52,137 nt of DNA from Stramenopiles sp. TOSAG23-2 (taxonomy: Eukaryota). Numbering within the stretch: position 1 is the stretch's first letter; each line of letters begins with the position of its first letter. A program made the translations under genes and the position numbers. The notes under the pieces were generated by a model, which saw nothing but the letters and a program-made list of their open reading frames with translations, searched no databases and was not told where the DNA came from. This document shows, piece after piece, positions 1 to 52,137 of this stretch. Where the stretch lies: positions 1-52,137 of the forward strand of contig LT649264.1 in assembly GCA_900128395.1 (NCBI GenBank). The letters are read 5' to 3'.

Positions 1-668
1 GAAAGTTCTTGATATTGTTCTGTTCTGATCTGATCGATATCTGTCTACGTAAATGATATTATACTGTATAAATCTATATTCAAAATGATAATGTTCATTC
101 AATAAAAAGAAGCATAATAACATAGCACAATACCAGCATACACCACAACAACAACAACAAAAGAAGAAAATTCATCAGCAGCCAGCAGCAGCCGCCAAAG
201 AGGAGTGTGGAGTGATGGCAAAAATTTACAGTAGCTATCCAGGATAGTAGTCGTCTATGAAGAAGAGAAGGAAAATTATGGCAAATCCCTTAATTCAACA
301 AATACATTTTTAGCTGATATATTGCTGGATGATTGCCACATTGCCAGATTATTATTGCTGGATTGCCTTTTAGCTGAAAATCGTTGTTGAACGTTGTCAT
401 TTCCTTGTGTGCCTTTCCTGGCTTTGCTATCCAGGCTATATTAATATACCTTCGTACTTTTGCCCGCTTGTAATATTACAGGTTATTGAAAAATGAAATA
501 ACATACACATAATACTATTAGTACAAACGTTATATATTTCATAAAAAAAATAGACAACAAGTGTACATAATATTAGTGAAAGAAGAGAGAAGATATAGAA
601 AGAGAGACACAAACAAAAGCAATTGGAAGTATATATATATATACATACGTACAATTTTAAAACACAAT

Positions 669-1508
669 ATGGCTACATTAACTAATCATGAAAATATTCA
701 AAACAATATCAATCAAGAAGCACCAACCACCACGACGCCAGAGGTGAATAAAGCGGATACCACTGGCATTACATTTGGTAAAGCAAAAAAGGTTGGTAAA
801 TCAGCAGCAGGGCAAAAGAAAATGAAAAAAAGCAAGGTTACAAATACTAATAGTAGTAATTCAAACAAGTATAATATTCCAATAACCTCATTATTCACCA
901 TCTACGTGTGTAATATACCAGCAAATGCTACGAAAGAATCATTTAACGATATTTTTAAAGATATTGACGGATATCGTGAAACAAGACTAGTCATGCACAT
1001 TGATGGGAAATCTTGTAAAGGTTTTGGCTATGTTGATTTTAAAAATAACAATGGAGTCACCGAAGGTTTAAAACTTGATGGAACAATGTATTTAGACTTG
1101 CCATTAAAAATACGTCCTTATAAGAAAAAAGAATTGCCAAAAACAGTGATATTTGTTTCGAATATTCCACCTAGTATAGATGTACGCCAAATAGGAGAGA
1201 AATTTAAAGAATATGGGACAATAATTGGCATCGATTTAATGAAAGGTGGAAAAGGTAAGAATAAGTCTGGGCGTGGAGTCATAGAGTTTTCTGAAGAAAC
1301 GCATGTCAATAAAGCAATGAAACAGCACAATAAATTAAAGTTCAATGATAATGACAAGGCCTTGTCAATTACTCGTTCAAAACGTGTAGTATCAGATTCT
1401 GGTAAAATGAAATGGAGTAAATTGGTAAATAAATCAAATGAAGCAATGCAACCAAAATCAAAACGTAAAAATAGATTGAGTTTATTTAAACCGAGAAGTG
1501 TTGTGTAA
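669..1508 (+). CDS. Two-RRM RNA-binding protein, resembling the C-terminal half of SART3/Prp24
   Basis: RNP2 IYVCNIP and RNP1 KGFGYVDF; second RRM IFVSNIP ... RGVIEF; C-terminal LSLFKPRSVV. First ATG at 669 preferred over the GTG at 561. Confidence 0.8.
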   Translation: MATLTNHENIQNNINQEAPTTTTPEVNKADTTGITFGKAKKVGKSAAGQKKMKKSKVTNTNSSNSNKYNIPITSLFTIYVCNIPANATKESFNDIFKDIDGYRETRLVMHIDGKSCKGFGYVDFKNNNGVTEGLKLDGTMYLDLPLKIRPYKKKELPKTVIFVSNIPPSIDVRQIGEKFKEYGTIIGIDLMKGGKGKNKSGRGVIEFSEETHVNKAMKQHNKLKFNDNDKALSITRSKRVVSDSGKMKWSKLVNKSNEAMQPKSKRKNRLSLFKPRSVV

Positions 1509-2451
1509 AATTTTTACCGCGATAATTAATACGACCGTGTAAAAATATGTGCGTGTGTGCGTGTGTGTAGCTAATAGCTAATATATAATATAATAATATA
1601 CGCGCGCGTATGTATTTTTATACGATTCGTAAAATGTGAAATATACACGCATGATACGAGTACGTACGACTCCGTAGTAAGTTTTTTTTTTCTAATAAAT
1701 TCTAAAATATATTTTTTTTTATTTTTTTACTTTTTTATTTTTATAATTATATAAAACTCAAAGTCACAATTTGCTTTTAAAAGCGATATAGCTTGATCTC
1801 GTTGTTTTATTGGAATATTTGCCGAAACAATAATATTAAATTGACCTCAGTTATACACCAAAGATATTTTTAACTTGTTCGGGGAAGATTATAAAATCCT
1901 AAGACGTAAACGATGTTATTGTTGTATAAATCAATCCGGTTTGACAGGTCGCATTGATCTACAACAAAGGTATCGATTAAATTACATCAATGATTTCTAA
2001 TCGAAAAAATTCAAATTTCAAACGTGTGCGTTGCATAGTTTATTATAAACTAAAGAATGTGTTTACATTCTTTCTCTTCTATGGGTTGGTTGAGCATCCT
2101 GACTACCGAATTTAATACTGAAACCTATTTGATGAACAATCAATATTAATTTATATTATATATATGATATCACGGTGACGTAACATGAATCATATTAAAC
2201 GAGTTTGTTCAACTAAAAAAAATAGGCCGGACTAAAACAGGCAACTATATGTACGACAAAAAAACGCAGCGCTTATAGACACGGAAATTTTTACTTTACA
2301 TTGTAATTTACAAAGATAGAGGGCACGAAACAAAAAAACGTGTGGCCTCTTCTTAAAAATTCATTATTTTTCTTTCTAATAATATCAACGACGATAAAAC
2401 CATTTACTGTGAAAATGTGAAATGGTTCTTTTTTGTATTTTGGATTTGTTT

Positions 2452-5400
2452 TTAAAAATCGATGTTCCATTCATCTGCCCAATCTTGCTCATGTTCTTCA
2501 AGATCTTCGCCATTCTTAATTTTTGATTTGATCAATTTTTTATTTTTCTTGATCTCAGCACGAGACATTTCTTCAACTTTCTTGATTTTCTTGATCTTAA
2601 CTGTGTTACCCATAGCATCAGTCATGGTATCACCTTGTTCTTGTTGAATCAATTCTTGTTCAGCTGCATATTTTTCCCATTCAGCATCACCTTTAATGTC
2701 CAATTTGTTGTTTGCAACAACCCACGTAACACGTGTGGTAGCATCAGCGAATTCTTTGTTGTGCGTAATTAAACATACACCACCTTCGAAGTTATCAATT
2801 GCTTTTTTCAATGCACCTAATGAATCACGGTCTAAATAATTAGTAGGTTCATCGAGAATGATAACGTGTGGGCATGACCAAGTACATGCAGCAAGAACTA
2901 CTTTAACTTTTTGGCCTCCACTTAAATCGCGAATACGACTGTGTGTCGCATGTTCACTTTCAAGTCCAATGTTACCTAAATGCTCTTCAACATTACGTGC
3001 GGTTAATGGTTTACCCATTGCTTGTGAAGCGGATAAACGTGCATCTAATGCTTTCATCCATTTCAAGAAACCACGTTTTTCCAACATCTCACGAGGGTAC
3101 CATGCATTTTCATCCATAGTCTTGCCCTTCCATTTAACTTCATAATGGTATTCTTTCTTGACTTTACGGCGAGCCATCAATTTTTCAATAACACGTTTTT
3201 CTTTTTTGGTGGAACCATCTTCTAGTTTCACAGAAACTTCAAATGGTTTGTCCATTTTCTTTTGCTCTTCTTTTGAAACTTGTGCAGTTGCCTTTTGACG
3301 TGCCTCTTTATCTTCACCACCTTCATATCTCCAACGAATGTATTCATTTGGAGATTTGTCCAAATGCTGTTCAATATGATGGAATGCATGTTGCGCAACA
3401 TATGCGAAACGGCAATTTGGATGCTTTTTAACCAAACCGGTACTTGGTTTTAATTCACCAGTTAACAATTTGATCATCGTACTTTTGCCGGCACCATTTG
3501 CACCAACAATAGCAACACGAGAAGCCATTGATAAACGTGCAGTTACACCGGTCAATTGTGGTTTAGCAGCACCAGGGTAAGTGAAGTTAACGTCAGTCAT
3601 AGACATAATAGCTGCACCTTTGCTTCGTACGCCGTCCAATATACCTGGTAATGGAAATTTGAATTCCAAATCAGTTGAACCAAGTTCGAAGTATGATTTT
3701 GCTTCTGGGAAACGTTTCACGAATGCAGTTACATTGCCTTTGTACGTATTCAATTTCAAATCTTGAAAATGGATGATGTGGTCAATGGTTTTGTCCATGA
3801 ATGCCGTGTCGTGAGATACCATCAAACATGTTACGTTTGGTAAACTGTTGATGTAATCAACAACCCATTGTACGTTCAAAACATCTAAGTGATTGGTTGG
3901 CTCGTCCATTAACATGATATCTGCTTTTTGCATGGTTGCACGGATCAAGGCTAACTTCATTTTCCATCCACCGGAAAGTTGGGTGATCAAACCGCTGCAC
4001 ATAGCTTCATTAAAGCCATTGTCTATTAAGATTTGTCTTGCTTCTGGTTCAGTAACTTTGATGCCGAATCCAACGGTATCAACCAAATATTGGCAAGTGT
4101 TCATTTGCATTTGGGAACCTTGGATATCGTTTTCAATAAAGATGGTACGAACTTCATCACTTGTTGGGAAACCTTCCACTTGGCCGTTGGAGATTGCGCG
4201 CATCATGGTAGTTTTACCTGCACTTTTTGAAGCGATGATACCGTATTTGTAACCTTTTTTTAAATGTAAGCGACTGTTGTTCAACAAAATGTTAGAACCG
4301 TATGCTAATGAAAACATTAAGTCGCAAAGATCTGGAGTTGGATCATCATCATCATCGTCTTGTAAAACAACTTCATCACTTTGACCAGCAATGATACCGC
4401 ATTTTGCACTGCAGTAAAGACGTAATGTTTCGATTGCTTTGCTTGCAGCTGCTTCATCACCTTTCAATGCAGTCTTCAATGCAACGGTCAATGTTTTTTT
4501 CCATGCACTTGGTTCTGCGTTGCGTGTAACATTGCAAAATGCAGTTGCTACGTCAGCAACATAACCAACAACGTTTTCTTCACTTGTGTTTGTTGTTTTA
4601 ACACTTTTTTTCAATGTAGCAAGAACATCCTCAGTTGTGATAGTAACTGGTTCAGCTTCTTTACCTTTTTTACTAACACGTAATAAAGTTTCATGTGCTT
4701 TCTCAAAACGTTTACGGCATTCAGGATCAGAGATTGTTTTCAAACCGTGTTCAAGCAATGGCTCGATCAATGGAAGGAATGGTGCAACGTCTGCTGGGTT
4801 CTTAACCAATTTTGCCATGTTCTCCGTGATAACAGCACATTTACGTTTAATAGCTGTTTTTGGCTCTTTGAAACCACGTTCCAAAATTGGGCATGTGATG
4901 GACAAAGCAGATGCGGTAACAGTTTGTACGAATGTGGTACCTGCCAATGCGTAAACGCAATCAGCAACTGTGTCTGGTTTTTCAATTGCTTCAACCATTG
5001 ATGGGATAAATGGTTCCAAATCGATGTTGTCAATAGCATCGCATACGTCTTCCAATGTATCAGCAGCTTGTACTTTAACTTGTTTACGTGTATCCCACAT
5101 TTTGTCAGAGATGATAGGAACTAACGTTGTCATTAAACTTTCAATTTCACGTGGTGCTTGTTTTGCTGATTTGCTTAATAATTTCAATGAAGTAACTTTC
5201 GTTTGGAATCTTGCTAAATCTGCTAAGCCGCTTTCGTCACCTTCTAAGATGAAACGTTTTACAAAAACTGGAACTGCTGGTGCAGGTACAACTTCAAAAA
5301 CTGCGTTTGCGGCAACGTCAGCGGATTCTCTTACGCCTTTTGCTTTTTTATCACCACATAATGCTAATACGATACCACTCATTGCAAATAAAGATGGTAC

Positions 5401-5832
5401 TACACTTTCGCCCAATTTAGTTGCGATTGCGGTTACGATTTTACATCCAGCTTCACGTGCTGCGCCACTTTTGCTTTTCAAAAGCTCAGTAACGATCATG
5501 GATGTTACGTCAGAAGATACTACCAATTCTGCAGTTGTCAAGGCTGCAGTGAATTGTTCAATGGCAATTGTACCATCGTCTTCAACTTGTTTACCATTAC
5601 ATTTAGTAACGACTTCACTTAACAAATTACGTAATGCAGTTTGTTCTGGTGTGAAAGTTTTTGTTGCTGGCACATTTGCTTTTGCTTGTGGTGCTTTTGG
5701 TGCTTTGTTTTTCATTCCCATTTTTTTCATACCATCGGTAACGTCACTTACTTTTGGTTTTTGGAATTTTTTATTTCTGCGATTGCGACCACCTCTTTTT
5801 GATTTTGTTGTTTGTTGTTTTGGTTCTGGCAT
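2452..5832 (-). CDS. YEF3: Translation elongation factor eEF3 (ABC-F family)
   Basis: HEAT N-terminus (MWDTRKQVK, DNIDLEPFIP, LAGTTFVQTV); ABC1 (FSLAYG, SAGKTT, LSGGWKMKLAL, MDEPTNHLD); ABC2 (GANGAGKST, AYVAQHAFHHIE, LSGGQKVKVV, LDEPTNYLD) with chromodomain insertion YEVKWKG. Confidence 0.96.
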   Translation of the reverse strand: MPEPKQQTTKSKRGGRNRRNKKFQKPKVSDVTDGMKKMGMKNKAPKAPQAKANVPATKTFTPEQTALRNLLSEVVTKCNGKQVEDDGTIAIEQFTAALTTAELVVSSDVTSMIVTELLKSKSGAAREAGCKIVTAIATKLGESVVPSLFAMSGIVLALCGDKKAKGVRESADVAANAVFEVVPAPAVPVFVKRFILEGDESGLADLARFQTKVTSLKLLSKSAKQAPREIESLMTTLVPIISDKMWDTRKQVKVQAADTLEDVCDAIDNIDLEPFIPSMVEAIEKPDTVADCVYALAGTTFVQTVTASALSITCPILERGFKEPKTAIKRKCAVITENMAKLVKNPADVAPFLPLIEPLLEHGLKTISDPECRKRFEKAHETLLRVSKKGKEAEPVTITTEDVLATLKKSVKTTNTSEENVVGYVADVATAFCNVTRNAEPSAWKKTLTVALKTALKGDEAAASKAIETLRLYCSAKCGIIAGQSDEVVLQDDDDDDPTPDLCDLMFSLAYGSNILLNNSRLHLKKGYKYGIIASKSAGKTTMMRAISNGQVEGFPTSDEVRTIFIENDIQGSQMQMNTCQYLVDTVGFGIKVTEPEARQILIDNGFNEAMCSGLITQLSGGWKMKLALIRATMQKADIMLMDEPTNHLDVLNVQWVVDYINSLPNVTCLMVSHDTAFMDKTIDHIIHFQDLKLNTYKGNVTAFVKRFPEAKSYFELGSTDLEFKFPLPGILDGVRSKGAAIMSMTDVNFTYPGAAKPQLTGVTARLSMASRVAIVGANGAGKSTMIKLLTGELKPSTGLVKKHPNCRFAYVAQHAFHHIEQHLDKSPNEYIRWRYEGGEDKEARQKATAQVSKEEQKKMDKPFEVSVKLEDGSTKKEKRVIEKLMARRKVKKEYHYEVKWKGKTMDENAWYPREMLEKRGFLKWMKALDARLSASQAMGKPLTARNVEEHLGNIGLESEHATHSRIRDLSGGQKVKVVLAACTWSCPHVIILDEPTNYLDRDSLGALKKAIDNFEGGVCLITHNKEFADATTRVTWVVANNKLDIKGDAEWEKYAAEQELIQQEQGDTMTDAMGNTVKIKKIKKVEEMSRAEIKKNKKLIKSKIKNGEDLEEHEQDWADEWNIDF

Positions 5833-6522
5833 ATTTGTTTTTGTTTTTGTTTTTGTTTTTGTTTTGTTTTTTTTTGTTTTACGTTTAACTATTAAAATAT
5901 ATTATTCAAAAATTATTTTAATGCTTTGTTGTTTTATTTTGTTTTGTTTTGTTTTGCTTCGTTTGTTTGTTTATGTGTATGTATAGTTTTTTTCTGTATT
6001 AGTGCATTAGTATATTCTATTTATTGTGGTAGCCAGGTGGGTTGCAGGTCTTTGTCAAAGCTGATAAGAGGCTCACAGTATTAAAATTGACTTTTGTATT
6101 GTTGAAATTTATACAATCAACAAATTCTGGCTACTAACGAGGTTTTTATTTGGTTGAGCACCATTGAATTTGGAATGAATATTAATAGTACATGAACACA
6201 CCATTACAGAAATTTAAAAATTATTGTAGAAAAACCGACGCACGTTTTTTATGGCGGATGATGATTTAAATGATGAGGCAATTTTATTTTCAGCAAGATT
6301 AATTGCGTCGTTGATTTCTTATCTTACAACAATTGTCTCGCTGGATTCTGGATTTCCAATTTCCAGTTGTGATGGGAGAGCTGCTTGATGCCCGGCTTGG
6401 AATTGAATAAACAACTCCGTTCTTATACAGTTAGAAAAAAACATCTCATATATATTCATTCAATACACACACATATAATAGCAAAACGCACATACACAAA
6501 AAATACATAATAGTAATACATT

Positions 6523-7041
6523 ATGGCTGGTAGTGGTGAGAAAAAAAGACAAAAATTATTAGCAGAATTTAAAAAATATTTATATATTGTTATTATAACA
6601 ATAAATGTGATATATTTAATTTTTCGCATTGGTATATATCGTAGTTCATTTACGTCTGGACGTCAATATGCATATTATACCATTATCTTTTTAACGATTT
6701 TGTTTTCATATTTGTTACTCAGTGCAAGAGGAAATGCAAGAATGTTAGATTTACAAAGCGAAGTGCAACCTGGTTCCAAATATATTGATTTATTAGGATT
6801 AACGTTTGTTGTTCAGCTAGGCTCCCTTTATAGTGATTATTTTTGGTTATTATATTTAGTCCTACCGGGAACACTGATTTATTATGGAATACGCATGTTG
6901 TTAAATTGGGTATTTACACCACAAGAAAGTGATTTTTACGATGCAAATGGAAACGACATACGTTTAAAAGAAAATAATTCCTCTGCTGCAAAAGGCAGAA
7001 ACCGAAAAAGTGGGAATAAATATGCAAGATTTCGTAATTAA
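6523..7041 (+). CDS. TMEM208: TMEM208/SND2 (DUF788) ER membrane protein
   Basis: MAGSGEKK start, hydrophobic helices, YIDLLGLT...SDYFWLLYLVLP motif, basic C-terminus. Confidence 0.85.
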   Translation: MAGSGEKKRQKLLAEFKKYLYIVIITINVIYLIFRIGIYRSSFTSGRQYAYYTIIFLTILFSYLLLSARGNARMLDLQSEVQPGSKYIDLLGLTFVVQLGSLYSDYFWLLYLVLPGTLIYYGIRMLLNWVFTPQESDFYDANGNDIRLKENNSSAAKGRNRKSGNKYARFRN

Positions 7042-8050
7042 CCATGTTATTATAAGAAGGTGTTTTTTAACTTCATAAATAAAAATATATAAGTTAAATG
7101 GTATTTCTATATTAATACTTACTTACAATTACACAGCATTAAAAATACCATCATCCTCTATATCACTTTTTATAATACAACGGTACAGTACAGATAACAC
7201 ATAGTGGAGGAATTAGGAACATCCACCACTCGAAAATGAATAAATACATCATATATATGTATGTACACACATTTTTACACCCATTTGCAGACCAATAATT
7301 CTATATTCTAATATTGAATTTATATATATATGGAAAGACGACATATATTAGTCATCACGCCAAGATAATAATACACAAATATATTTACAAGCAATATATA
7401 CGTTTATAAGATATGGGTGAAAATGACACAGCAAATGGTGTTGAACAAAAGAAAGGAAGAAGAAGAAAGTGAACATGATGGATGGGGCCACTCGTACTCC
7501 TCATACTAGCTCTAGTCACAGCTCTAGTGACAGTTATAACTAACAGTACTATGTACAGCAGTATATTTTCCCAAAACATTCTTACGAATAGGTTCTTACT
7601 GTAAAACAACAATTGATAACTTAAAAATTATGAATCACTTAAAATTACTAACTAAATATAATAAATAAATAATAATGTAAATAATATGTAACAATTAAGG
7701 TACTTGAAAGAATGAAGGGGCAATGTTAATGTTATCATGTTCTGATCAGGGTTATTAGGGAATAACAACGGAACAACATTAAAATAGCTCTAGCTCATCT
7801 GCCCTAATAATATGACATACTGGTTACACTGGTATATAGTATGTGCATATTATAATAGACTGTATTCAATATGTAATCATAATCCTTTTTTTCCGATTGA
7901 GAAAAATAAAGTATACCAGTATAATAATAATGAAAATATCAATTTTATATATATAACAATCTACTATTGATGAATATTCATCACATCTACTCAAACATTG
8001 TACAGCTTATATTTATCACTACCTTATTAAATATACAACAACAACAAAAA

Positions 8051-8824
8051 ATGAATGATAAAAAAAGAAATAGAGATGATGGTGGTATGGAAAGACAATT
8101 ATTAAAGAATGAAAAAAAACAAAAAATAAGTGATGATAATAATAATAATACACCAGTTGTTGATTTGATGACTTTGGAAGAAAAAATTAAAGCATTAGAA
8201 GATAGTTTGGAAAATAGTAGTAGTAGCAGTAGCAGCAGCAGCAGTGATGGTAGTGATAGTGATGACAGTGATGTAGATAACGATGAGGATTTACGTATAC
8301 CACCATTACCACCTGATCAATTGCCAGAATATTATAAAAAAACTAATGAAAAAAAAAAGAATAATAATAACAATCAATATCAAGACCGTAGAGATAGTAA
8401 ATATTGGCAAAAACAATTAAATGAAGCCATGAAAAGTTATGTACCATCACAAAACCGGCCATTATATTGTCGAATATGTAAATTAGATTTTAACAATGAA
8501 ACTGAATTAATGGAACATCGTCGTAGTATGGAACATCGAAATGCTGCTAAATTAGAAAGACAAATGACTTATTGTAATGTATGCGATAAACAATTTACAA
8601 GTGTAAAACAATTAGAAGATCATTCCAGTGGTAGATGGCATAAAGAGAAATTAACACGTCATCGTAATAAAATGAGTAAACGTGGGAGAGGTAGAGGTAG
8701 GGGTGGTAGCCGGGGCCGATGGCGTGGTGGTCGTGGAGGTAGAGGTAGAGGTGGGGGATATAATCCTGGTCGGGGGCGTGGACGTGGACGTGGGTATAGT
8801 AACAGAGGTAGAGGACGTCGATAA
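8051..8824 (+). CDS. Double matrin/U1-type C2H2 zinc-finger protein with C-terminal RGG tail
   Basis: CRIC-x12-H-x5-H and CNVC-x12-H-x5-H; long RG/RGG run. ATG 8051 chosen because upstream sequence looks like UTR. Confidence 0.8.
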   Translation: MNDKKRNRDDGGMERQLLKNEKKQKISDDNNNNTPVVDLMTLEEKIKALEDSLENSSSSSSSSSSDGSDSDDSDVDNDEDLRIPPLPPDQLPEYYKKTNEKKKNNNNNQYQDRRDSKYWQKQLNEAMKSYVPSQNRPLYCRICKLDFNNETELMEHRRSMEHRNAAKLERQMTYCNVCDKQFTSVKQLEDHSSGRWHKEKLTRHRNKMSKRGRGRGRGGSRGRWRGGRGGRGRGGGYNPGRGRGRGRGYSNRGRGRR

Positions 8825-9049
8825 ATGTTAAATAAATGTTATTATAAATATCTTTTTGTGTACAAAATACATTTTTATTTTTTTTTATACAATATTTATA
8901 ATAAAATATTTTATAATTTTTTAATTCGCACATCAATTCAGATATCTCTCTAAAAAATAATTTTTAGTAGAGACCGTACTCTAACTTTTTACGATATTCG
9001 TACAAATACATACTCTAGTATTTATACAAAACCACCACACTTCTTCTCA

Positions 9050-10228
9050 TTAAAACATTGATGCATTCAAATCAACAACAACAGGTAAATCTTCTTCGTC
9101 TTCTTCTCCTTCTACAAACCCATTGCTTCTATATTTAGTATTATACTTATTTTCAATATCCAATCCAACATTTTCTTTTAAATATTTCAATATTGATATC
9201 ACTTCCATTTTAATATTTGGGTGACATGATGTAGTGCAATCATTGATGCCATCTTTAACACAAATAAAATATAAATTTTTTATACATTCTTCTAAAAAAT
9301 TACCTTTCGATAAATCATTCCCGAAAAAATCAAATGGAATTTCTTTTAATTGACATTGTAATGTTTTTAAAAATGTTGTAAAAAATGATAGTACATCCAT
9401 TTTATTATTATATAATGATGTATTAGTAGTTTCTAACGATAATAATAAAGCTTTTTCTGATAAACATATTAAATGTACCATATTTTTCCATTGATCAAAT
9501 GCATCAAATGATTGTCCAATTAAAAAACAAATAAATGCAAATTGTAATTCCCCTAAAAATAATTCAAATTTATTATTATATTCCTTTAAAAGTAATGTAA
9601 AAAAAGCATCACTTCTATCAAACAAATTATTTTTTGGTAAAGTTGTAAAAAATATATGTGATGGTATGTTTCCTATTTGTTTTTCATCATTATTATTATT
9701 ATTATTATCGTCATTTTTGGTTACATTTTGTAACATTTGCTTCTCGTTGTTATCAAGTGGTTTTGATGAAGCTGATATGATTTTTTGTATTGGTTCAATT
9801 CTATTCACAACTTCCAAAGTTATATGATTAGATAATTGATTCCATTTTGTATATTCTTCCATAGGATATGCACCTAAATTATTTTCAAACGCACCATTAT
9901 AAATACCACGCTTATATCGTTCAATTTCTTCTGTATCTTTTAATAAATTTAACACTTCATTTGCCGTATCCCAAATATAGATAAACACGTCACTTTGTTT
10001 TACATTGACAAAGAATCCAGTCCGTAATTGTCCGATATTATTTGTATCTTTATTATCAGCTACAGTATAGTGTACATAATGTATACCAAGTGGTATTGCA
10101 GCAATACCTTTGAATTTTTCTGCAATTTTCCATATTTTACAATCAATTCCAATTTCACTTCCAACTGGTATATCACCTAATATTAATAAGACGGGACGTT
10201 GTTTGATTTGTTCCTCGGTATGCATCAT
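9050..10228 (-). CDS. AAR2: U5 snRNP assembly factor AAR2
   Basis: EIGIDC...FKGIAAIPLGIHYVHY, RTGFF, LGAYP, LGELQFAFICFLIGQ...AFDQWK, acidic tail EDLPVVV. Confidence 0.93.
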   Translation of the reverse strand: MMHTEEQIKQRPVLLILGDIPVGSEIGIDCKIWKIAEKFKGIAAIPLGIHYVHYTVADNKDTNNIGQLRTGFFVNVKQSDVFIYIWDTANEVLNLLKDTEEIERYKRGIYNGAFENNLGAYPMEEYTKWNQLSNHITLEVVNRIEPIQKIISASSKPLDNNEKQMLQNVTKNDDNNNNNNDEKQIGNIPSHIFFTTLPKNNLFDRSDAFFTLLLKEYNNKFELFLGELQFAFICFLIGQSFDAFDQWKNMVHLICLSEKALLLSLETTNTSLYNNKMDVLSFFTTFLKTLQCQLKEIPFDFFGNDLSKGNFLEECIKNLYFICVKDGINDCTTSCHPNIKMEVISILKYLKENVGLDIENKYNTKYRSNGFVEGEEDEEDLPVVVDLNASMF

Positions 10229-10522
10229 GTTGGTAATAATAATATATAATACATACGATAGATTGCTGGATGGGTGGATGGTTTGATTTTTAGTATAATT
10301 GTAGATGTAGTTGTTGTTGTTGTTATTGGTGATTTGTATTAGGGATAATATAAAAATAAATATATTCTTCTAATTATATTATTATCATCGATAATGATGA
10401 ATTTATTTGATAGGCATTTTTCATTACTGTAGCAACTAGAATACGAGGGAAGGGTTCAATTTATAAAAATTAAAAAATATTTTATACAATATTTATAGAT
10501 GATGTATAATTACACCACACAT

Positions 10523-13039
10523 CTACAACGCCTTCTTCCTCCTTCCTTTCTCTTCCATATTATAAAGCAATAAATCTTTCATTTCTTTCAATACATTATT
10601 CAATACATTCAAAAATTTTTCAGAATCACTCATAGGTGATGAACGTTTACTACTAACATGGAAAAAAATCTTATCTTCACCAGCAAACATATATGATATA
10701 CCATATCCATCATCTGTTACTGGACCAAATCCACCACCAGGACTAATACAAATATCATCAATTTCTTTTGGAACAATATTCCAAACTTTCGTTTGTCGTT
10801 GTGGTTGTTGGCTTGTTGACATACGCCATGGAATTTTTAATGCAGTTTGTAGAAATTCAGATTCAGCATCCATGGACATACTAACGACATACATCGCAAA
10901 TATATGCCGTTCCACACCACGGCCACACATGGCATCAATATATGCATGTTGATGTTTATCACATGCTTTTTTTAACAATGAAAATTTTAAATCGTTGTTT
11001 TTAACATCATTACTATTATTCAATCCATCGCCATTATTATCAATGTCGTTATGTGTATCATTACTTTTAATAGATGCAATACCAATCATACTTTTTACAA
11101 AGTTTACGCTTTCCGCGGATAATACCCTAACCGTCTCCGTTCGTCCATTTCGAAACATACGTGCCATACAAGCTTCATATGTCAATGCCATCGTACCATG
11201 TGCTCTATAATATGCAAGTTGATATGCCATTTGAATAAATGCATCAGGCGATAAACCATTTTTTTTCACTAATCCTTTACCATAATCTACATGGCCGAAT
11301 ACTTCTAATTGTAAATCGCATATTAAATTTTTCGCAAATTTCAATGCATTGCGTGTAGATGTACATGCATTTTTATTTAAATGAAATTTCAATAATTTCA
11401 CTTTATTTAATAATACAGTTGTAGGTACAAAATCTTTATTACCTTTCGTAGATTTATTCGATGCATGGCCATTGTCTTGATAACTAAATTTACCATTACG
11501 TTCAATTTCATGACATAAACAATGTTCCCACATATGTGCAACGACCGGGGCATCTGCCCATGAATGTTCTGCATTTAAACCAGCATGTCCATTTTCATAT
11601 ACAATTAATGATACACTTTTATCAAACCAACGATTTGTACCATCCCCATGCATTGTTAAACTACCACGTTCTCTCCATGTTGCTGGTGAATTTGTATCTA
11701 ATACAACGACGAATAATGCTTTTTCGATTTCATCTAATGATACTTTATTTACACCTTCACTAAAATTATCCTCCCGTACCTCTGCCCAAATTGTACGAGT
11801 AGCTGCAGTTAATGATGCTAAATATTTTCCATTCGATTCTTTAATTTGTCCTAAATTATGCATTTGATCAGCAATTTGTTTTACATATGCAAATTGTTCT
11901 TCAATTTCATATGGTTTTGATACACGGCCATCCCAACGAATTACTTCAATTTTAAAGAATACACCACGTCTAATCACCACTATATGTTTCGATGAATCAC
12001 CACGATGTTTCAATACATCGTTTTCCTTTCCTGGTATACGTGTAGTACCAAACATACGTTCATACTGATTCATGCATATAGGCCGGATCCCCCGTATACG
12101 AATTGGCTCTACATGTTCCTTTTGTAATAAAATATGAAAATCAACCATTAATGCAGTTAATGTTCCTGCACGAGCAACGCTTATACGTGATGGTGCAAAA
12201 TCACAAAAATCCAACATGTAATAATTTGAATTAATACATAAAGAATTACGTGCACGTAACCAAACATATTTCTCCCATATATCACTTACATAATTAGTTG
12301 ACCATAAAAATGCTCTAATTTTCAAATATTGGTTGATTTTCACACCATTGTTTACAATAAAAGTTTCCCCTAAATCTTTTAATTTTAAATATTCTTTTTC
12401 TTCCAAGATAGGTTTAACTGATTCCAAAAATTTTGTAACCGTATTTTCTAAATATGGTACTGGCATAGTTGGCAAGGATGATTGAAAACTATATGTTAAT
12501 CTTGGATTTTTAAATCCCGTCAATACTTTAGTTGCAAATTGCCACATACGTGTTGATACATGATCTTTTTTATGCCGATATATCCAACCATTCCATGACA
12601 AGACAAAGCGTAATAATCCACGTTCCAATGCCATGATAATAAATACAATCCATATACTCCCAAGTGCTGCTAAATAACCAATTCTAACATCTAACGATAT
12701 ATAATTCAAAAATTGTTTTGGCCAAAAAAGTTCATTTGAGTAGGTTAAAATCCGTGCCAGCCATCCTGTCCTCCACCATGAGGTTGGATTAGCAGATAAA
12801 GCTATCAAGACTAAAGTTATAGTTACAATTAACAATGTTATCGGGGATGCAGGCCATAAACCATATAATATTACGTTACGCCACCGATATCCTATTTTTA
12901 CACAATGACGACGCCAACGATATGGATGTGGTAATTTTAAAGTTAATGTAACTGTTCCATCATCATTTTCATTAACCAAAAATAAATCAAAATTACGTTT
13001 TTGTTTCGTGTATTCAATAGCATTTCTTGCTTCAGCCAT
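10523..13039 (-). CDS. CPT1: Carnitine O-palmitoyltransferase 1-like (two N-terminal TM helices)
   Basis: SFQSSLPTMPVP, NYVSDIWEKY, NSNYY, NRWFDKS, catalytic EHSWADA, SPDAFIQMA, TYE...GRTETVR, STSQ, GGGFGPVTDDGYGISY. Confidence 0.93.
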   Translation of the reverse strand: MAEARNAIEYTKQKRNFDLFLVNENDDGTVTLTLKLPHPYRWRRHCVKIGYRWRNVILYGLWPASPITLLIVTITLVLIALSANPTSWWRTGWLARILTYSNELFWPKQFLNYISLDVRIGYLAALGSIWIVFIIMALERGLLRFVLSWNGWIYRHKKDHVSTRMWQFATKVLTGFKNPRLTYSFQSSLPTMPVPYLENTVTKFLESVKPILEEKEYLKLKDLGETFIVNNGVKINQYLKIRAFLWSTNYVSDIWEKYVWLRARNSLCINSNYYMLDFCDFAPSRISVARAGTLTALMVDFHILLQKEHVEPIRIRGIRPICMNQYERMFGTTRIPGKENDVLKHRGDSSKHIVVIRRGVFFKIEVIRWDGRVSKPYEIEEQFAYVKQIADQMHNLGQIKESNGKYLASLTAATRTIWAEVREDNFSEGVNKVSLDEIEKALFVVVLDTNSPATWRERGSLTMHGDGTNRWFDKSVSLIVYENGHAGLNAEHSWADAPVVAHMWEHCLCHEIERNGKFSYQDNGHASNKSTKGNKDFVPTTVLLNKVKLLKFHLNKNACTSTRNALKFAKNLICDLQLEVFGHVDYGKGLVKKNGLSPDAFIQMAYQLAYYRAHGTMALTYEACMARMFRNGRTETVRVLSAESVNFVKSMIGIASIKSNDTHNDIDNNGDGLNNSNDVKNNDLKFSLLKKACDKHQHAYIDAMCGRGVERHIFAMYVVSMSMDAESEFLQTALKIPWRMSTSQQPQRQTKVWNIVPKEIDDICISPGGGFGPVTDDGYGISYMFAGEDKIFFHVSSKRSSPMSDSEKFLNVLNNVLKEMKDLLLYNMEEKGRRKKAL

Positions 13040-13900
13040 GATTTATTGGGGGAAATTTTTTATTTGTTGAGGAAGAATTATTAATACAGAAATTACAATT
13101 TATTTCTCTTTTTTTTTTTGTTTTTATTATTAAATAATAAATTATGAAAAAAAAAATAAAATGTATTTTGTTATATATTATATATATGTATATATATTTG
13201 TTTATGTCGACAGGTCGATTAATATGTGAAATACAGAATATATATATATATATATCTTCGCCCAGGACATAGATTGTTCTTTTTATGAATAATAATATTT
13301 GGTTTGATCAATCTAATATCAATCTACTATATAATACATTCACAATATATTAACATCCGGTATTTATAATTTTACATGATGATGTATATATATAAAATAA
13401 TTATTGGCACATTATGGCACAATGCTTGCCAGCTTGCATTGCTGTAATGGTATTTTTATACCTGCTTCCAACAAATTTTATACTTTGCCAGAGAGTAGCT
13501 CTAGCCAGCTAGCCAGGCGGCTGCAACGGTGCTAATTTTATACTAGGGACACGAGACACGACAGGGTTTTTCTGAGCGCGTCCACACAAAAAATATTAAT
13601 ATGTACTCCAAATATTAATATAGGATATATATCCGGATATAGGTAAATTTAGATGTAAAAGAGAAAGTGTATTTGTTGTTGTATAGAAAACATCATATCA
13701 TTTATATCTATATCAATATAGGCATATATATATATATATATATATAAATATACATATATACAAAGGCTGATAAATTATTTCCAAGCTTTGTCATTATATT
13801 ATATTTTAAATCATTATTTATTATATATATTTAAATATTTTAATAAACATCGATATTAAAAATTTCGAAATATAATAATATATTATCAGCACGTGGCACA

Positions 13901-16900
13901 ATGATGGAAGAATCGCCAACAGAATCCAGGCCATTATTAAATAGTAATGGTTTTGGTGGAGAAAGAGAAAAAACGTCAAGACGAGCAGCGTATGATTTTA
14001 TTGAAGGGAAAACTACAATAGGTGCATATTATGAAGGTTTTACTATCTTTTTAATTTTATTAAACGTCTTAGGCTTCGTTGTTGGAACGCAGTTTGATGC
14101 AACATATGTACCAAACGCACCTAAATGCGATTGGTGTGGAGTATGGTTTATTGGTACACATGAATTAGGGGATTCTTCCATTATGGAAATATTTACTGTT
14201 GCTGTCTTTACAGTTGATTATATTGTAAGATTTTGGGCCATCGCAGAAGAAAAAGAATACCAAGGTACATATGGTCGATTACCATATATTTATTCTTTTT
14301 TCTCTCTTGTCGATTTAGTATCTATCTTACCATTTTATATTGACTTATTATATGTAGGTGATTTGCCAGCATCTCAATTTTTACGTATGTTTCGTTTATT
14401 TCGTATGATGAGATTGGAAGGGCGATACTTAGAAGCATTTACATTGTTTGATGATGTCCTTGTGAATAATGCTCAAATCCTTGGCGTTACTGGATTTGTT
14501 GGTTTTGCTACATGGATTATTGTCTCAGCGTTGTATTATTTAGCAGAACGTACAAATAATGATATGATTTATTGCCCAGTTCCATGTGATACATTAGTGA
14601 AAAGTAAATGTCAATACGATAGCTATGGTCGTGTTTTACCAGAGACATGTGGTTGTACGAAAAAAAATCAATGTTATAATTTATATCAAAGTGTTTTGAC
14701 GTCTATGTATTTCACATTGGTTAATTTATTTGGCGAATTTCCATTAGCTGATAATCATAGTGGTTGGGGACGTGTAGTCGCTTCATTTACTGCCATTATT
14801 GCAGTTGCCATATTTGGTATACCTGCTGGTATTTTCGGTAATGGTTTCGATGAATTGTTACAAGAAAAACGTGAAGAAAAAAAGAAATTGGAAGCACAAA
14901 AACGAATGAGAAACGCTGCTATGACCGTAAAAGCAGCTACTGCATTAGGTGCGTTTGGTGGTAAAGGTATGATGTCAATGAATGCATTGCCAGAGGATGA
15001 AGAGAAGAAAGTTAAAGGTGAAAAAGAAACAATTGGCGATGAATCAACTTTTCGTGGACGTTTATTTAACTTTTTACATGCAAAAACGGAATCTGGTACA
15101 GTATTTGAATATTTCATCTTTGCATTGATTATATTAAATGTATTAGGGTTTATGTTTGAAACTACTGAATATGTGGAAAAAAGTGTTGGATGGCAAAATT
15201 TCTTAGAAGGCTTTGAAACATTTAGTGTAATTGTATTTACAATTGAATATTTGTTGAGATTATATGCAATTGGGGAAGTAGAACAATTCGATGGATTTAC
15301 CGGTCGTCTTTCTTGGATGTGGTCATTCTATGCATTAGTAGATTTACTATCTATTTTGCCATGGTACGGTGAAAAATTATTTTTATCAAATGCAACAGCA
15401 AAAAAATCCACTGGGGCAATGTTTGTAAGAGCATTGAGATTATTACGTATGTTAAAAGCAGAGCAATATACAGAGGCATTTACTATTTTAGATGACGTAG
15501 TTCGTGCACAAAGCGATGTATTAATTGTTACTGGATTTACTGCATTAGTATTTTGGATCTTTTTCTCCACATTGATGTATTATGCTGAACGTAATAATCC
15601 AGACCCAGAAATGCAATATTATTACTATTCCATTCCAGATGCAATGTGGATGACATTGTTGAATTTATCTGGTGAATCACCATTGTGCCATTTTACCACG
15701 TGGGGTAAAATCATTACTGGTGTGATTGGTATATTTGCAGTTGGTTTATTCGGTATTCCAATTGGTATCTTAGGCGCCGGCTTTGAAGATTGGGTAGATG
15801 GTGGTGATGATGATGATGAAGATGGTGATGAAGAAGAAGGGAAGAAAAATGACGATACTGCAGTTGATATGAATGGAATTGAAATTGCTAGAAAACAAAA
15901 ATCTTTCAGGCAAAATATGTTTGATTTCATGGAAGGCAAAACAAGCGCTGGGCGTTGGTTTGAAACATTAATATTTGCTTTGATCTTCATGACCATTGTA
16001 ACTACTAGCATACAAACTGTTGATAGTATTGGATGCAGTCAAGTACAAGAAAAAGATGAAAAAAGTATTTGTATGTGGATGGACACATTGGAATTGATTG
16101 CCGTATTGTTTTTCACTGTTGAATATCTTGCACGTTTATACGTATTGCCAGAAGATCCGGAATATGAAGGATACCCTGGTTCCATAGGAAAGATTGTGTG
16201 CTACATTTTTTCCTTTTATTCAATTATTGATTTATTAGCAATTGTACCATTTTACATTGCATCTGCATTACCAGGTGGTATCGTTGATCAGTACGATAAT
16301 TACTTCCGTTTATTACGTATCATGCGTTTATTTAAATTAGATAAATACGTACCATCAATCAGTTTGTTGGACGATGTTATTCGTGCTAAGAAAGCGCCGT
16401 TAATGGTCACTGGCTTTGCAGCTGGTGTATTGACTGTGTTATTCTCTGCATTAATGTATTTAACTGAATACAAAGATTATGCAAATGATATTGATCCTAT
16501 TCCATTAGATGGTTGCAACGGCAATTGTACACAAGCAAATCGTTTTAAAGATGTTTTCATGGCAATGCCAGTTACGATTATCCATCTTACGGGTGACTTT
16601 CCAATTGTAAACTACGACACGTGGGCCCGCGTCAATTGCTTCTTCATGGTCGTAATTGGTGTTGGTTTGGTTAGTATACCAGCTGGTTTGATTGCATCTG
16701 GTTTCTCCGATGTTGTTGAAGAATCTCAAGGTGCTGATACAAAAGTAGCTGAAAATTATGGAGGTTGGGAATTGCCAACGCAAAAACCTGTTAGTCCATG
16801 TTGCGATGGTTTGATGCAAAGTGTCAATGATTTCTTAAATGCAGAGGAAGGCTTAGGCAAATGGTTTAGCAATTTCATCTTTGTATTGATTATAGTAAAC

Positions 16901-17620
16901 ATCTTTGCAGTTGTATTAGAGACCATTCCAGACATCAATGAAAGTTGGGGAGAACATGCATTTAATACGTTCGAGGCATTTTCAGTGATTGTATTTACAA
17001 TTGAATATCTAGGCCGTGTTTTCAGTGTTGTGAAAGATCCAGAACATTTCTATTCAAGATATTTCTATTGCACGACGTTTTTTGGCGTTGTTGACTTCAT
17101 AGCGGTAGCACCATGGTATGTGCAACAAATCTTTTATCCGAATGATCATGACATGGCAGTCATTTTCAGAGTATTCCGTCTATTCCGTGTCCTTCAATTA
17201 GAGCATTTCTGTGAGGCATTTACAAAATTGGATGATGTATATCGTGAATCTGAAAATGTTCTGAAAGCAACAGGATTAATGGCATTAATTGTATGGTTAT
17301 TGTCAGGTGTTTTATTTTACTTGTTTGAGAAAAATAATTTAAATTGGAGAGAAGACTCGTGTACTGTCCAAGAATTCAACGATCATAAAGCTGGATGCAA
17401 TAGTAGTTTTGGTGATATTCCAAGTGCGTTGTATTTCACTGCTATTTTCCTAGGTGGGGAGTGGGCAAAAACTGACTTCAGTTTCCCTGGAAAATTGTTA
17501 TGTGTATTTTTATGTGTAGCTGGTATTGCTATTTATGCAGTACCAATAGGTGCATTATTTGATGCATTTGGTGAAATTCTTGGAGGTGATGATGATGAGG
17601 AGGAGGATGGTGATGATTAG
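13901..17620 (+). CDS. Four-domain (4x6TM) voltage-gated cation channel made of Kv-like repeats with non-K+ filters
   Basis: Four homologous units, each with S2 (FT[VI][DE]Y..R), S3 (VD..[SA]I.P[FW]Y), Arg-rich S4, S5 ending Y..E, pore helix + filter and S6 with IP/VP-x-G. Confidence 0.9.
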   Translation: MMEESPTESRPLLNSNGFGGEREKTSRRAAYDFIEGKTTIGAYYEGFTIFLILLNVLGFVVGTQFDATYVPNAPKCDWCGVWFIGTHELGDSSIMEIFTVAVFTVDYIVRFWAIAEEKEYQGTYGRLPYIYSFFSLVDLVSILPFYIDLLYVGDLPASQFLRMFRLFRMMRLEGRYLEAFTLFDDVLVNNAQILGVTGFVGFATWIIVSALYYLAERTNNDMIYCPVPCDTLVKSKCQYDSYGRVLPETCGCTKKNQCYNLYQSVLTSMYFTLVNLFGEFPLADNHSGWGRVVASFTAIIAVAIFGIPAGIFGNGFDELLQEKREEKKKLEAQKRMRNAAMTVKAATALGAFGGKGMMSMNALPEDEEKKVKGEKETIGDESTFRGRLFNFLHAKTESGTVFEYFIFALIILNVLGFMFETTEYVEKSVGWQNFLEGFETFSVIVFTIEYLLRLYAIGEVEQFDGFTGRLSWMWSFYALVDLLSILPWYGEKLFLSNATAKKSTGAMFVRALRLLRMLKAEQYTEAFTILDDVVRAQSDVLIVTGFTALVFWIFFSTLMYYAERNNPDPEMQYYYYSIPDAMWMTLLNLSGESPLCHFTTWGKIITGVIGIFAVGLFGIPIGILGAGFEDWVDGGDDDDEDGDEEEGKKNDDTAVDMNGIEIARKQKSFRQNMFDFMEGKTSAGRWFETLIFALIFMTIVTTSIQTVDSIGCSQVQEKDEKSICMWMDTLELIAVLFFTVEYLARLYVLPEDPEYEGYPGSIGKIVCYIFSFYSIIDLLAIVPFYIASALPGGIVDQYDNYFRLLRIMRLFKLDKYVPSISLLDDVIRAKKAPLMVTGFAAGVLTVLFSALMYLTEYKDYANDIDPIPLDGCNGNCTQANRFKDVFMAMPVTIIHLTGDFPIVNYDTWARVNCFFMVVIGVGLVSIPAGLIASGFSDVVEESQGADTKVAENYGGWELPTQKPVSPCCDGLMQSVNDFLNAEEGLGKWFSNFIFVLIIVNIFAVVLETIPDINESWGEHAFNTFEAFSVIVFTIEYLGRVFSVVKDPEHFYSRYFYCTTFFGVVDFIAVAPWYVQQIFYPNDHDMAVIFRVFRLFRVLQLEHFCEAFTKLDDVYRESENVLKATGLMALIVWLLSGVLFYLFEKNNLNWREDSCTVQEFNDHKAGCNSSFGDIPSALYFTAIFLGGEWAKTDFSFPGKLLCVFLCVAGIAIYAVPIGALFDAFGEILGGDDDEEEDGDD

Positions 17621-17915
17621 GGTGTTTTCATTTTAACAAATAGAGTAGGTTTTGCGTGTTGCATACGTCTAGAGAAAGATGTACGTATGTGCGTGTGTGT
17701 ATGTGTGAAAAAGAAAATAAAGAGAGAGAGTGTGCAGTGTGCAGTGATATGTTCTCTATGCATCATATATGGTATCATGTACGAGTACACATTTAAAATT
17801 TTCTTTAAAAATTATATATGATAACACACGTAAATAAAGATATGAGATGTAAATGATACTTCATTTTTTAAATAAAAAAATAATAAATTTAAAATATATA
17901 AATGCACATATTTTT

Positions 17916-18893
17916 TTAATCTTTTTTTTTACTCCTCTTCTTCTTCTCTGTCTTCTTCTTTGCCTTCTTCTTTTCCTTCTTTGTATCCTGCTTTGAGTCA
18001 GACTCTCTAAATTCATCCAATGTGATCTCATTCAATTTTTTCTGATTAGGAACCAAATGTCCATTTTGAAAAATTGTCAATGTTTTGAATGGCCTCATCG
18101 TAAAGCTTGCTAAAATTAATATACCTGAAACAAAATGAAAGATTCTTTCAAAATACATACACGATAATGGAACTGGGTATAGTGTATTATTTGCCAATAT
18201 TGTCATTCCAGTTGCGATCAATAAATGATAAATCCCAACAAAATAATACATATGTTGTAATTGCATTGATGGTATTGACCAATATATATAAAACATACCA
18301 ATTACTAATGTACAGATACCATAACTTCGTAGCCCTAAATGCCTTGTATCAGCATTTGAAAATTGAAGATCATAAACAAATTTATTATCAATAATTTTAT
18401 GCTCTGGTGAAAATACTAGAAACACGCCATATATGCCTTCAATAAAACCAGAAATTTGTACGAGTGCTTTTGTCCATTCTAAGTTCAAACTGTTTACAAG
18501 GCGATCGTCAAATGTCTTTACAAGGTTGTCTTTGTGTGTAAAATATGCATATAATGTAAATAAACCACATGGCAAATCCAACGCACCTCCTTGAAGAACA
18601 GACCAAGGTGAACCAAACATGACAATAATTAAAGTTAGCCAAAATGGTACAGTTGAACGTCCTAGACCAGTTGTATACATCATCTCATAGATATTGTAAT
18701 AGAATGCAGGCATATAAAAGCATACACATAGTAGTCCTTCCTTTAAACCATTTAGACGATATGGTGCCGGGTGTTCATCCTCAACTTTTAATCCCATTGC
18801 ATCTAATACAGCAAAATCTGGTCCCATAAATAAATATGCTACTATCCACATGTATGGTATAAATATTAAAATGGATATTCTCAATGAATCCAT
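17916..18893 (-). CDS. Hypothetical multi-pass membrane protein with Lys-rich tail ending KKKD (possible KKxx ER-retrieval signal)
   Basis: 325-aa ORF with about 7 hydrophobic segments; no family recognised. Confidence 0.7.
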   Translation of the reverse strand: MDSLRISILIFIPYMWIVAYLFMGPDFAVLDAMGLKVEDEHPAPYRLNGLKEGLLCVCFYMPAFYYNIYEMMYTTGLGRSTVPFWLTLIIVMFGSPWSVLQGGALDLPCGLFTLYAYFTHKDNLVKTFDDRLVNSLNLEWTKALVQISGFIEGIYGVFLVFSPEHKIIDNKFVYDLQFSNADTRHLGLRSYGICTLVIGMFYIYWSIPSMQLQHMYYFVGIYHLLIATGMTILANNTLYPVPLSCMYFERIFHFVSGILILASFTMRPFKTLTIFQNGHLVPNQKKLNEITLDEFRESDSKQDTKKEKKKAKKKTEKKKRSKKKD

Positions 18894-19523
18894 CTTTTCG
18901 AAATTATTACACCTTAGTTTCTTCTTTTTTTTTCCAGGTTATTGACAAACCTTTATTTTCACTTAATACTTCTTTCCTTTGTCTTTGTTTTTTGTTTCTT
19001 CTATACTATATTGTTGCCCTTTATCTTTTCTATGTAGTAGTACACGTTGGTCTTTTCTAAAATTAATAAAAGTAGTAGTAATAAAAATTCAAAAATAATA
19101 ATATAATAAATAATAATAATAAATAGTGCAATAATAATTCTAATAATAATAATATAATATAATAATAGCGTTGCAATGCAACCAATAATATAATAAATAA
19201 ATTTGTGCATCATCAAAATATCACCAAGAAGTTTTTTTGTGCTATAACAAAAATGTTGCAACTTTAAGGGTTCAAATTACTATAGACAAAACAGGATTTT
19301 CTGCAAGTCTGGAAAACACGTTTAGTAATCGGCCGATGGCTAAATACCACCTGGTGGTATACTGGTATACTATGGGGGTGTTTAGAAGCAGAAAGAACGG
19401 AGACCGTACTCGTGGTTCGTATTAGTTGTTCGACATTTGTAGTTCTCTGCAAATTTATGTATCATACACATTCAAAAAGCACACTTCTTATTTTAAACAC
19501 AAAAATTTCGCCTATCTGTTTTT

Positions 19524-20717
19524 TCAGTTCGACATCTCTAATTTTACTTTATTGATTTCATTTTCGATTTTTTCCCGTTTATTAGAATATGTTAAAATAT
19601 CGTTAATTAATTTATCATTTGTTGCATAATGAATTGTAATTTTATCAAGCAGAAGATTTGGAACATGGTGCATGTGGCCTTTTAAGCTTTTGGAAAACCC
19701 GGCATATGGTTGGTTATTTGGGCTTAATTTATTTGTATGTACAAGGAGGATTGACAACGCGTTTGCGCAAGTCCCTATAGTAACGTCATTTACCCTTTTA
19801 AACGGACATTTGCCGTCGTATAGCTCTGGTACAACTTTATCAAATGCAGCTTTAGAAAGTAATATTCCTGCACCACCACTTGGAAATGGTAATTTTGTTT
19901 GCCATTCTTTTTCCGTCCAGATGAATCCAAAAATAACAGGGATTTTGTAATTTAAACGTGCAACAAAATTAAGTAATTGATTATAATTTACAAACGTATC
20001 ATCATCTACTAAAAAATACCATTTTTTATTTGTATATTTCTTTTTATTTCTATAAACTGCTTTCATTGCAGTAAATTGTCTATGCTGTGCATCTGTTTTG
20101 GATGATTTACCTTTTAAATTTGGAAATGATTCAATACCAATAGACTTTTCATGGTCGTCACTTATAAACATGATATTTTCTCTGTCTTTCCCCCACGTAT
20201 TTCGTGCATTAGCAGCAAGATTGTGATTATCATGGCTACCTGTCATAACTATTGTTAAGATATTTTTACTATGTATATTTATAGCGTCTCTAAAAGTCTT
20301 TAAATTATTAACATATTTTTTATGTGTTGTTAGCGCTGATGATAATGACGGCAGGTATATACATGGGTCTAGATTTTCATATTCTGATACAAGTAAATAT
20401 TTTGTAAATTTATGAATCTTATCCAATTTTGAAGTAACTCTATTAATGGTATCATTGGTTAAACAATTTGTACGTGAGTAAAAATCGTATCCTTCTTTAT
20501 TGTGGAAAGAATCAATTATTTTTACGTGTGTGACAATATCCTGTGATACGGCAGTTATACGACGTGATAATCTTGTAAAATATTTATAATTATAATTAAA
20601 AAATATACGTAATGGTAAAATAACTGCAAAAATTACAAATAATATACAATATATATATTTAAAACGAAGCCTGTGCATGTATTTGTTACAACGAAAGTTA
20701 GATTGAATCTTTTTCAT
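19524..20717 (-). CDS. GT31/Fringe-like beta-1,3-glycosyltransferase, type II membrane protein
   Basis: N-terminal TM anchor, RNTWG, KWYFLVDDDTFV (DxD), FPSGGAGILLS, NDVTIGTC. Confidence 0.88.
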   Translation of the reverse strand: MKKIQSNFRCNKYMHRLRFKYIYCILFVIFAVILPLRIFFNYNYKYFTRLSRRITAVSQDIVTHVKIIDSFHNKEGYDFYSRTNCLTNDTINRVTSKLDKIHKFTKYLLVSEYENLDPCIYLPSLSSALTTHKKYVNNLKTFRDAINIHSKNILTIVMTGSHDNHNLAANARNTWGKDRENIMFISDDHEKSIGIESFPNLKGKSSKTDAQHRQFTAMKAVYRNKKKYTNKKWYFLVDDDTFVNYNQLLNFVARLNYKIPVIFGFIWTEKEWQTKLPFPSGGAGILLSKAAFDKVVPELYDGKCPFKRVNDVTIGTCANALSILLVHTNKLSPNNQPYAGFSKSLKGHMHHVPNLLLDKITIHYATNDKLINDILTYSNKREKIENEINKVKLEMSN

Positions 20718-21119
20718 GATGTTATATGTATATATACAAAATAGTTCTATATTTCCCCCTTCGTGGAAAAGTAAATATTGCTAGAAGTTAGGAAGCGCGA
20801 AAATTCTGCACACTGATTATTATTTATTATTATTATCTATAATATCATTATAAGAAGTTTTCCTTGCCAGCTGTGCAGCTTTTGCTGGTTTGCATATAAG
20901 AAAATAATAAGCAAGTGGATAAAAAAAATAAAGCACAAAACAACTGTCAAAAAATATAGTATTGCATATACATATTATTTTTCAAAATATCAAAGAAGTA
21001 TGAAACTTTTATTCACTTCTTTTTGTTTCTTCTCCAAATCTATAATTTATATATTTTCCAAATTTATTTATCTATCTGCCTACATATATATATATATATT
21101 TATATAGTTTTCCTCCACC

Positions 21120-22322
21120 ATGGCATTTAGAAAAAAACATCAAAATAATAATAATAATAACAACAGCAACAATAGAAACGTTAGGTGGAAAAAAGTATTA
21201 TATAGAAAGCAACCATTTGCTGATAATCATGTAGATGAAACATTCTTAAGAGAATTAAAAACAAATGTCAATGTGGTTGAACGAAATTATTGGGCATTGG
21301 TGAAAAGTACTGCAAATATAACACAAGAAATATTAATTGTATTAATTTTTTGTTGTGTCTTTAAATTTACACATGATGTTGTTGGTGCTCCACCAACTGC
21401 TATTGTTGAAAGAAGTGGTATTATTGTTGCCCATACGGATGAAACACAAGCTGCACAATTATTAAAGTCTACGACAAAGTCCATATTAGACCACGCGGCG
21501 AAGGAAAGGTGGTTGTATATATTAATGATAATCAATATTTCAACTGTTATACTTGGTTATACGTTAGAATTAATTTTATGGCCTTCACACTTTACATTAC
21601 ATAATGTTGGCCAATCAATAAAAAATTGTGCCTTATTTATTGTTATTGTATTGGTTTTTTCCCCAGTATTACGTACATTAACGAAAACGTTTAGCGATGA
21701 TACTATATATGCATTGACAATATGGCTTTTTATTTTGCATTTATTATTTTATGATTATAGATTTGTGGAAGTACTTTGGTTTTATGGTACATTGTCATTG
21801 AATGCTGCAATATTTGCATCTGTTTTATTAGCATCACGTTTAACATCTAATAGTCATAGTTTTGCCATTGTTACATTTTCTATTGCTTTATTTGGCGTTT
21901 TTCCAATCTTCCGGCATGCTGTACGTATGTATTCACAAAATTTGCATTTACTTTTTACCATTGCATTGTTTTTCTTAGTATGGAGAATGTTAAATGAAAT
22001 TGCATATTTTTTAACAGTCATTTATGTAATAACCATTTTGATACTGAACATAGTTGCACCAGGTTTTTTTATTAATTTACAAAAATTAAAACGAGAAATT
22101 ACAGGACCATGGGATATTGCAAAAGTTGAACCTCAAAATGAAGAGGAAATGAATACAATTATGAATAATATAATGCGTCAACAACAAAATCAATATAATA
22201 ATCAATTAAATCCAATGGCAGGTAATGTGAATAATGGATTAATACGATCAAATATTAAAAATTTAGGACATCGAAGAAGTTTATCGATGCAAAGTTTATC
22301 GGAATTAGCAAAACGTCGATGA
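21120..22322 (+). CDS. PIGC: GPI-GlcNAc transferase subunit PIG-C/GPI2
   Basis: WKKVLYRKQPFADNHVD, FSPVLRTLTKTFSDDTI, SLNAAIFASVLLASRL, KREITGPWD. Confidence 0.95.
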   Translation: MAFRKKHQNNNNNNNSNNRNVRWKKVLYRKQPFADNHVDETFLRELKTNVNVVERNYWALVKSTANITQEILIVLIFCCVFKFTHDVVGAPPTAIVERSGIIVAHTDETQAAQLLKSTTKSILDHAAKERWLYILMIINISTVILGYTLELILWPSHFTLHNVGQSIKNCALFIVIVLVFSPVLRTLTKTFSDDTIYALTIWLFILHLLFYDYRFVEVLWFYGTLSLNAAIFASVLLASRLTSNSHSFAIVTFSIALFGVFPIFRHAVRMYSQNLHLLFTIALFFLVWRMLNEIAYFLTVIYVITILILNIVAPGFFINLQKLKREITGPWDIAKVEPQNEEEMNTIMNNIMRQQQNQYNNQLNPMAGNVNNGLIRSNIKNLGHRRSLSMQSLSELAKRR

Positions 22323-22720
22323 AAGGGGGTGTAGTGTTTATTAAAAATATATATATAAATTAATGCAATGAACTCTATCGCAATGTTATCATACGATTCA
22401 TTGTCCATCTTTCAGTTTAGTGAGATAGATATTATTGTCTCAGTTATTGTATTCTTTCTGGAGAGTAGGAATTGTCATGAGTAAATTAAAAAATAATTGT
22501 TATGCATTAATTAAAAATTATAAAATATGCATTATAAAAAAATTAACGGTTCATACGAGTATTTTTATGACAATTTTTAATAAAAAATATTTCATATTAT
22601 TTTATTACACAGCAGCATATATTTTTAATATTTTTTTACTTTGGAGAGGTAATCATTTTTTCTCTTCTCGCACACACATTACAAAGCACTAATATTAAAA
22701 ACATATAACACACTCTTTCT

Positions 22721-24169
22721 CTACCTTCTTCTTGGTTTTGGTGGTGGTTTACGTGGATCAACTTTACCATCTCTTTCCACTATACATCCTAAAAATGAAA
22801 ATGGTGTAACACTATTCATTTGATGTGCCATACCTACAGCTGCACTTGTACGAGACATTCTACCACTTGATGATCGATGTCGTGATGACTCTTTTCCTTT
22901 CTTCTCATCATATGGTCTACCAGGTATACTTGGTTCACATGGTCCATTTTGCCATATTAAATCAAAACCACCAACACGTTTTTCATCACCAGTACGATTA
23001 CCTTCAACATCAATGATATCAACCATATCATCTAACATTCCAAATTTCAATGCATAATCATCTTCATTACTGGCAGTCAATGCTGGAGATGCATTTACTT
23101 CAATTAACCATGTATTTAATTCACTATCAAGCATCAAATCATAACCATACAATTCAAAACAATGTTTATCTTGTATCATTGTTTTTTGTACAGCTAATAA
23201 TGTACGAACCATAGTCATTTGCATTTCATAAAATGCTCTTTCAACTTTCGCACGCCCATGCCTTGTCATTAAATGTAATTTTAAATTTCTTAAACTCCAT
23301 TTTAAATCATTGCCTTTTTCATATTCATCTGCCGTTTTTTGAATTGCATGATTTGTTAAATGCATATATAAATTATTCATATCCTTCACGTCTTTATTAA
23401 ATTGTTGTGTGGAAAATCTACAAAATCCACCACGATGCATCCAGATAGTTAATGGGGAAAAGGAAGTAACTAGTACATACAAACGCATGTCAAATTTTTT
23501 CCCACCAACTAAATATGGACTTTCTATATAACGTTGTGCAACATATGCTTCAGCTTGTGGCCCATCAGCTTTCCATTTATGATCTTTTTTCCACTCACTA
23601 ATTTGATTTAATTTATTGAATAAAAAAATACCTTTACCTTGTGCACGTCCAATTGGTTTCATAATCCAAGTACTACCTGGTGTACGTTTAAATTCTTCTA
23701 AAAACAAACCATATTCAGCTGGCAATACAAATGTCGCAGGGAAAAAATTATATTTCGCCGCTTCAGCATGTGTATCCGTCCTTTCCAACTGCCTTTTCAT
23801 ACGTTTTAAATTTTTAACCATTAAATCTTTTCGTGTAAGTTCATAATGGTTACGAAAGTGATTAATACGTTGATGGTCGTCCATATGAACATGATCAAAA
23901 TAATCTCTAATCCAACCAACATCCGCCCAATTTATATCCCAATCCGTATCACTATCTGTTTCTTCCCACCCGGGTCTTGAGCGAAATACATCAAATATAG
24001 TATTATGTAAAGATGTACGAAAGATAACAACTGGTTGTGAATATTTTTTATTACCACGTGAGTTTGAATTTTCCTCTTCACTATCATCTTCCTCACTGGA
24101 AGTATCATCCGTACGATTGGAAGTTTGAGAAGATGTACGTCCTCTATTTTTTCCTCCACGTCTAGACAT
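22721..24169 (-). CDS. TTLL9: Tubulin polyglutamylase, TTLL9-like
   Basis: INHFRNHYELTRKDLMVKNLKR, WIMKPIGRAQGKGIF, KFDMRLYVLV, HLTNHAIQK, CFELYGYD, WLIEVNASP. TTLL9 versus TTLL1 rests on motif memory. Confidence 0.88.
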   Translation of the reverse strand: MSRRGGKNRGRTSSQTSNRTDDTSSEEDDSEEENSNSRGNKKYSQPVVIFRTSLHNTIFDVFRSRPGWEETDSDTDWDINWADVGWIRDYFDHVHMDDHQRINHFRNHYELTRKDLMVKNLKRMKRQLERTDTHAEAAKYNFFPATFVLPAEYGLFLEEFKRTPGSTWIMKPIGRAQGKGIFLFNKLNQISEWKKDHKWKADGPQAEAYVAQRYIESPYLVGGKKFDMRLYVLVTSFSPLTIWMHRGGFCRFSTQQFNKDVKDMNNLYMHLTNHAIQKTADEYEKGNDLKWSLRNLKLHLMTRHGRAKVERAFYEMQMTMVRTLLAVQKTMIQDKHCFELYGYDLMLDSELNTWLIEVNASPALTASNEDDYALKFGMLDDMVDIIDVEGNRTGDEKRVGGFDLIWQNGPCEPSIPGRPYDEKKGKESSRHRSSSGRMSRTSAAVGMAHQMNSVTPFSFLGCIVERDGKVDPRKPPPKPRRR

Positions 24170-24400
24170 TGTCGTATGTTTTTTTGATATTATATAATAT
24201 ATTGTATTACAAATTGTTATATATATCTATATCCTGATATATTTACTCTTGTGCAAATATATATATATATATATATATGTTTTATTTTCACTTACTGTAT
24301 TTGTAATTCGATGATGATTTTCCCCATAGTAAGTAGTGTTGTTATTAAAAGAGGTTTTTGAAAAATAACTGGCGATTTTTTAAACAGCTGGAGAGGACCA

Positions 24401-25369
24401 TATATGGACACAGCAAAGCGGAATAGCATATACACAGCAGCATTGTAGTTGATGGTTTATTAATAGCTAATAAAAGTCAAAAAATACATGGATATATACA
24501 GGAGTATCATAATATATATCACTGTTGTGAAGCGATATATATTATTATTATTGTGAAGCGATACATATATTATATCAATGTTAATAAATATATCCCTCTC
24601 TCTCTTTCCCCCCGTTATTCTTTCTTTATGTTTTAACAACTTCGCGGACACGATTCCAAATGGTATAGGATGATCCTCAATCGTTACATACATCGAATTT
24701 ATTGAAGCTGGTAATCCTAATATTGTTAGCTTGCATTGCCTTGACATGAGTATTTGCTTTTACACATGCTGCACATATTTCATTCCATTTTGCCATTACT
24801 GACTTTACTGCTTTTACATCATCTCTTTCCTGCACTTCTTTTGCAAACTTTTTCTTCTCATGCTCTTTCATTGCTTCTTTTTTATATATAGAGGGTGAAT
24901 ATCTGATTGGTAGATGCTGTGAAGAAATAATCGAAAACGGTATTAAAATCATTTACTGAATATAAACCGGCCATGATGTGCCTAAAGCATACAGTGGAAC
25001 AATGGATTTAAGCAACTTTAAAGGTATTTAACAGCTGGTGTAGCACTAAGTTTTTCTTCCACAACGCCTAGAGCAATGAATTTTTGCAATTTTTTGTGAG
25101 TAAAAGATTCAAGCGAGTTTTCATAATTATTGCTGAACACTCAGTCGTGATAAAGTATTAATGGAGGACAGCGTTTTCTTCACCATGCACAAGTGAATGA
25201 GTGAGAAAGTGTATATTTTTATGATGCATCAATGCTTCAAGGGTTGTTTATGCATGTCATCTGGCATGTGTACATACTTTACTATGTGCTATCCTGTGAT
25301 ACTAATGTTTGGTGTCCTGATTAGGTTATTAATGCTTTCATGCTAATAGGCTAGTGCTGTGTCCATATA
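24401..25369. mobile_element. Candidate non-autonomous/decayed TIR DNA transposon
   Basis: TATATGGACACAGCA (24401-24415) is the exact reverse complement of TGCTGTGTCCATATA (25355-25369); decayed minus-strand coding sequence lies between. Confidence 0.5.
24677..25124 (-). pseudogene. Frameshifted/stop-interrupted coding remnant
   Basis: Protein-like pieces in different frames: ENSLESFTHKKLQKFIALGVVEEKLSATPAVKYL*, HCSTVCFRHIMAGLYSVNDFNTVFDYFF, KKEAMKEHEKKKFAKEVQERDDVKAVKSVMAKWNEIC. Confidence 0.45.
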
Positions 25370-25617
25370 AAATGCCTACACTATTTTCAAACCTGCAGCG
25401 GTCTAGACGAGACACGGAAACGCGGAAGACCACCTGGAAAAAAACACACCTTTTACGTTACAAAGTTAAAGTTATAATAATACTGTACAAACAAAATATA
25501 TAATATTCAAACAAAATTAAAACAAAATCAAAGAAATAAAACACACCTACATACGTACATACATAATTGAAACCTGTATATAATAATAAATACAAAGAAA
25601 GGAAGGTAGTAACAACC

Positions 25618-26376
25618 ATGGAAAATGAAAAATCATCATTTGGCAAAGCAACTAGTGAAAATATTCAACAAACAAAAAATAACATTCAAGAAACGTTAGA
25701 AAAATCAAAACAGTTAAGTTCAAATTTAAACGACTTATCTTCACGTTTTGAAGCTATGAATTCAACAATGAATGATTTAAATCAAATGTTTTTAAATACT
25801 GTATTGCCTCAATATGATAATCTTAAATATCAACTTGGTGATGCTAATAGTAAATTATTAGAAAATGCTGTTGATTTGTCTTTAAATAAATATACCAATA
25901 ATGTTAGAGCTTATAATAATAATAATAACAATAATAATATTGCATCAGGCCATGATTTAACATGGGCAGTGAATTTCTTACAAAAAAGTGAAGAGGAAGA
26001 ATTAAGGAAAGGTATTGAAGCTTCATTGATGGATGCTAGTAATGTAAATAATGTAAACCATCATATAGAGGATGATAATCACAATAATAACAACGAAAAA
26101 ATGTCATCGCAATCAAAACTTTATGAGTTTGAAGAAGATGCTTTAACAGACGAAGGTGCACTTGCATTTGCTGCTGCATTAGAACTATCAAAAACTGAAA
26201 TGAATACTAACAACAATAATGTAGATACCATTCTTCATTCAATGGGTAATGAGGAAAATGATCGCTTAATGAAATTGGCATTGGAAATGTCAATGAAAGA
26301 AGATGAAATGAATTTAGAAAATAATAATAATGAAAAGGAGGAACGATACGAAGGTGTCATAGAGTCAAAGTGTTGA
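25618..26376 (+). CDS. Coiled-coil protein with three ubiquitin-interacting motifs (UIM)
   Basis: SEEEELRKGIEASLMD, DEGALAFAAALELSKTE, EENDRLMKLALEMSMKE; first ATG at 25618. Confidence 0.75.
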   Translation: MENEKSSFGKATSENIQQTKNNIQETLEKSKQLSSNLNDLSSRFEAMNSTMNDLNQMFLNTVLPQYDNLKYQLGDANSKLLENAVDLSLNKYTNNVRAYNNNNNNNNIASGHDLTWAVNFLQKSEEEELRKGIEASLMDASNVNNVNHHIEDDNHNNNNEKMSSQSKLYEFEEDALTDEGALAFAAALELSKTEMNTNNNNVDTILHSMGNEENDRLMKLALEMSMKEDEMNLENNNNEKEERYEGVIESKC

Positions 26377-26446
26377 AAATATATAAATTAATCAGTAAAT
26401 ATAACCTTAATCTTACCATATACTATAGAAATAGCACTAGAGCTAG

Positions 26447-26674
26447 CTACACCTGATCAAATCAAAGCTCAAAGCAGTTATTCTTAAAACACTAAAAATA
26501 AATAATAGCCCAAAATATGATGCAGAGAAAACAGATAAACGAGAGAAATTTGAAAAGATTTTAATAGAAACAGAACGTTTGTGTGGGAAACCAGTTATGT
26601 TATCTCCTCGAAGTACAGGAACAGATGGAAAAGGTGGTGTTAATAAATATCGTAGAAGAAAGAAGAAGAGGTAA
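26447..26674 (+). pseudogene. Orphan 75-codon coding fragment lacking an N-terminal ATG
   Basis: Stop-to-stop frame LHLIKSKLKAVILKTLKINNSPKYDAEKTDKREKFEKILIETERLCGKPVMLSPRSTGTDGKGGVNKYRRRKKKR*, absent from the supplied ORF track. Confidence 0.4.
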
Positions 26675-27027
26675 CATTAAATTGTTTTGTGTACAAATTA
26701 TACATGTGTGTGTGTGTTTTTTTTTAAAATTTCCATCCCCTTATTCTAGACTTTATAGATTTTCAACTTTCAACCCGTAGAAATTCGTACTGTTTTGTAT
26801 ACTAAATCCTATATCAAGGGGAGAAAGAAGGGATTACATAACAAAAATAATAATTTAAATTAAAATGGTGCAAATGTGCAAATCTCCATAGTAGCAGTAC
26901 CTATAATACCTGGAATTATTATTATATAATGGATGATAAATTACGAATTTTTTACAAGAATAGCTATATTGAATATGTTGTTTATGGTGGAAGAAGAAAG
27001 AGAGACCTTATGTAACGATAGACAAAG

Positions 27028-28641
27028 ATGAATATCATCCAAAGTAACATAACATTATCGTCGTCTGACGATGATGACGACTCGGAAGATGATATGATGA
27101 AGGAAATGTTTGGCGTTTCCAAGATAACAAATATGACCATAAATGATGATGAAGAAGAATCTGAGGAGGAGGAGGACAATAATAAGAATAATTATTATTC
27201 GTCACTACCAGAAAATAAAATTGTAAATAATAATACTACTGAAAAAAAGAAACCTGTGATAAGCACTTCGACTCCAATAAGTTTAAAAACTATAGATCCA
27301 ATTTATCCATCCAATAACGTTGAAGTTGTTGCAAAGATAAAGGATGTAGATATAACAAATTTGTTAAATAAAAAGGATAATGAAGAAAATAAAATTGTAA
27401 ATAATAATAATAATAATGAAAAAAAGAAACCAGTGATAAACACTTCGACTCCAATAAATTTGAAAGTTATAGATACAATATATCCAGCAGATAGTGTTGA
27501 ATTTTGCCATGTAAATAAATATTACAACTTATGTGCTGTATCAACATACAAATATGATGAAGGCACCAAAAAACGCTGTGGTAATGTGCAATTTTATTCT
27601 GTAAATAAAAATATCGATATAACATTTTTACAGAAGATTGAATTTTCAGGTGGTGTATTAGATTCAAAATGGGGTAGTATGTTGTATTATGTTAAAGATG
27701 ATAATAATAGGAAAGTCAACAATGGCACGCCAATATTAGCAGTAGGTACATCGTTGGGTTATGTATCGTTATTAAAACCTCCTGCTACAGAAATAAAAGC
27801 AACTAATAATATTGAGAAAAATGAAATGTTTATAGAAATAAATCGGTTTCAAGCTGTGACACCTGGTGAAATTGTTTTATCTCTTGATTGGGGTCTAGTA
27901 GACGATGATGGACAAACATTTAGAAATCAATTATTAACAACGCATTCTGATAGTACAGTTGCCATATGGGATTGTACTTATTATAATGATTATGCTAATA
28001 AATCAATGTTAAACAATAAACCTGCAAATGAAAGAAACCCCATATTAAAATGGAGAGCTCATGATTTATACGGTAGCAACACGGAAGTTTGGATTGGTAT
28101 GTTCGATCGATGGCATAACAATCAAGTTATATACACCGGTGCTGATGATGGAAAATTAAAAGGTTGGGATTTAAGAGCAAATGCAAAACCATTGTTTTCA
28201 ATACAACCAACAAATAATGCAGCAGGTGTATGCAGTGGACAAAGTTCAAAGTATCACGAATACATATTAGCAACAGGTGGATATGATGGTATCGTAAGGA
28301 TTTGGGATACTAGAATGGTTTGCAACAAGGGAGTTGGCATCCAACCTTTAACCGAATACAATGTTGGTGGTGGTGTATGGCGTATTAAATGGAATCCAAA
28401 TAGTAAATGTAAAAATCAATTAGTTGCTGCATCAATGCGAGGTGGTGTACATGTGCTTGAATATGATAGAAATGATGAAACTAATCAATTAAAAAATGTC
28501 TTGCATTATACAGAACATCCAGCGGAAGCACTTGCATATGGTGCTGATTGGAATTATAATGGTGCATGGGGTAGCGAGGAGAAACATTTATTAGGCACTT
28601 GTAGTTTTTATAATCATGAATTAAGATATTTTTTAGTTTAG
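27028..28641 (+). CDS. DPH7: Diphthine methylesterase DPH7 (WDR85/RRT2), WD40 protein
   Basis: YPADSVEFC, STYKY, GVLDSKW, LSLDW, WRAH...EVW, YTGADDG.LKGWDLR, LATGGYD, VGGGVWRIKW, LAYGADW, TCSFYNH. Confidence 0.9.
   Translation: MNIIQSNITLSSSDDDDDSEDDMMKEMFGVSKITNMTINDDEEESEEEEDNNKNNYYSSLPENKIVNNNTTEKKKPVISTSTPISLKTIDPIYPSNNVEVVAKIKDVDITNLLNKKDNEENKIVNNNNNNEKKKPVINTSTPINLKVIDTIYPADSVEFCHVNKYYNLCAVSTYKYDEGTKKRCGNVQFYSVNKNIDITFLQKIEFSGGVLDSKWGSMLYYVKDDNNRKVNNGTPILAVGTSLGYVSLLKPPATEIKATNNIEKNEMFIEINRFQAVTPGEIVLSLDWGLVDDDGQTFRNQLLTTHSDSTVAIWDCTYYNDYANKSMLNNKPANERNPILKWRAHDLYGSNTEVWIGMFDRWHNNQVIYTGADDGKLKGWDLRANAKPLFSIQPTNNAAGVCSGQSSKYHEYILATGGYDGIVRIWDTRMVCNKGVGIQPLTEYNVGGGVWRIKWNPNSKCKNQLVAASMRGGVHVLEYDRNDETNQLKNVLHYTEHPAEALAYGADWNYNGAWGSEEKHLLGTCSFYNHELRYFLV
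27211..27486 (+). repeat. Intragenic direct duplication (~100 bp) in the DPH7 5' region
   Basis: 27211-27309 and 27385-27486 encode ENKIVNNN..EKKKPVI.TSTPI.LK.ID.IYP twice. Confidence 0.9.
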
Positions 28642-28715
28642 ATATTAAAATTTAAAATGGTTATTAAATTAAATGATAAATGTCTATTTTTTTATAAAAA
28701 AAAATTTAATTTTCG

Positions 28716-28733
28716 TATACGAGTACTCGTATA
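28716..28733. promoter_or_regulatory. 18-bp palindrome TATACGAGTACTCGTATA (double TACGAGTA motif) in a convergent intergenic region
   Basis: Perfect palindrome between the DPH7 and SDR stop codons; function inferred only. Confidence 0.5.
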
Positions 28734-28806
28734 TATTAAATTCATTAATGATTCGTATAAAATAAAAGACTTTAATGTATAACGCAGACACTCTCTCTTT
28801 CTTTTT

Positions 28807-29604
28807 TTAAGAAGATGATTCACACATTTTCCATAATTTATCGACACCATTTGCATCTTGACAGAAATTACATTCTTCTAACGATGAATCACTATAAAAC
28901 AAACCACTTTTCGTGATCTTTGGTGACAATGCGCAATACAAAGGTGTAACAGCTCCTTGCATTTGTGCTTTTTTTGAACGATCTAAATCAAATCCTAACC
29001 CAAGTGATACGGCCGATGTAGCAACATGTGGATGGCAAGATGAAAATAAAACATCATCACATTGTTTAGACCATGCAAATGCAAGCATTCTATCTGCTTG
29101 TTTTGAGGCCTGATATGCAGAATCGGAACTATAAGATCGTTTTTTGAATTCAGGATCATTTAGATTTAAGCCGCCAGCATAAAATGATGCGACAAATACA
29201 ACACGTGATTTATTATTAGTTTGTTGAGAAGAAGACAATTTTAAATTTGGTAAAAATGCTTTCGTCAATCTATGATATGCTAAAACATTTACACACCACT
29301 GCAATTCTTCACCCGTTTCTTCAGATGTTGCTTTTTTTTTTGGTGTAATTGCCGCATTGTTTATAAGACATTGTACTGCTTTGCCTTCAAATTGCTTCGC
29401 TAAGGCAGTAATTGAAGATGGTTTGGATAAATCACATAATAAATATTTAGCATCAACACCATTTAAAAATTTCAATAATTGCTTTCCTTTTTCTTCATTT
29501 CTTACAATGCAATATAATTGATGAGTTTTCATAATACCTTGACATATATATTGCCCAAAGACACCATTTGCGCCGGTAACAATAGCAATTGGTTTAGTTG
29601 ACAT
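28807..29604 (-). CDS. Short-chain dehydrogenase/reductase (RDH12/WWOX-like)
   Basis: IVTGANGVFG, CDLS, LINNAA, RVVFVAS, catalytic YQASK. Confidence 0.9.
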   Translation of the reverse strand: MSTKPIAIVTGANGVFGQYICQGIMKTHQLYCIVRNEEKGKQLLKFLNGVDAKYLLCDLSKPSSITALAKQFEGKAVQCLINNAAITPKKKATSEETGEELQWCVNVLAYHRLTKAFLPNLKLSSSQQTNNKSRVVFVASFYAGGLNLNDPEFKKRSYSSDSAYQASKQADRMLAFAWSKQCDDVLFSSCHPHVATSAVSLGLGFDLDRSKKAQMQGAVTPLYCALSPKITKSGLFYSDSSLEECNFCQDANGVDKLWKMCESSS

Positions 29605-29973
29605 GTTGTATTTATATGGTTGTTTTTATATATTATATACCGAAGTATATATATATATATATAAATTATGTACTATCAGTGTATATATATATAATATAGG
29701 TGTGTAAATAAATCAATGTTGGTATAAATTATTAACCACATAATATCATATATTAAGTTATTAATAATAAAAGTATATTATAGTAGTTCATCATTATCAT
29801 ACTACAGTATGTATAAAAAAAAGATACAATAATATGGCACAACAACAATAAAACACAAACAATTTTTAAAAACACTTTATTTTATAATAGACAACTCCTC
29901 GTAAATACTCAAATTATAACGCACATATTTTATCAACCATCTATTAGAGTATATATTATTATATACAATCGTA

Positions 29974-31098
29974 CTAATATGGTATATCGCCAACAGAACC
30001 AAATACACAAGTTGGTTCATCACCTGGGAAAAAAGGTTCATCTGCTATTGTATTACATCCAGAAAGCATTAAAAAAGTATTCACGCCAAAGCTTTTGCCA
30101 CCTTTGATATCTGTTGCTAATACATCTCCTACCATTGCAATGTTTTCTTTACCACCTTTAAAGCCTTGTAAACGTAATAATTGTAAACCTTTGCTATACA
30201 TATATTCACTACCTAAATTTCCACCTTTACCTGTACAAAATGAATTATTGATACCTGTTGGAAACATTGCGGATTTAATTAATGTTACAAATGGACCAGG
30301 GCCTGGTGTATCTAAAATTAATCCATTCTTACGTAATGGCCATGGTGCTGCATCAGGAGCTTGATTCAAAAACATAGCATTATTTTCCAATAATTGTTGT
30401 GCATTAGAAAATATGCGATACGACCAATCATTATAACCTGGTTTATTAGTAACTGGATCTTCTTCATCACTGATTTGACCGTCATTACTAAATACGACAA
30501 AGGTTGGGAAATTATTGATTTTACTATCATATGCCCATTGATAAATTTCACTTTCATTTAAATCTGTTCTCCATTCATATGAATCTAATAAATCTTTTGG
30601 TATCAATCGATGGATGATTCTAACAAAACTATCTGTGGTGTTTCCATATTTAGAAATTGCCTGAACAATGTATATACGGGATCCCTTTGGAGCTTTATCT
30701 TGTAATAACATTGCCAATGCATTTGCAGATGTATATGCCTGCGTTATCTTTATTGGTTTGTCTTGTAATTTGTATGGTGGAGTCATGAACTTTGCCTGGA
30801 CACCGGAAGCACCTTTGGCACCACTATTGGATAAAAACACAAAAGGTATATCTTTCTCTTCCATCCATTGAACAAATTTTTTTGCACCTGGTATCAATGA
30901 ATTAGGAACATACATTGTTCCATCTAAATCTACAAAAAATGCTGTAATATTTTTTAACACAGGACACCCTTGATTTGATAATTGTTTTACAGTTGTCCTA
31001 CTTGAAGCTTGATATAAAGATACGGAAAATGTAATAGTAATAATAATAATAGAAAATAAACCATTTATTATTGAAATGGATGTTGTTGGATACCTCAT
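29974..31098 (-). CDS. HAD subfamily IIA (NagD/PGP-like) phosphatase with N-terminal hydrophobic signal/anchor
   Basis: FFVDLDGT, FVFLSNSG, TGK, MVGDVLATDIKGG. Confidence 0.88.
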   Translation of the reverse strand: MRYPTTSISIINGLFSIIIITITFSVSLYQASSRTTVKQLSNQGCPVLKNITAFFVDLDGTMYVPNSLIPGAKKFVQWMEEKDIPFVFLSNSGAKGASGVQAKFMTPPYKLQDKPIKITQAYTSANALAMLLQDKAPKGSRIYIVQAISKYGNTTDSFVRIIHRLIPKDLLDSYEWRTDLNESEIYQWAYDSKINNFPTFVVFSNDGQISDEEDPVTNKPGYNDWSYRIFSNAQQLLENNAMFLNQAPDAAPWPLRKNGLILDTPGPGPFVTLIKSAMFPTGINNSFCTGKGGNLGSEYMYSKGLQLLRLQGFKGGKENIAMVGDVLATDIKGGKSFGVNTFLMLSGCNTIADEPFFPGDEPTCVFGSVGDIPY

Positions 31099-31797
31099 CT
31101 TCTATACTTTTTTCTATATTGTTCAACTTATTTGACTAGAACCACTTTATAGATACTTTTAATTATTGATTGGGATGAGCAATATCGTGTATTCATATAT
31201 ATAATATTTAATATACTAGTATGATGAATATGAAAATATTGTGATGGATAATATATATAGAGAATCGGTATTGTTGCTATTATTAATTTTACAATATCTT
31301 TTTTTGTTTGAATATATAGGCACATACATAGTTGAAAAACAGCGAGATTAATTCAATTAAGGAGGAGGTTAAGGTTGCCAGAAAAAATAAGTACTGTACT
31401 GTACGAGGCGCTTGCAGATTGCAGGCGTAGACGGCATTTTTTTTTTTTTTTTAAGGGAAGAAGGTTTTGCACCATGCTTTTCAATCCGCTTTAGCATTGC
31501 TGGGATTGCTTTATTAATAGCTTTTGGCACACGGCGCGTTTTGTTCGATGACGATGCGTTCTGGCTTTCTCAATAGCAGGTGATTAGAATTAACTGGTCT
31601 ACCACAAAAAATAATACTTGTGCCTTTTGTCCAACACACTAACACGACGCTATATATTACACCCTGTATTTATTATTACATAAAAACACTATACCACAAA
31701 TAATACACCATATATACTAATACGAATAGATAACAGCAAGGAAAGGAACAGAAAATGAGAGAAGCAGACGAAAGAAAGATATTGATAATATCCAAAT

Positions 31798-32802
31798 ATG
31801 TCAAGTAATAATGAAAAAAAAAGTGTAAATAATGAGAGATCAACCGCTCAACAACGTAGGTTGAACAGTATCAAAAGGCATTTAACTGAAAGTGCAGCAT
31901 TAATTTTACCTTCAGCAAATGGTACTGGTTATGGAAGTGGTATTGAAAATCCATTAGAAGAAAATACAAACTTTGTCATGGATTATATTCGTGAAACTAA
32001 ACCAGAGAAATATTCAATGGTTGAATGGGAATTAAGATGTAAATTAGCTGTTGCATACAGAATAGCAGATTATTACAATTGGAAACAAGTGATATTTAAT
32101 CATATCACTGTACGTATTCCAGGTAGTGAAAAAGAAGAAAATGGACCATATTTTCTCATTAATCCATTAGGTTTACGTTTTAATGAAGTAACAGCGAGTT
32201 GTTTAATGACAGTCACAATAGATGGAGAAATAATTGACCAAGGCACGACTGATGGGACCTTGTTTAGACAAGGGTATGTCATACATTCTGCAATACATGA
32301 AGTGAGGCACGATGTAATGTGCTGCTGGCATTCCCATCAGCATGATGCGACGGCTATAGCTATGACAAAAGAAGGATTATTGCCTTTATCCCAGGAAGCT
32401 CTTGATATTTATCCACTGATAAAATACCATCCCTTCGAAGGCACAGCTAATTCATTAGATGAACGACCACGACTACAGAAAAGCTTAGGAAACGAAGCGT
32501 TAATTTTGGTATTGGAAAACCATGGCCCATGCGCTTTAGGACCTAATATTGAAACGGCATTTCACTTGATGTATTTTTTTTGCCGTTCTGCGACATATCA
32601 ACAAAGAGCATTAGCAGCTGTCGGTGGTGACATCTCAAGATTACATTTACCATCGAAAGAAAAAGTAGATCAAATGATAGCACGCGCAAAAACAGTAAAT
32701 TTCGCAGATGGAAGCGGTGTTGTTGCTGATCCTAAAGTTGAATTCCGTGCAATAGCACGAGTGATTGAAGAGAGAGATGGTCTTGACAATATTTATGTAT
32801 AA
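31798..32802 (+). CDS. Class II aldolase/adducin-family protein with N-terminal PTS2
   Basis: LRCKLAVAYR, IFNHITVR, FLINPLGLRFNEVTAS, IHSAIH..R.D, HSH, LLPLSQ, LVLENHG; RLNSIKRHL at residues 21-29. Confidence 0.92.
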   Translation: MSSNNEKKSVNNERSTAQQRRLNSIKRHLTESAALILPSANGTGYGSGIENPLEENTNFVMDYIRETKPEKYSMVEWELRCKLAVAYRIADYYNWKQVIFNHITVRIPGSEKEENGPYFLINPLGLRFNEVTASCLMTVTIDGEIIDQGTTDGTLFRQGYVIHSAIHEVRHDVMCCWHSHQHDATAIAMTKEGLLPLSQEALDIYPLIKYHPFEGTANSLDERPRLQKSLGNEALILVLENHGPCALGPNIETAFHLMYFFCRSATYQQRALAAVGGDISRLHLPSKEKVDQMIARAKTVNFADGSGVVADPKVEFRAIARVIEERDGLDNIYV

Positions 32803-33238
32803 AAAGCACAATAGTTTCATAACCACGGGTATATATATTATAATTATATATATGATATCGATATTGATAAAATAAAGATCATATCATATGCATTATGATA
32901 TCAATGCCATTATCAATGGCGTGTCGACCTGTCGATAAATTAATTTTTTAAAAAGACGTATATATATGTTTTGTCGCTCTCCATTTGAGATGGCCAGATG
33001 GGTCAATTTTTTCAAACAAATAAAATTTTTAAGACGCGAATTTACGTCACAAAATATGCATACGAACGACGTATACATATATTTTATGATATGCATATTA
33101 TATTTTTTACTGTATGATATGATAAGCTAAAATATTATTATTGATATTGTTTTTTAAATTTATAAAAATAAATGTTTAAATTTATACGAAGTATACTCCA
33201 GCATATACGTACGAAGCTTCGTATTAATTTTACGCACC

Positions 33239-36200
33239 CTATTTCCGTGCTCTAATTTTAATTTTCTCATGCAATGTCTTGCAGAATATACTTGCTTTAC
33301 CTTCCGGCCAATATCCGGTATCTTTAAGTGATGCAAAATTTATACCCACTAAATCATTGCCACCATCGCTATTCGCATTTTCAATATATTTTTTTATTTT
33401 TATAACATAATATTTCAAATAATGCACAACTTCCTGTTTGTTTTCAACAGGAACATGGTTCTTTAAGATATTTAATAAGTTATTTGCAATCATTTCTTCA
33501 CAATTTTCCATTCTTCGTAAACATTTGTAAAACTCTCCCGGATAAACCCAATCTACATTTGGCATCAATTTTGAACGATATTTATGAAGCAATGCACTTA
33601 TTTGTATGCATACATATAGAAGATTGATACTAATTTCATGATCAATTTTAATGGATTCAACTAAATGTTTGTTTGAAACATTTACCAAACTGGCCAACAG
33701 TGAATGTACTTGGTACTTGGTACTTGTAATTTTCTTTACATATTCAACAACTTTTATGTCGTCAGTATTTTCAATTCTGCTTTTACGATCATTTGCTACA
33801 AATAATTCAACAATATATTTAAATATTTCGACGCAATTCCCTGTTAATCTATGATCATACACCATGGTTTTTAAACTTGGAGTTAACCTCCTCTTCAATC
33901 CATATAACAAACCAGGATACTTCAAAATGTTTTCGATCAACGTTTTAGATCCTTCAAGATCCGTATCTTCGTCATCAATTACATTTTGAAAGATATATGA
34001 TAAAATAATCGAAGCATTTACGGCTATTCCCACAGGTAAATTACCACGCAGTAAAACCATTCCACAAATTTTAATAATATTTGATTCGAGTATAATTTGT
34101 CGTGTATATTTATACAATGCTAATGATCCTAAAATGGTAGAAAATTTAGTCATTAAAAGTTGCGGTATAGTTTTCTTATCATCAATCGAATTTGAAGTCG
34201 TTGGAGACTTTGCACCTTTCTTAGCTTTACCAAGATTATAAACACATTTCTCAAATATCCGAACAGCAAATTTACAAAAGTCTATCAATTGTTTTTCTCC
34301 AATTGAATTATTATTATTATTATTATCCTCTAACTTCTTGCTGTGCAAAGAATGAAATATACTTCGTGGCAGTTCATTTATTGGATCTTCTTTATGTATC
34401 AATTGTACGAAAATCGTTAAAAAAATAGTTGCATTTTCTTGTGTAAATGAAAATATCGACGCTGTAAAAAAGCAATAGGAAAGGTGTGGTGTGCCTTTAA
34501 TTTTAGCAATGCCACGGAAAATACTAGTTTCAAAATCTTTCATTTGTTTCGTTTTTGATTTCTTTAATACATTTTGTATTAATAATGCCCAGCTACCGAT
34601 TGTTTTTCGAAATTCAACTGGAATTATATTTTCTTGTTCCATTTGCTCTTCATTTGGCAACGTTAAATCAAAAATTTCGCAGAAAAGTGGCGTGGATCGC
34701 AAAATGATATTAAAGCCATTATTTGAATTTTCATTTTCATCAAATTGTAACAATTTTGTAAATGTTACTCTAATTTTACTCATGATGGAAAAAAATGCAT
34801 GGAAAGATCTTGCCATTCCATTTAAAGCGTATTTTTTAGTTATGCTTGAATCGATTTTCATAGATATAAAATCAGAGGCAATTACATTTACAAATTCTAA
34901 AAATTCCATTGTTAAATTTGATATTTCTTGTACAACAGTTATTGTATCATTACAATTATTAATAACTATATCATCGTGGTTTTTGTCTAAAATATTTATA
35001 TATGCATGTATTAATGAATTGCCCTTGGTTATAAGTGTATTTGTTTCTTTTCGTTTTTCATCATCTGCCTTATCAATATTTTGAAATTGATTTTTTAAAA
35101 ACATAAGTGCGCTTCGATATGAATGTGGCAAGACCTTGAATAAAAATGTCTTCTTATTCTCTTCTGTATTGTTTACATCGTCGTCTTGTAGCAAATAATT
35201 TTGTCCATTGATGTAAAAATTCAACATGCTATTTTCAAGCTCCTTCGTTTCTTCGATATTGTGGACGGAACTACCAGCTTCGAGTTGAGACATGGAGGTA
35301 TCCATAGGACATATCATAGATAAGCAATGCAAGGATATATTTTTCTTTTGCACCGATGTTAATTCCATTGATAAATATAAATGAAGCAATATACTGGCAC
35401 CAATTTGATGTTGAACAGTGATAAAATCAACGTCTGCGCTTAAAACTTCTTGGATATCGGATAAAATACTGTCATATGCTATGAATGGGATTTTTCGATC
35501 GTTTATTTTGTTGTTATTAAAGTAATATTCAAGGCGATCGCATAGTTCTGAATGTGATTTGGAATTGCGAATATAATTTGGTAAAACCCGTGTGTCCACA
35601 TCCGCTGGATTTACATCTTTTGAAGTTATCGTCGATATTTTTTCAGGTTTACTGCTACTTCTGTCTTCATCGGTAATAGTTTCTTTAGATTCATTTACAT
35701 CGTCACTTTCTATTAAATCGATTACATTGTATATATTAATTTCCGGCATTTCTACATCTCTTTCTTCTTCTTGTTCATCATGTACCGTATCCACTGGTAT
35801 ATTATTATTATCGCTTTGTTTTGTTGGATTTTTCAATCTATTGTTTGTCATTTTTGTTCGTTTCAATGAATTTTCTTTTTGGTTTCTTTGCATCGCATTT
35901 TTTTTTCGTTTATCCTTAGATGTTGAAGCAATCTTATTTTTCTTAGTATTATTAGAATTGCTGCCATCATTGACATTGTTTTGAGATAATACAGGAACAT
36001 TTGGTACCAATGGTATTACGATAGGTGGTTGATCTTGCACTTTTATTACGTTTTTATTCATATTATTTTGTTCAATTTTCAATACAAAATTATATATTTT
36101 AAAAGCAAATTGACTAACACAAATATTTTTTTCGTTGCTTGTTTGTTTATCTATCCAAGACGGAGAGAGATTATTATTGTTACTTTTCAAAATATTCATA

Positions 36201-36943
36201 CTTTCTTCTTGAATTTTTAAAAAGCATAATTTTTCTCCATTTGTTAACGTCAATTTGTTGCCATTATTATTATTCTCAAGTTGAAATATAAATTTACAAA
36301 CAATGTTTTCAAGTATTGTTGAGTTCAGGACGATTGAATAAAAATTTAAAATTGCAGTCGTTTGTTTTTCTTCACTTTGCAATGTAAATATAAATTTGAA
36401 GAAAAGATCAAGTATTAACTTCTTTTTATTTTTATTTGTTGCTAGTAAAAAATATAATGGGCAATACTTTGGACTATCGCGATGATTAGTTTTGACATTG
36501 ATGCCATCAATCCACAACGAACATAAAAAATCGTTACTAGTATTATTGTGGTTATATATTGTTTCTATATCTAAATTATAATATAAAACACTATAAAATG
36601 GATGACTCTTGGTAAATATAGAACGAATATGATTTTCCTCTTCTGTTGCTAGCAGTATTGGCCCTAACACCAAGTTCATATCAGCAGCATTGGTTCGAGC
36701 CTCTGTTACAAAAGACGATATTAAATTTAAAATTTGTTGACACGTTAGTTTAGAAATGATTGTAAATATTAAACTCCATTTTTTAGTATCATTTTGTTTT
36801 GGCATATTACTATCAAATGCATTTAATACTTCTTCAACAGAATAGTTTGGTATTTCATCTTCCCAATTCAATTGTTTTGTTAGTGGCGGTACAGATGATA
36901 GCATCGACGACGAAGAGGTGGATAATTTATTATTGGTTTCCAT
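33239..36943 (-). CDS. Hypothetical 1234-aa protein (disordered middle, possibly helical-repeat C-terminus)
   Basis: Long uninterrupted ORF with coding-like composition; no family recognised. Confidence 0.75.
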   Translation of the reverse strand: METNNKLSTSSSSMLSSVPPLTKQLNWEDEIPNYSVEEVLNAFDSNMPKQNDTKKWSLIFTIISKLTCQQILNLISSFVTEARTNAADMNLVLGPILLATEEENHIRSIFTKSHPFYSVLYYNLDIETIYNHNNTSNDFLCSLWIDGINVKTNHRDSPKYCPLYFLLATNKNKKKLILDLFFKFIFTLQSEEKQTTAILNFYSIVLNSTILENIVCKFIFQLENNNNGNKLTLTNGEKLCFLKIQEESMNILKSNNNNLSPSWIDKQTSNEKNICVSQFAFKIYNFVLKIEQNNMNKNVIKVQDQPPIVIPLVPNVPVLSQNNVNDGSNSNNTKKNKIASTSKDKRKKNAMQRNQKENSLKRTKMTNNRLKNPTKQSDNNNIPVDTVHDEQEEERDVEMPEINIYNVIDLIESDDVNESKETITDEDRSSSKPEKISTITSKDVNPADVDTRVLPNYIRNSKSHSELCDRLEYYFNNNKINDRKIPFIAYDSILSDIQEVLSADVDFITVQHQIGASILLHLYLSMELTSVQKKNISLHCLSMICPMDTSMSQLEAGSSVHNIEETKELENSMLNFYINGQNYLLQDDDVNNTEENKKTFLFKVLPHSYRSALMFLKNQFQNIDKADDEKRKETNTLITKGNSLIHAYINILDKNHDDIVINNCNDTITVVQEISNLTMEFLEFVNVIASDFISMKIDSSITKKYALNGMARSFHAFFSIMSKIRVTFTKLLQFDENENSNNGFNIILRSTPLFCEIFDLTLPNEEQMEQENIIPVEFRKTIGSWALLIQNVLKKSKTKQMKDFETSIFRGIAKIKGTPHLSYCFFTASIFSFTQENATIFLTIFVQLIHKEDPINELPRSIFHSLHSKKLEDNNNNNNSIGEKQLIDFCKFAVRIFEKCVYNLGKAKKGAKSPTTSNSIDDKKTIPQLLMTKFSTILGSLALYKYTRQIILESNIIKICGMVLLRGNLPVGIAVNASIILSYIFQNVIDDEDTDLEGSKTLIENILKYPGLLYGLKRRLTPSLKTMVYDHRLTGNCVEIFKYIVELFVANDRKSRIENTDDIKVVEYVKKITSTKYQVHSLLASLVNVSNKHLVESIKIDHEISINLLYVCIQISALLHKYRSKLMPNVDWVYPGEFYKCLRRMENCEEMIANNLLNILKNHVPVENKQEVVHYLKYYVIKIKKYIENANSDGGNDLVGINFASLKDTGYWPEGKASIFCKTLHEKIKIRARK

Positions 36944-37937
36944 AGTTTTGATGTTATCTTAATCTATATATATATATAGAAGATGAAATTTGATTTTACG
37001 ACTTTTTTATTATTTTTTTTTTCTTCTTCTTTTGATTGAAATTTGAAATGTGCATGCATGTGTGCATGTGCATATATGCAAAAAAGATGTTTATTATTAT
37101 GATATATGATGTGCAAAAAAGGCTGGGCCCAGGCGGCCCGGCCTCAAAAAAAATTTATGAGGCCAGGTGTCTTTAGAGTACCATTATTTATGCTTACATG
37201 GTCTTTATCCCTATCAAATATTGGTGAGTCCGTGAGGCATAGTATTATTTTTAAAAATTGTATAAAATACAGACGTCTTCATCTGTTTTTCATTTCCTAT
37301 CATATTTATACTTAACCTAGTCCTTTTCATATACTCAGTATATTTGTAGTGTTTGATATATTTGATAGGACAAATTAGGTATTTTTTGTACTTGAGAGAG
37401 CAAACTGTATTTTTTGATACCAAAAATGTCAGTCTTACTAATATATTAATATATTAGTATTATGACAACAAGCAAAAAAGAACCTATATTACATATAAGA
37501 TATATACATATTACATGCCAATATGATTAAAAATGAAATGGAAAGTATTAAAACATTGTTTATAAATGGAAAGGTAAAGGAGAGAAATGAAGTGAAGGTA
37601 CCGAAATTTGTTAATGAAAAATTTACATCATTACCAATATTGCTACGACCTATCAATAATTGGGAAGATTTGATGTCTACATGTTGATATTGTATGATAT
37701 TATTTGATATATTTGGTTCTGAATATAGGATTATATATAAGTAAATGCTATATTATAGGATAAATATTGTCAAAGATGATGATAATGGCAAGATGCATGA
37801 GTATTGAAACTAGTTTTGATGTATAGTATGTATATGATACATAGTGTTTTTTGTTAGGCCTAACGACTTGCATTCCGCTCCCTGTGGGAGATTATGGTGC
37901 TTAGTATTTTTCACCCTAGGTTTATTTAGTGTTAAAA

Positions 37938-37962
37938 GTAGGGTTCTGAGTTAGGGTTAGGG
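37938..37962 (+). repeat. Short interstitial telomere-like TTAGGG patch
   Basis: GTAGGGTTCTGAGTTAGGGTTAGGG: two perfect TTAGGG units at 37951-37962 plus one degenerate unit. Confidence 0.7.
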
Positions 37963-38869
37963 CAGAGTGTGCCATCTATGAAACAGAAGTTATAAAAGAA
38001 GCTAAAGCGTGGTACGTGTAGGAATTAATCATAATTTAAGTACGAGTAAAAATTAAAAATAAATTCATTGATGATATGTTGTTGTTAAATTAGGTGGATT
38101 AAATATTTTATATTTCGTGCTTTCAATTATTATTTGATCATTTCCACCCCCAACAAGTCCTGTTAATGGTGATAATCGAATTACTAATTTTCCGTTTAAA
38201 TAACCCGCATATTTCGATCCACTTCTAGTGACACTATTTAATACAACTTTGTATGGTTCATATATGATATTGTACGATATTAACACCTAGACCATTGACT
38301 AATTGCGAACCTAATTGTTCAAATCCATCGGATAACATGTATATATATATTAAAAATAATATTTCTGTTTCAATATTGATACAACTCAATGCTTTGAACA
38401 CAAAGATATTTGTATGCTATATATGTTTGGTACAGTATATATGTATAAATGAATTATTGCTAGTCAAAATTTGTACAGATGCGCATATTTATATGTGTTT
38501 TCTTCTATTTCTTAACGAAAAAAATTGTGGTGAGGCCCGTAGTTTTGTGCCGAGTGTCGATTATTATTCTTATATTTGGGATTTTAAGGTCATATAATAT
38601 TCTATTAATACCTTATTATATAAACTTTTAACCAAAAGATTTTTTTGCTTTAACTTATCTCGGCAGCAGAGAAAAACGTTAGTAAAATTAAAATAGTGGG
38701 TGCAGTGATAAAAAGCTAAAGCTTATAATATACTAGTCTACAGAGGTTAAAAAAAACATAAGAACAATGTTAGAAAAGAAGAAAGGTAAATACATTACAT
38801 ATACATATCAGTAATAGATATCAATATAATCGCGCAAAAATATATATATAATCATTTTGTTAACAAATT

Positions 38870-41800
38870 ATGTCGTTTTCAAAAGTAACATATGATACCA
38901 GAAGAGCAGAAGCGATTGCCCAAGAACAACTGGAAAAACAAAGGAAACTATCTGAAATTAATAAAAAAATGGCCAAAATCGAAAAAAGAGAGAAACATAT
39001 TAAAAGAAAACATGAAGAATTAATTAGTAATAGGCAACAACGTAGATTATCTGAAATGGCTCCAGCAAAGCAAATCAGTGGTTATTCATCTTTTGGTAAA
39101 GCAATAAGTCCAAAAAATGCAACAAAAGCATCTGTAGGTACATTTGGATCATCTGAAAAAAAAACTGCATCACCTCTGTCACCAACGAATAATAAGAGTA
39201 ATAATAATAATTCCCCATCGACACCAATAGTAAAATCTCAACCGCGGCGTAGAACCGTTACATTGCAAGAGCTGGAAAAGATACAAAATTTGGTTGGAGT
39301 AGATCCCGCAAATGCGATAAGAAGACAAAATGCACAAGCTCGTATTGCAGAAAAGTTAAATGCATCACGTCGTGCTTCGTCAGTTATGAAAAAAAAAATA
39401 AGTGAAACACCACCTGTAAATAAGATAAATACTACGAAGCGATACAGCATGAGCGCACGTAAAGCAGTCGATTACTCCGTGAAAACAAATACTGCAGCAA
39501 CGAAGGCCAAGAATGATCGAAGAAGGAGTGCTTTTGTAAGACGGGCACCAAGTGGTTTAATGAGTAATAAAGTAAAACGTGGTTCATTTTCAAAGGGTAG
39601 AAATATGAAACTTGACAATAATAATAACAAACGAAGAATGTCTACATATATTCCCAGTAAATTGAAACAAAATGGTGATATCGTAAAAGATAATGGAAGT
39701 AATAACGATACATCAAACCAAATCAATTACAATGAAGCAAATTCTATGACGGCGAAAGATATCAATCGCTTGCGTCAACATGCTGTCTCTAAAGCTATAT
39801 CATATGAAAAATTAGGGGTTACGGATAAGAAAAGAAAATCAAGCACAAAAATGACAGAAATCGAAAGAATGCAATTTCGTTTAAAGGAAAGCTATGAATT
39901 AATTGATCAATTATCTGAACAACTGATGCCTTTCCTACAGCAAAGCGAGCGAATGGGAATATTGCCTAAAAGCAATGATAGTGTTAATAGTAATATCACA
40001 AAGAAAAACGTAAAACAAAATACCAAAAAATCAAATAATAGCTCTGGTGGTGGAGAAACAACTCCAGCATATCGTATCATTGAAATACGTGGATTACGTC
40101 AACGTGTGCAAACGTTAGAAGATGCCGTATTAGCCAAAGAGCGTCAGATCAATCACTGGAGGAAAATAGCAGAAAATGCACAAAATTCAGAGAGTAAGTT
40201 ACTCTTTTTGATGTCCTTCTTTCTCCCTTTCCCCTCCAAATAACTATCTATATCTTTCAATATGTAAAACTAACATTTTCTTTTGTATATTGTTTTGTTA
40301 ATTTTGCAGGTTTGACAGGTCCAGAACGAAAAAATCAAAGTATAATGGCGAATAAACTACAAATAACGGAGGAACAAAATAGGGAAATGATCAAACTTAT
40401 GGATGATCTAAATGATCGTTTGGAAGAAAAAGAGCATATAATTGAAACATTAAAATCTCAAGCAAAAAGTGTAAGCTCATTAATGAAAGAAATTAAAAGA
40501 TTAGAAAAAATAGCTGGAAGAAAATCATATCAAGAAAGTTTGCAAGCACAGAATGAAGTGACAAGTATGCGATGTGCAGAATTAGAAACAAAAATAAGCA
40601 AAATAATATCTGAAAATGCATTGTTAAACGAAACTATACAAGCGTTAACTGAGAAGCATGGAGCATTGGATGAAATGCAACTTTATATGGAAAAAGAACG
40701 AGAACATTTTGAGAACGAGTTAGAAGAGAATAAGTTAAAATTCGAAAAACAAAAAGAATTGGCAAATGTTGAAATAGAAAAATTACATTTAAAAGCACAG
40801 CAAGAGAAAGATGAGGCCAAAAAATTACATGATGAATTCATAGAAACTTCAAAAATGGAACATGAAAAATGGATCGCTACTTCAATTGCATCGTATCAAG
40901 AAGATCTCAATCAAAAGAGAAATGAAGATGAAAAAAATTTGCAAAAAGAACTTTTAAAGAAAAAACATGAACATGATAAGAAATTAGCGAAGGAACTTAT
41001 AGATCATCAAATGACACTATCTAGGAAGGAGACTGATCATGAATTAAAATTATCAAAACGTGTAAATGAAATAAATGATAAAATATCCAAATCGTTGGAG
41101 GACCATGAACGATCATTAGAAGAAAGTAAGAAACAGCATGATGAAAAGTTACAAGCAGAAATGGAAACACATGCACAAGTATTAGAAGAATTCAGTTCAG
41201 AACATGCAGAAAAAATTGAAAACGTTCGAAACGAGCATGAAGAAAAATTAATAAAAGAAATCGATGAACATAAATCCAAATTAAAGGAGGATGAAGAAGC
41301 AATGCGTAAAAAAATGGATGAGGAATTTTCAGCAAAGAAAAAGGAATTTGAAAAATGGGTGGAAACACAAAAATCACTGAATGAATTAAAACGTTTAAAA
41401 GAGGAAAAAGCAATGGATGATGAAATAAAATTTCAAAAAGTAAAAGTTGAAGATGAATTGAAATGTCTTCGAGAAGCACAGGAAGGTGTATTGCAGGCAG
41501 AGAGAGAATTGTGTGAAAAACGAAATGATGAAGAAATATTGCGATGTCAGCATCATGCAAAACAAATAATAGATGAAGCAAATGATTTAAAAGAAAAAAT
41601 AGTCAAGGAAAAAGAAGCACATGAAGAATGGTTGAAATCATCAAAAGTAACACATGACATTACTATGATGGAAGAACGTGAAAAGGAGTCTAAGCGCATG
41701 AAGGAAGAACGTGACAAGCAGACATTAAATTTAGCCCAAGAAAAAGAAGAGCATCGAAAAATGTGTGAATCAATACAAATGATAACGTATAAAAATTTGG

Positions 41801-42453
41801 AATTGGAACGAGAAAAAATAAAGAACGAATGGGATAGAATTGAAGCAAATAAAAAACAAGGATTTGGTGGTTTTGTCTCTGCAGCTATTGACAGTGTAGT
41901 AGAGGAGACTGATAATAATGTACTGGTTGAAACTGATAATATTTTGGATGATCTTAGCATAAGCCGTCGTAGTAATAATCCATTTGCAATGGTAGATGAA
42001 TCGTTGAAAAAATCCCAAAGCAATTACCATACAGCAATTTCCTCATTGGAATTATTAGCATCTAAAGATATACAATATTACAACGGAAACAGTAATAACA
42101 ATAGTTTAAACAAAAGCCAATCGCCATTAAAATCCAGTCATTTGGAATCGATTCAGCAGCAGCAACAACAAATACCAAGGACTTTCGGCAATAGTCTTGG
42201 TAGTACTTTCAATAGTCCTGCCAGAAGCAATACGCAGCGTATGGTGAGTCCAAATCGACAACAAGAACACGATGATGATGTAGAAGATTGCATAGTATTA
42301 GAAGTTGACACTGCAAATGGCGGGACTGAGGAATTACGACTCTTTAAGAGTAATAACCCTAGGAAACAATTGGAAACATTTGCCAAGAAACATAATATGA
42401 GTAATGGACAAGTTCGTACAATACTTGATTATATAAATTCCAGATTTGCATGA
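38870..42453 (+). CDS. Large coiled-coil protein, two exons (38870-40193 + 40310-42453; 1155 aa)
   Basis: The 457-aa and 713-aa ORFs join in frame (...NSE-S-LTGPERK...) across a canonical intron. Confidence 0.85.
40194..40309 (+). other. Spliceosomal U2-type intron (116 nt, phase 1)
   Basis: GTAAGT donor at 40194, ACTAAC branch point at 40269-40274, T-rich tract, TTTTGCAG acceptor ending 40309; removal restores the frame. Confidence 0.9.
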
Positions 42454-42648
42454 GAGAGATATTTTAATAGTTTTTACTCTTTTACGACGAGAGATATGAT
42501 TTTCAAATTAAAATTTATAACGTTATTTATCTATGCTTACATTCTTGGTTCATATTACTCGTATATTGTATATTTTATAAAAGAAAAATTTATATTTTAC
42601 CCTCCGTAGGTGAATTTCTCCCCTCTCTCTCTTCTTTTTTTTCAGTTT

Positions 42649-42969
42649 TTAAATACTTATTGGTACTACTCCTATCATATTATATATTGTAAAATTCTGC
42701 TGATCATTATTATTTATTATGCTACCCTTGCAACTTGATATTATTGAATCCATGTTTTTGTTACTATTATTAAAGTCAAATGTTGGCAGAATAAACGAAG
42801 ACTTGCTATTCAACGTATTTACTGCCATAGAAGCTGCCCCTGTAGTTGTATGGAAACCCTGCCTTTGTTTATGACGTGGATTTTTCTTACAAATGACAAA
42901 ATTTCTACCACGCCTTTTAACTATTTTACAATGTTTACATAATCTTTTAATGGCAGATTTTGTTTTCAT
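42649..42969 (-). CDS. MRPL36: Organellar (probably mitochondrial) ribosomal protein bL36 with C-terminal extension
   Basis: [38 protein letters not shown] zinc ribbon followed by 68 extra residues. Confidence 0.9.
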
Positions 42970-43511
42970 GATTGTTTTTTAAGTATTTCAGTGTAATGTT
43001 TCTTTCCACCTTGTATATTCACTCTCACTTCTACCTATAATTGTTGCAATAACTTGTTCAGAACTTTAATACAACTGTTTGTTTTCATATATGTCTCCGT
43101 CGCTATACATATGTTATGTATTTGTTTTTTCTGAGTAGTGTTGCTAATAATGGTGTGGTTTATTCATTTAGTTGCTTTAGTAGTAAATTAAAATAATAAA
43201 AAGTGCAAAACTTGTTCTTTTTTTTTTTAGATTTTAACCTTATTATTATTATTGTGATGTCGTCAGCCTTTCGATTTTCGATTATCCCATACAATAGTAT
43301 TACCATGTTATTATAAGGTAGCAAATACAATTCAATACTATAATACTAATAATATAGACGTTGGTTTTGGAATTTTTACTATTACTACCTTTATTGCGCG
43401 AAACAGACTATTGTATAGAAATATATATGCATACTCCCATATCATTTTCAAAGTATTGTTTATTAACATACGTAACATACCAATTGCACCCATAAAGTTA
43501 TTAAAACCATC

Positions 43512-44828
43512 ATGGTGAAAAGAAAGATTTTAGATAAATCACCTGAAAAACAAAGATTGGGTGGCAAAAAGCCTTTTGCTGGTGAAAATGATATTATCAT
43601 AAATGAAACTGAATTCAATGAAGAACGAAAAGTGAAAAGTCCAATTAAAAGTCCATTACGAAAAAATATCAATACGGTATCGTTTAACCCAGCTTCTAAA
43701 AAAGGAAAACTATCATTTTTTAAGCGAAAATCGTCTAAAATCGAAAGAAAAGGGCCTGGAAAGGAAGACGATAAAATTAATGGTGTTGATGGAGAAGAAG
43801 AAAATAGAAATGTAAATATTGGATTTGAAACTGATGATACTTTAACTGGCCCATCCTCGGACGAGCATGTCAATGCGCTTTTAGAAACCAAGGAATCTAG
43901 CGATAAGGATGAAATGGATGAAAGGGTAGAAGAAGACAATGTCGTTGGCCCTGAGATTGAAATTTTACCAGAAGAACAATTTGAAATAGATAAAGAATTA
44001 GATTGGATCGAAAAGGATGCCCGGCGATTTCAAAAAGCCTTAGATAAACAGTGCAACAACTGCAATATGAAGGCTGCAAGGTGGTATTGTCATGGCTGCA
44101 ATTTCAGTTTTTGTATCCATTGTCATCAAGAAATTCATAAACGATTTGTAAAGCAATATTATAACGAAGAGCATATCGTAGAACGTATAGATGGTGGTAG
44201 CTTAGAATGTGGATTTTGTAGAAAAACTGCTTTTGATTTAAATACAAGTGGTTACACGTCCTATCAAAGCACTTATAAAAAAAATTACGAGAATAATTTA
44301 AAAGAAGCGTTGCGCAAAGGTGAAAAAAAAGTGGTTGGTAAATTAAATGCAAATTGGGCGAAACGTGAGAAAGAGAAAAAACGTACGTTGAGAGATGATG
44401 TTAAAGAAGCAGAGTTAAGCGAAGCAATAGCAGAAATGGATGTACGAGTCAGACAAGAAATTTTGTTGCAGCATAAAACATTATTAGAACCATTTGAGTA
44501 TAATGCTTTAAATTTAGCAGCGACGAATAATGATCAGAAAAATAATGCAGCATTCAAATATGATTTTACTAGGCAAGCGGTTGTATGTAAATCGTGTATA
44601 CGATTTATGAATACTAATCCTAGATTTAAACGAAAAAGTATACAAATTGAGGCATACGCTGCCCCAACACCATATTTAGATCCAACTGCAATTGCAGGGA
44701 AAATATTAGTAAAAATAAAACGCGATAGAGAAGCTCGAATGGCAGCAGCTGCAATGGCCAAGGCAGATAAAAAGGCAGCGGAAGATTTGCAAAAAAAAAA
44801 GAAATCAAGTTTTTGTGTAATTTCATAG
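43512..44828 (+). CDS. B-box zinc-finger protein with C-terminal polybasic CaaX motif
   Basis: CNNC...WYCHGC...FCIHCHQEIH...H; C-terminus KKKKSSFCVIS. Confidence 0.8.
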   Translation: MVKRKILDKSPEKQRLGGKKPFAGENDIIINETEFNEERKVKSPIKSPLRKNINTVSFNPASKKGKLSFFKRKSSKIERKGPGKEDDKINGVDGEEENRNVNIGFETDDTLTGPSSDEHVNALLETKESSDKDEMDERVEEDNVVGPEIEILPEEQFEIDKELDWIEKDARRFQKALDKQCNNCNMKAARWYCHGCNFSFCIHCHQEIHKRFVKQYYNEEHIVERIDGGSLECGFCRKTAFDLNTSGYTSYQSTYKKNYENNLKEALRKGEKKVVGKLNANWAKREKEKKRTLRDDVKEAELSEAIAEMDVRVRQEILLQHKTLLEPFEYNALNLAATNNDQKNNAAFKYDFTRQAVVCKSCIRFMNTNPRFKRKSIQIEAYAAPTPYLDPTAIAGKILVKIKRDREARMAAAAMAKADKKAAEDLQKKKKSSFCVIS

Positions 44829-44957
44829 CATATATATGATATTATGATCAGGAGAAAGGAATTTTACAAAAATTTTTTTAATTTTTTTAATATATAAAAA
44901 TAATACGAGTATAAATAAAAACAAAAAGATATAGCTTTTATACAGACACGCGCATTT

Positions 44958-47483
44958 TTACAAACGCCGCACATTGACCTCCTTTACCTTTACTACTCGC
45001 ATCTTTCCTAGGCTTATCTTATAATCCGTATGTGAGTTACATTCCATAACATCATGCAAACAATGTTCATAAGATTTTTTTTCATTCATCAAACATTTGT
45101 TATATTTTAATGTGCATTCTTTTCTCATTGCTTTATGACTTTTGCCTGTAACTTCACATTGACCGGGACATATTTCTTCATTACAAAAACTTGTCGTCTT
45201 TAACCATTTACACAATTTTGAATTTGTTGCATCCAATTGATATTCCTTTTTTAAATTAAAAATCTTTGGATGTTTTTGTTGACTATCGATTATATCTTTA
45301 TTCGCTAAATTTTCGCTATTCTGCAAAGCAGCACGCATCTCGGCTACAATTCTCTGAACAGATGGTGATTGTTCCATAGCTTGTGTCTTTTTTTCTTCTT
45401 CAGTTGGTTGTTGACTACGTATTAACGTTCCGTCTAACAAATTGTCTGCATCCCTATTTAACTTGCGGATTGCACTATTAGCATGTTCATCAGCACTTTT
45501 CATTTCATTTTGAATATCAGTATGTGCATCACCAGGATTTAAAACATTATTTATTTTTTGTTGTTCTTGCAAATGTTTCTTGAATAAGTGTCTTAATTTT
45601 CCAAATCCCGCTAGTTCATCCATATCGTGCTCATTTGCTTCTTGGACATCAGACAACAATTGTTTCACCGCTTCCTTTGTTCTCAACAAGCGATCTTTGG
45701 GACTATTTGACCCAGTAGCACCAGTGGTACGTTTGCCAGTAAATCCATCGTCTAAATCTTCTTTTTTCATATGCTTTATTACATCCTGAATGCTATTTAA
45801 GTGCTCCTCATGAGTATCATGATGTGGAAATAATTTATTTGGATGAACACCTTTCTTCATATGATTCATGATCAAAAGATTCGTTTTTACTTTATTGTTT
45901 TCGCTAATTCCACCGAGGACTTTCTTTATTGTTGGATTTTGCAAAAGTGCCCGATCGAGATCAGGCAAGCCAGTCACATTTAATACATGATTTTGCAAAC
46001 TTTTTATTGCTAATTTTCCTGTTAATGACCTAATAAATGTTCCAGTTGGGCCAGAGATTGGCAGTGGTGCAGGGCCACTTTCACCAGTTGCGGTAGTTTC
46101 ACCAAATACGTTTGGACCAGTTGGGCCACTTTTACCAGTTGCGGTAGTTCCACCTTGGACCACGTTGCTAGCGTTTGGACCAGTTGGGCCACTTTCACCA
46201 GTTGCGGTAGTTGGACCAGTTGGACCAGTTGCTTTATTTGTTTTATGCCAATTCTCAAATGTCTCCTTATGCTTTAAAAATTGTTCATTCATTCTGGTAT
46301 ATTCTTTGTGATGCTCTTCTGCTCGTTTTTTCCACGCTTGCTCTTCTGTCATCATTTTTTGTTTCCTTCTATGGAGTGTTTTTGCAACAACATAAGTATC
46401 GTTTTCTAATGTTTTATTTTCAGATAAATCGCCGATTAAAGCATGATGGTCTTTTGCTGAGGAAAGTATTACATCTAAAAAGTCTTTTGTTGCATTTACG
46501 TCCGACTGTATAGTGTTTTTGAACAAGGCTTTCATAGACTTTTTCGTTGTCTCGGATTCATTTATTGCTTTTTGCTCCTCGTTAGCTACAGTCGTAACTT
46601 TGTTTGCTTCTACTTTTTCTGCAGTCGTAATTTTTTCATCCTTTTCAAATTCTTCGTTCTCAGTGTTATTTTTCTCTACAAGTTGTTTGTGTTCTTCCTC
46701 TACTATTGTTAACTCCGTATTCGTTTCGTTTACACGATTTTTCATCATTTTGTCCTTAATATTACTTGTCAAATTTTGCGATTTAGTATATGCTTTCTCA
46801 TGATCTAATTTGTTTTGATCGTATTTTGTTTTCTCTTCGGCTTGTTTCTTGGCCAATTGTTCACGTTTTACTTCATTGTCTTGGATTGCTTTTTTCAGTT
46901 CCTCTCGCTTTTGAGCATGTTTCTTCATCTTTTCCTCTCTCTCTACTGCAATTTTATGTTTAATTTCAGCCTCTTTAATCTTTTTCTCTACCTCTTCCTT
47001 ATGCTTTATTTCTAATTTTTTCAGCTCCTCTTTTTCTTGCAAGGATTTCTTCTCATTTTCCTCTGGTAGCCTCAATAATTTCTTAGCTTTTTCTTCTGTT
47101 GCCTTTTCCATTGTACTGTCTTCTAATGCTTTTTTTCTAAGCTCTTTAATTTTTACCTTTTCTTCATTTATTGCAGTATTATTGACTGGTGCTTTAAAGT
47201 TCTTCCCGCCAGCATGTTTGCAAGCTTTGCCGCAAACCAGCGAAAACACGATGGAAGCATTTTTCTTTTCGCACATACCTTTGCAGTACAACGGAAAATT
47301 TTCATTAGCTAAATCTAAATGTTGCTCTGGATGACTTCCCACATATATGCCATAATTACAAGCCTCTAGCTTTGTCCCGTTTAGCTTGGAGCAATATCTA
47401 TTACTATTTGGAACTGTAGAAGCATTTACGGTAATACAATAAATTGCAACAAATGCAACTACGATTAACATATGCATCTGCAT
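44958..47483 (-). CDS. Secreted protein with Cys-rich ends, E/K coiled coil and G-P-T repeats
   Basis: Signal peptide MLIVVAFVAIYCITVNA; Cys clusters at both ends; TTATG[EK]SGP repeats. Confidence 0.8.
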   Translation of the reverse strand: MQMHMLIVVAFVAIYCITVNASTVPNSNRYCSKLNGTKLEACNYGIYVGSHPEQHLDLANENFPLYCKGMCEKKNASIVFSLVCGKACKHAGGKNFKAPVNNTAINEEKVKIKELRKKALEDSTMEKATEEKAKKLLRLPEENEKKSLQEKEELKKLEIKHKEEVEKKIKEAEIKHKIAVEREEKMKKHAQKREELKKAIQDNEVKREQLAKKQAEEKTKYDQNKLDHEKAYTKSQNLTSNIKDKMMKNRVNETNTELTIVEEEHKQLVEKNNTENEEFEKDEKITTAEKVEANKVTTVANEEQKAINESETTKKSMKALFKNTIQSDVNATKDFLDVILSSAKDHHALIGDLSENKTLENDTYVVAKTLHRRKQKMMTEEQAWKKRAEEHHKEYTRMNEQFLKHKETFENWHKTNKATGPTGPTTATGESGPTGPNASNVVQGGTTATGKSGPTGPNVFGETTATGESGPAPLPISGPTGTFIRSLTGKLAIKSLQNHVLNVTGLPDLDRALLQNPTIKKVLGGISENNKVKTNLLIMNHMKKGVHPNKLFPHHDTHEEHLNSIQDVIKHMKKEDLDDGFTGKRTTGATGSNSPKDRLLRTKEAVKQLLSDVQEANEHDMDELAGFGKLRHLFKKHLQEQQKINNVLNPGDAHTDIQNEMKSADEHANSAIRKLNRDADNLLDGTLIRSQQPTEEEKKTQAMEQSPSVQRIVAEMRAALQNSENLANKDIIDSQQKHPKIFNLKKEYQLDATNSKLCKWLKTTSFCNEEICPGQCEVTGKSHKAMRKECTLKYNKCLMNEKKSYEHCLHDVMECNSHTDYKISLGKMRVVKVKEVNVRRL
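46072..46231 (-). repeat. Coding repeat, three copies of a 27-bp unit (TTATG[EK]SGP)
   Basis: GGGCCACTTT[CT]ACCAGTTGCGGTAGTT at 46072, 46123 and 46186 on the + strand. Confidence 0.9.
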
Positions 47484-48252
47484 TGCAACTATTTAATACT
47501 GTAACAGTGAATTCAACGAACGTCTCAACACTTTTGTATTTATATATTCTATATCTATCTTTATCGCATATTTATTCTGTACGTATGTACATATATATAA
47601 TAGCAATACATATATATATAATATATATGTAAACTATTGATTCATCAAGAGTATATATGTAATAAAACCAATAAAAACAATTATTGGTTACCCCTATATA
47701 TTTAAATTGTGTTTACATAGGTTAATGTTATTGTCAAAACTTCTTCAAAAACACTGATGAGCTTGTCTCCTCCCCCCCCACTTTTATTAACTTCTTTTGT
47801 ATAAATACGAGGATTTTTCTTAAGCGTGTGTCCCTGCTATCACTATAGCTGCTATGTTCATGGAAAACAAAACCATTTCTTTTACTTGAAGAAGTAGAAA
47901 TTATTTATAGAAATCTAAATCCAGAAGCACAGAAGTGCAGAAGCACCACATGGCAATAAAGCTAAACTATATTGATAGGGAAAGTTTTAGTTTTATACCT
48001 GCTAATATACCCATATCAAAAAATCATTTGCACATTTTTTATTTTTTATAATAAATAGTGCAACAAATAAACATATATATATCATATACTAATTAGTTTA
48101 TATTTCCAAGATACTGTACTGTCGGTATGTATTTAATCAAGATTCAAATTAATTCGATTACAAAGTAAAAGGACTGACAAAGAATTCAAATCGTATCCAT
48201 ACATACACAGACATACTACACAATTCTGTATTATTAAAGTATTGCATTTATT

Positions 48253-50244
48253 ATGACTACAGTTGCAGAACAAAAGACGAAAGAGACAGTTGAATTTAAG
48301 TTTCATCACTTACATTTCTATTGTGATGACTTAAAACCAACGGAGGAGTACAAAAAAATGGAAGAACACTTAAATAACTTTGGAAAAGCCTTTCCATATG
48401 ATAGTTCGAAGCGGGTGGATTTGGAAAATGGGCGTAAAGCATGGGAAGAAGTTACGGGTAAAACTGCTGATCCAAGTTCATATATACCACAAGGTCAAGA
48501 TATTGTTACACAGCTTTTACATGGTGTTGGTTGCAGAGTAACTGGTGAGCATGTTGGTAGTGCTGACACCGCTCGTTCATTATGTGTACGATTTAATGAT
48601 AATCGAGGTGTACAATTTATTATAACCAGTAAAAATAAATTAAATACTGCAAAAAGACCAAAAATGTCTGTGACATACGATCATTTTCTCCAATCGCACA
48701 TTGATGAATTTTATACTGTACATGGCAATAAACAAGGTATTGCATGTTTAGGATTTGAAGTTGCACAAGGTGGCTTGGATATCATTTATTCAAGATATCA
48801 AAAAAAACATCCAAAATTACTTGCCTCGGGAAAAATTATACAATATACAGAGGGATTTCGTATATTAGAAGTATTTGCATACTACAAAGGAGCAAAAAAC
48901 GTAACTGATGCAGATCATGGTACTATCATTCGGTTTGTTGAAATTGATAAAGCTTCCAATGGAAAAGGCCTAGTCTTACCTGGCATGGATATTTTAAATG
49001 CAGAGTATGATAATGCATGCAATCCAGCTTATTGCGATCATTGGGTTAGTAATGTCATTTCAAGGGAAGGGTTTTTAGATACATTAAACGATACACTTGG
49101 TTTTACGCCAAAAGTTGATTTTAATGCAGGCGTTGTGGCAGCTGGTGAAGCGCAAATTGAAAGCACAGTCACTGGAAATTCAACAATGTTTGAAACGGTA
49201 CAATCAGCAGAAGCACTAGTGGATCAATCGCAAGTATATTTGCCAATTAACAATGCATTGAGTGAGGTTGGACACGTGCATTGGTTCCTTGAAGAGCTTG
49301 GACAAGGCGTCCAACACGTTGCAAGTCGAGTGAAAGATTTACCTGCATTTATACAACAAACGAATGATTATCGTGAAATGACTGGTGAAGGGTTTACTTT
49401 TTTAAATATTCCACGTTCATATTATGGTCGATTAACGATTGAAGATATGGTATCCCATACAAATGCTTCTACAGATGTTTGTGAAAATGTTTTCAAAGGG
49501 TTGATTGAAAGCAATTTAATGGATATCACCGGTGTTGTAAAATTAAACATTACCAATGATGAAATAACAAATGCAATTTCTTCTATGGTTAACGGCATGG
49601 ATGAGAAATTTGTTTTTATCATAAAAAAATCACGATATGCTAATTTATATAAATTGCTACGTGATCATTTATCGGAAGAATCATATTTACGAATCGTTCG
49701 AAATAAAATTTTAGTTGATATTCAAGGTGGTGATTTATTGTATCAAATTTTTACATCAAATGTGTTACAACGTAAAGCTGGTGAAGAAGCACCTTTCTTG
49801 GAATTCATACAACGCGTATGTTCTGAGAAAAAATTTGAAGATGGTTCCTGCAAACCAATTAAACCTGGTTGTGGTGGATTTGGTATTAGGAATTTTTTGA
49901 CATTGTTTCTATCAATTGAAGTGTCCAAAGCAATGCGTACGGTGAAAGAAGCGAAAGCAAATGGTGATACGAAAGCAGAGGAAAAAGCAAATAAACAAGT
50001 CGAAGTATTTACTGCACAATTGGATGAAGCAAATCCAATTTTAACAATTATTTCTGATGCTATGACAATAGAAGGTGAATTATTGGATGAAGCAGCAAAA
50101 ATCAGTGATAATAATAGTGTAAAGAAGAAAGAATTAATAGCAAAAGCAATGGAACAACGTAAGATTAAAAACGATGGACAAGAAATGTTAAAAATAACAA
50201 GTTTGAAATATGCAAAAATGATGAAAGCATTGAGGGAAAATTAA
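48253..50244 (+). CDS. HPD: Enlarged 4-hydroxyphenylpyruvate dioxygenase-family enzyme
   Basis: FHHLHFYC, CDHWVSN, GQGVQHVA, FLNIPRSYY, ILVD...LYQIFT, PFLEFIQR, GCGGFG..NF..LF.SIE (His-His-Glu Fe triad present). Confidence 0.88.
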   Translation: MTTVAEQKTKETVEFKFHHLHFYCDDLKPTEEYKKMEEHLNNFGKAFPYDSSKRVDLENGRKAWEEVTGKTADPSSYIPQGQDIVTQLLHGVGCRVTGEHVGSADTARSLCVRFNDNRGVQFIITSKNKLNTAKRPKMSVTYDHFLQSHIDEFYTVHGNKQGIACLGFEVAQGGLDIIYSRYQKKHPKLLASGKIIQYTEGFRILEVFAYYKGAKNVTDADHGTIIRFVEIDKASNGKGLVLPGMDILNAEYDNACNPAYCDHWVSNVISREGFLDTLNDTLGFTPKVDFNAGVVAAGEAQIESTVTGNSTMFETVQSAEALVDQSQVYLPINNALSEVGHVHWFLEELGQGVQHVASRVKDLPAFIQQTNDYREMTGEGFTFLNIPRSYYGRLTIEDMVSHTNASTDVCENVFKGLIESNLMDITGVVKLNITNDEITNAISSMVNGMDEKFVFIIKKSRYANLYKLLRDHLSEESYLRIVRNKILVDIQGGDLLYQIFTSNVLQRKAGEEAPFLEFIQRVCSEKKFEDGSCKPIKPGCGGFGIRNFLTLFLSIEVSKAMRTVKEAKANGDTKAEEKANKQVEVFTAQLDEANPILTIISDAMTIEGELLDEAAKISDNNSVKKKELIAKAMEQRKIKNDGQEMLKITSLKYAKMMKALREN

Positions 50245-50342
50245 ACTCAAAAATGTATAATATTAAAAAGTGTGGATTGAGCAGAGAATAGAGAAATTTT
50301 AGCAAACGGCGTTTCAATACGCGTATTGTTTGTGAAAATATT

Positions 50343-50360
50343 TATACTCGTACGAGTATA
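50343..50360. promoter_or_regulatory. 18-bp palindrome TATACTCGTACGAGTATA (double TACGAGTA motif) downstream of HPPD
   Basis: Perfect palindrome with the opposite half-site arrangement to 28716; function inferred only. Confidence 0.5.
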
Positions 50361-50547
50361 GTGTGATAGTATTATCATACGCACACACACTTTTAATATA
50401 CGAACTGTAAAAAGAAAAATTTTTTTACAAAACCGTATCTCAGGATTATTTTTTTAGAAACGCACAGCACCACACTTTTTTTTTTTTGTGTAAAATTATA
50501 AACATATTATATTCTATCTTCGCTCCTCACTAAAACTACGAAATATT

Positions 50548-50799
50548 TTAAACTGCAAATGGATCGTCATTTGCTAATAACCATACACCATTTAAGCGTG
50601 CCAGTTGTTCTGCCTCGATCTTATTTAAACCAGCAACGAAATATACTCTATCACCAGATGCTTGTTGCACGATATAAGGTAAATCAATGACACAGCGACC
50701 TTGTTCAAATGGTGTTACTTCGCATGGAGTTGTTCCCTCGGAACCTTGGCCATCTATTATATGTATCAATATTAGCAGATTGGTATATGGTTGTCTGGG
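50548..50799 (-). pseudogene. Headless C-terminal coding fragment
   Basis: ...IIDGQGSEGTTPCEVTPFEQGRCVIDLPYIVQQASGDRVYFVAGLNKIEAEQLARLNGVWLLANDDPFAV*; no ATG, bounded by an in-frame TAG at 50800-50802. Confidence 0.5.
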
Positions 50800-50987
50800 C
50801 TAAAACCGATATTTATACGATCCGGACGATTGATTTTTTTGTTTGTGTAACCCTTGCTGTAGTGTATGTAGTCATATTTATAGCATTATTTCTGTGGTAT
50901 GAATGCTGCACGTGTTGTTCATCATCGTCTAGGAAAAAGAAAAAACGATCACCTAAAGTAAAAAAGAAGGTTAAACCATTAAGTTAA
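50709..50987 (+). pseudogene. Small membrane protein or C-terminal fragment of a membrane protein (TM helix, Cys cluster, polybasic tail)
   Basis: IDFFVCVTLAVVYVVIFIALFLWYECCTCC...RKKKKRSPKVKKKVKPLS*; its 5' part overlaps the minus-strand fragment. Confidence 0.45.
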
Positions 50988-51113
50988 AAAGAGAGAGAGA
51001 GAGAGAGGAGACTTTTGCTTCAGACTACGGAAGGAGCAATCCGCGCGAGGATTAATAATAATTTTTCTTCCATAAATTTTAAAAATATATAAATATTTAT
51101 GTGCTTATATGTT

Positions 51114-51851
51114 TTATTTATTTTCCTCTTTCACCATCTCCTCCTCTTCCTCTTCAACATATGATAAAAGTTTAAATCCAATTAAACCGGGTATTTCTTT
51201 CATTGTTCCACCATATTTTCTATGTAAATATTCTTTTGGTATGGCTTCATATAAAACTTCTCTTACCGTCTCATCATCATGTGGACCAAGGACTTTTGCT
51301 TTTTTCTTTGTATTTTCATTTAAAACTGGCCTTGCAATGGCATATATAGCACGGAACAATAATGGTGCATTAACAAAGCCAACAAAACAAACATGTTCCG
51401 CAAAATGTTCTTGTGCCCCTTTTACATATGATTTGATAGTATTTAATAATTTGGGATAAAAATGTTTAAAAATGGACAACCCATCTAAATCAGTGATCCT
51501 ACACATATATACCATTTTATTTAATCTTCTACTTTCTTCATCGCAATACCAAACTATCCATTCATAAAGTGTATCCAAATCATTTACCACTTGATCAGGA
51601 TCAAAATCAATTTCATGTAATGAATATTGGCCATTAAAATCATATTGAACTAAATGGCCATCAACTGTACGACCTGCTATGAATGACTGTGGCATATATT
51701 TCAAGATTTCAACCGTTTGACAATGCTCTAGAAAACTTTCAAGGTTTGGACATTTTTTTAAAATTGTATCTCTTCGCTCATCCGCATTAATATTAATTCT
51801 CCATTCAAGTTGTATCCGAAAAGCTATAAGTGCTTCATCAATATCACAATC
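51114..51851 (-). CDS. CRAL-TRIO/Sec14 lipid-binding protein, apparently 5'-incomplete
   Basis: The frame stays open past the ORF-track start through DCDIDEALIAFRIQLEWR (CRAL-TRIO N helix); ITDLDGL, QEHFAE, FVNAPLLF, ENTKKK, YLHRKYGG. In-frame TGA at 51852-51854. Confidence 0.85.
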   Translation of the reverse strand, partial: DCDIDEALIAFRIQLEWRININADERRDTILKKCPNLESFLEHCQTVEILKYMPQSFIAGRTVDGHLVQYDFNGQYSLHEIDFDPDQVVNDLDTLYEWIVWYCDEESRRLNKMVYMCRITDLDGLSIFKHFYPKLLNTIKSYVKGAQEHFAEHVCFVGFVNAPLLFRAIYAIARPVLNENTKKKAKVLGPHDDETVREVLYEAIPKEYLHRKYGGTMKEIPGLIGFKLLSYVEEEEEEMVKEENK

Positions 51852-52137
51852 TCATTTTATAAAAAATGATTTAATATTTTTTTAAAACATTACGAGTAGA
51901 TTTTTTGATGATGTTAATAAAAAAAATGTACGAAGTATACGAAGTTCATAAAATTATCAGGAGTATAATGTAATATTTATATATACTCGTATTATATTAC
52001 TTCGTACGTCTGTACTTCGTATATTACGTATGCATTTACACACATACGAATCTTTTTTTTTTATTTTATGCATACGGCATACTTCTCTTGCGCATTTATA
52101 ATATTTATTTTTTAATCTTTCAATCGAACAATACACT

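Follow-up and report, generated by a model that had tools for sequence, protein, structure and literature searches.

A putative four-repeat, single-chain voltage-gated cation channel with Kv-type repeats and an acidic filter ring in algae and other protists

Four-domain channels and their closest described relatives

Four-domain channels are usually presented as the product of one ancient invention, that of the Cav/Nav lineage, and the pore module of Cav, Nav and NALCN channels consists of a P1 helix, a filter of the T-x-E/D-x-W type and a P2 helix. Kv7 (KCNQ) channels are tetramers of single 6-TM subunits, whose filter reads TIGYG and whose C-terminal calmodulin/assembly region is long. Concatenation of Kv-like units is represented by the two-repeat Kv-like channels, which have TVGY/FG filters, form repeat-specific clades and have not been found in diatoms (PMC7576140). 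Four repeats also evolved independently of the Cav/Nav lineage in CNGK, described in PMC7576140 and PMC4749565 as a K+-selective member of the CNBD-channel group that is present in animals and choanoflagellates and carries a cyclic nucleotide-binding domain (CNBD) after each repeat. For CNG channels, the relevant part of PMC4555469 describes the Glu of the TIGETPPP filter as governing Ca2+ block and permeation, and the NaK2CNG-E pore (TVGETPPP) as non-selective. EukCatA/BacNav-like channels mediate voltage-gated Na+/Ca2+ entry in diatoms and have been proposed to replace Cav in pennates (PMC11085791); the BacNav type is single-domain, with two pore helices (P1 and P2) and a TLESW-type filter (PMC5888156). 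Surveys have concluded that four-domain voltage-gated channels were lost in pennate diatoms (PMC11085791, PMC5888156).

Here we analyze a channel gene in a window of 52,137 nucleotides, the entire stretch of contig LT649264.1 from Stramenopiles sp. TOSAG23-2 that was examined. On balance, the product of this gene is likely to be a single-chain, pseudo-tetrameric, 24-TM voltage-gated cation channel from a family that we did not find described. The protein resembles each of the systems above in some respects, in particular the two-repeat channels in the concatenation of Kv-like 6-TM units in one polypeptide and CNGK in its four repeats, which would likewise have arisen outside the Cav/Nav lineage, although, unlike CNGK, it contains no CNBD detectable by Pfam scan.

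Gene layout and Kv-type kinship of the repeats

The gene occupies positions 13901..17620 of the forward strand, to which all coordinates given here refer, and is a complete ORF of 1239 aa with an ATG start and no internal stops. Homologs that are 62-67% identical over 98-99% coverage are colinear with the predicted protein from the N-terminus (M..E.TPLL) onwards over its whole length, which indicates a complete gene model with no introns predicted. In a Pfam scan, the Ion_trans domain (PF00520) was found in four stretches (E 7.7e-69; score 232 bits, cut-off 25) and no other family scored above the cut-off in the 1239-aa protein; the intact ORF and the four stretches agree with the preliminary description of the locus, in which four tandem 6-TM units had been recognized within this length. 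The HMM-based assignment places repeat I at aa 31-325 (13991..14875), repeat II at aa 383-633 (15047..15799), repeat III at aa 684-941 (15950..16723) and repeat IV at aa 991-1228 (16871..17584), with linkers of about 50 residues each and a tail of about 20 residues after the last S6; repeat I encompasses S1-S6, and its S5-P turret is long and Cys-rich. Pairwise identity among the four repeats is 26-36% (BLASTP E 1.7e-30 to 2.5e-50), which at the sequence level indicates kinship far beyond chance. An AF2 model of aa 28-1227 (pLDDT 82.2, pTM 0.81) contains six TM helices per repeat together with an S4-S5 linker helix of 10-16 residues.

Similarity searches against PDB consistently retrieved Kv channels, in line with the earlier assignment of the repeats to the Kv type. 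The whole protein yielded 71 matches, of which the best 60 are all Kv (top match Kv7.1, E 2.4e-19), and the 60 matches listed for the family profile are likewise all Kv, with E-values from 7.7e-35 (Kv7.1) to 1.8e-18. For every repeat, Kv7, Kv4 or Kv2 channels are the nearest relatives of known structure, with E-values of about 1e-8 to 1e-19: the top match is Kv7.2 for repeat I (E 2.7e-17; 56/56 matches are Kv), Kv7.1 for repeat II (E 2.4e-19), Kv7.2 for repeat III (E 3.3e-9; 59 Kv among the 60 matches listed) and Kv4.3 for repeat IV (E 4.6e-8). Repeat IV matches Kv4 and Kv2 at 4.6e-8 to 2.8e-5 and Cav1.1 at 0.013-0.02, the former of these two values marking the sole Cav match among the PDB matches listed. 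Repeat II aligns with Kv7.1 at the pre-S1 segment 'RLFNFLHAKT' and at the S6 segment 'FGIPIGILGAGF'; the S6 motif P-x-G-I-L-G-x-G-F is visible in the Kv7.1 alignment, and the Kv7-type pre-S1 motif is recognizable by eye in the other three repeats. Judged by these matches and motifs, all four repeats are of the Kv rather than the Cav/Nav type and appear most similar to Kv7/KCNQ, the channel type ranked first among the PDB matches listed for the whole protein, the family profile and each of repeats I-III. The features in common with Kv7 include the pre-S1 motif, the S4 ladder, the long S4-S5 linker, the pore-helix W and the S6 motif P-A/I-G-I-L-G-x-G-F. In contrast to Kv7, four non-identical repeats are joined in one chain, the filters lack GYG and are two residues shorter, the chain ends some 20 residues past the last S6, and the Pfam scan detected no KCNQ C-terminal domain.

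Voltage sensors, S6 hinges and the acidic filter ring

A script run on the window, combined with family conservation, located an S4 segment in each repeat: LRMFRLFRMMRL in repeat I (aa 161-172; 14381..14416; R162, R165, R168 and R171), VRALRLLRMLK in repeat II (15425..15457; R510, R513, R516 and K519), FRLLRIMRLFKL in repeat III (16304..16339; R803, R806, R809 and K812) and FRVFRLFRVLQL in repeat IV (aa 1089-1100; 17165..17200; R1090, R1093 and R1096). Throughout a set of 91 full-length relatives, all four repeats keep the Arg/Lys ladder with a charge at every third position, the S2 Phe, the S2 acidic residue and the S3 Asp, and D481, D777, D1065, R806 and R809, for example, are each present in 91/91; at the filled positions of the repeat I S4, R162 and R165 are found in 90/90, R168 in 89/90 and R/K171 in 85/90. 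All four repeats thus carry the full voltage-sensor signature, with an intact charge-transfer center. The S6 hinge P-x-G is also present in all four (GIPAG at 306, GIPIG at 618, SIPAG at 925 and AVPIG at 1213). The Arg-rich S4 and Kv-like S6 that had been reported for each repeat were recovered by the script, and every motif, residue and nucleotide quoted in that report proved exact.

The filters, as located by the window script, the family motif (NLFGE[FY]PL for filter I) and the model, are NLFGEFP in repeat I (aa 275-281; 14723..14743), with E279 at nt 14735; NLSGESP in repeat II (aa 588-594; 15662..15682), with E592 at nt 15674; HLTGDFP in repeat III (aa 895-901; 16583..16603), with D899 at nt 16595; and FLGGEWA in repeat IV (aa 1183-1189; 17447..17467), with E1187 at nt 17459. 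GYG is absent from the entire 1239-aa protein, as the claim that no repeat has TVGYG demands, and the HMMER alignment shows a filter loop two residues shorter than that of Kv7.1. According to DSSP of the AF2 model, each repeat has a single pore helix followed by a loop of 10-11 non-helical residues and S6; a second pore helix (P2), which the preliminary description had named as a feature of Cav/Nav/NALCN channels, is present in none of the repeats, and the motif script found no T-x-E/D-x-W in the filters. The acidic residue lies at position +3 from the end of the pore helix in all four repeats, in filter blocks with pLDDT 87-90. The E-E-D-E ring proposed earlier is conserved family-wide: among 154 four-repeat relatives, the combination E/E/D/E is found in 119 and E/E/D/D in another 8. 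The columns G-E-x-P, G-D-x-P and G-E-W at the filters are invariant in the family, and in the alignments the filter loops and the S6 hinge rank among its most conserved parts. In the family member P0128, the ring positions are occupied by A/Q/N/A, so not every paralog depends on the acidic ring. HMMER aligns the filter Glu to the Tyr of GYG, the side chain of which faces away from the pore in K+ channels; hence the acidic side chains could pack behind the filter instead of lining the pore.

In all four repeats, the filter pattern x-x-G-E/D-x-P corresponds position for position to the T-I-G-E-T-P of CNG channels, as this motif is given in PMC4555469. However, the present protein lacks the C-linker and CNBD of those channels (Pfam scan; linkers of only about 50 residues), its S4 ladders are complete, and its modeled S4-S5 linker helices are long and Kv-like whereas CNBD channels have short linkers (Pozdnyakov 2020, PMC7576140). 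Furthermore, no CNG chains are among the PDB matches listed for the whole protein, the repeats and the family profile. Given these differences, the likeness of the filters to CNG is probably convergent.

Family relationships, competing explanations and proposed function

By similarity and repeat content, the protein belongs to a large protist and algal family with four repeats. Named members come from diatoms, other ochrophytes, dinoflagellates, one cryptophyte and probably Mesostigma, and the pennate diatoms with homologs include Seminavis, Nitzschia, Pseudo-nitzschia, Cylindrotheca, Epithemia and Mayamaea. The view that the type lacks functional characterization held for the main texts of the literature searched, in which we found neither a description nor a functional characterization of the family; members might still be listed in the supplementary tables of the channel surveys. 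EukCatA/BacNav-like channels come from diatoms, which also hold the present family, and showed no sequence relation to its repeats among the searches made.

In trees restricted to E-type and GYG-type Kv-like repeats, each of the four repeats is orthologous to its counterparts in other family members, and a 100/99 branch separates the GYG-type repeats from all E-type repeats. The free trees give the duplication order ((III,IV),II),I; a tree constrained to I+III is not rejected by the AU test (p-AU 0.8) and fits better than the quick free tree, and we make no claim either way on the order of duplications, including the Cav/Nav-like I/III and II/IV pattern. Short E-type proteins that start with M (P0166, P0178, P0182, P0200, P0159, P0244, P0254 and P0226) branch at the base of the III and IV clades or close to it. 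We do not claim one- and two-repeat E-type proteins as intermediates because they may be fragments of unsampled four-repeat genes, and P0214 clearly represents the C-terminal half of a protein of the P0131 type. The same organisms also carry GYG-type relatives. The homologs include two-repeat GYG proteins (P0218, P0237, P0251 and P0252), from which the present protein differs in having four repeats without GYG and in its position on the opposite side of the 100/99 branch, as well as two separate four-repeat GYG proteins.

The protein shares with Cav, Nav and NALCN channels the four distinct homologous 6-TM repeats per chain, one acidic filter residue per repeat, a long Cys-rich turret in repeat I and, in Foldseek comparisons, a TMq of about 0.6, so it might be a very divergent member of that lineage (FVCC) that has the ancestral four-domain duplication in common with it, the Kv look being retained or convergent. 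The best 50 Foldseek matches of the whole model are indeed all Cav/Nav chains with four domains (TMq 0.56-0.62, E down to 2.3e-18), but the structural identity to these chains is only 11-14%. With a query of 1200 residues, Kv chains of a single repeat are at a disadvantage in such a comparison, and we therefore read the match as one of global architecture and not of origin. Although the ring is reminiscent of the Cav EEEE/EEDD locus, filter IV includes G-E-W and, in a passage of PMC6259924, an 'EEDE' site among non-animal 4x6TM channels is attributed to Verret 2010, the P2 helix and the T-x-E-x-W motif of the lineage are missing, the P-x-G hinge and the Kv7-type pre-S1 motif (aligned in repeat II, by eye elsewhere) point to Kv kinship, and the linkers and the total length of 1239 aa are short. 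The weak match of repeat IV to Cav1.1 has to be set against the absence of Cav/Nav from the 60 matches listed in both the whole-protein and the family-profile searches, in which four repeats could sum their scores. The I+III grouping, a Cav/Nav-type pattern, survives the AU test; however, the repeats retain 26-36% identity to each other, and the surveys that used Cav/Nav BLAST queries (PMC11085791, PMC5888156) evidently did not retrieve the family from pennate diatoms. Overall, we consider descent from the Cav/Nav/NALCN duplication improbable.

It is very unlikely that the protein is instead a K+-preferring, Kv-like outward rectifier with a repolarizing role like that of Kv7. Its nearest sequence relatives in PDB are K+ channels, the filter Gly is kept, and NaK2CNG-Dm is reported, in the pertinent part of PMC4555469, to be weakly K+-selective (PK/PNa ~2.7), so that CNG-type filters are not always fully non-selective; but the shortened loop without GYG does not fit, given that TVGY/FG is near-universal in Kv-like and CNBD channels and that the non-selective metazoan CNG channels (TIGE) are an exceptional clade (Pozdnyakov 2020, PMC7576140), nor does the coexistence with GYG-type relatives in the same organisms. 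Hardly any weight can be given to the view that the central pore does not conduct and that the protein is a voltage sensor or regulatory scaffold, or conducts via its voltage-sensor domains, or to the alternative that it works only in an organellar membrane with another ionic role. The loss of all four acidic residues in paralog P0128 is compatible with this view, whereas the invariant G-E-x-P, G-D-x-P and G-E-W within the highly conserved filter loops, along with the S6 hinge, speak against it, as does the sequence of repeats I, III and IV, in which Cys-rich S5-P turrets and N-x-S/T sequons can be recognized. Such turrets and sequons are typical of loops facing the outside or the lumen.

The gene product is most likely voltage-gated, non-K+-selective and Ca2+-permeable, with the selectivity predicted from the filter motif, and the gene probably belongs to an overlooked algal family of voltage-gated calcium- or sodium-permeable channels. 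We propose a tentative model of this channel, for which we infer domain swapping, gating polarity, exposure of the ring to the pore, selectivity, membrane location and physiological role. Each repeat is built from an S1-S4 sensor with an arginine ladder, a long S4-S5 linker helix, S5, one pore helix followed by a filter loop, and an S6 that carries the P-x-G hinge; the loop has the CNG-like pattern L-x-G-E/D-x-P (compare T-I-G-E-T-P) in place of T-V-G-Y-G. Membrane voltage would move the four non-identical S4 segments, and this movement would open the S6 bundle via the S4-S5 linkers in a Kv-like manner. The short filter with its acidic ring would not select for K+ and could pass monovalent cations and Ca2+, the latter possibly binding or blocking at the E/E/D/E ring, much as it does in the pores of CNG channels and NaK2CNG. 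In marine plankton, such a channel would probably serve voltage-dependent Ca2+/Na+ entry for signaling.

We tentatively suggest, as a possibility, that the family represents a further independent origin of the 24-TM four-domain channel, besides Cav/Nav/NALCN and CNGK, from a KCNQ-like ancestor in the early algal and protist radiation; the repeat identities and the E/E/D/E CNG-type filter would have been fixed since in diatoms, other ochrophytes, dinoflagellates, cryptophytes and a streptophyte alga, and the channel would provide the unrecognized voltage-gated Ca2+/Na+ entry route of plankton, pennate diatoms among them, now described as devoid of four-domain channels. If Kv-type repeats gave rise to a second large family of this plan, concatenation into fixed pseudo-heterotetramers would be a recurrent evolutionary route, and the two separate four-repeat GYG proteins point in the same direction. 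The family can also be regarded as a natural experiment in which a K+ filter turned into an asymmetric acidic cation filter. Its presence in pennates is relevant to phytoplankton physiology, and its genes are concrete candidates, open to cloning, for voltage-dependent Ca2+/Na+ entry in algae of global importance.

Assembled contigs from 14 marine runs labelled as RNA, which stem from several studies and include polyA metatranscriptomes, contain shares of 0.53-0.81 of the ORF's 31-mers, and full-length MMETSP transcripts exist for homologs. In the ESM Atlas, the diatom homolog P0027 leads only to 'Ion transport' clusters, one of which is commonest in Haptophyta, an observation that serves as a lead only. 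Precomputed Pfam assignments show EF-hand domains on the homologs P0101 and P0105 and an IQ motif on P0091 and P0107, which can be taken as Ca2+-related hints.

The channel gene and its surroundings

The channel protein is encoded at 13901-17620 on the forward strand by a single uninterrupted ORF of 1239 codons. A script run on the window sequence relocated the filter motifs of the preliminary description at the same residues and nucleotides, namely NLFGEFP in repeat I (E279, nt 14735), NLSGESP in repeat II (E592, nt 15674), HLTGDFP in repeat III (D899, nt 16595) and FLGGEWA in repeat IV (E1187, nt 17459), all on the forward strand. The script also recovered the S4 segments rich in Arg and, in S6, the motifs GIPAG, GIPIG, SIPAG and AVPIG, and the reported absence of the K+ channel signature holds for the whole protein, with 0 occurrences of GYG. 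The tandem arrangement of four channel units is borne out by the Pfam Ion_trans family, which matches in four stretches (E = 7.7e-69); beyond Ion_trans, no family scored above the curated cut-off in this Pfam scan. Pairwise identity among the four repeats is 26-36% (E = 1.7e-30 to 2.5e-50).

The window is gene-dense, with a G+C content of about 31%, and the genes around the channel gene are ordinary eukaryotic nuclear genes; they encode an EF3-like ABC protein, AAR2, a carnitine acyltransferase, GPI2 and a protein of the tubulin-tyrosine-ligase family. Over the channel gene (14001-18000) GC skew reaches 0.25 and 0.18, strongly positive values relative to most of the window. Convergent with this gene is a 325-aa ORF (17916-18893, reverse strand) that resembles a polytopic membrane protein with a Lys-rich tail; it matches no Pfam family at E ≤1e-5; the same negative result was obtained for six long ORFs (1234, 457, 713, 438, 841 and 663 aa) located at 33239-50244. 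Within the channel protein, the turrets between S5 and the pore helix are Cys-rich in repeats I (14570-14700, aa 224-266), III (16480-16560) and IV (17360-17440). The repeat I turret contains eight Cys, and two such columns are almost invariant across the family alignment; the turrets of these three repeats also contain N-x-S/T sequons, as expected for loops that face the outside or a lumen.

Sequence kinship and predicted structure of the repeats

Among sequences with a solved structure, the whole channel protein found 71 matches at E ≤0.01, the best of which is Kv7.1 (2.4e-19) and the best 60 of which are all Kv channels. The preliminary description had read the repeats as Kv-type, and matches to Kv channels indeed rank first for every repeat searched individually. 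For repeat I, all 56 matches are Kv channels (best hit Kv7.2, E = 2.7e-17), and for repeat III, Kv channels account for 59 of the 60 matches listed, again with Kv7.2 at the top (3.3e-9). Repeat IV retrieved 14 Kv4 and Kv2 matches (4.6e-8 to 2.8e-5) and four Cav1.1 entries, the latter only at E = 0.013-0.02 and over the sensor half, the remaining matches being weak or due to chance. A family profile built from 58 full-length members and run against the same structure sequences gave 90 matches, the best 60 of which are all Kv channels, from Kv7.1 (7.7e-35) down to Shaker (1.8e-18), although a four-domain target could sum the scores of four repeats. In the alignment with Kv7.1, the pre-S1 segment, S4, the tryptophan of the pore helix and the end of S6 (FGIPIGILGAGF with the Kv7.1 S6) find counterparts, and a two-residue gap falls within the filter. 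It follows from the solved-structure searches, the profile and this alignment that the repeat units are, at the sequence level, of the Kv type, with Kv7 as the nearest relative.

The structure of the channel protein was predicted with AlphaFold2 for residues 28-1227, using a 58-row alignment (model numbering equals protein numbering minus 27). The resulting four-repeat model has a pLDDT of 82.2 and a pTM of 0.81, with a pLDDT of 87-90 for the 10-residue blocks that bear the filters. In each modelled repeat, S1-S4 are followed by a distinct linker helix between S4 and S5 (10-16 residues), then S5, a single pore helix and a long S6. A non-helical loop of 10-11 residues connects the pore helix to S6, and no second pore helix was found in any repeat of the model. 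In all four repeats the acidic residue is the third after the pore helix (252, 565, 872 and 1160 in model numbering). A Foldseek comparison of the model with the PDB returned exclusively chains of four-domain Cav and Nav channels among the top 50 hits, with TMq values of 0.56-0.62 and 11-14% identity. Thus, the predicted model shows a pseudo-tetramer that is Cav/Nav-like in overall build, a likeness that is not informative on ancestry.

Extent, variation and repeat history of the family

The preliminary description had viewed a survey of homologs as a way to evaluate its proposal, and this survey revealed a large family in which the acidic ring is mostly E/E/D/E (repeats I/II/III/IV). A word-indexed search with the channel protein, in which 8000 candidates were scored, identified 158 proteins at E ≤0.001; the full-length relatives among the 120 matches listed are 35-67% identical to the query over 96-100% of its length. 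Members were found in diatoms (Seminavis robusta, with the source annotation 'gated channel subfamily KQT member 1', Nitzschia, Pseudo-nitzschia, Cylindrotheca, Epithemia, Mayamaea, Grammatophora, Skeletonema, Thalassiosira and Attheya), other ochrophytes (Tribonema, Chrysoparadoxa and Discosporangium), the cryptophyte Guillardia theta and a record labelled Mesvir1, which we take to be Mesostigma viride; cluster look-ups added Amphidinium and Symbiodinium. An exhaustive search with repeat II retrieved 5404 proteins at E ≤0.001, 1828 at ≤1e-10 and 174 at ≤1e-30.

Repeats were assigned in 263 stored proteins with family-built HMMs and the filter columns were then read. Four repeats were detected in 154 proteins, with the ring E/E/D/E in 119, E/E/D with the fourth pore absent from the record in 19, E/E/D/D in eight and other states in the remaining eight. 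The latter include four partial or odd cases (P0116, P0135, P0169 and P0247); P0128 (1313 aa), in which the ring is neutralised to A/Q/N/A (LFGAFPL, LAHQDPL, LTGNYPF and LVGAWNY) and the remaining architecture is kept; P0075 (1253 aa), with filter types III and IV in exchanged order (E/E/E/D), which may be a true rearrangement or an assembly error; and P0202 (1493 aa) and P0207 (1748 aa), with K+-type filters (TTIGYG, T[TV]GYG) in their repeats. The repeat-specific motifs NLFGE[FY]PL, NL[ST]GE.PL, HLTGD[YF]P and FL.GEW[GA] are kept even in subfamilies with 26-30% identity.

Conservation of the voltage sensors was assessed in 91 relatives with a length of 1100 residues or more, selected from 121 stored proteins; the 30 shorter ones were excluded. 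The S4 ladder (R162, R165, R168 and R/K171 in repeat I; K/R510, R513, R516 and R/K519 in II; R803, R806, R809 and K812 in III; R1090, R1093 and R1096 in IV), the S2 Phe (F103, F446, F738 and F1032), the S2 acid and the S3 Asp (D138, D481, D777 and D1065) are near-invariant in this alignment, so that all four repeats look like working voltage sensors.

For phylogenetic analysis, 17 four-repeat proteins with acidic filters were hand-picked to span the subfamilies (67 repeats, one with short HMM coverage being left out), together with 18 repeats from eight GYG-bearing relatives among the matches. In the careful tree, a branch with 100/99 support separates all repeats with acidic filters from the GYG repeats; repeats IV and III form clades (100/98 and 98/89, respectively), the repeat II clade covers 15 of the 17 proteins, and repeat I is a single group in 58% of the bootstrap trees. 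The quick tree is consistent with this topology. Given the repeat-specific groups in both trees, the order of the four repeats was fixed once, ahead of the diversification of the family. Unconstrained trees unite III with IV, and the AU test does not reject a tree constrained to unite I with III (p-AU 0.8). The apparently complete two-repeat proteins P0166, P0178, P0182 and P0200 (588-710 aa, with an M start and both repeats whole) combine filters of types III (G-D-x-P) and IV (G-E-W) and sit close to the base of the corresponding clades. They could represent relatives that assemble as dimers, or else pieces of four-repeat genes that have not been sampled. In the quick tree, the repeats of P0202 group with one another (100), as do those of P0207 (100), and these proteins look as if Kv-like units had been joined into four-repeat K+ channels on further, separate and more recent occasions. 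These trees cover only acidic-filter repeats of the family and repeats of GYG-bearing relatives, and the proposed independence of the family from the Cav/Nav duplication accordingly rests on sequence kinship and the structure model.

Filter chemistry, previous reports and expression

As the preliminary description had it, the acidic filter is shortened: the loop L-x-G-E/D-x-P is two residues below T-I-G-Y-G-D, and it corresponds residue for residue to T-I-G-E-T-P of CNG channels. The latter are non-selective cation channels in which the filter glutamate causes Ca2+ block that becomes stronger upon Asp substitution, and the NaK pore with TVGETPPP is likewise non-selective and blocked by Ca2+ (PMC4555469). 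TVGY/FG is near-universal in Kv-like and CNBD channels, with the exception of metazoan CNG (TIGE), and S4-S5 linkers are long in Kv-like channels and short in CNBD channels (Pozdnyakov 2020, PMC7576140). Long S4-S5 linkers and the lack of a CNBD set the channel protein apart from CNBD channels; it therefore joins a filter of the CNG type to a Kv-type chassis, with convergence as the simplest account. We propose that it would be a voltage-gated, non-K+-selective cation channel in which Ca2+ acts as a permeant or blocking ion. This prediction carries a caveat because HMMER places the filter Glu opposite the Tyr of GYG, the side chain of which does not face the pore in K+ channels. Some homologs have EF-hand or IQ domains, as seen in precomputed Pfam assignments and an Atlas cluster; by Pfam, EF-hand families are fused to the channel in P0101 and P0105, and the calmodulin-binding IQ motif in P0091 and P0107. 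Such domains fit a Ca2+ link and are not specific to it.

Full-text literature searches, supplementary tables aside, turned up no account of a family that combines four Kv-like repeats with an acidic filter. Four-domain channels have been gathered with Cav, Nav, NALCN and Cch queries (Pozdnyakov 2018), and the main text of that study mentions neither diatoms nor an E/E/D/E motif. Pennate diatoms and Odontella are stated to lack four-domain channels in a 2024 diatom survey (PMC11085791) and a 2018 PeerJ article (PMC5888156). PMC6259924 cites Verret 2010 for an 'EEDE' site in 4x6TM channels from outside the animals. A member of the family may have been catalogued before.

The original observation is judged to be real. 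The Kv-type character of the repeats and their conserved, asymmetric acidic filter are well supported, and the family is large and expressed, and is apparently undescribed. Sampled 31-mers of the ORF occur at shares of 0.53-0.81 in the assembled contigs of 14 RNA-recorded runs, most of which are polyA-selected or other marine metatranscriptomes; overall, there are 20 holders of these 31-mers from 13 studies.
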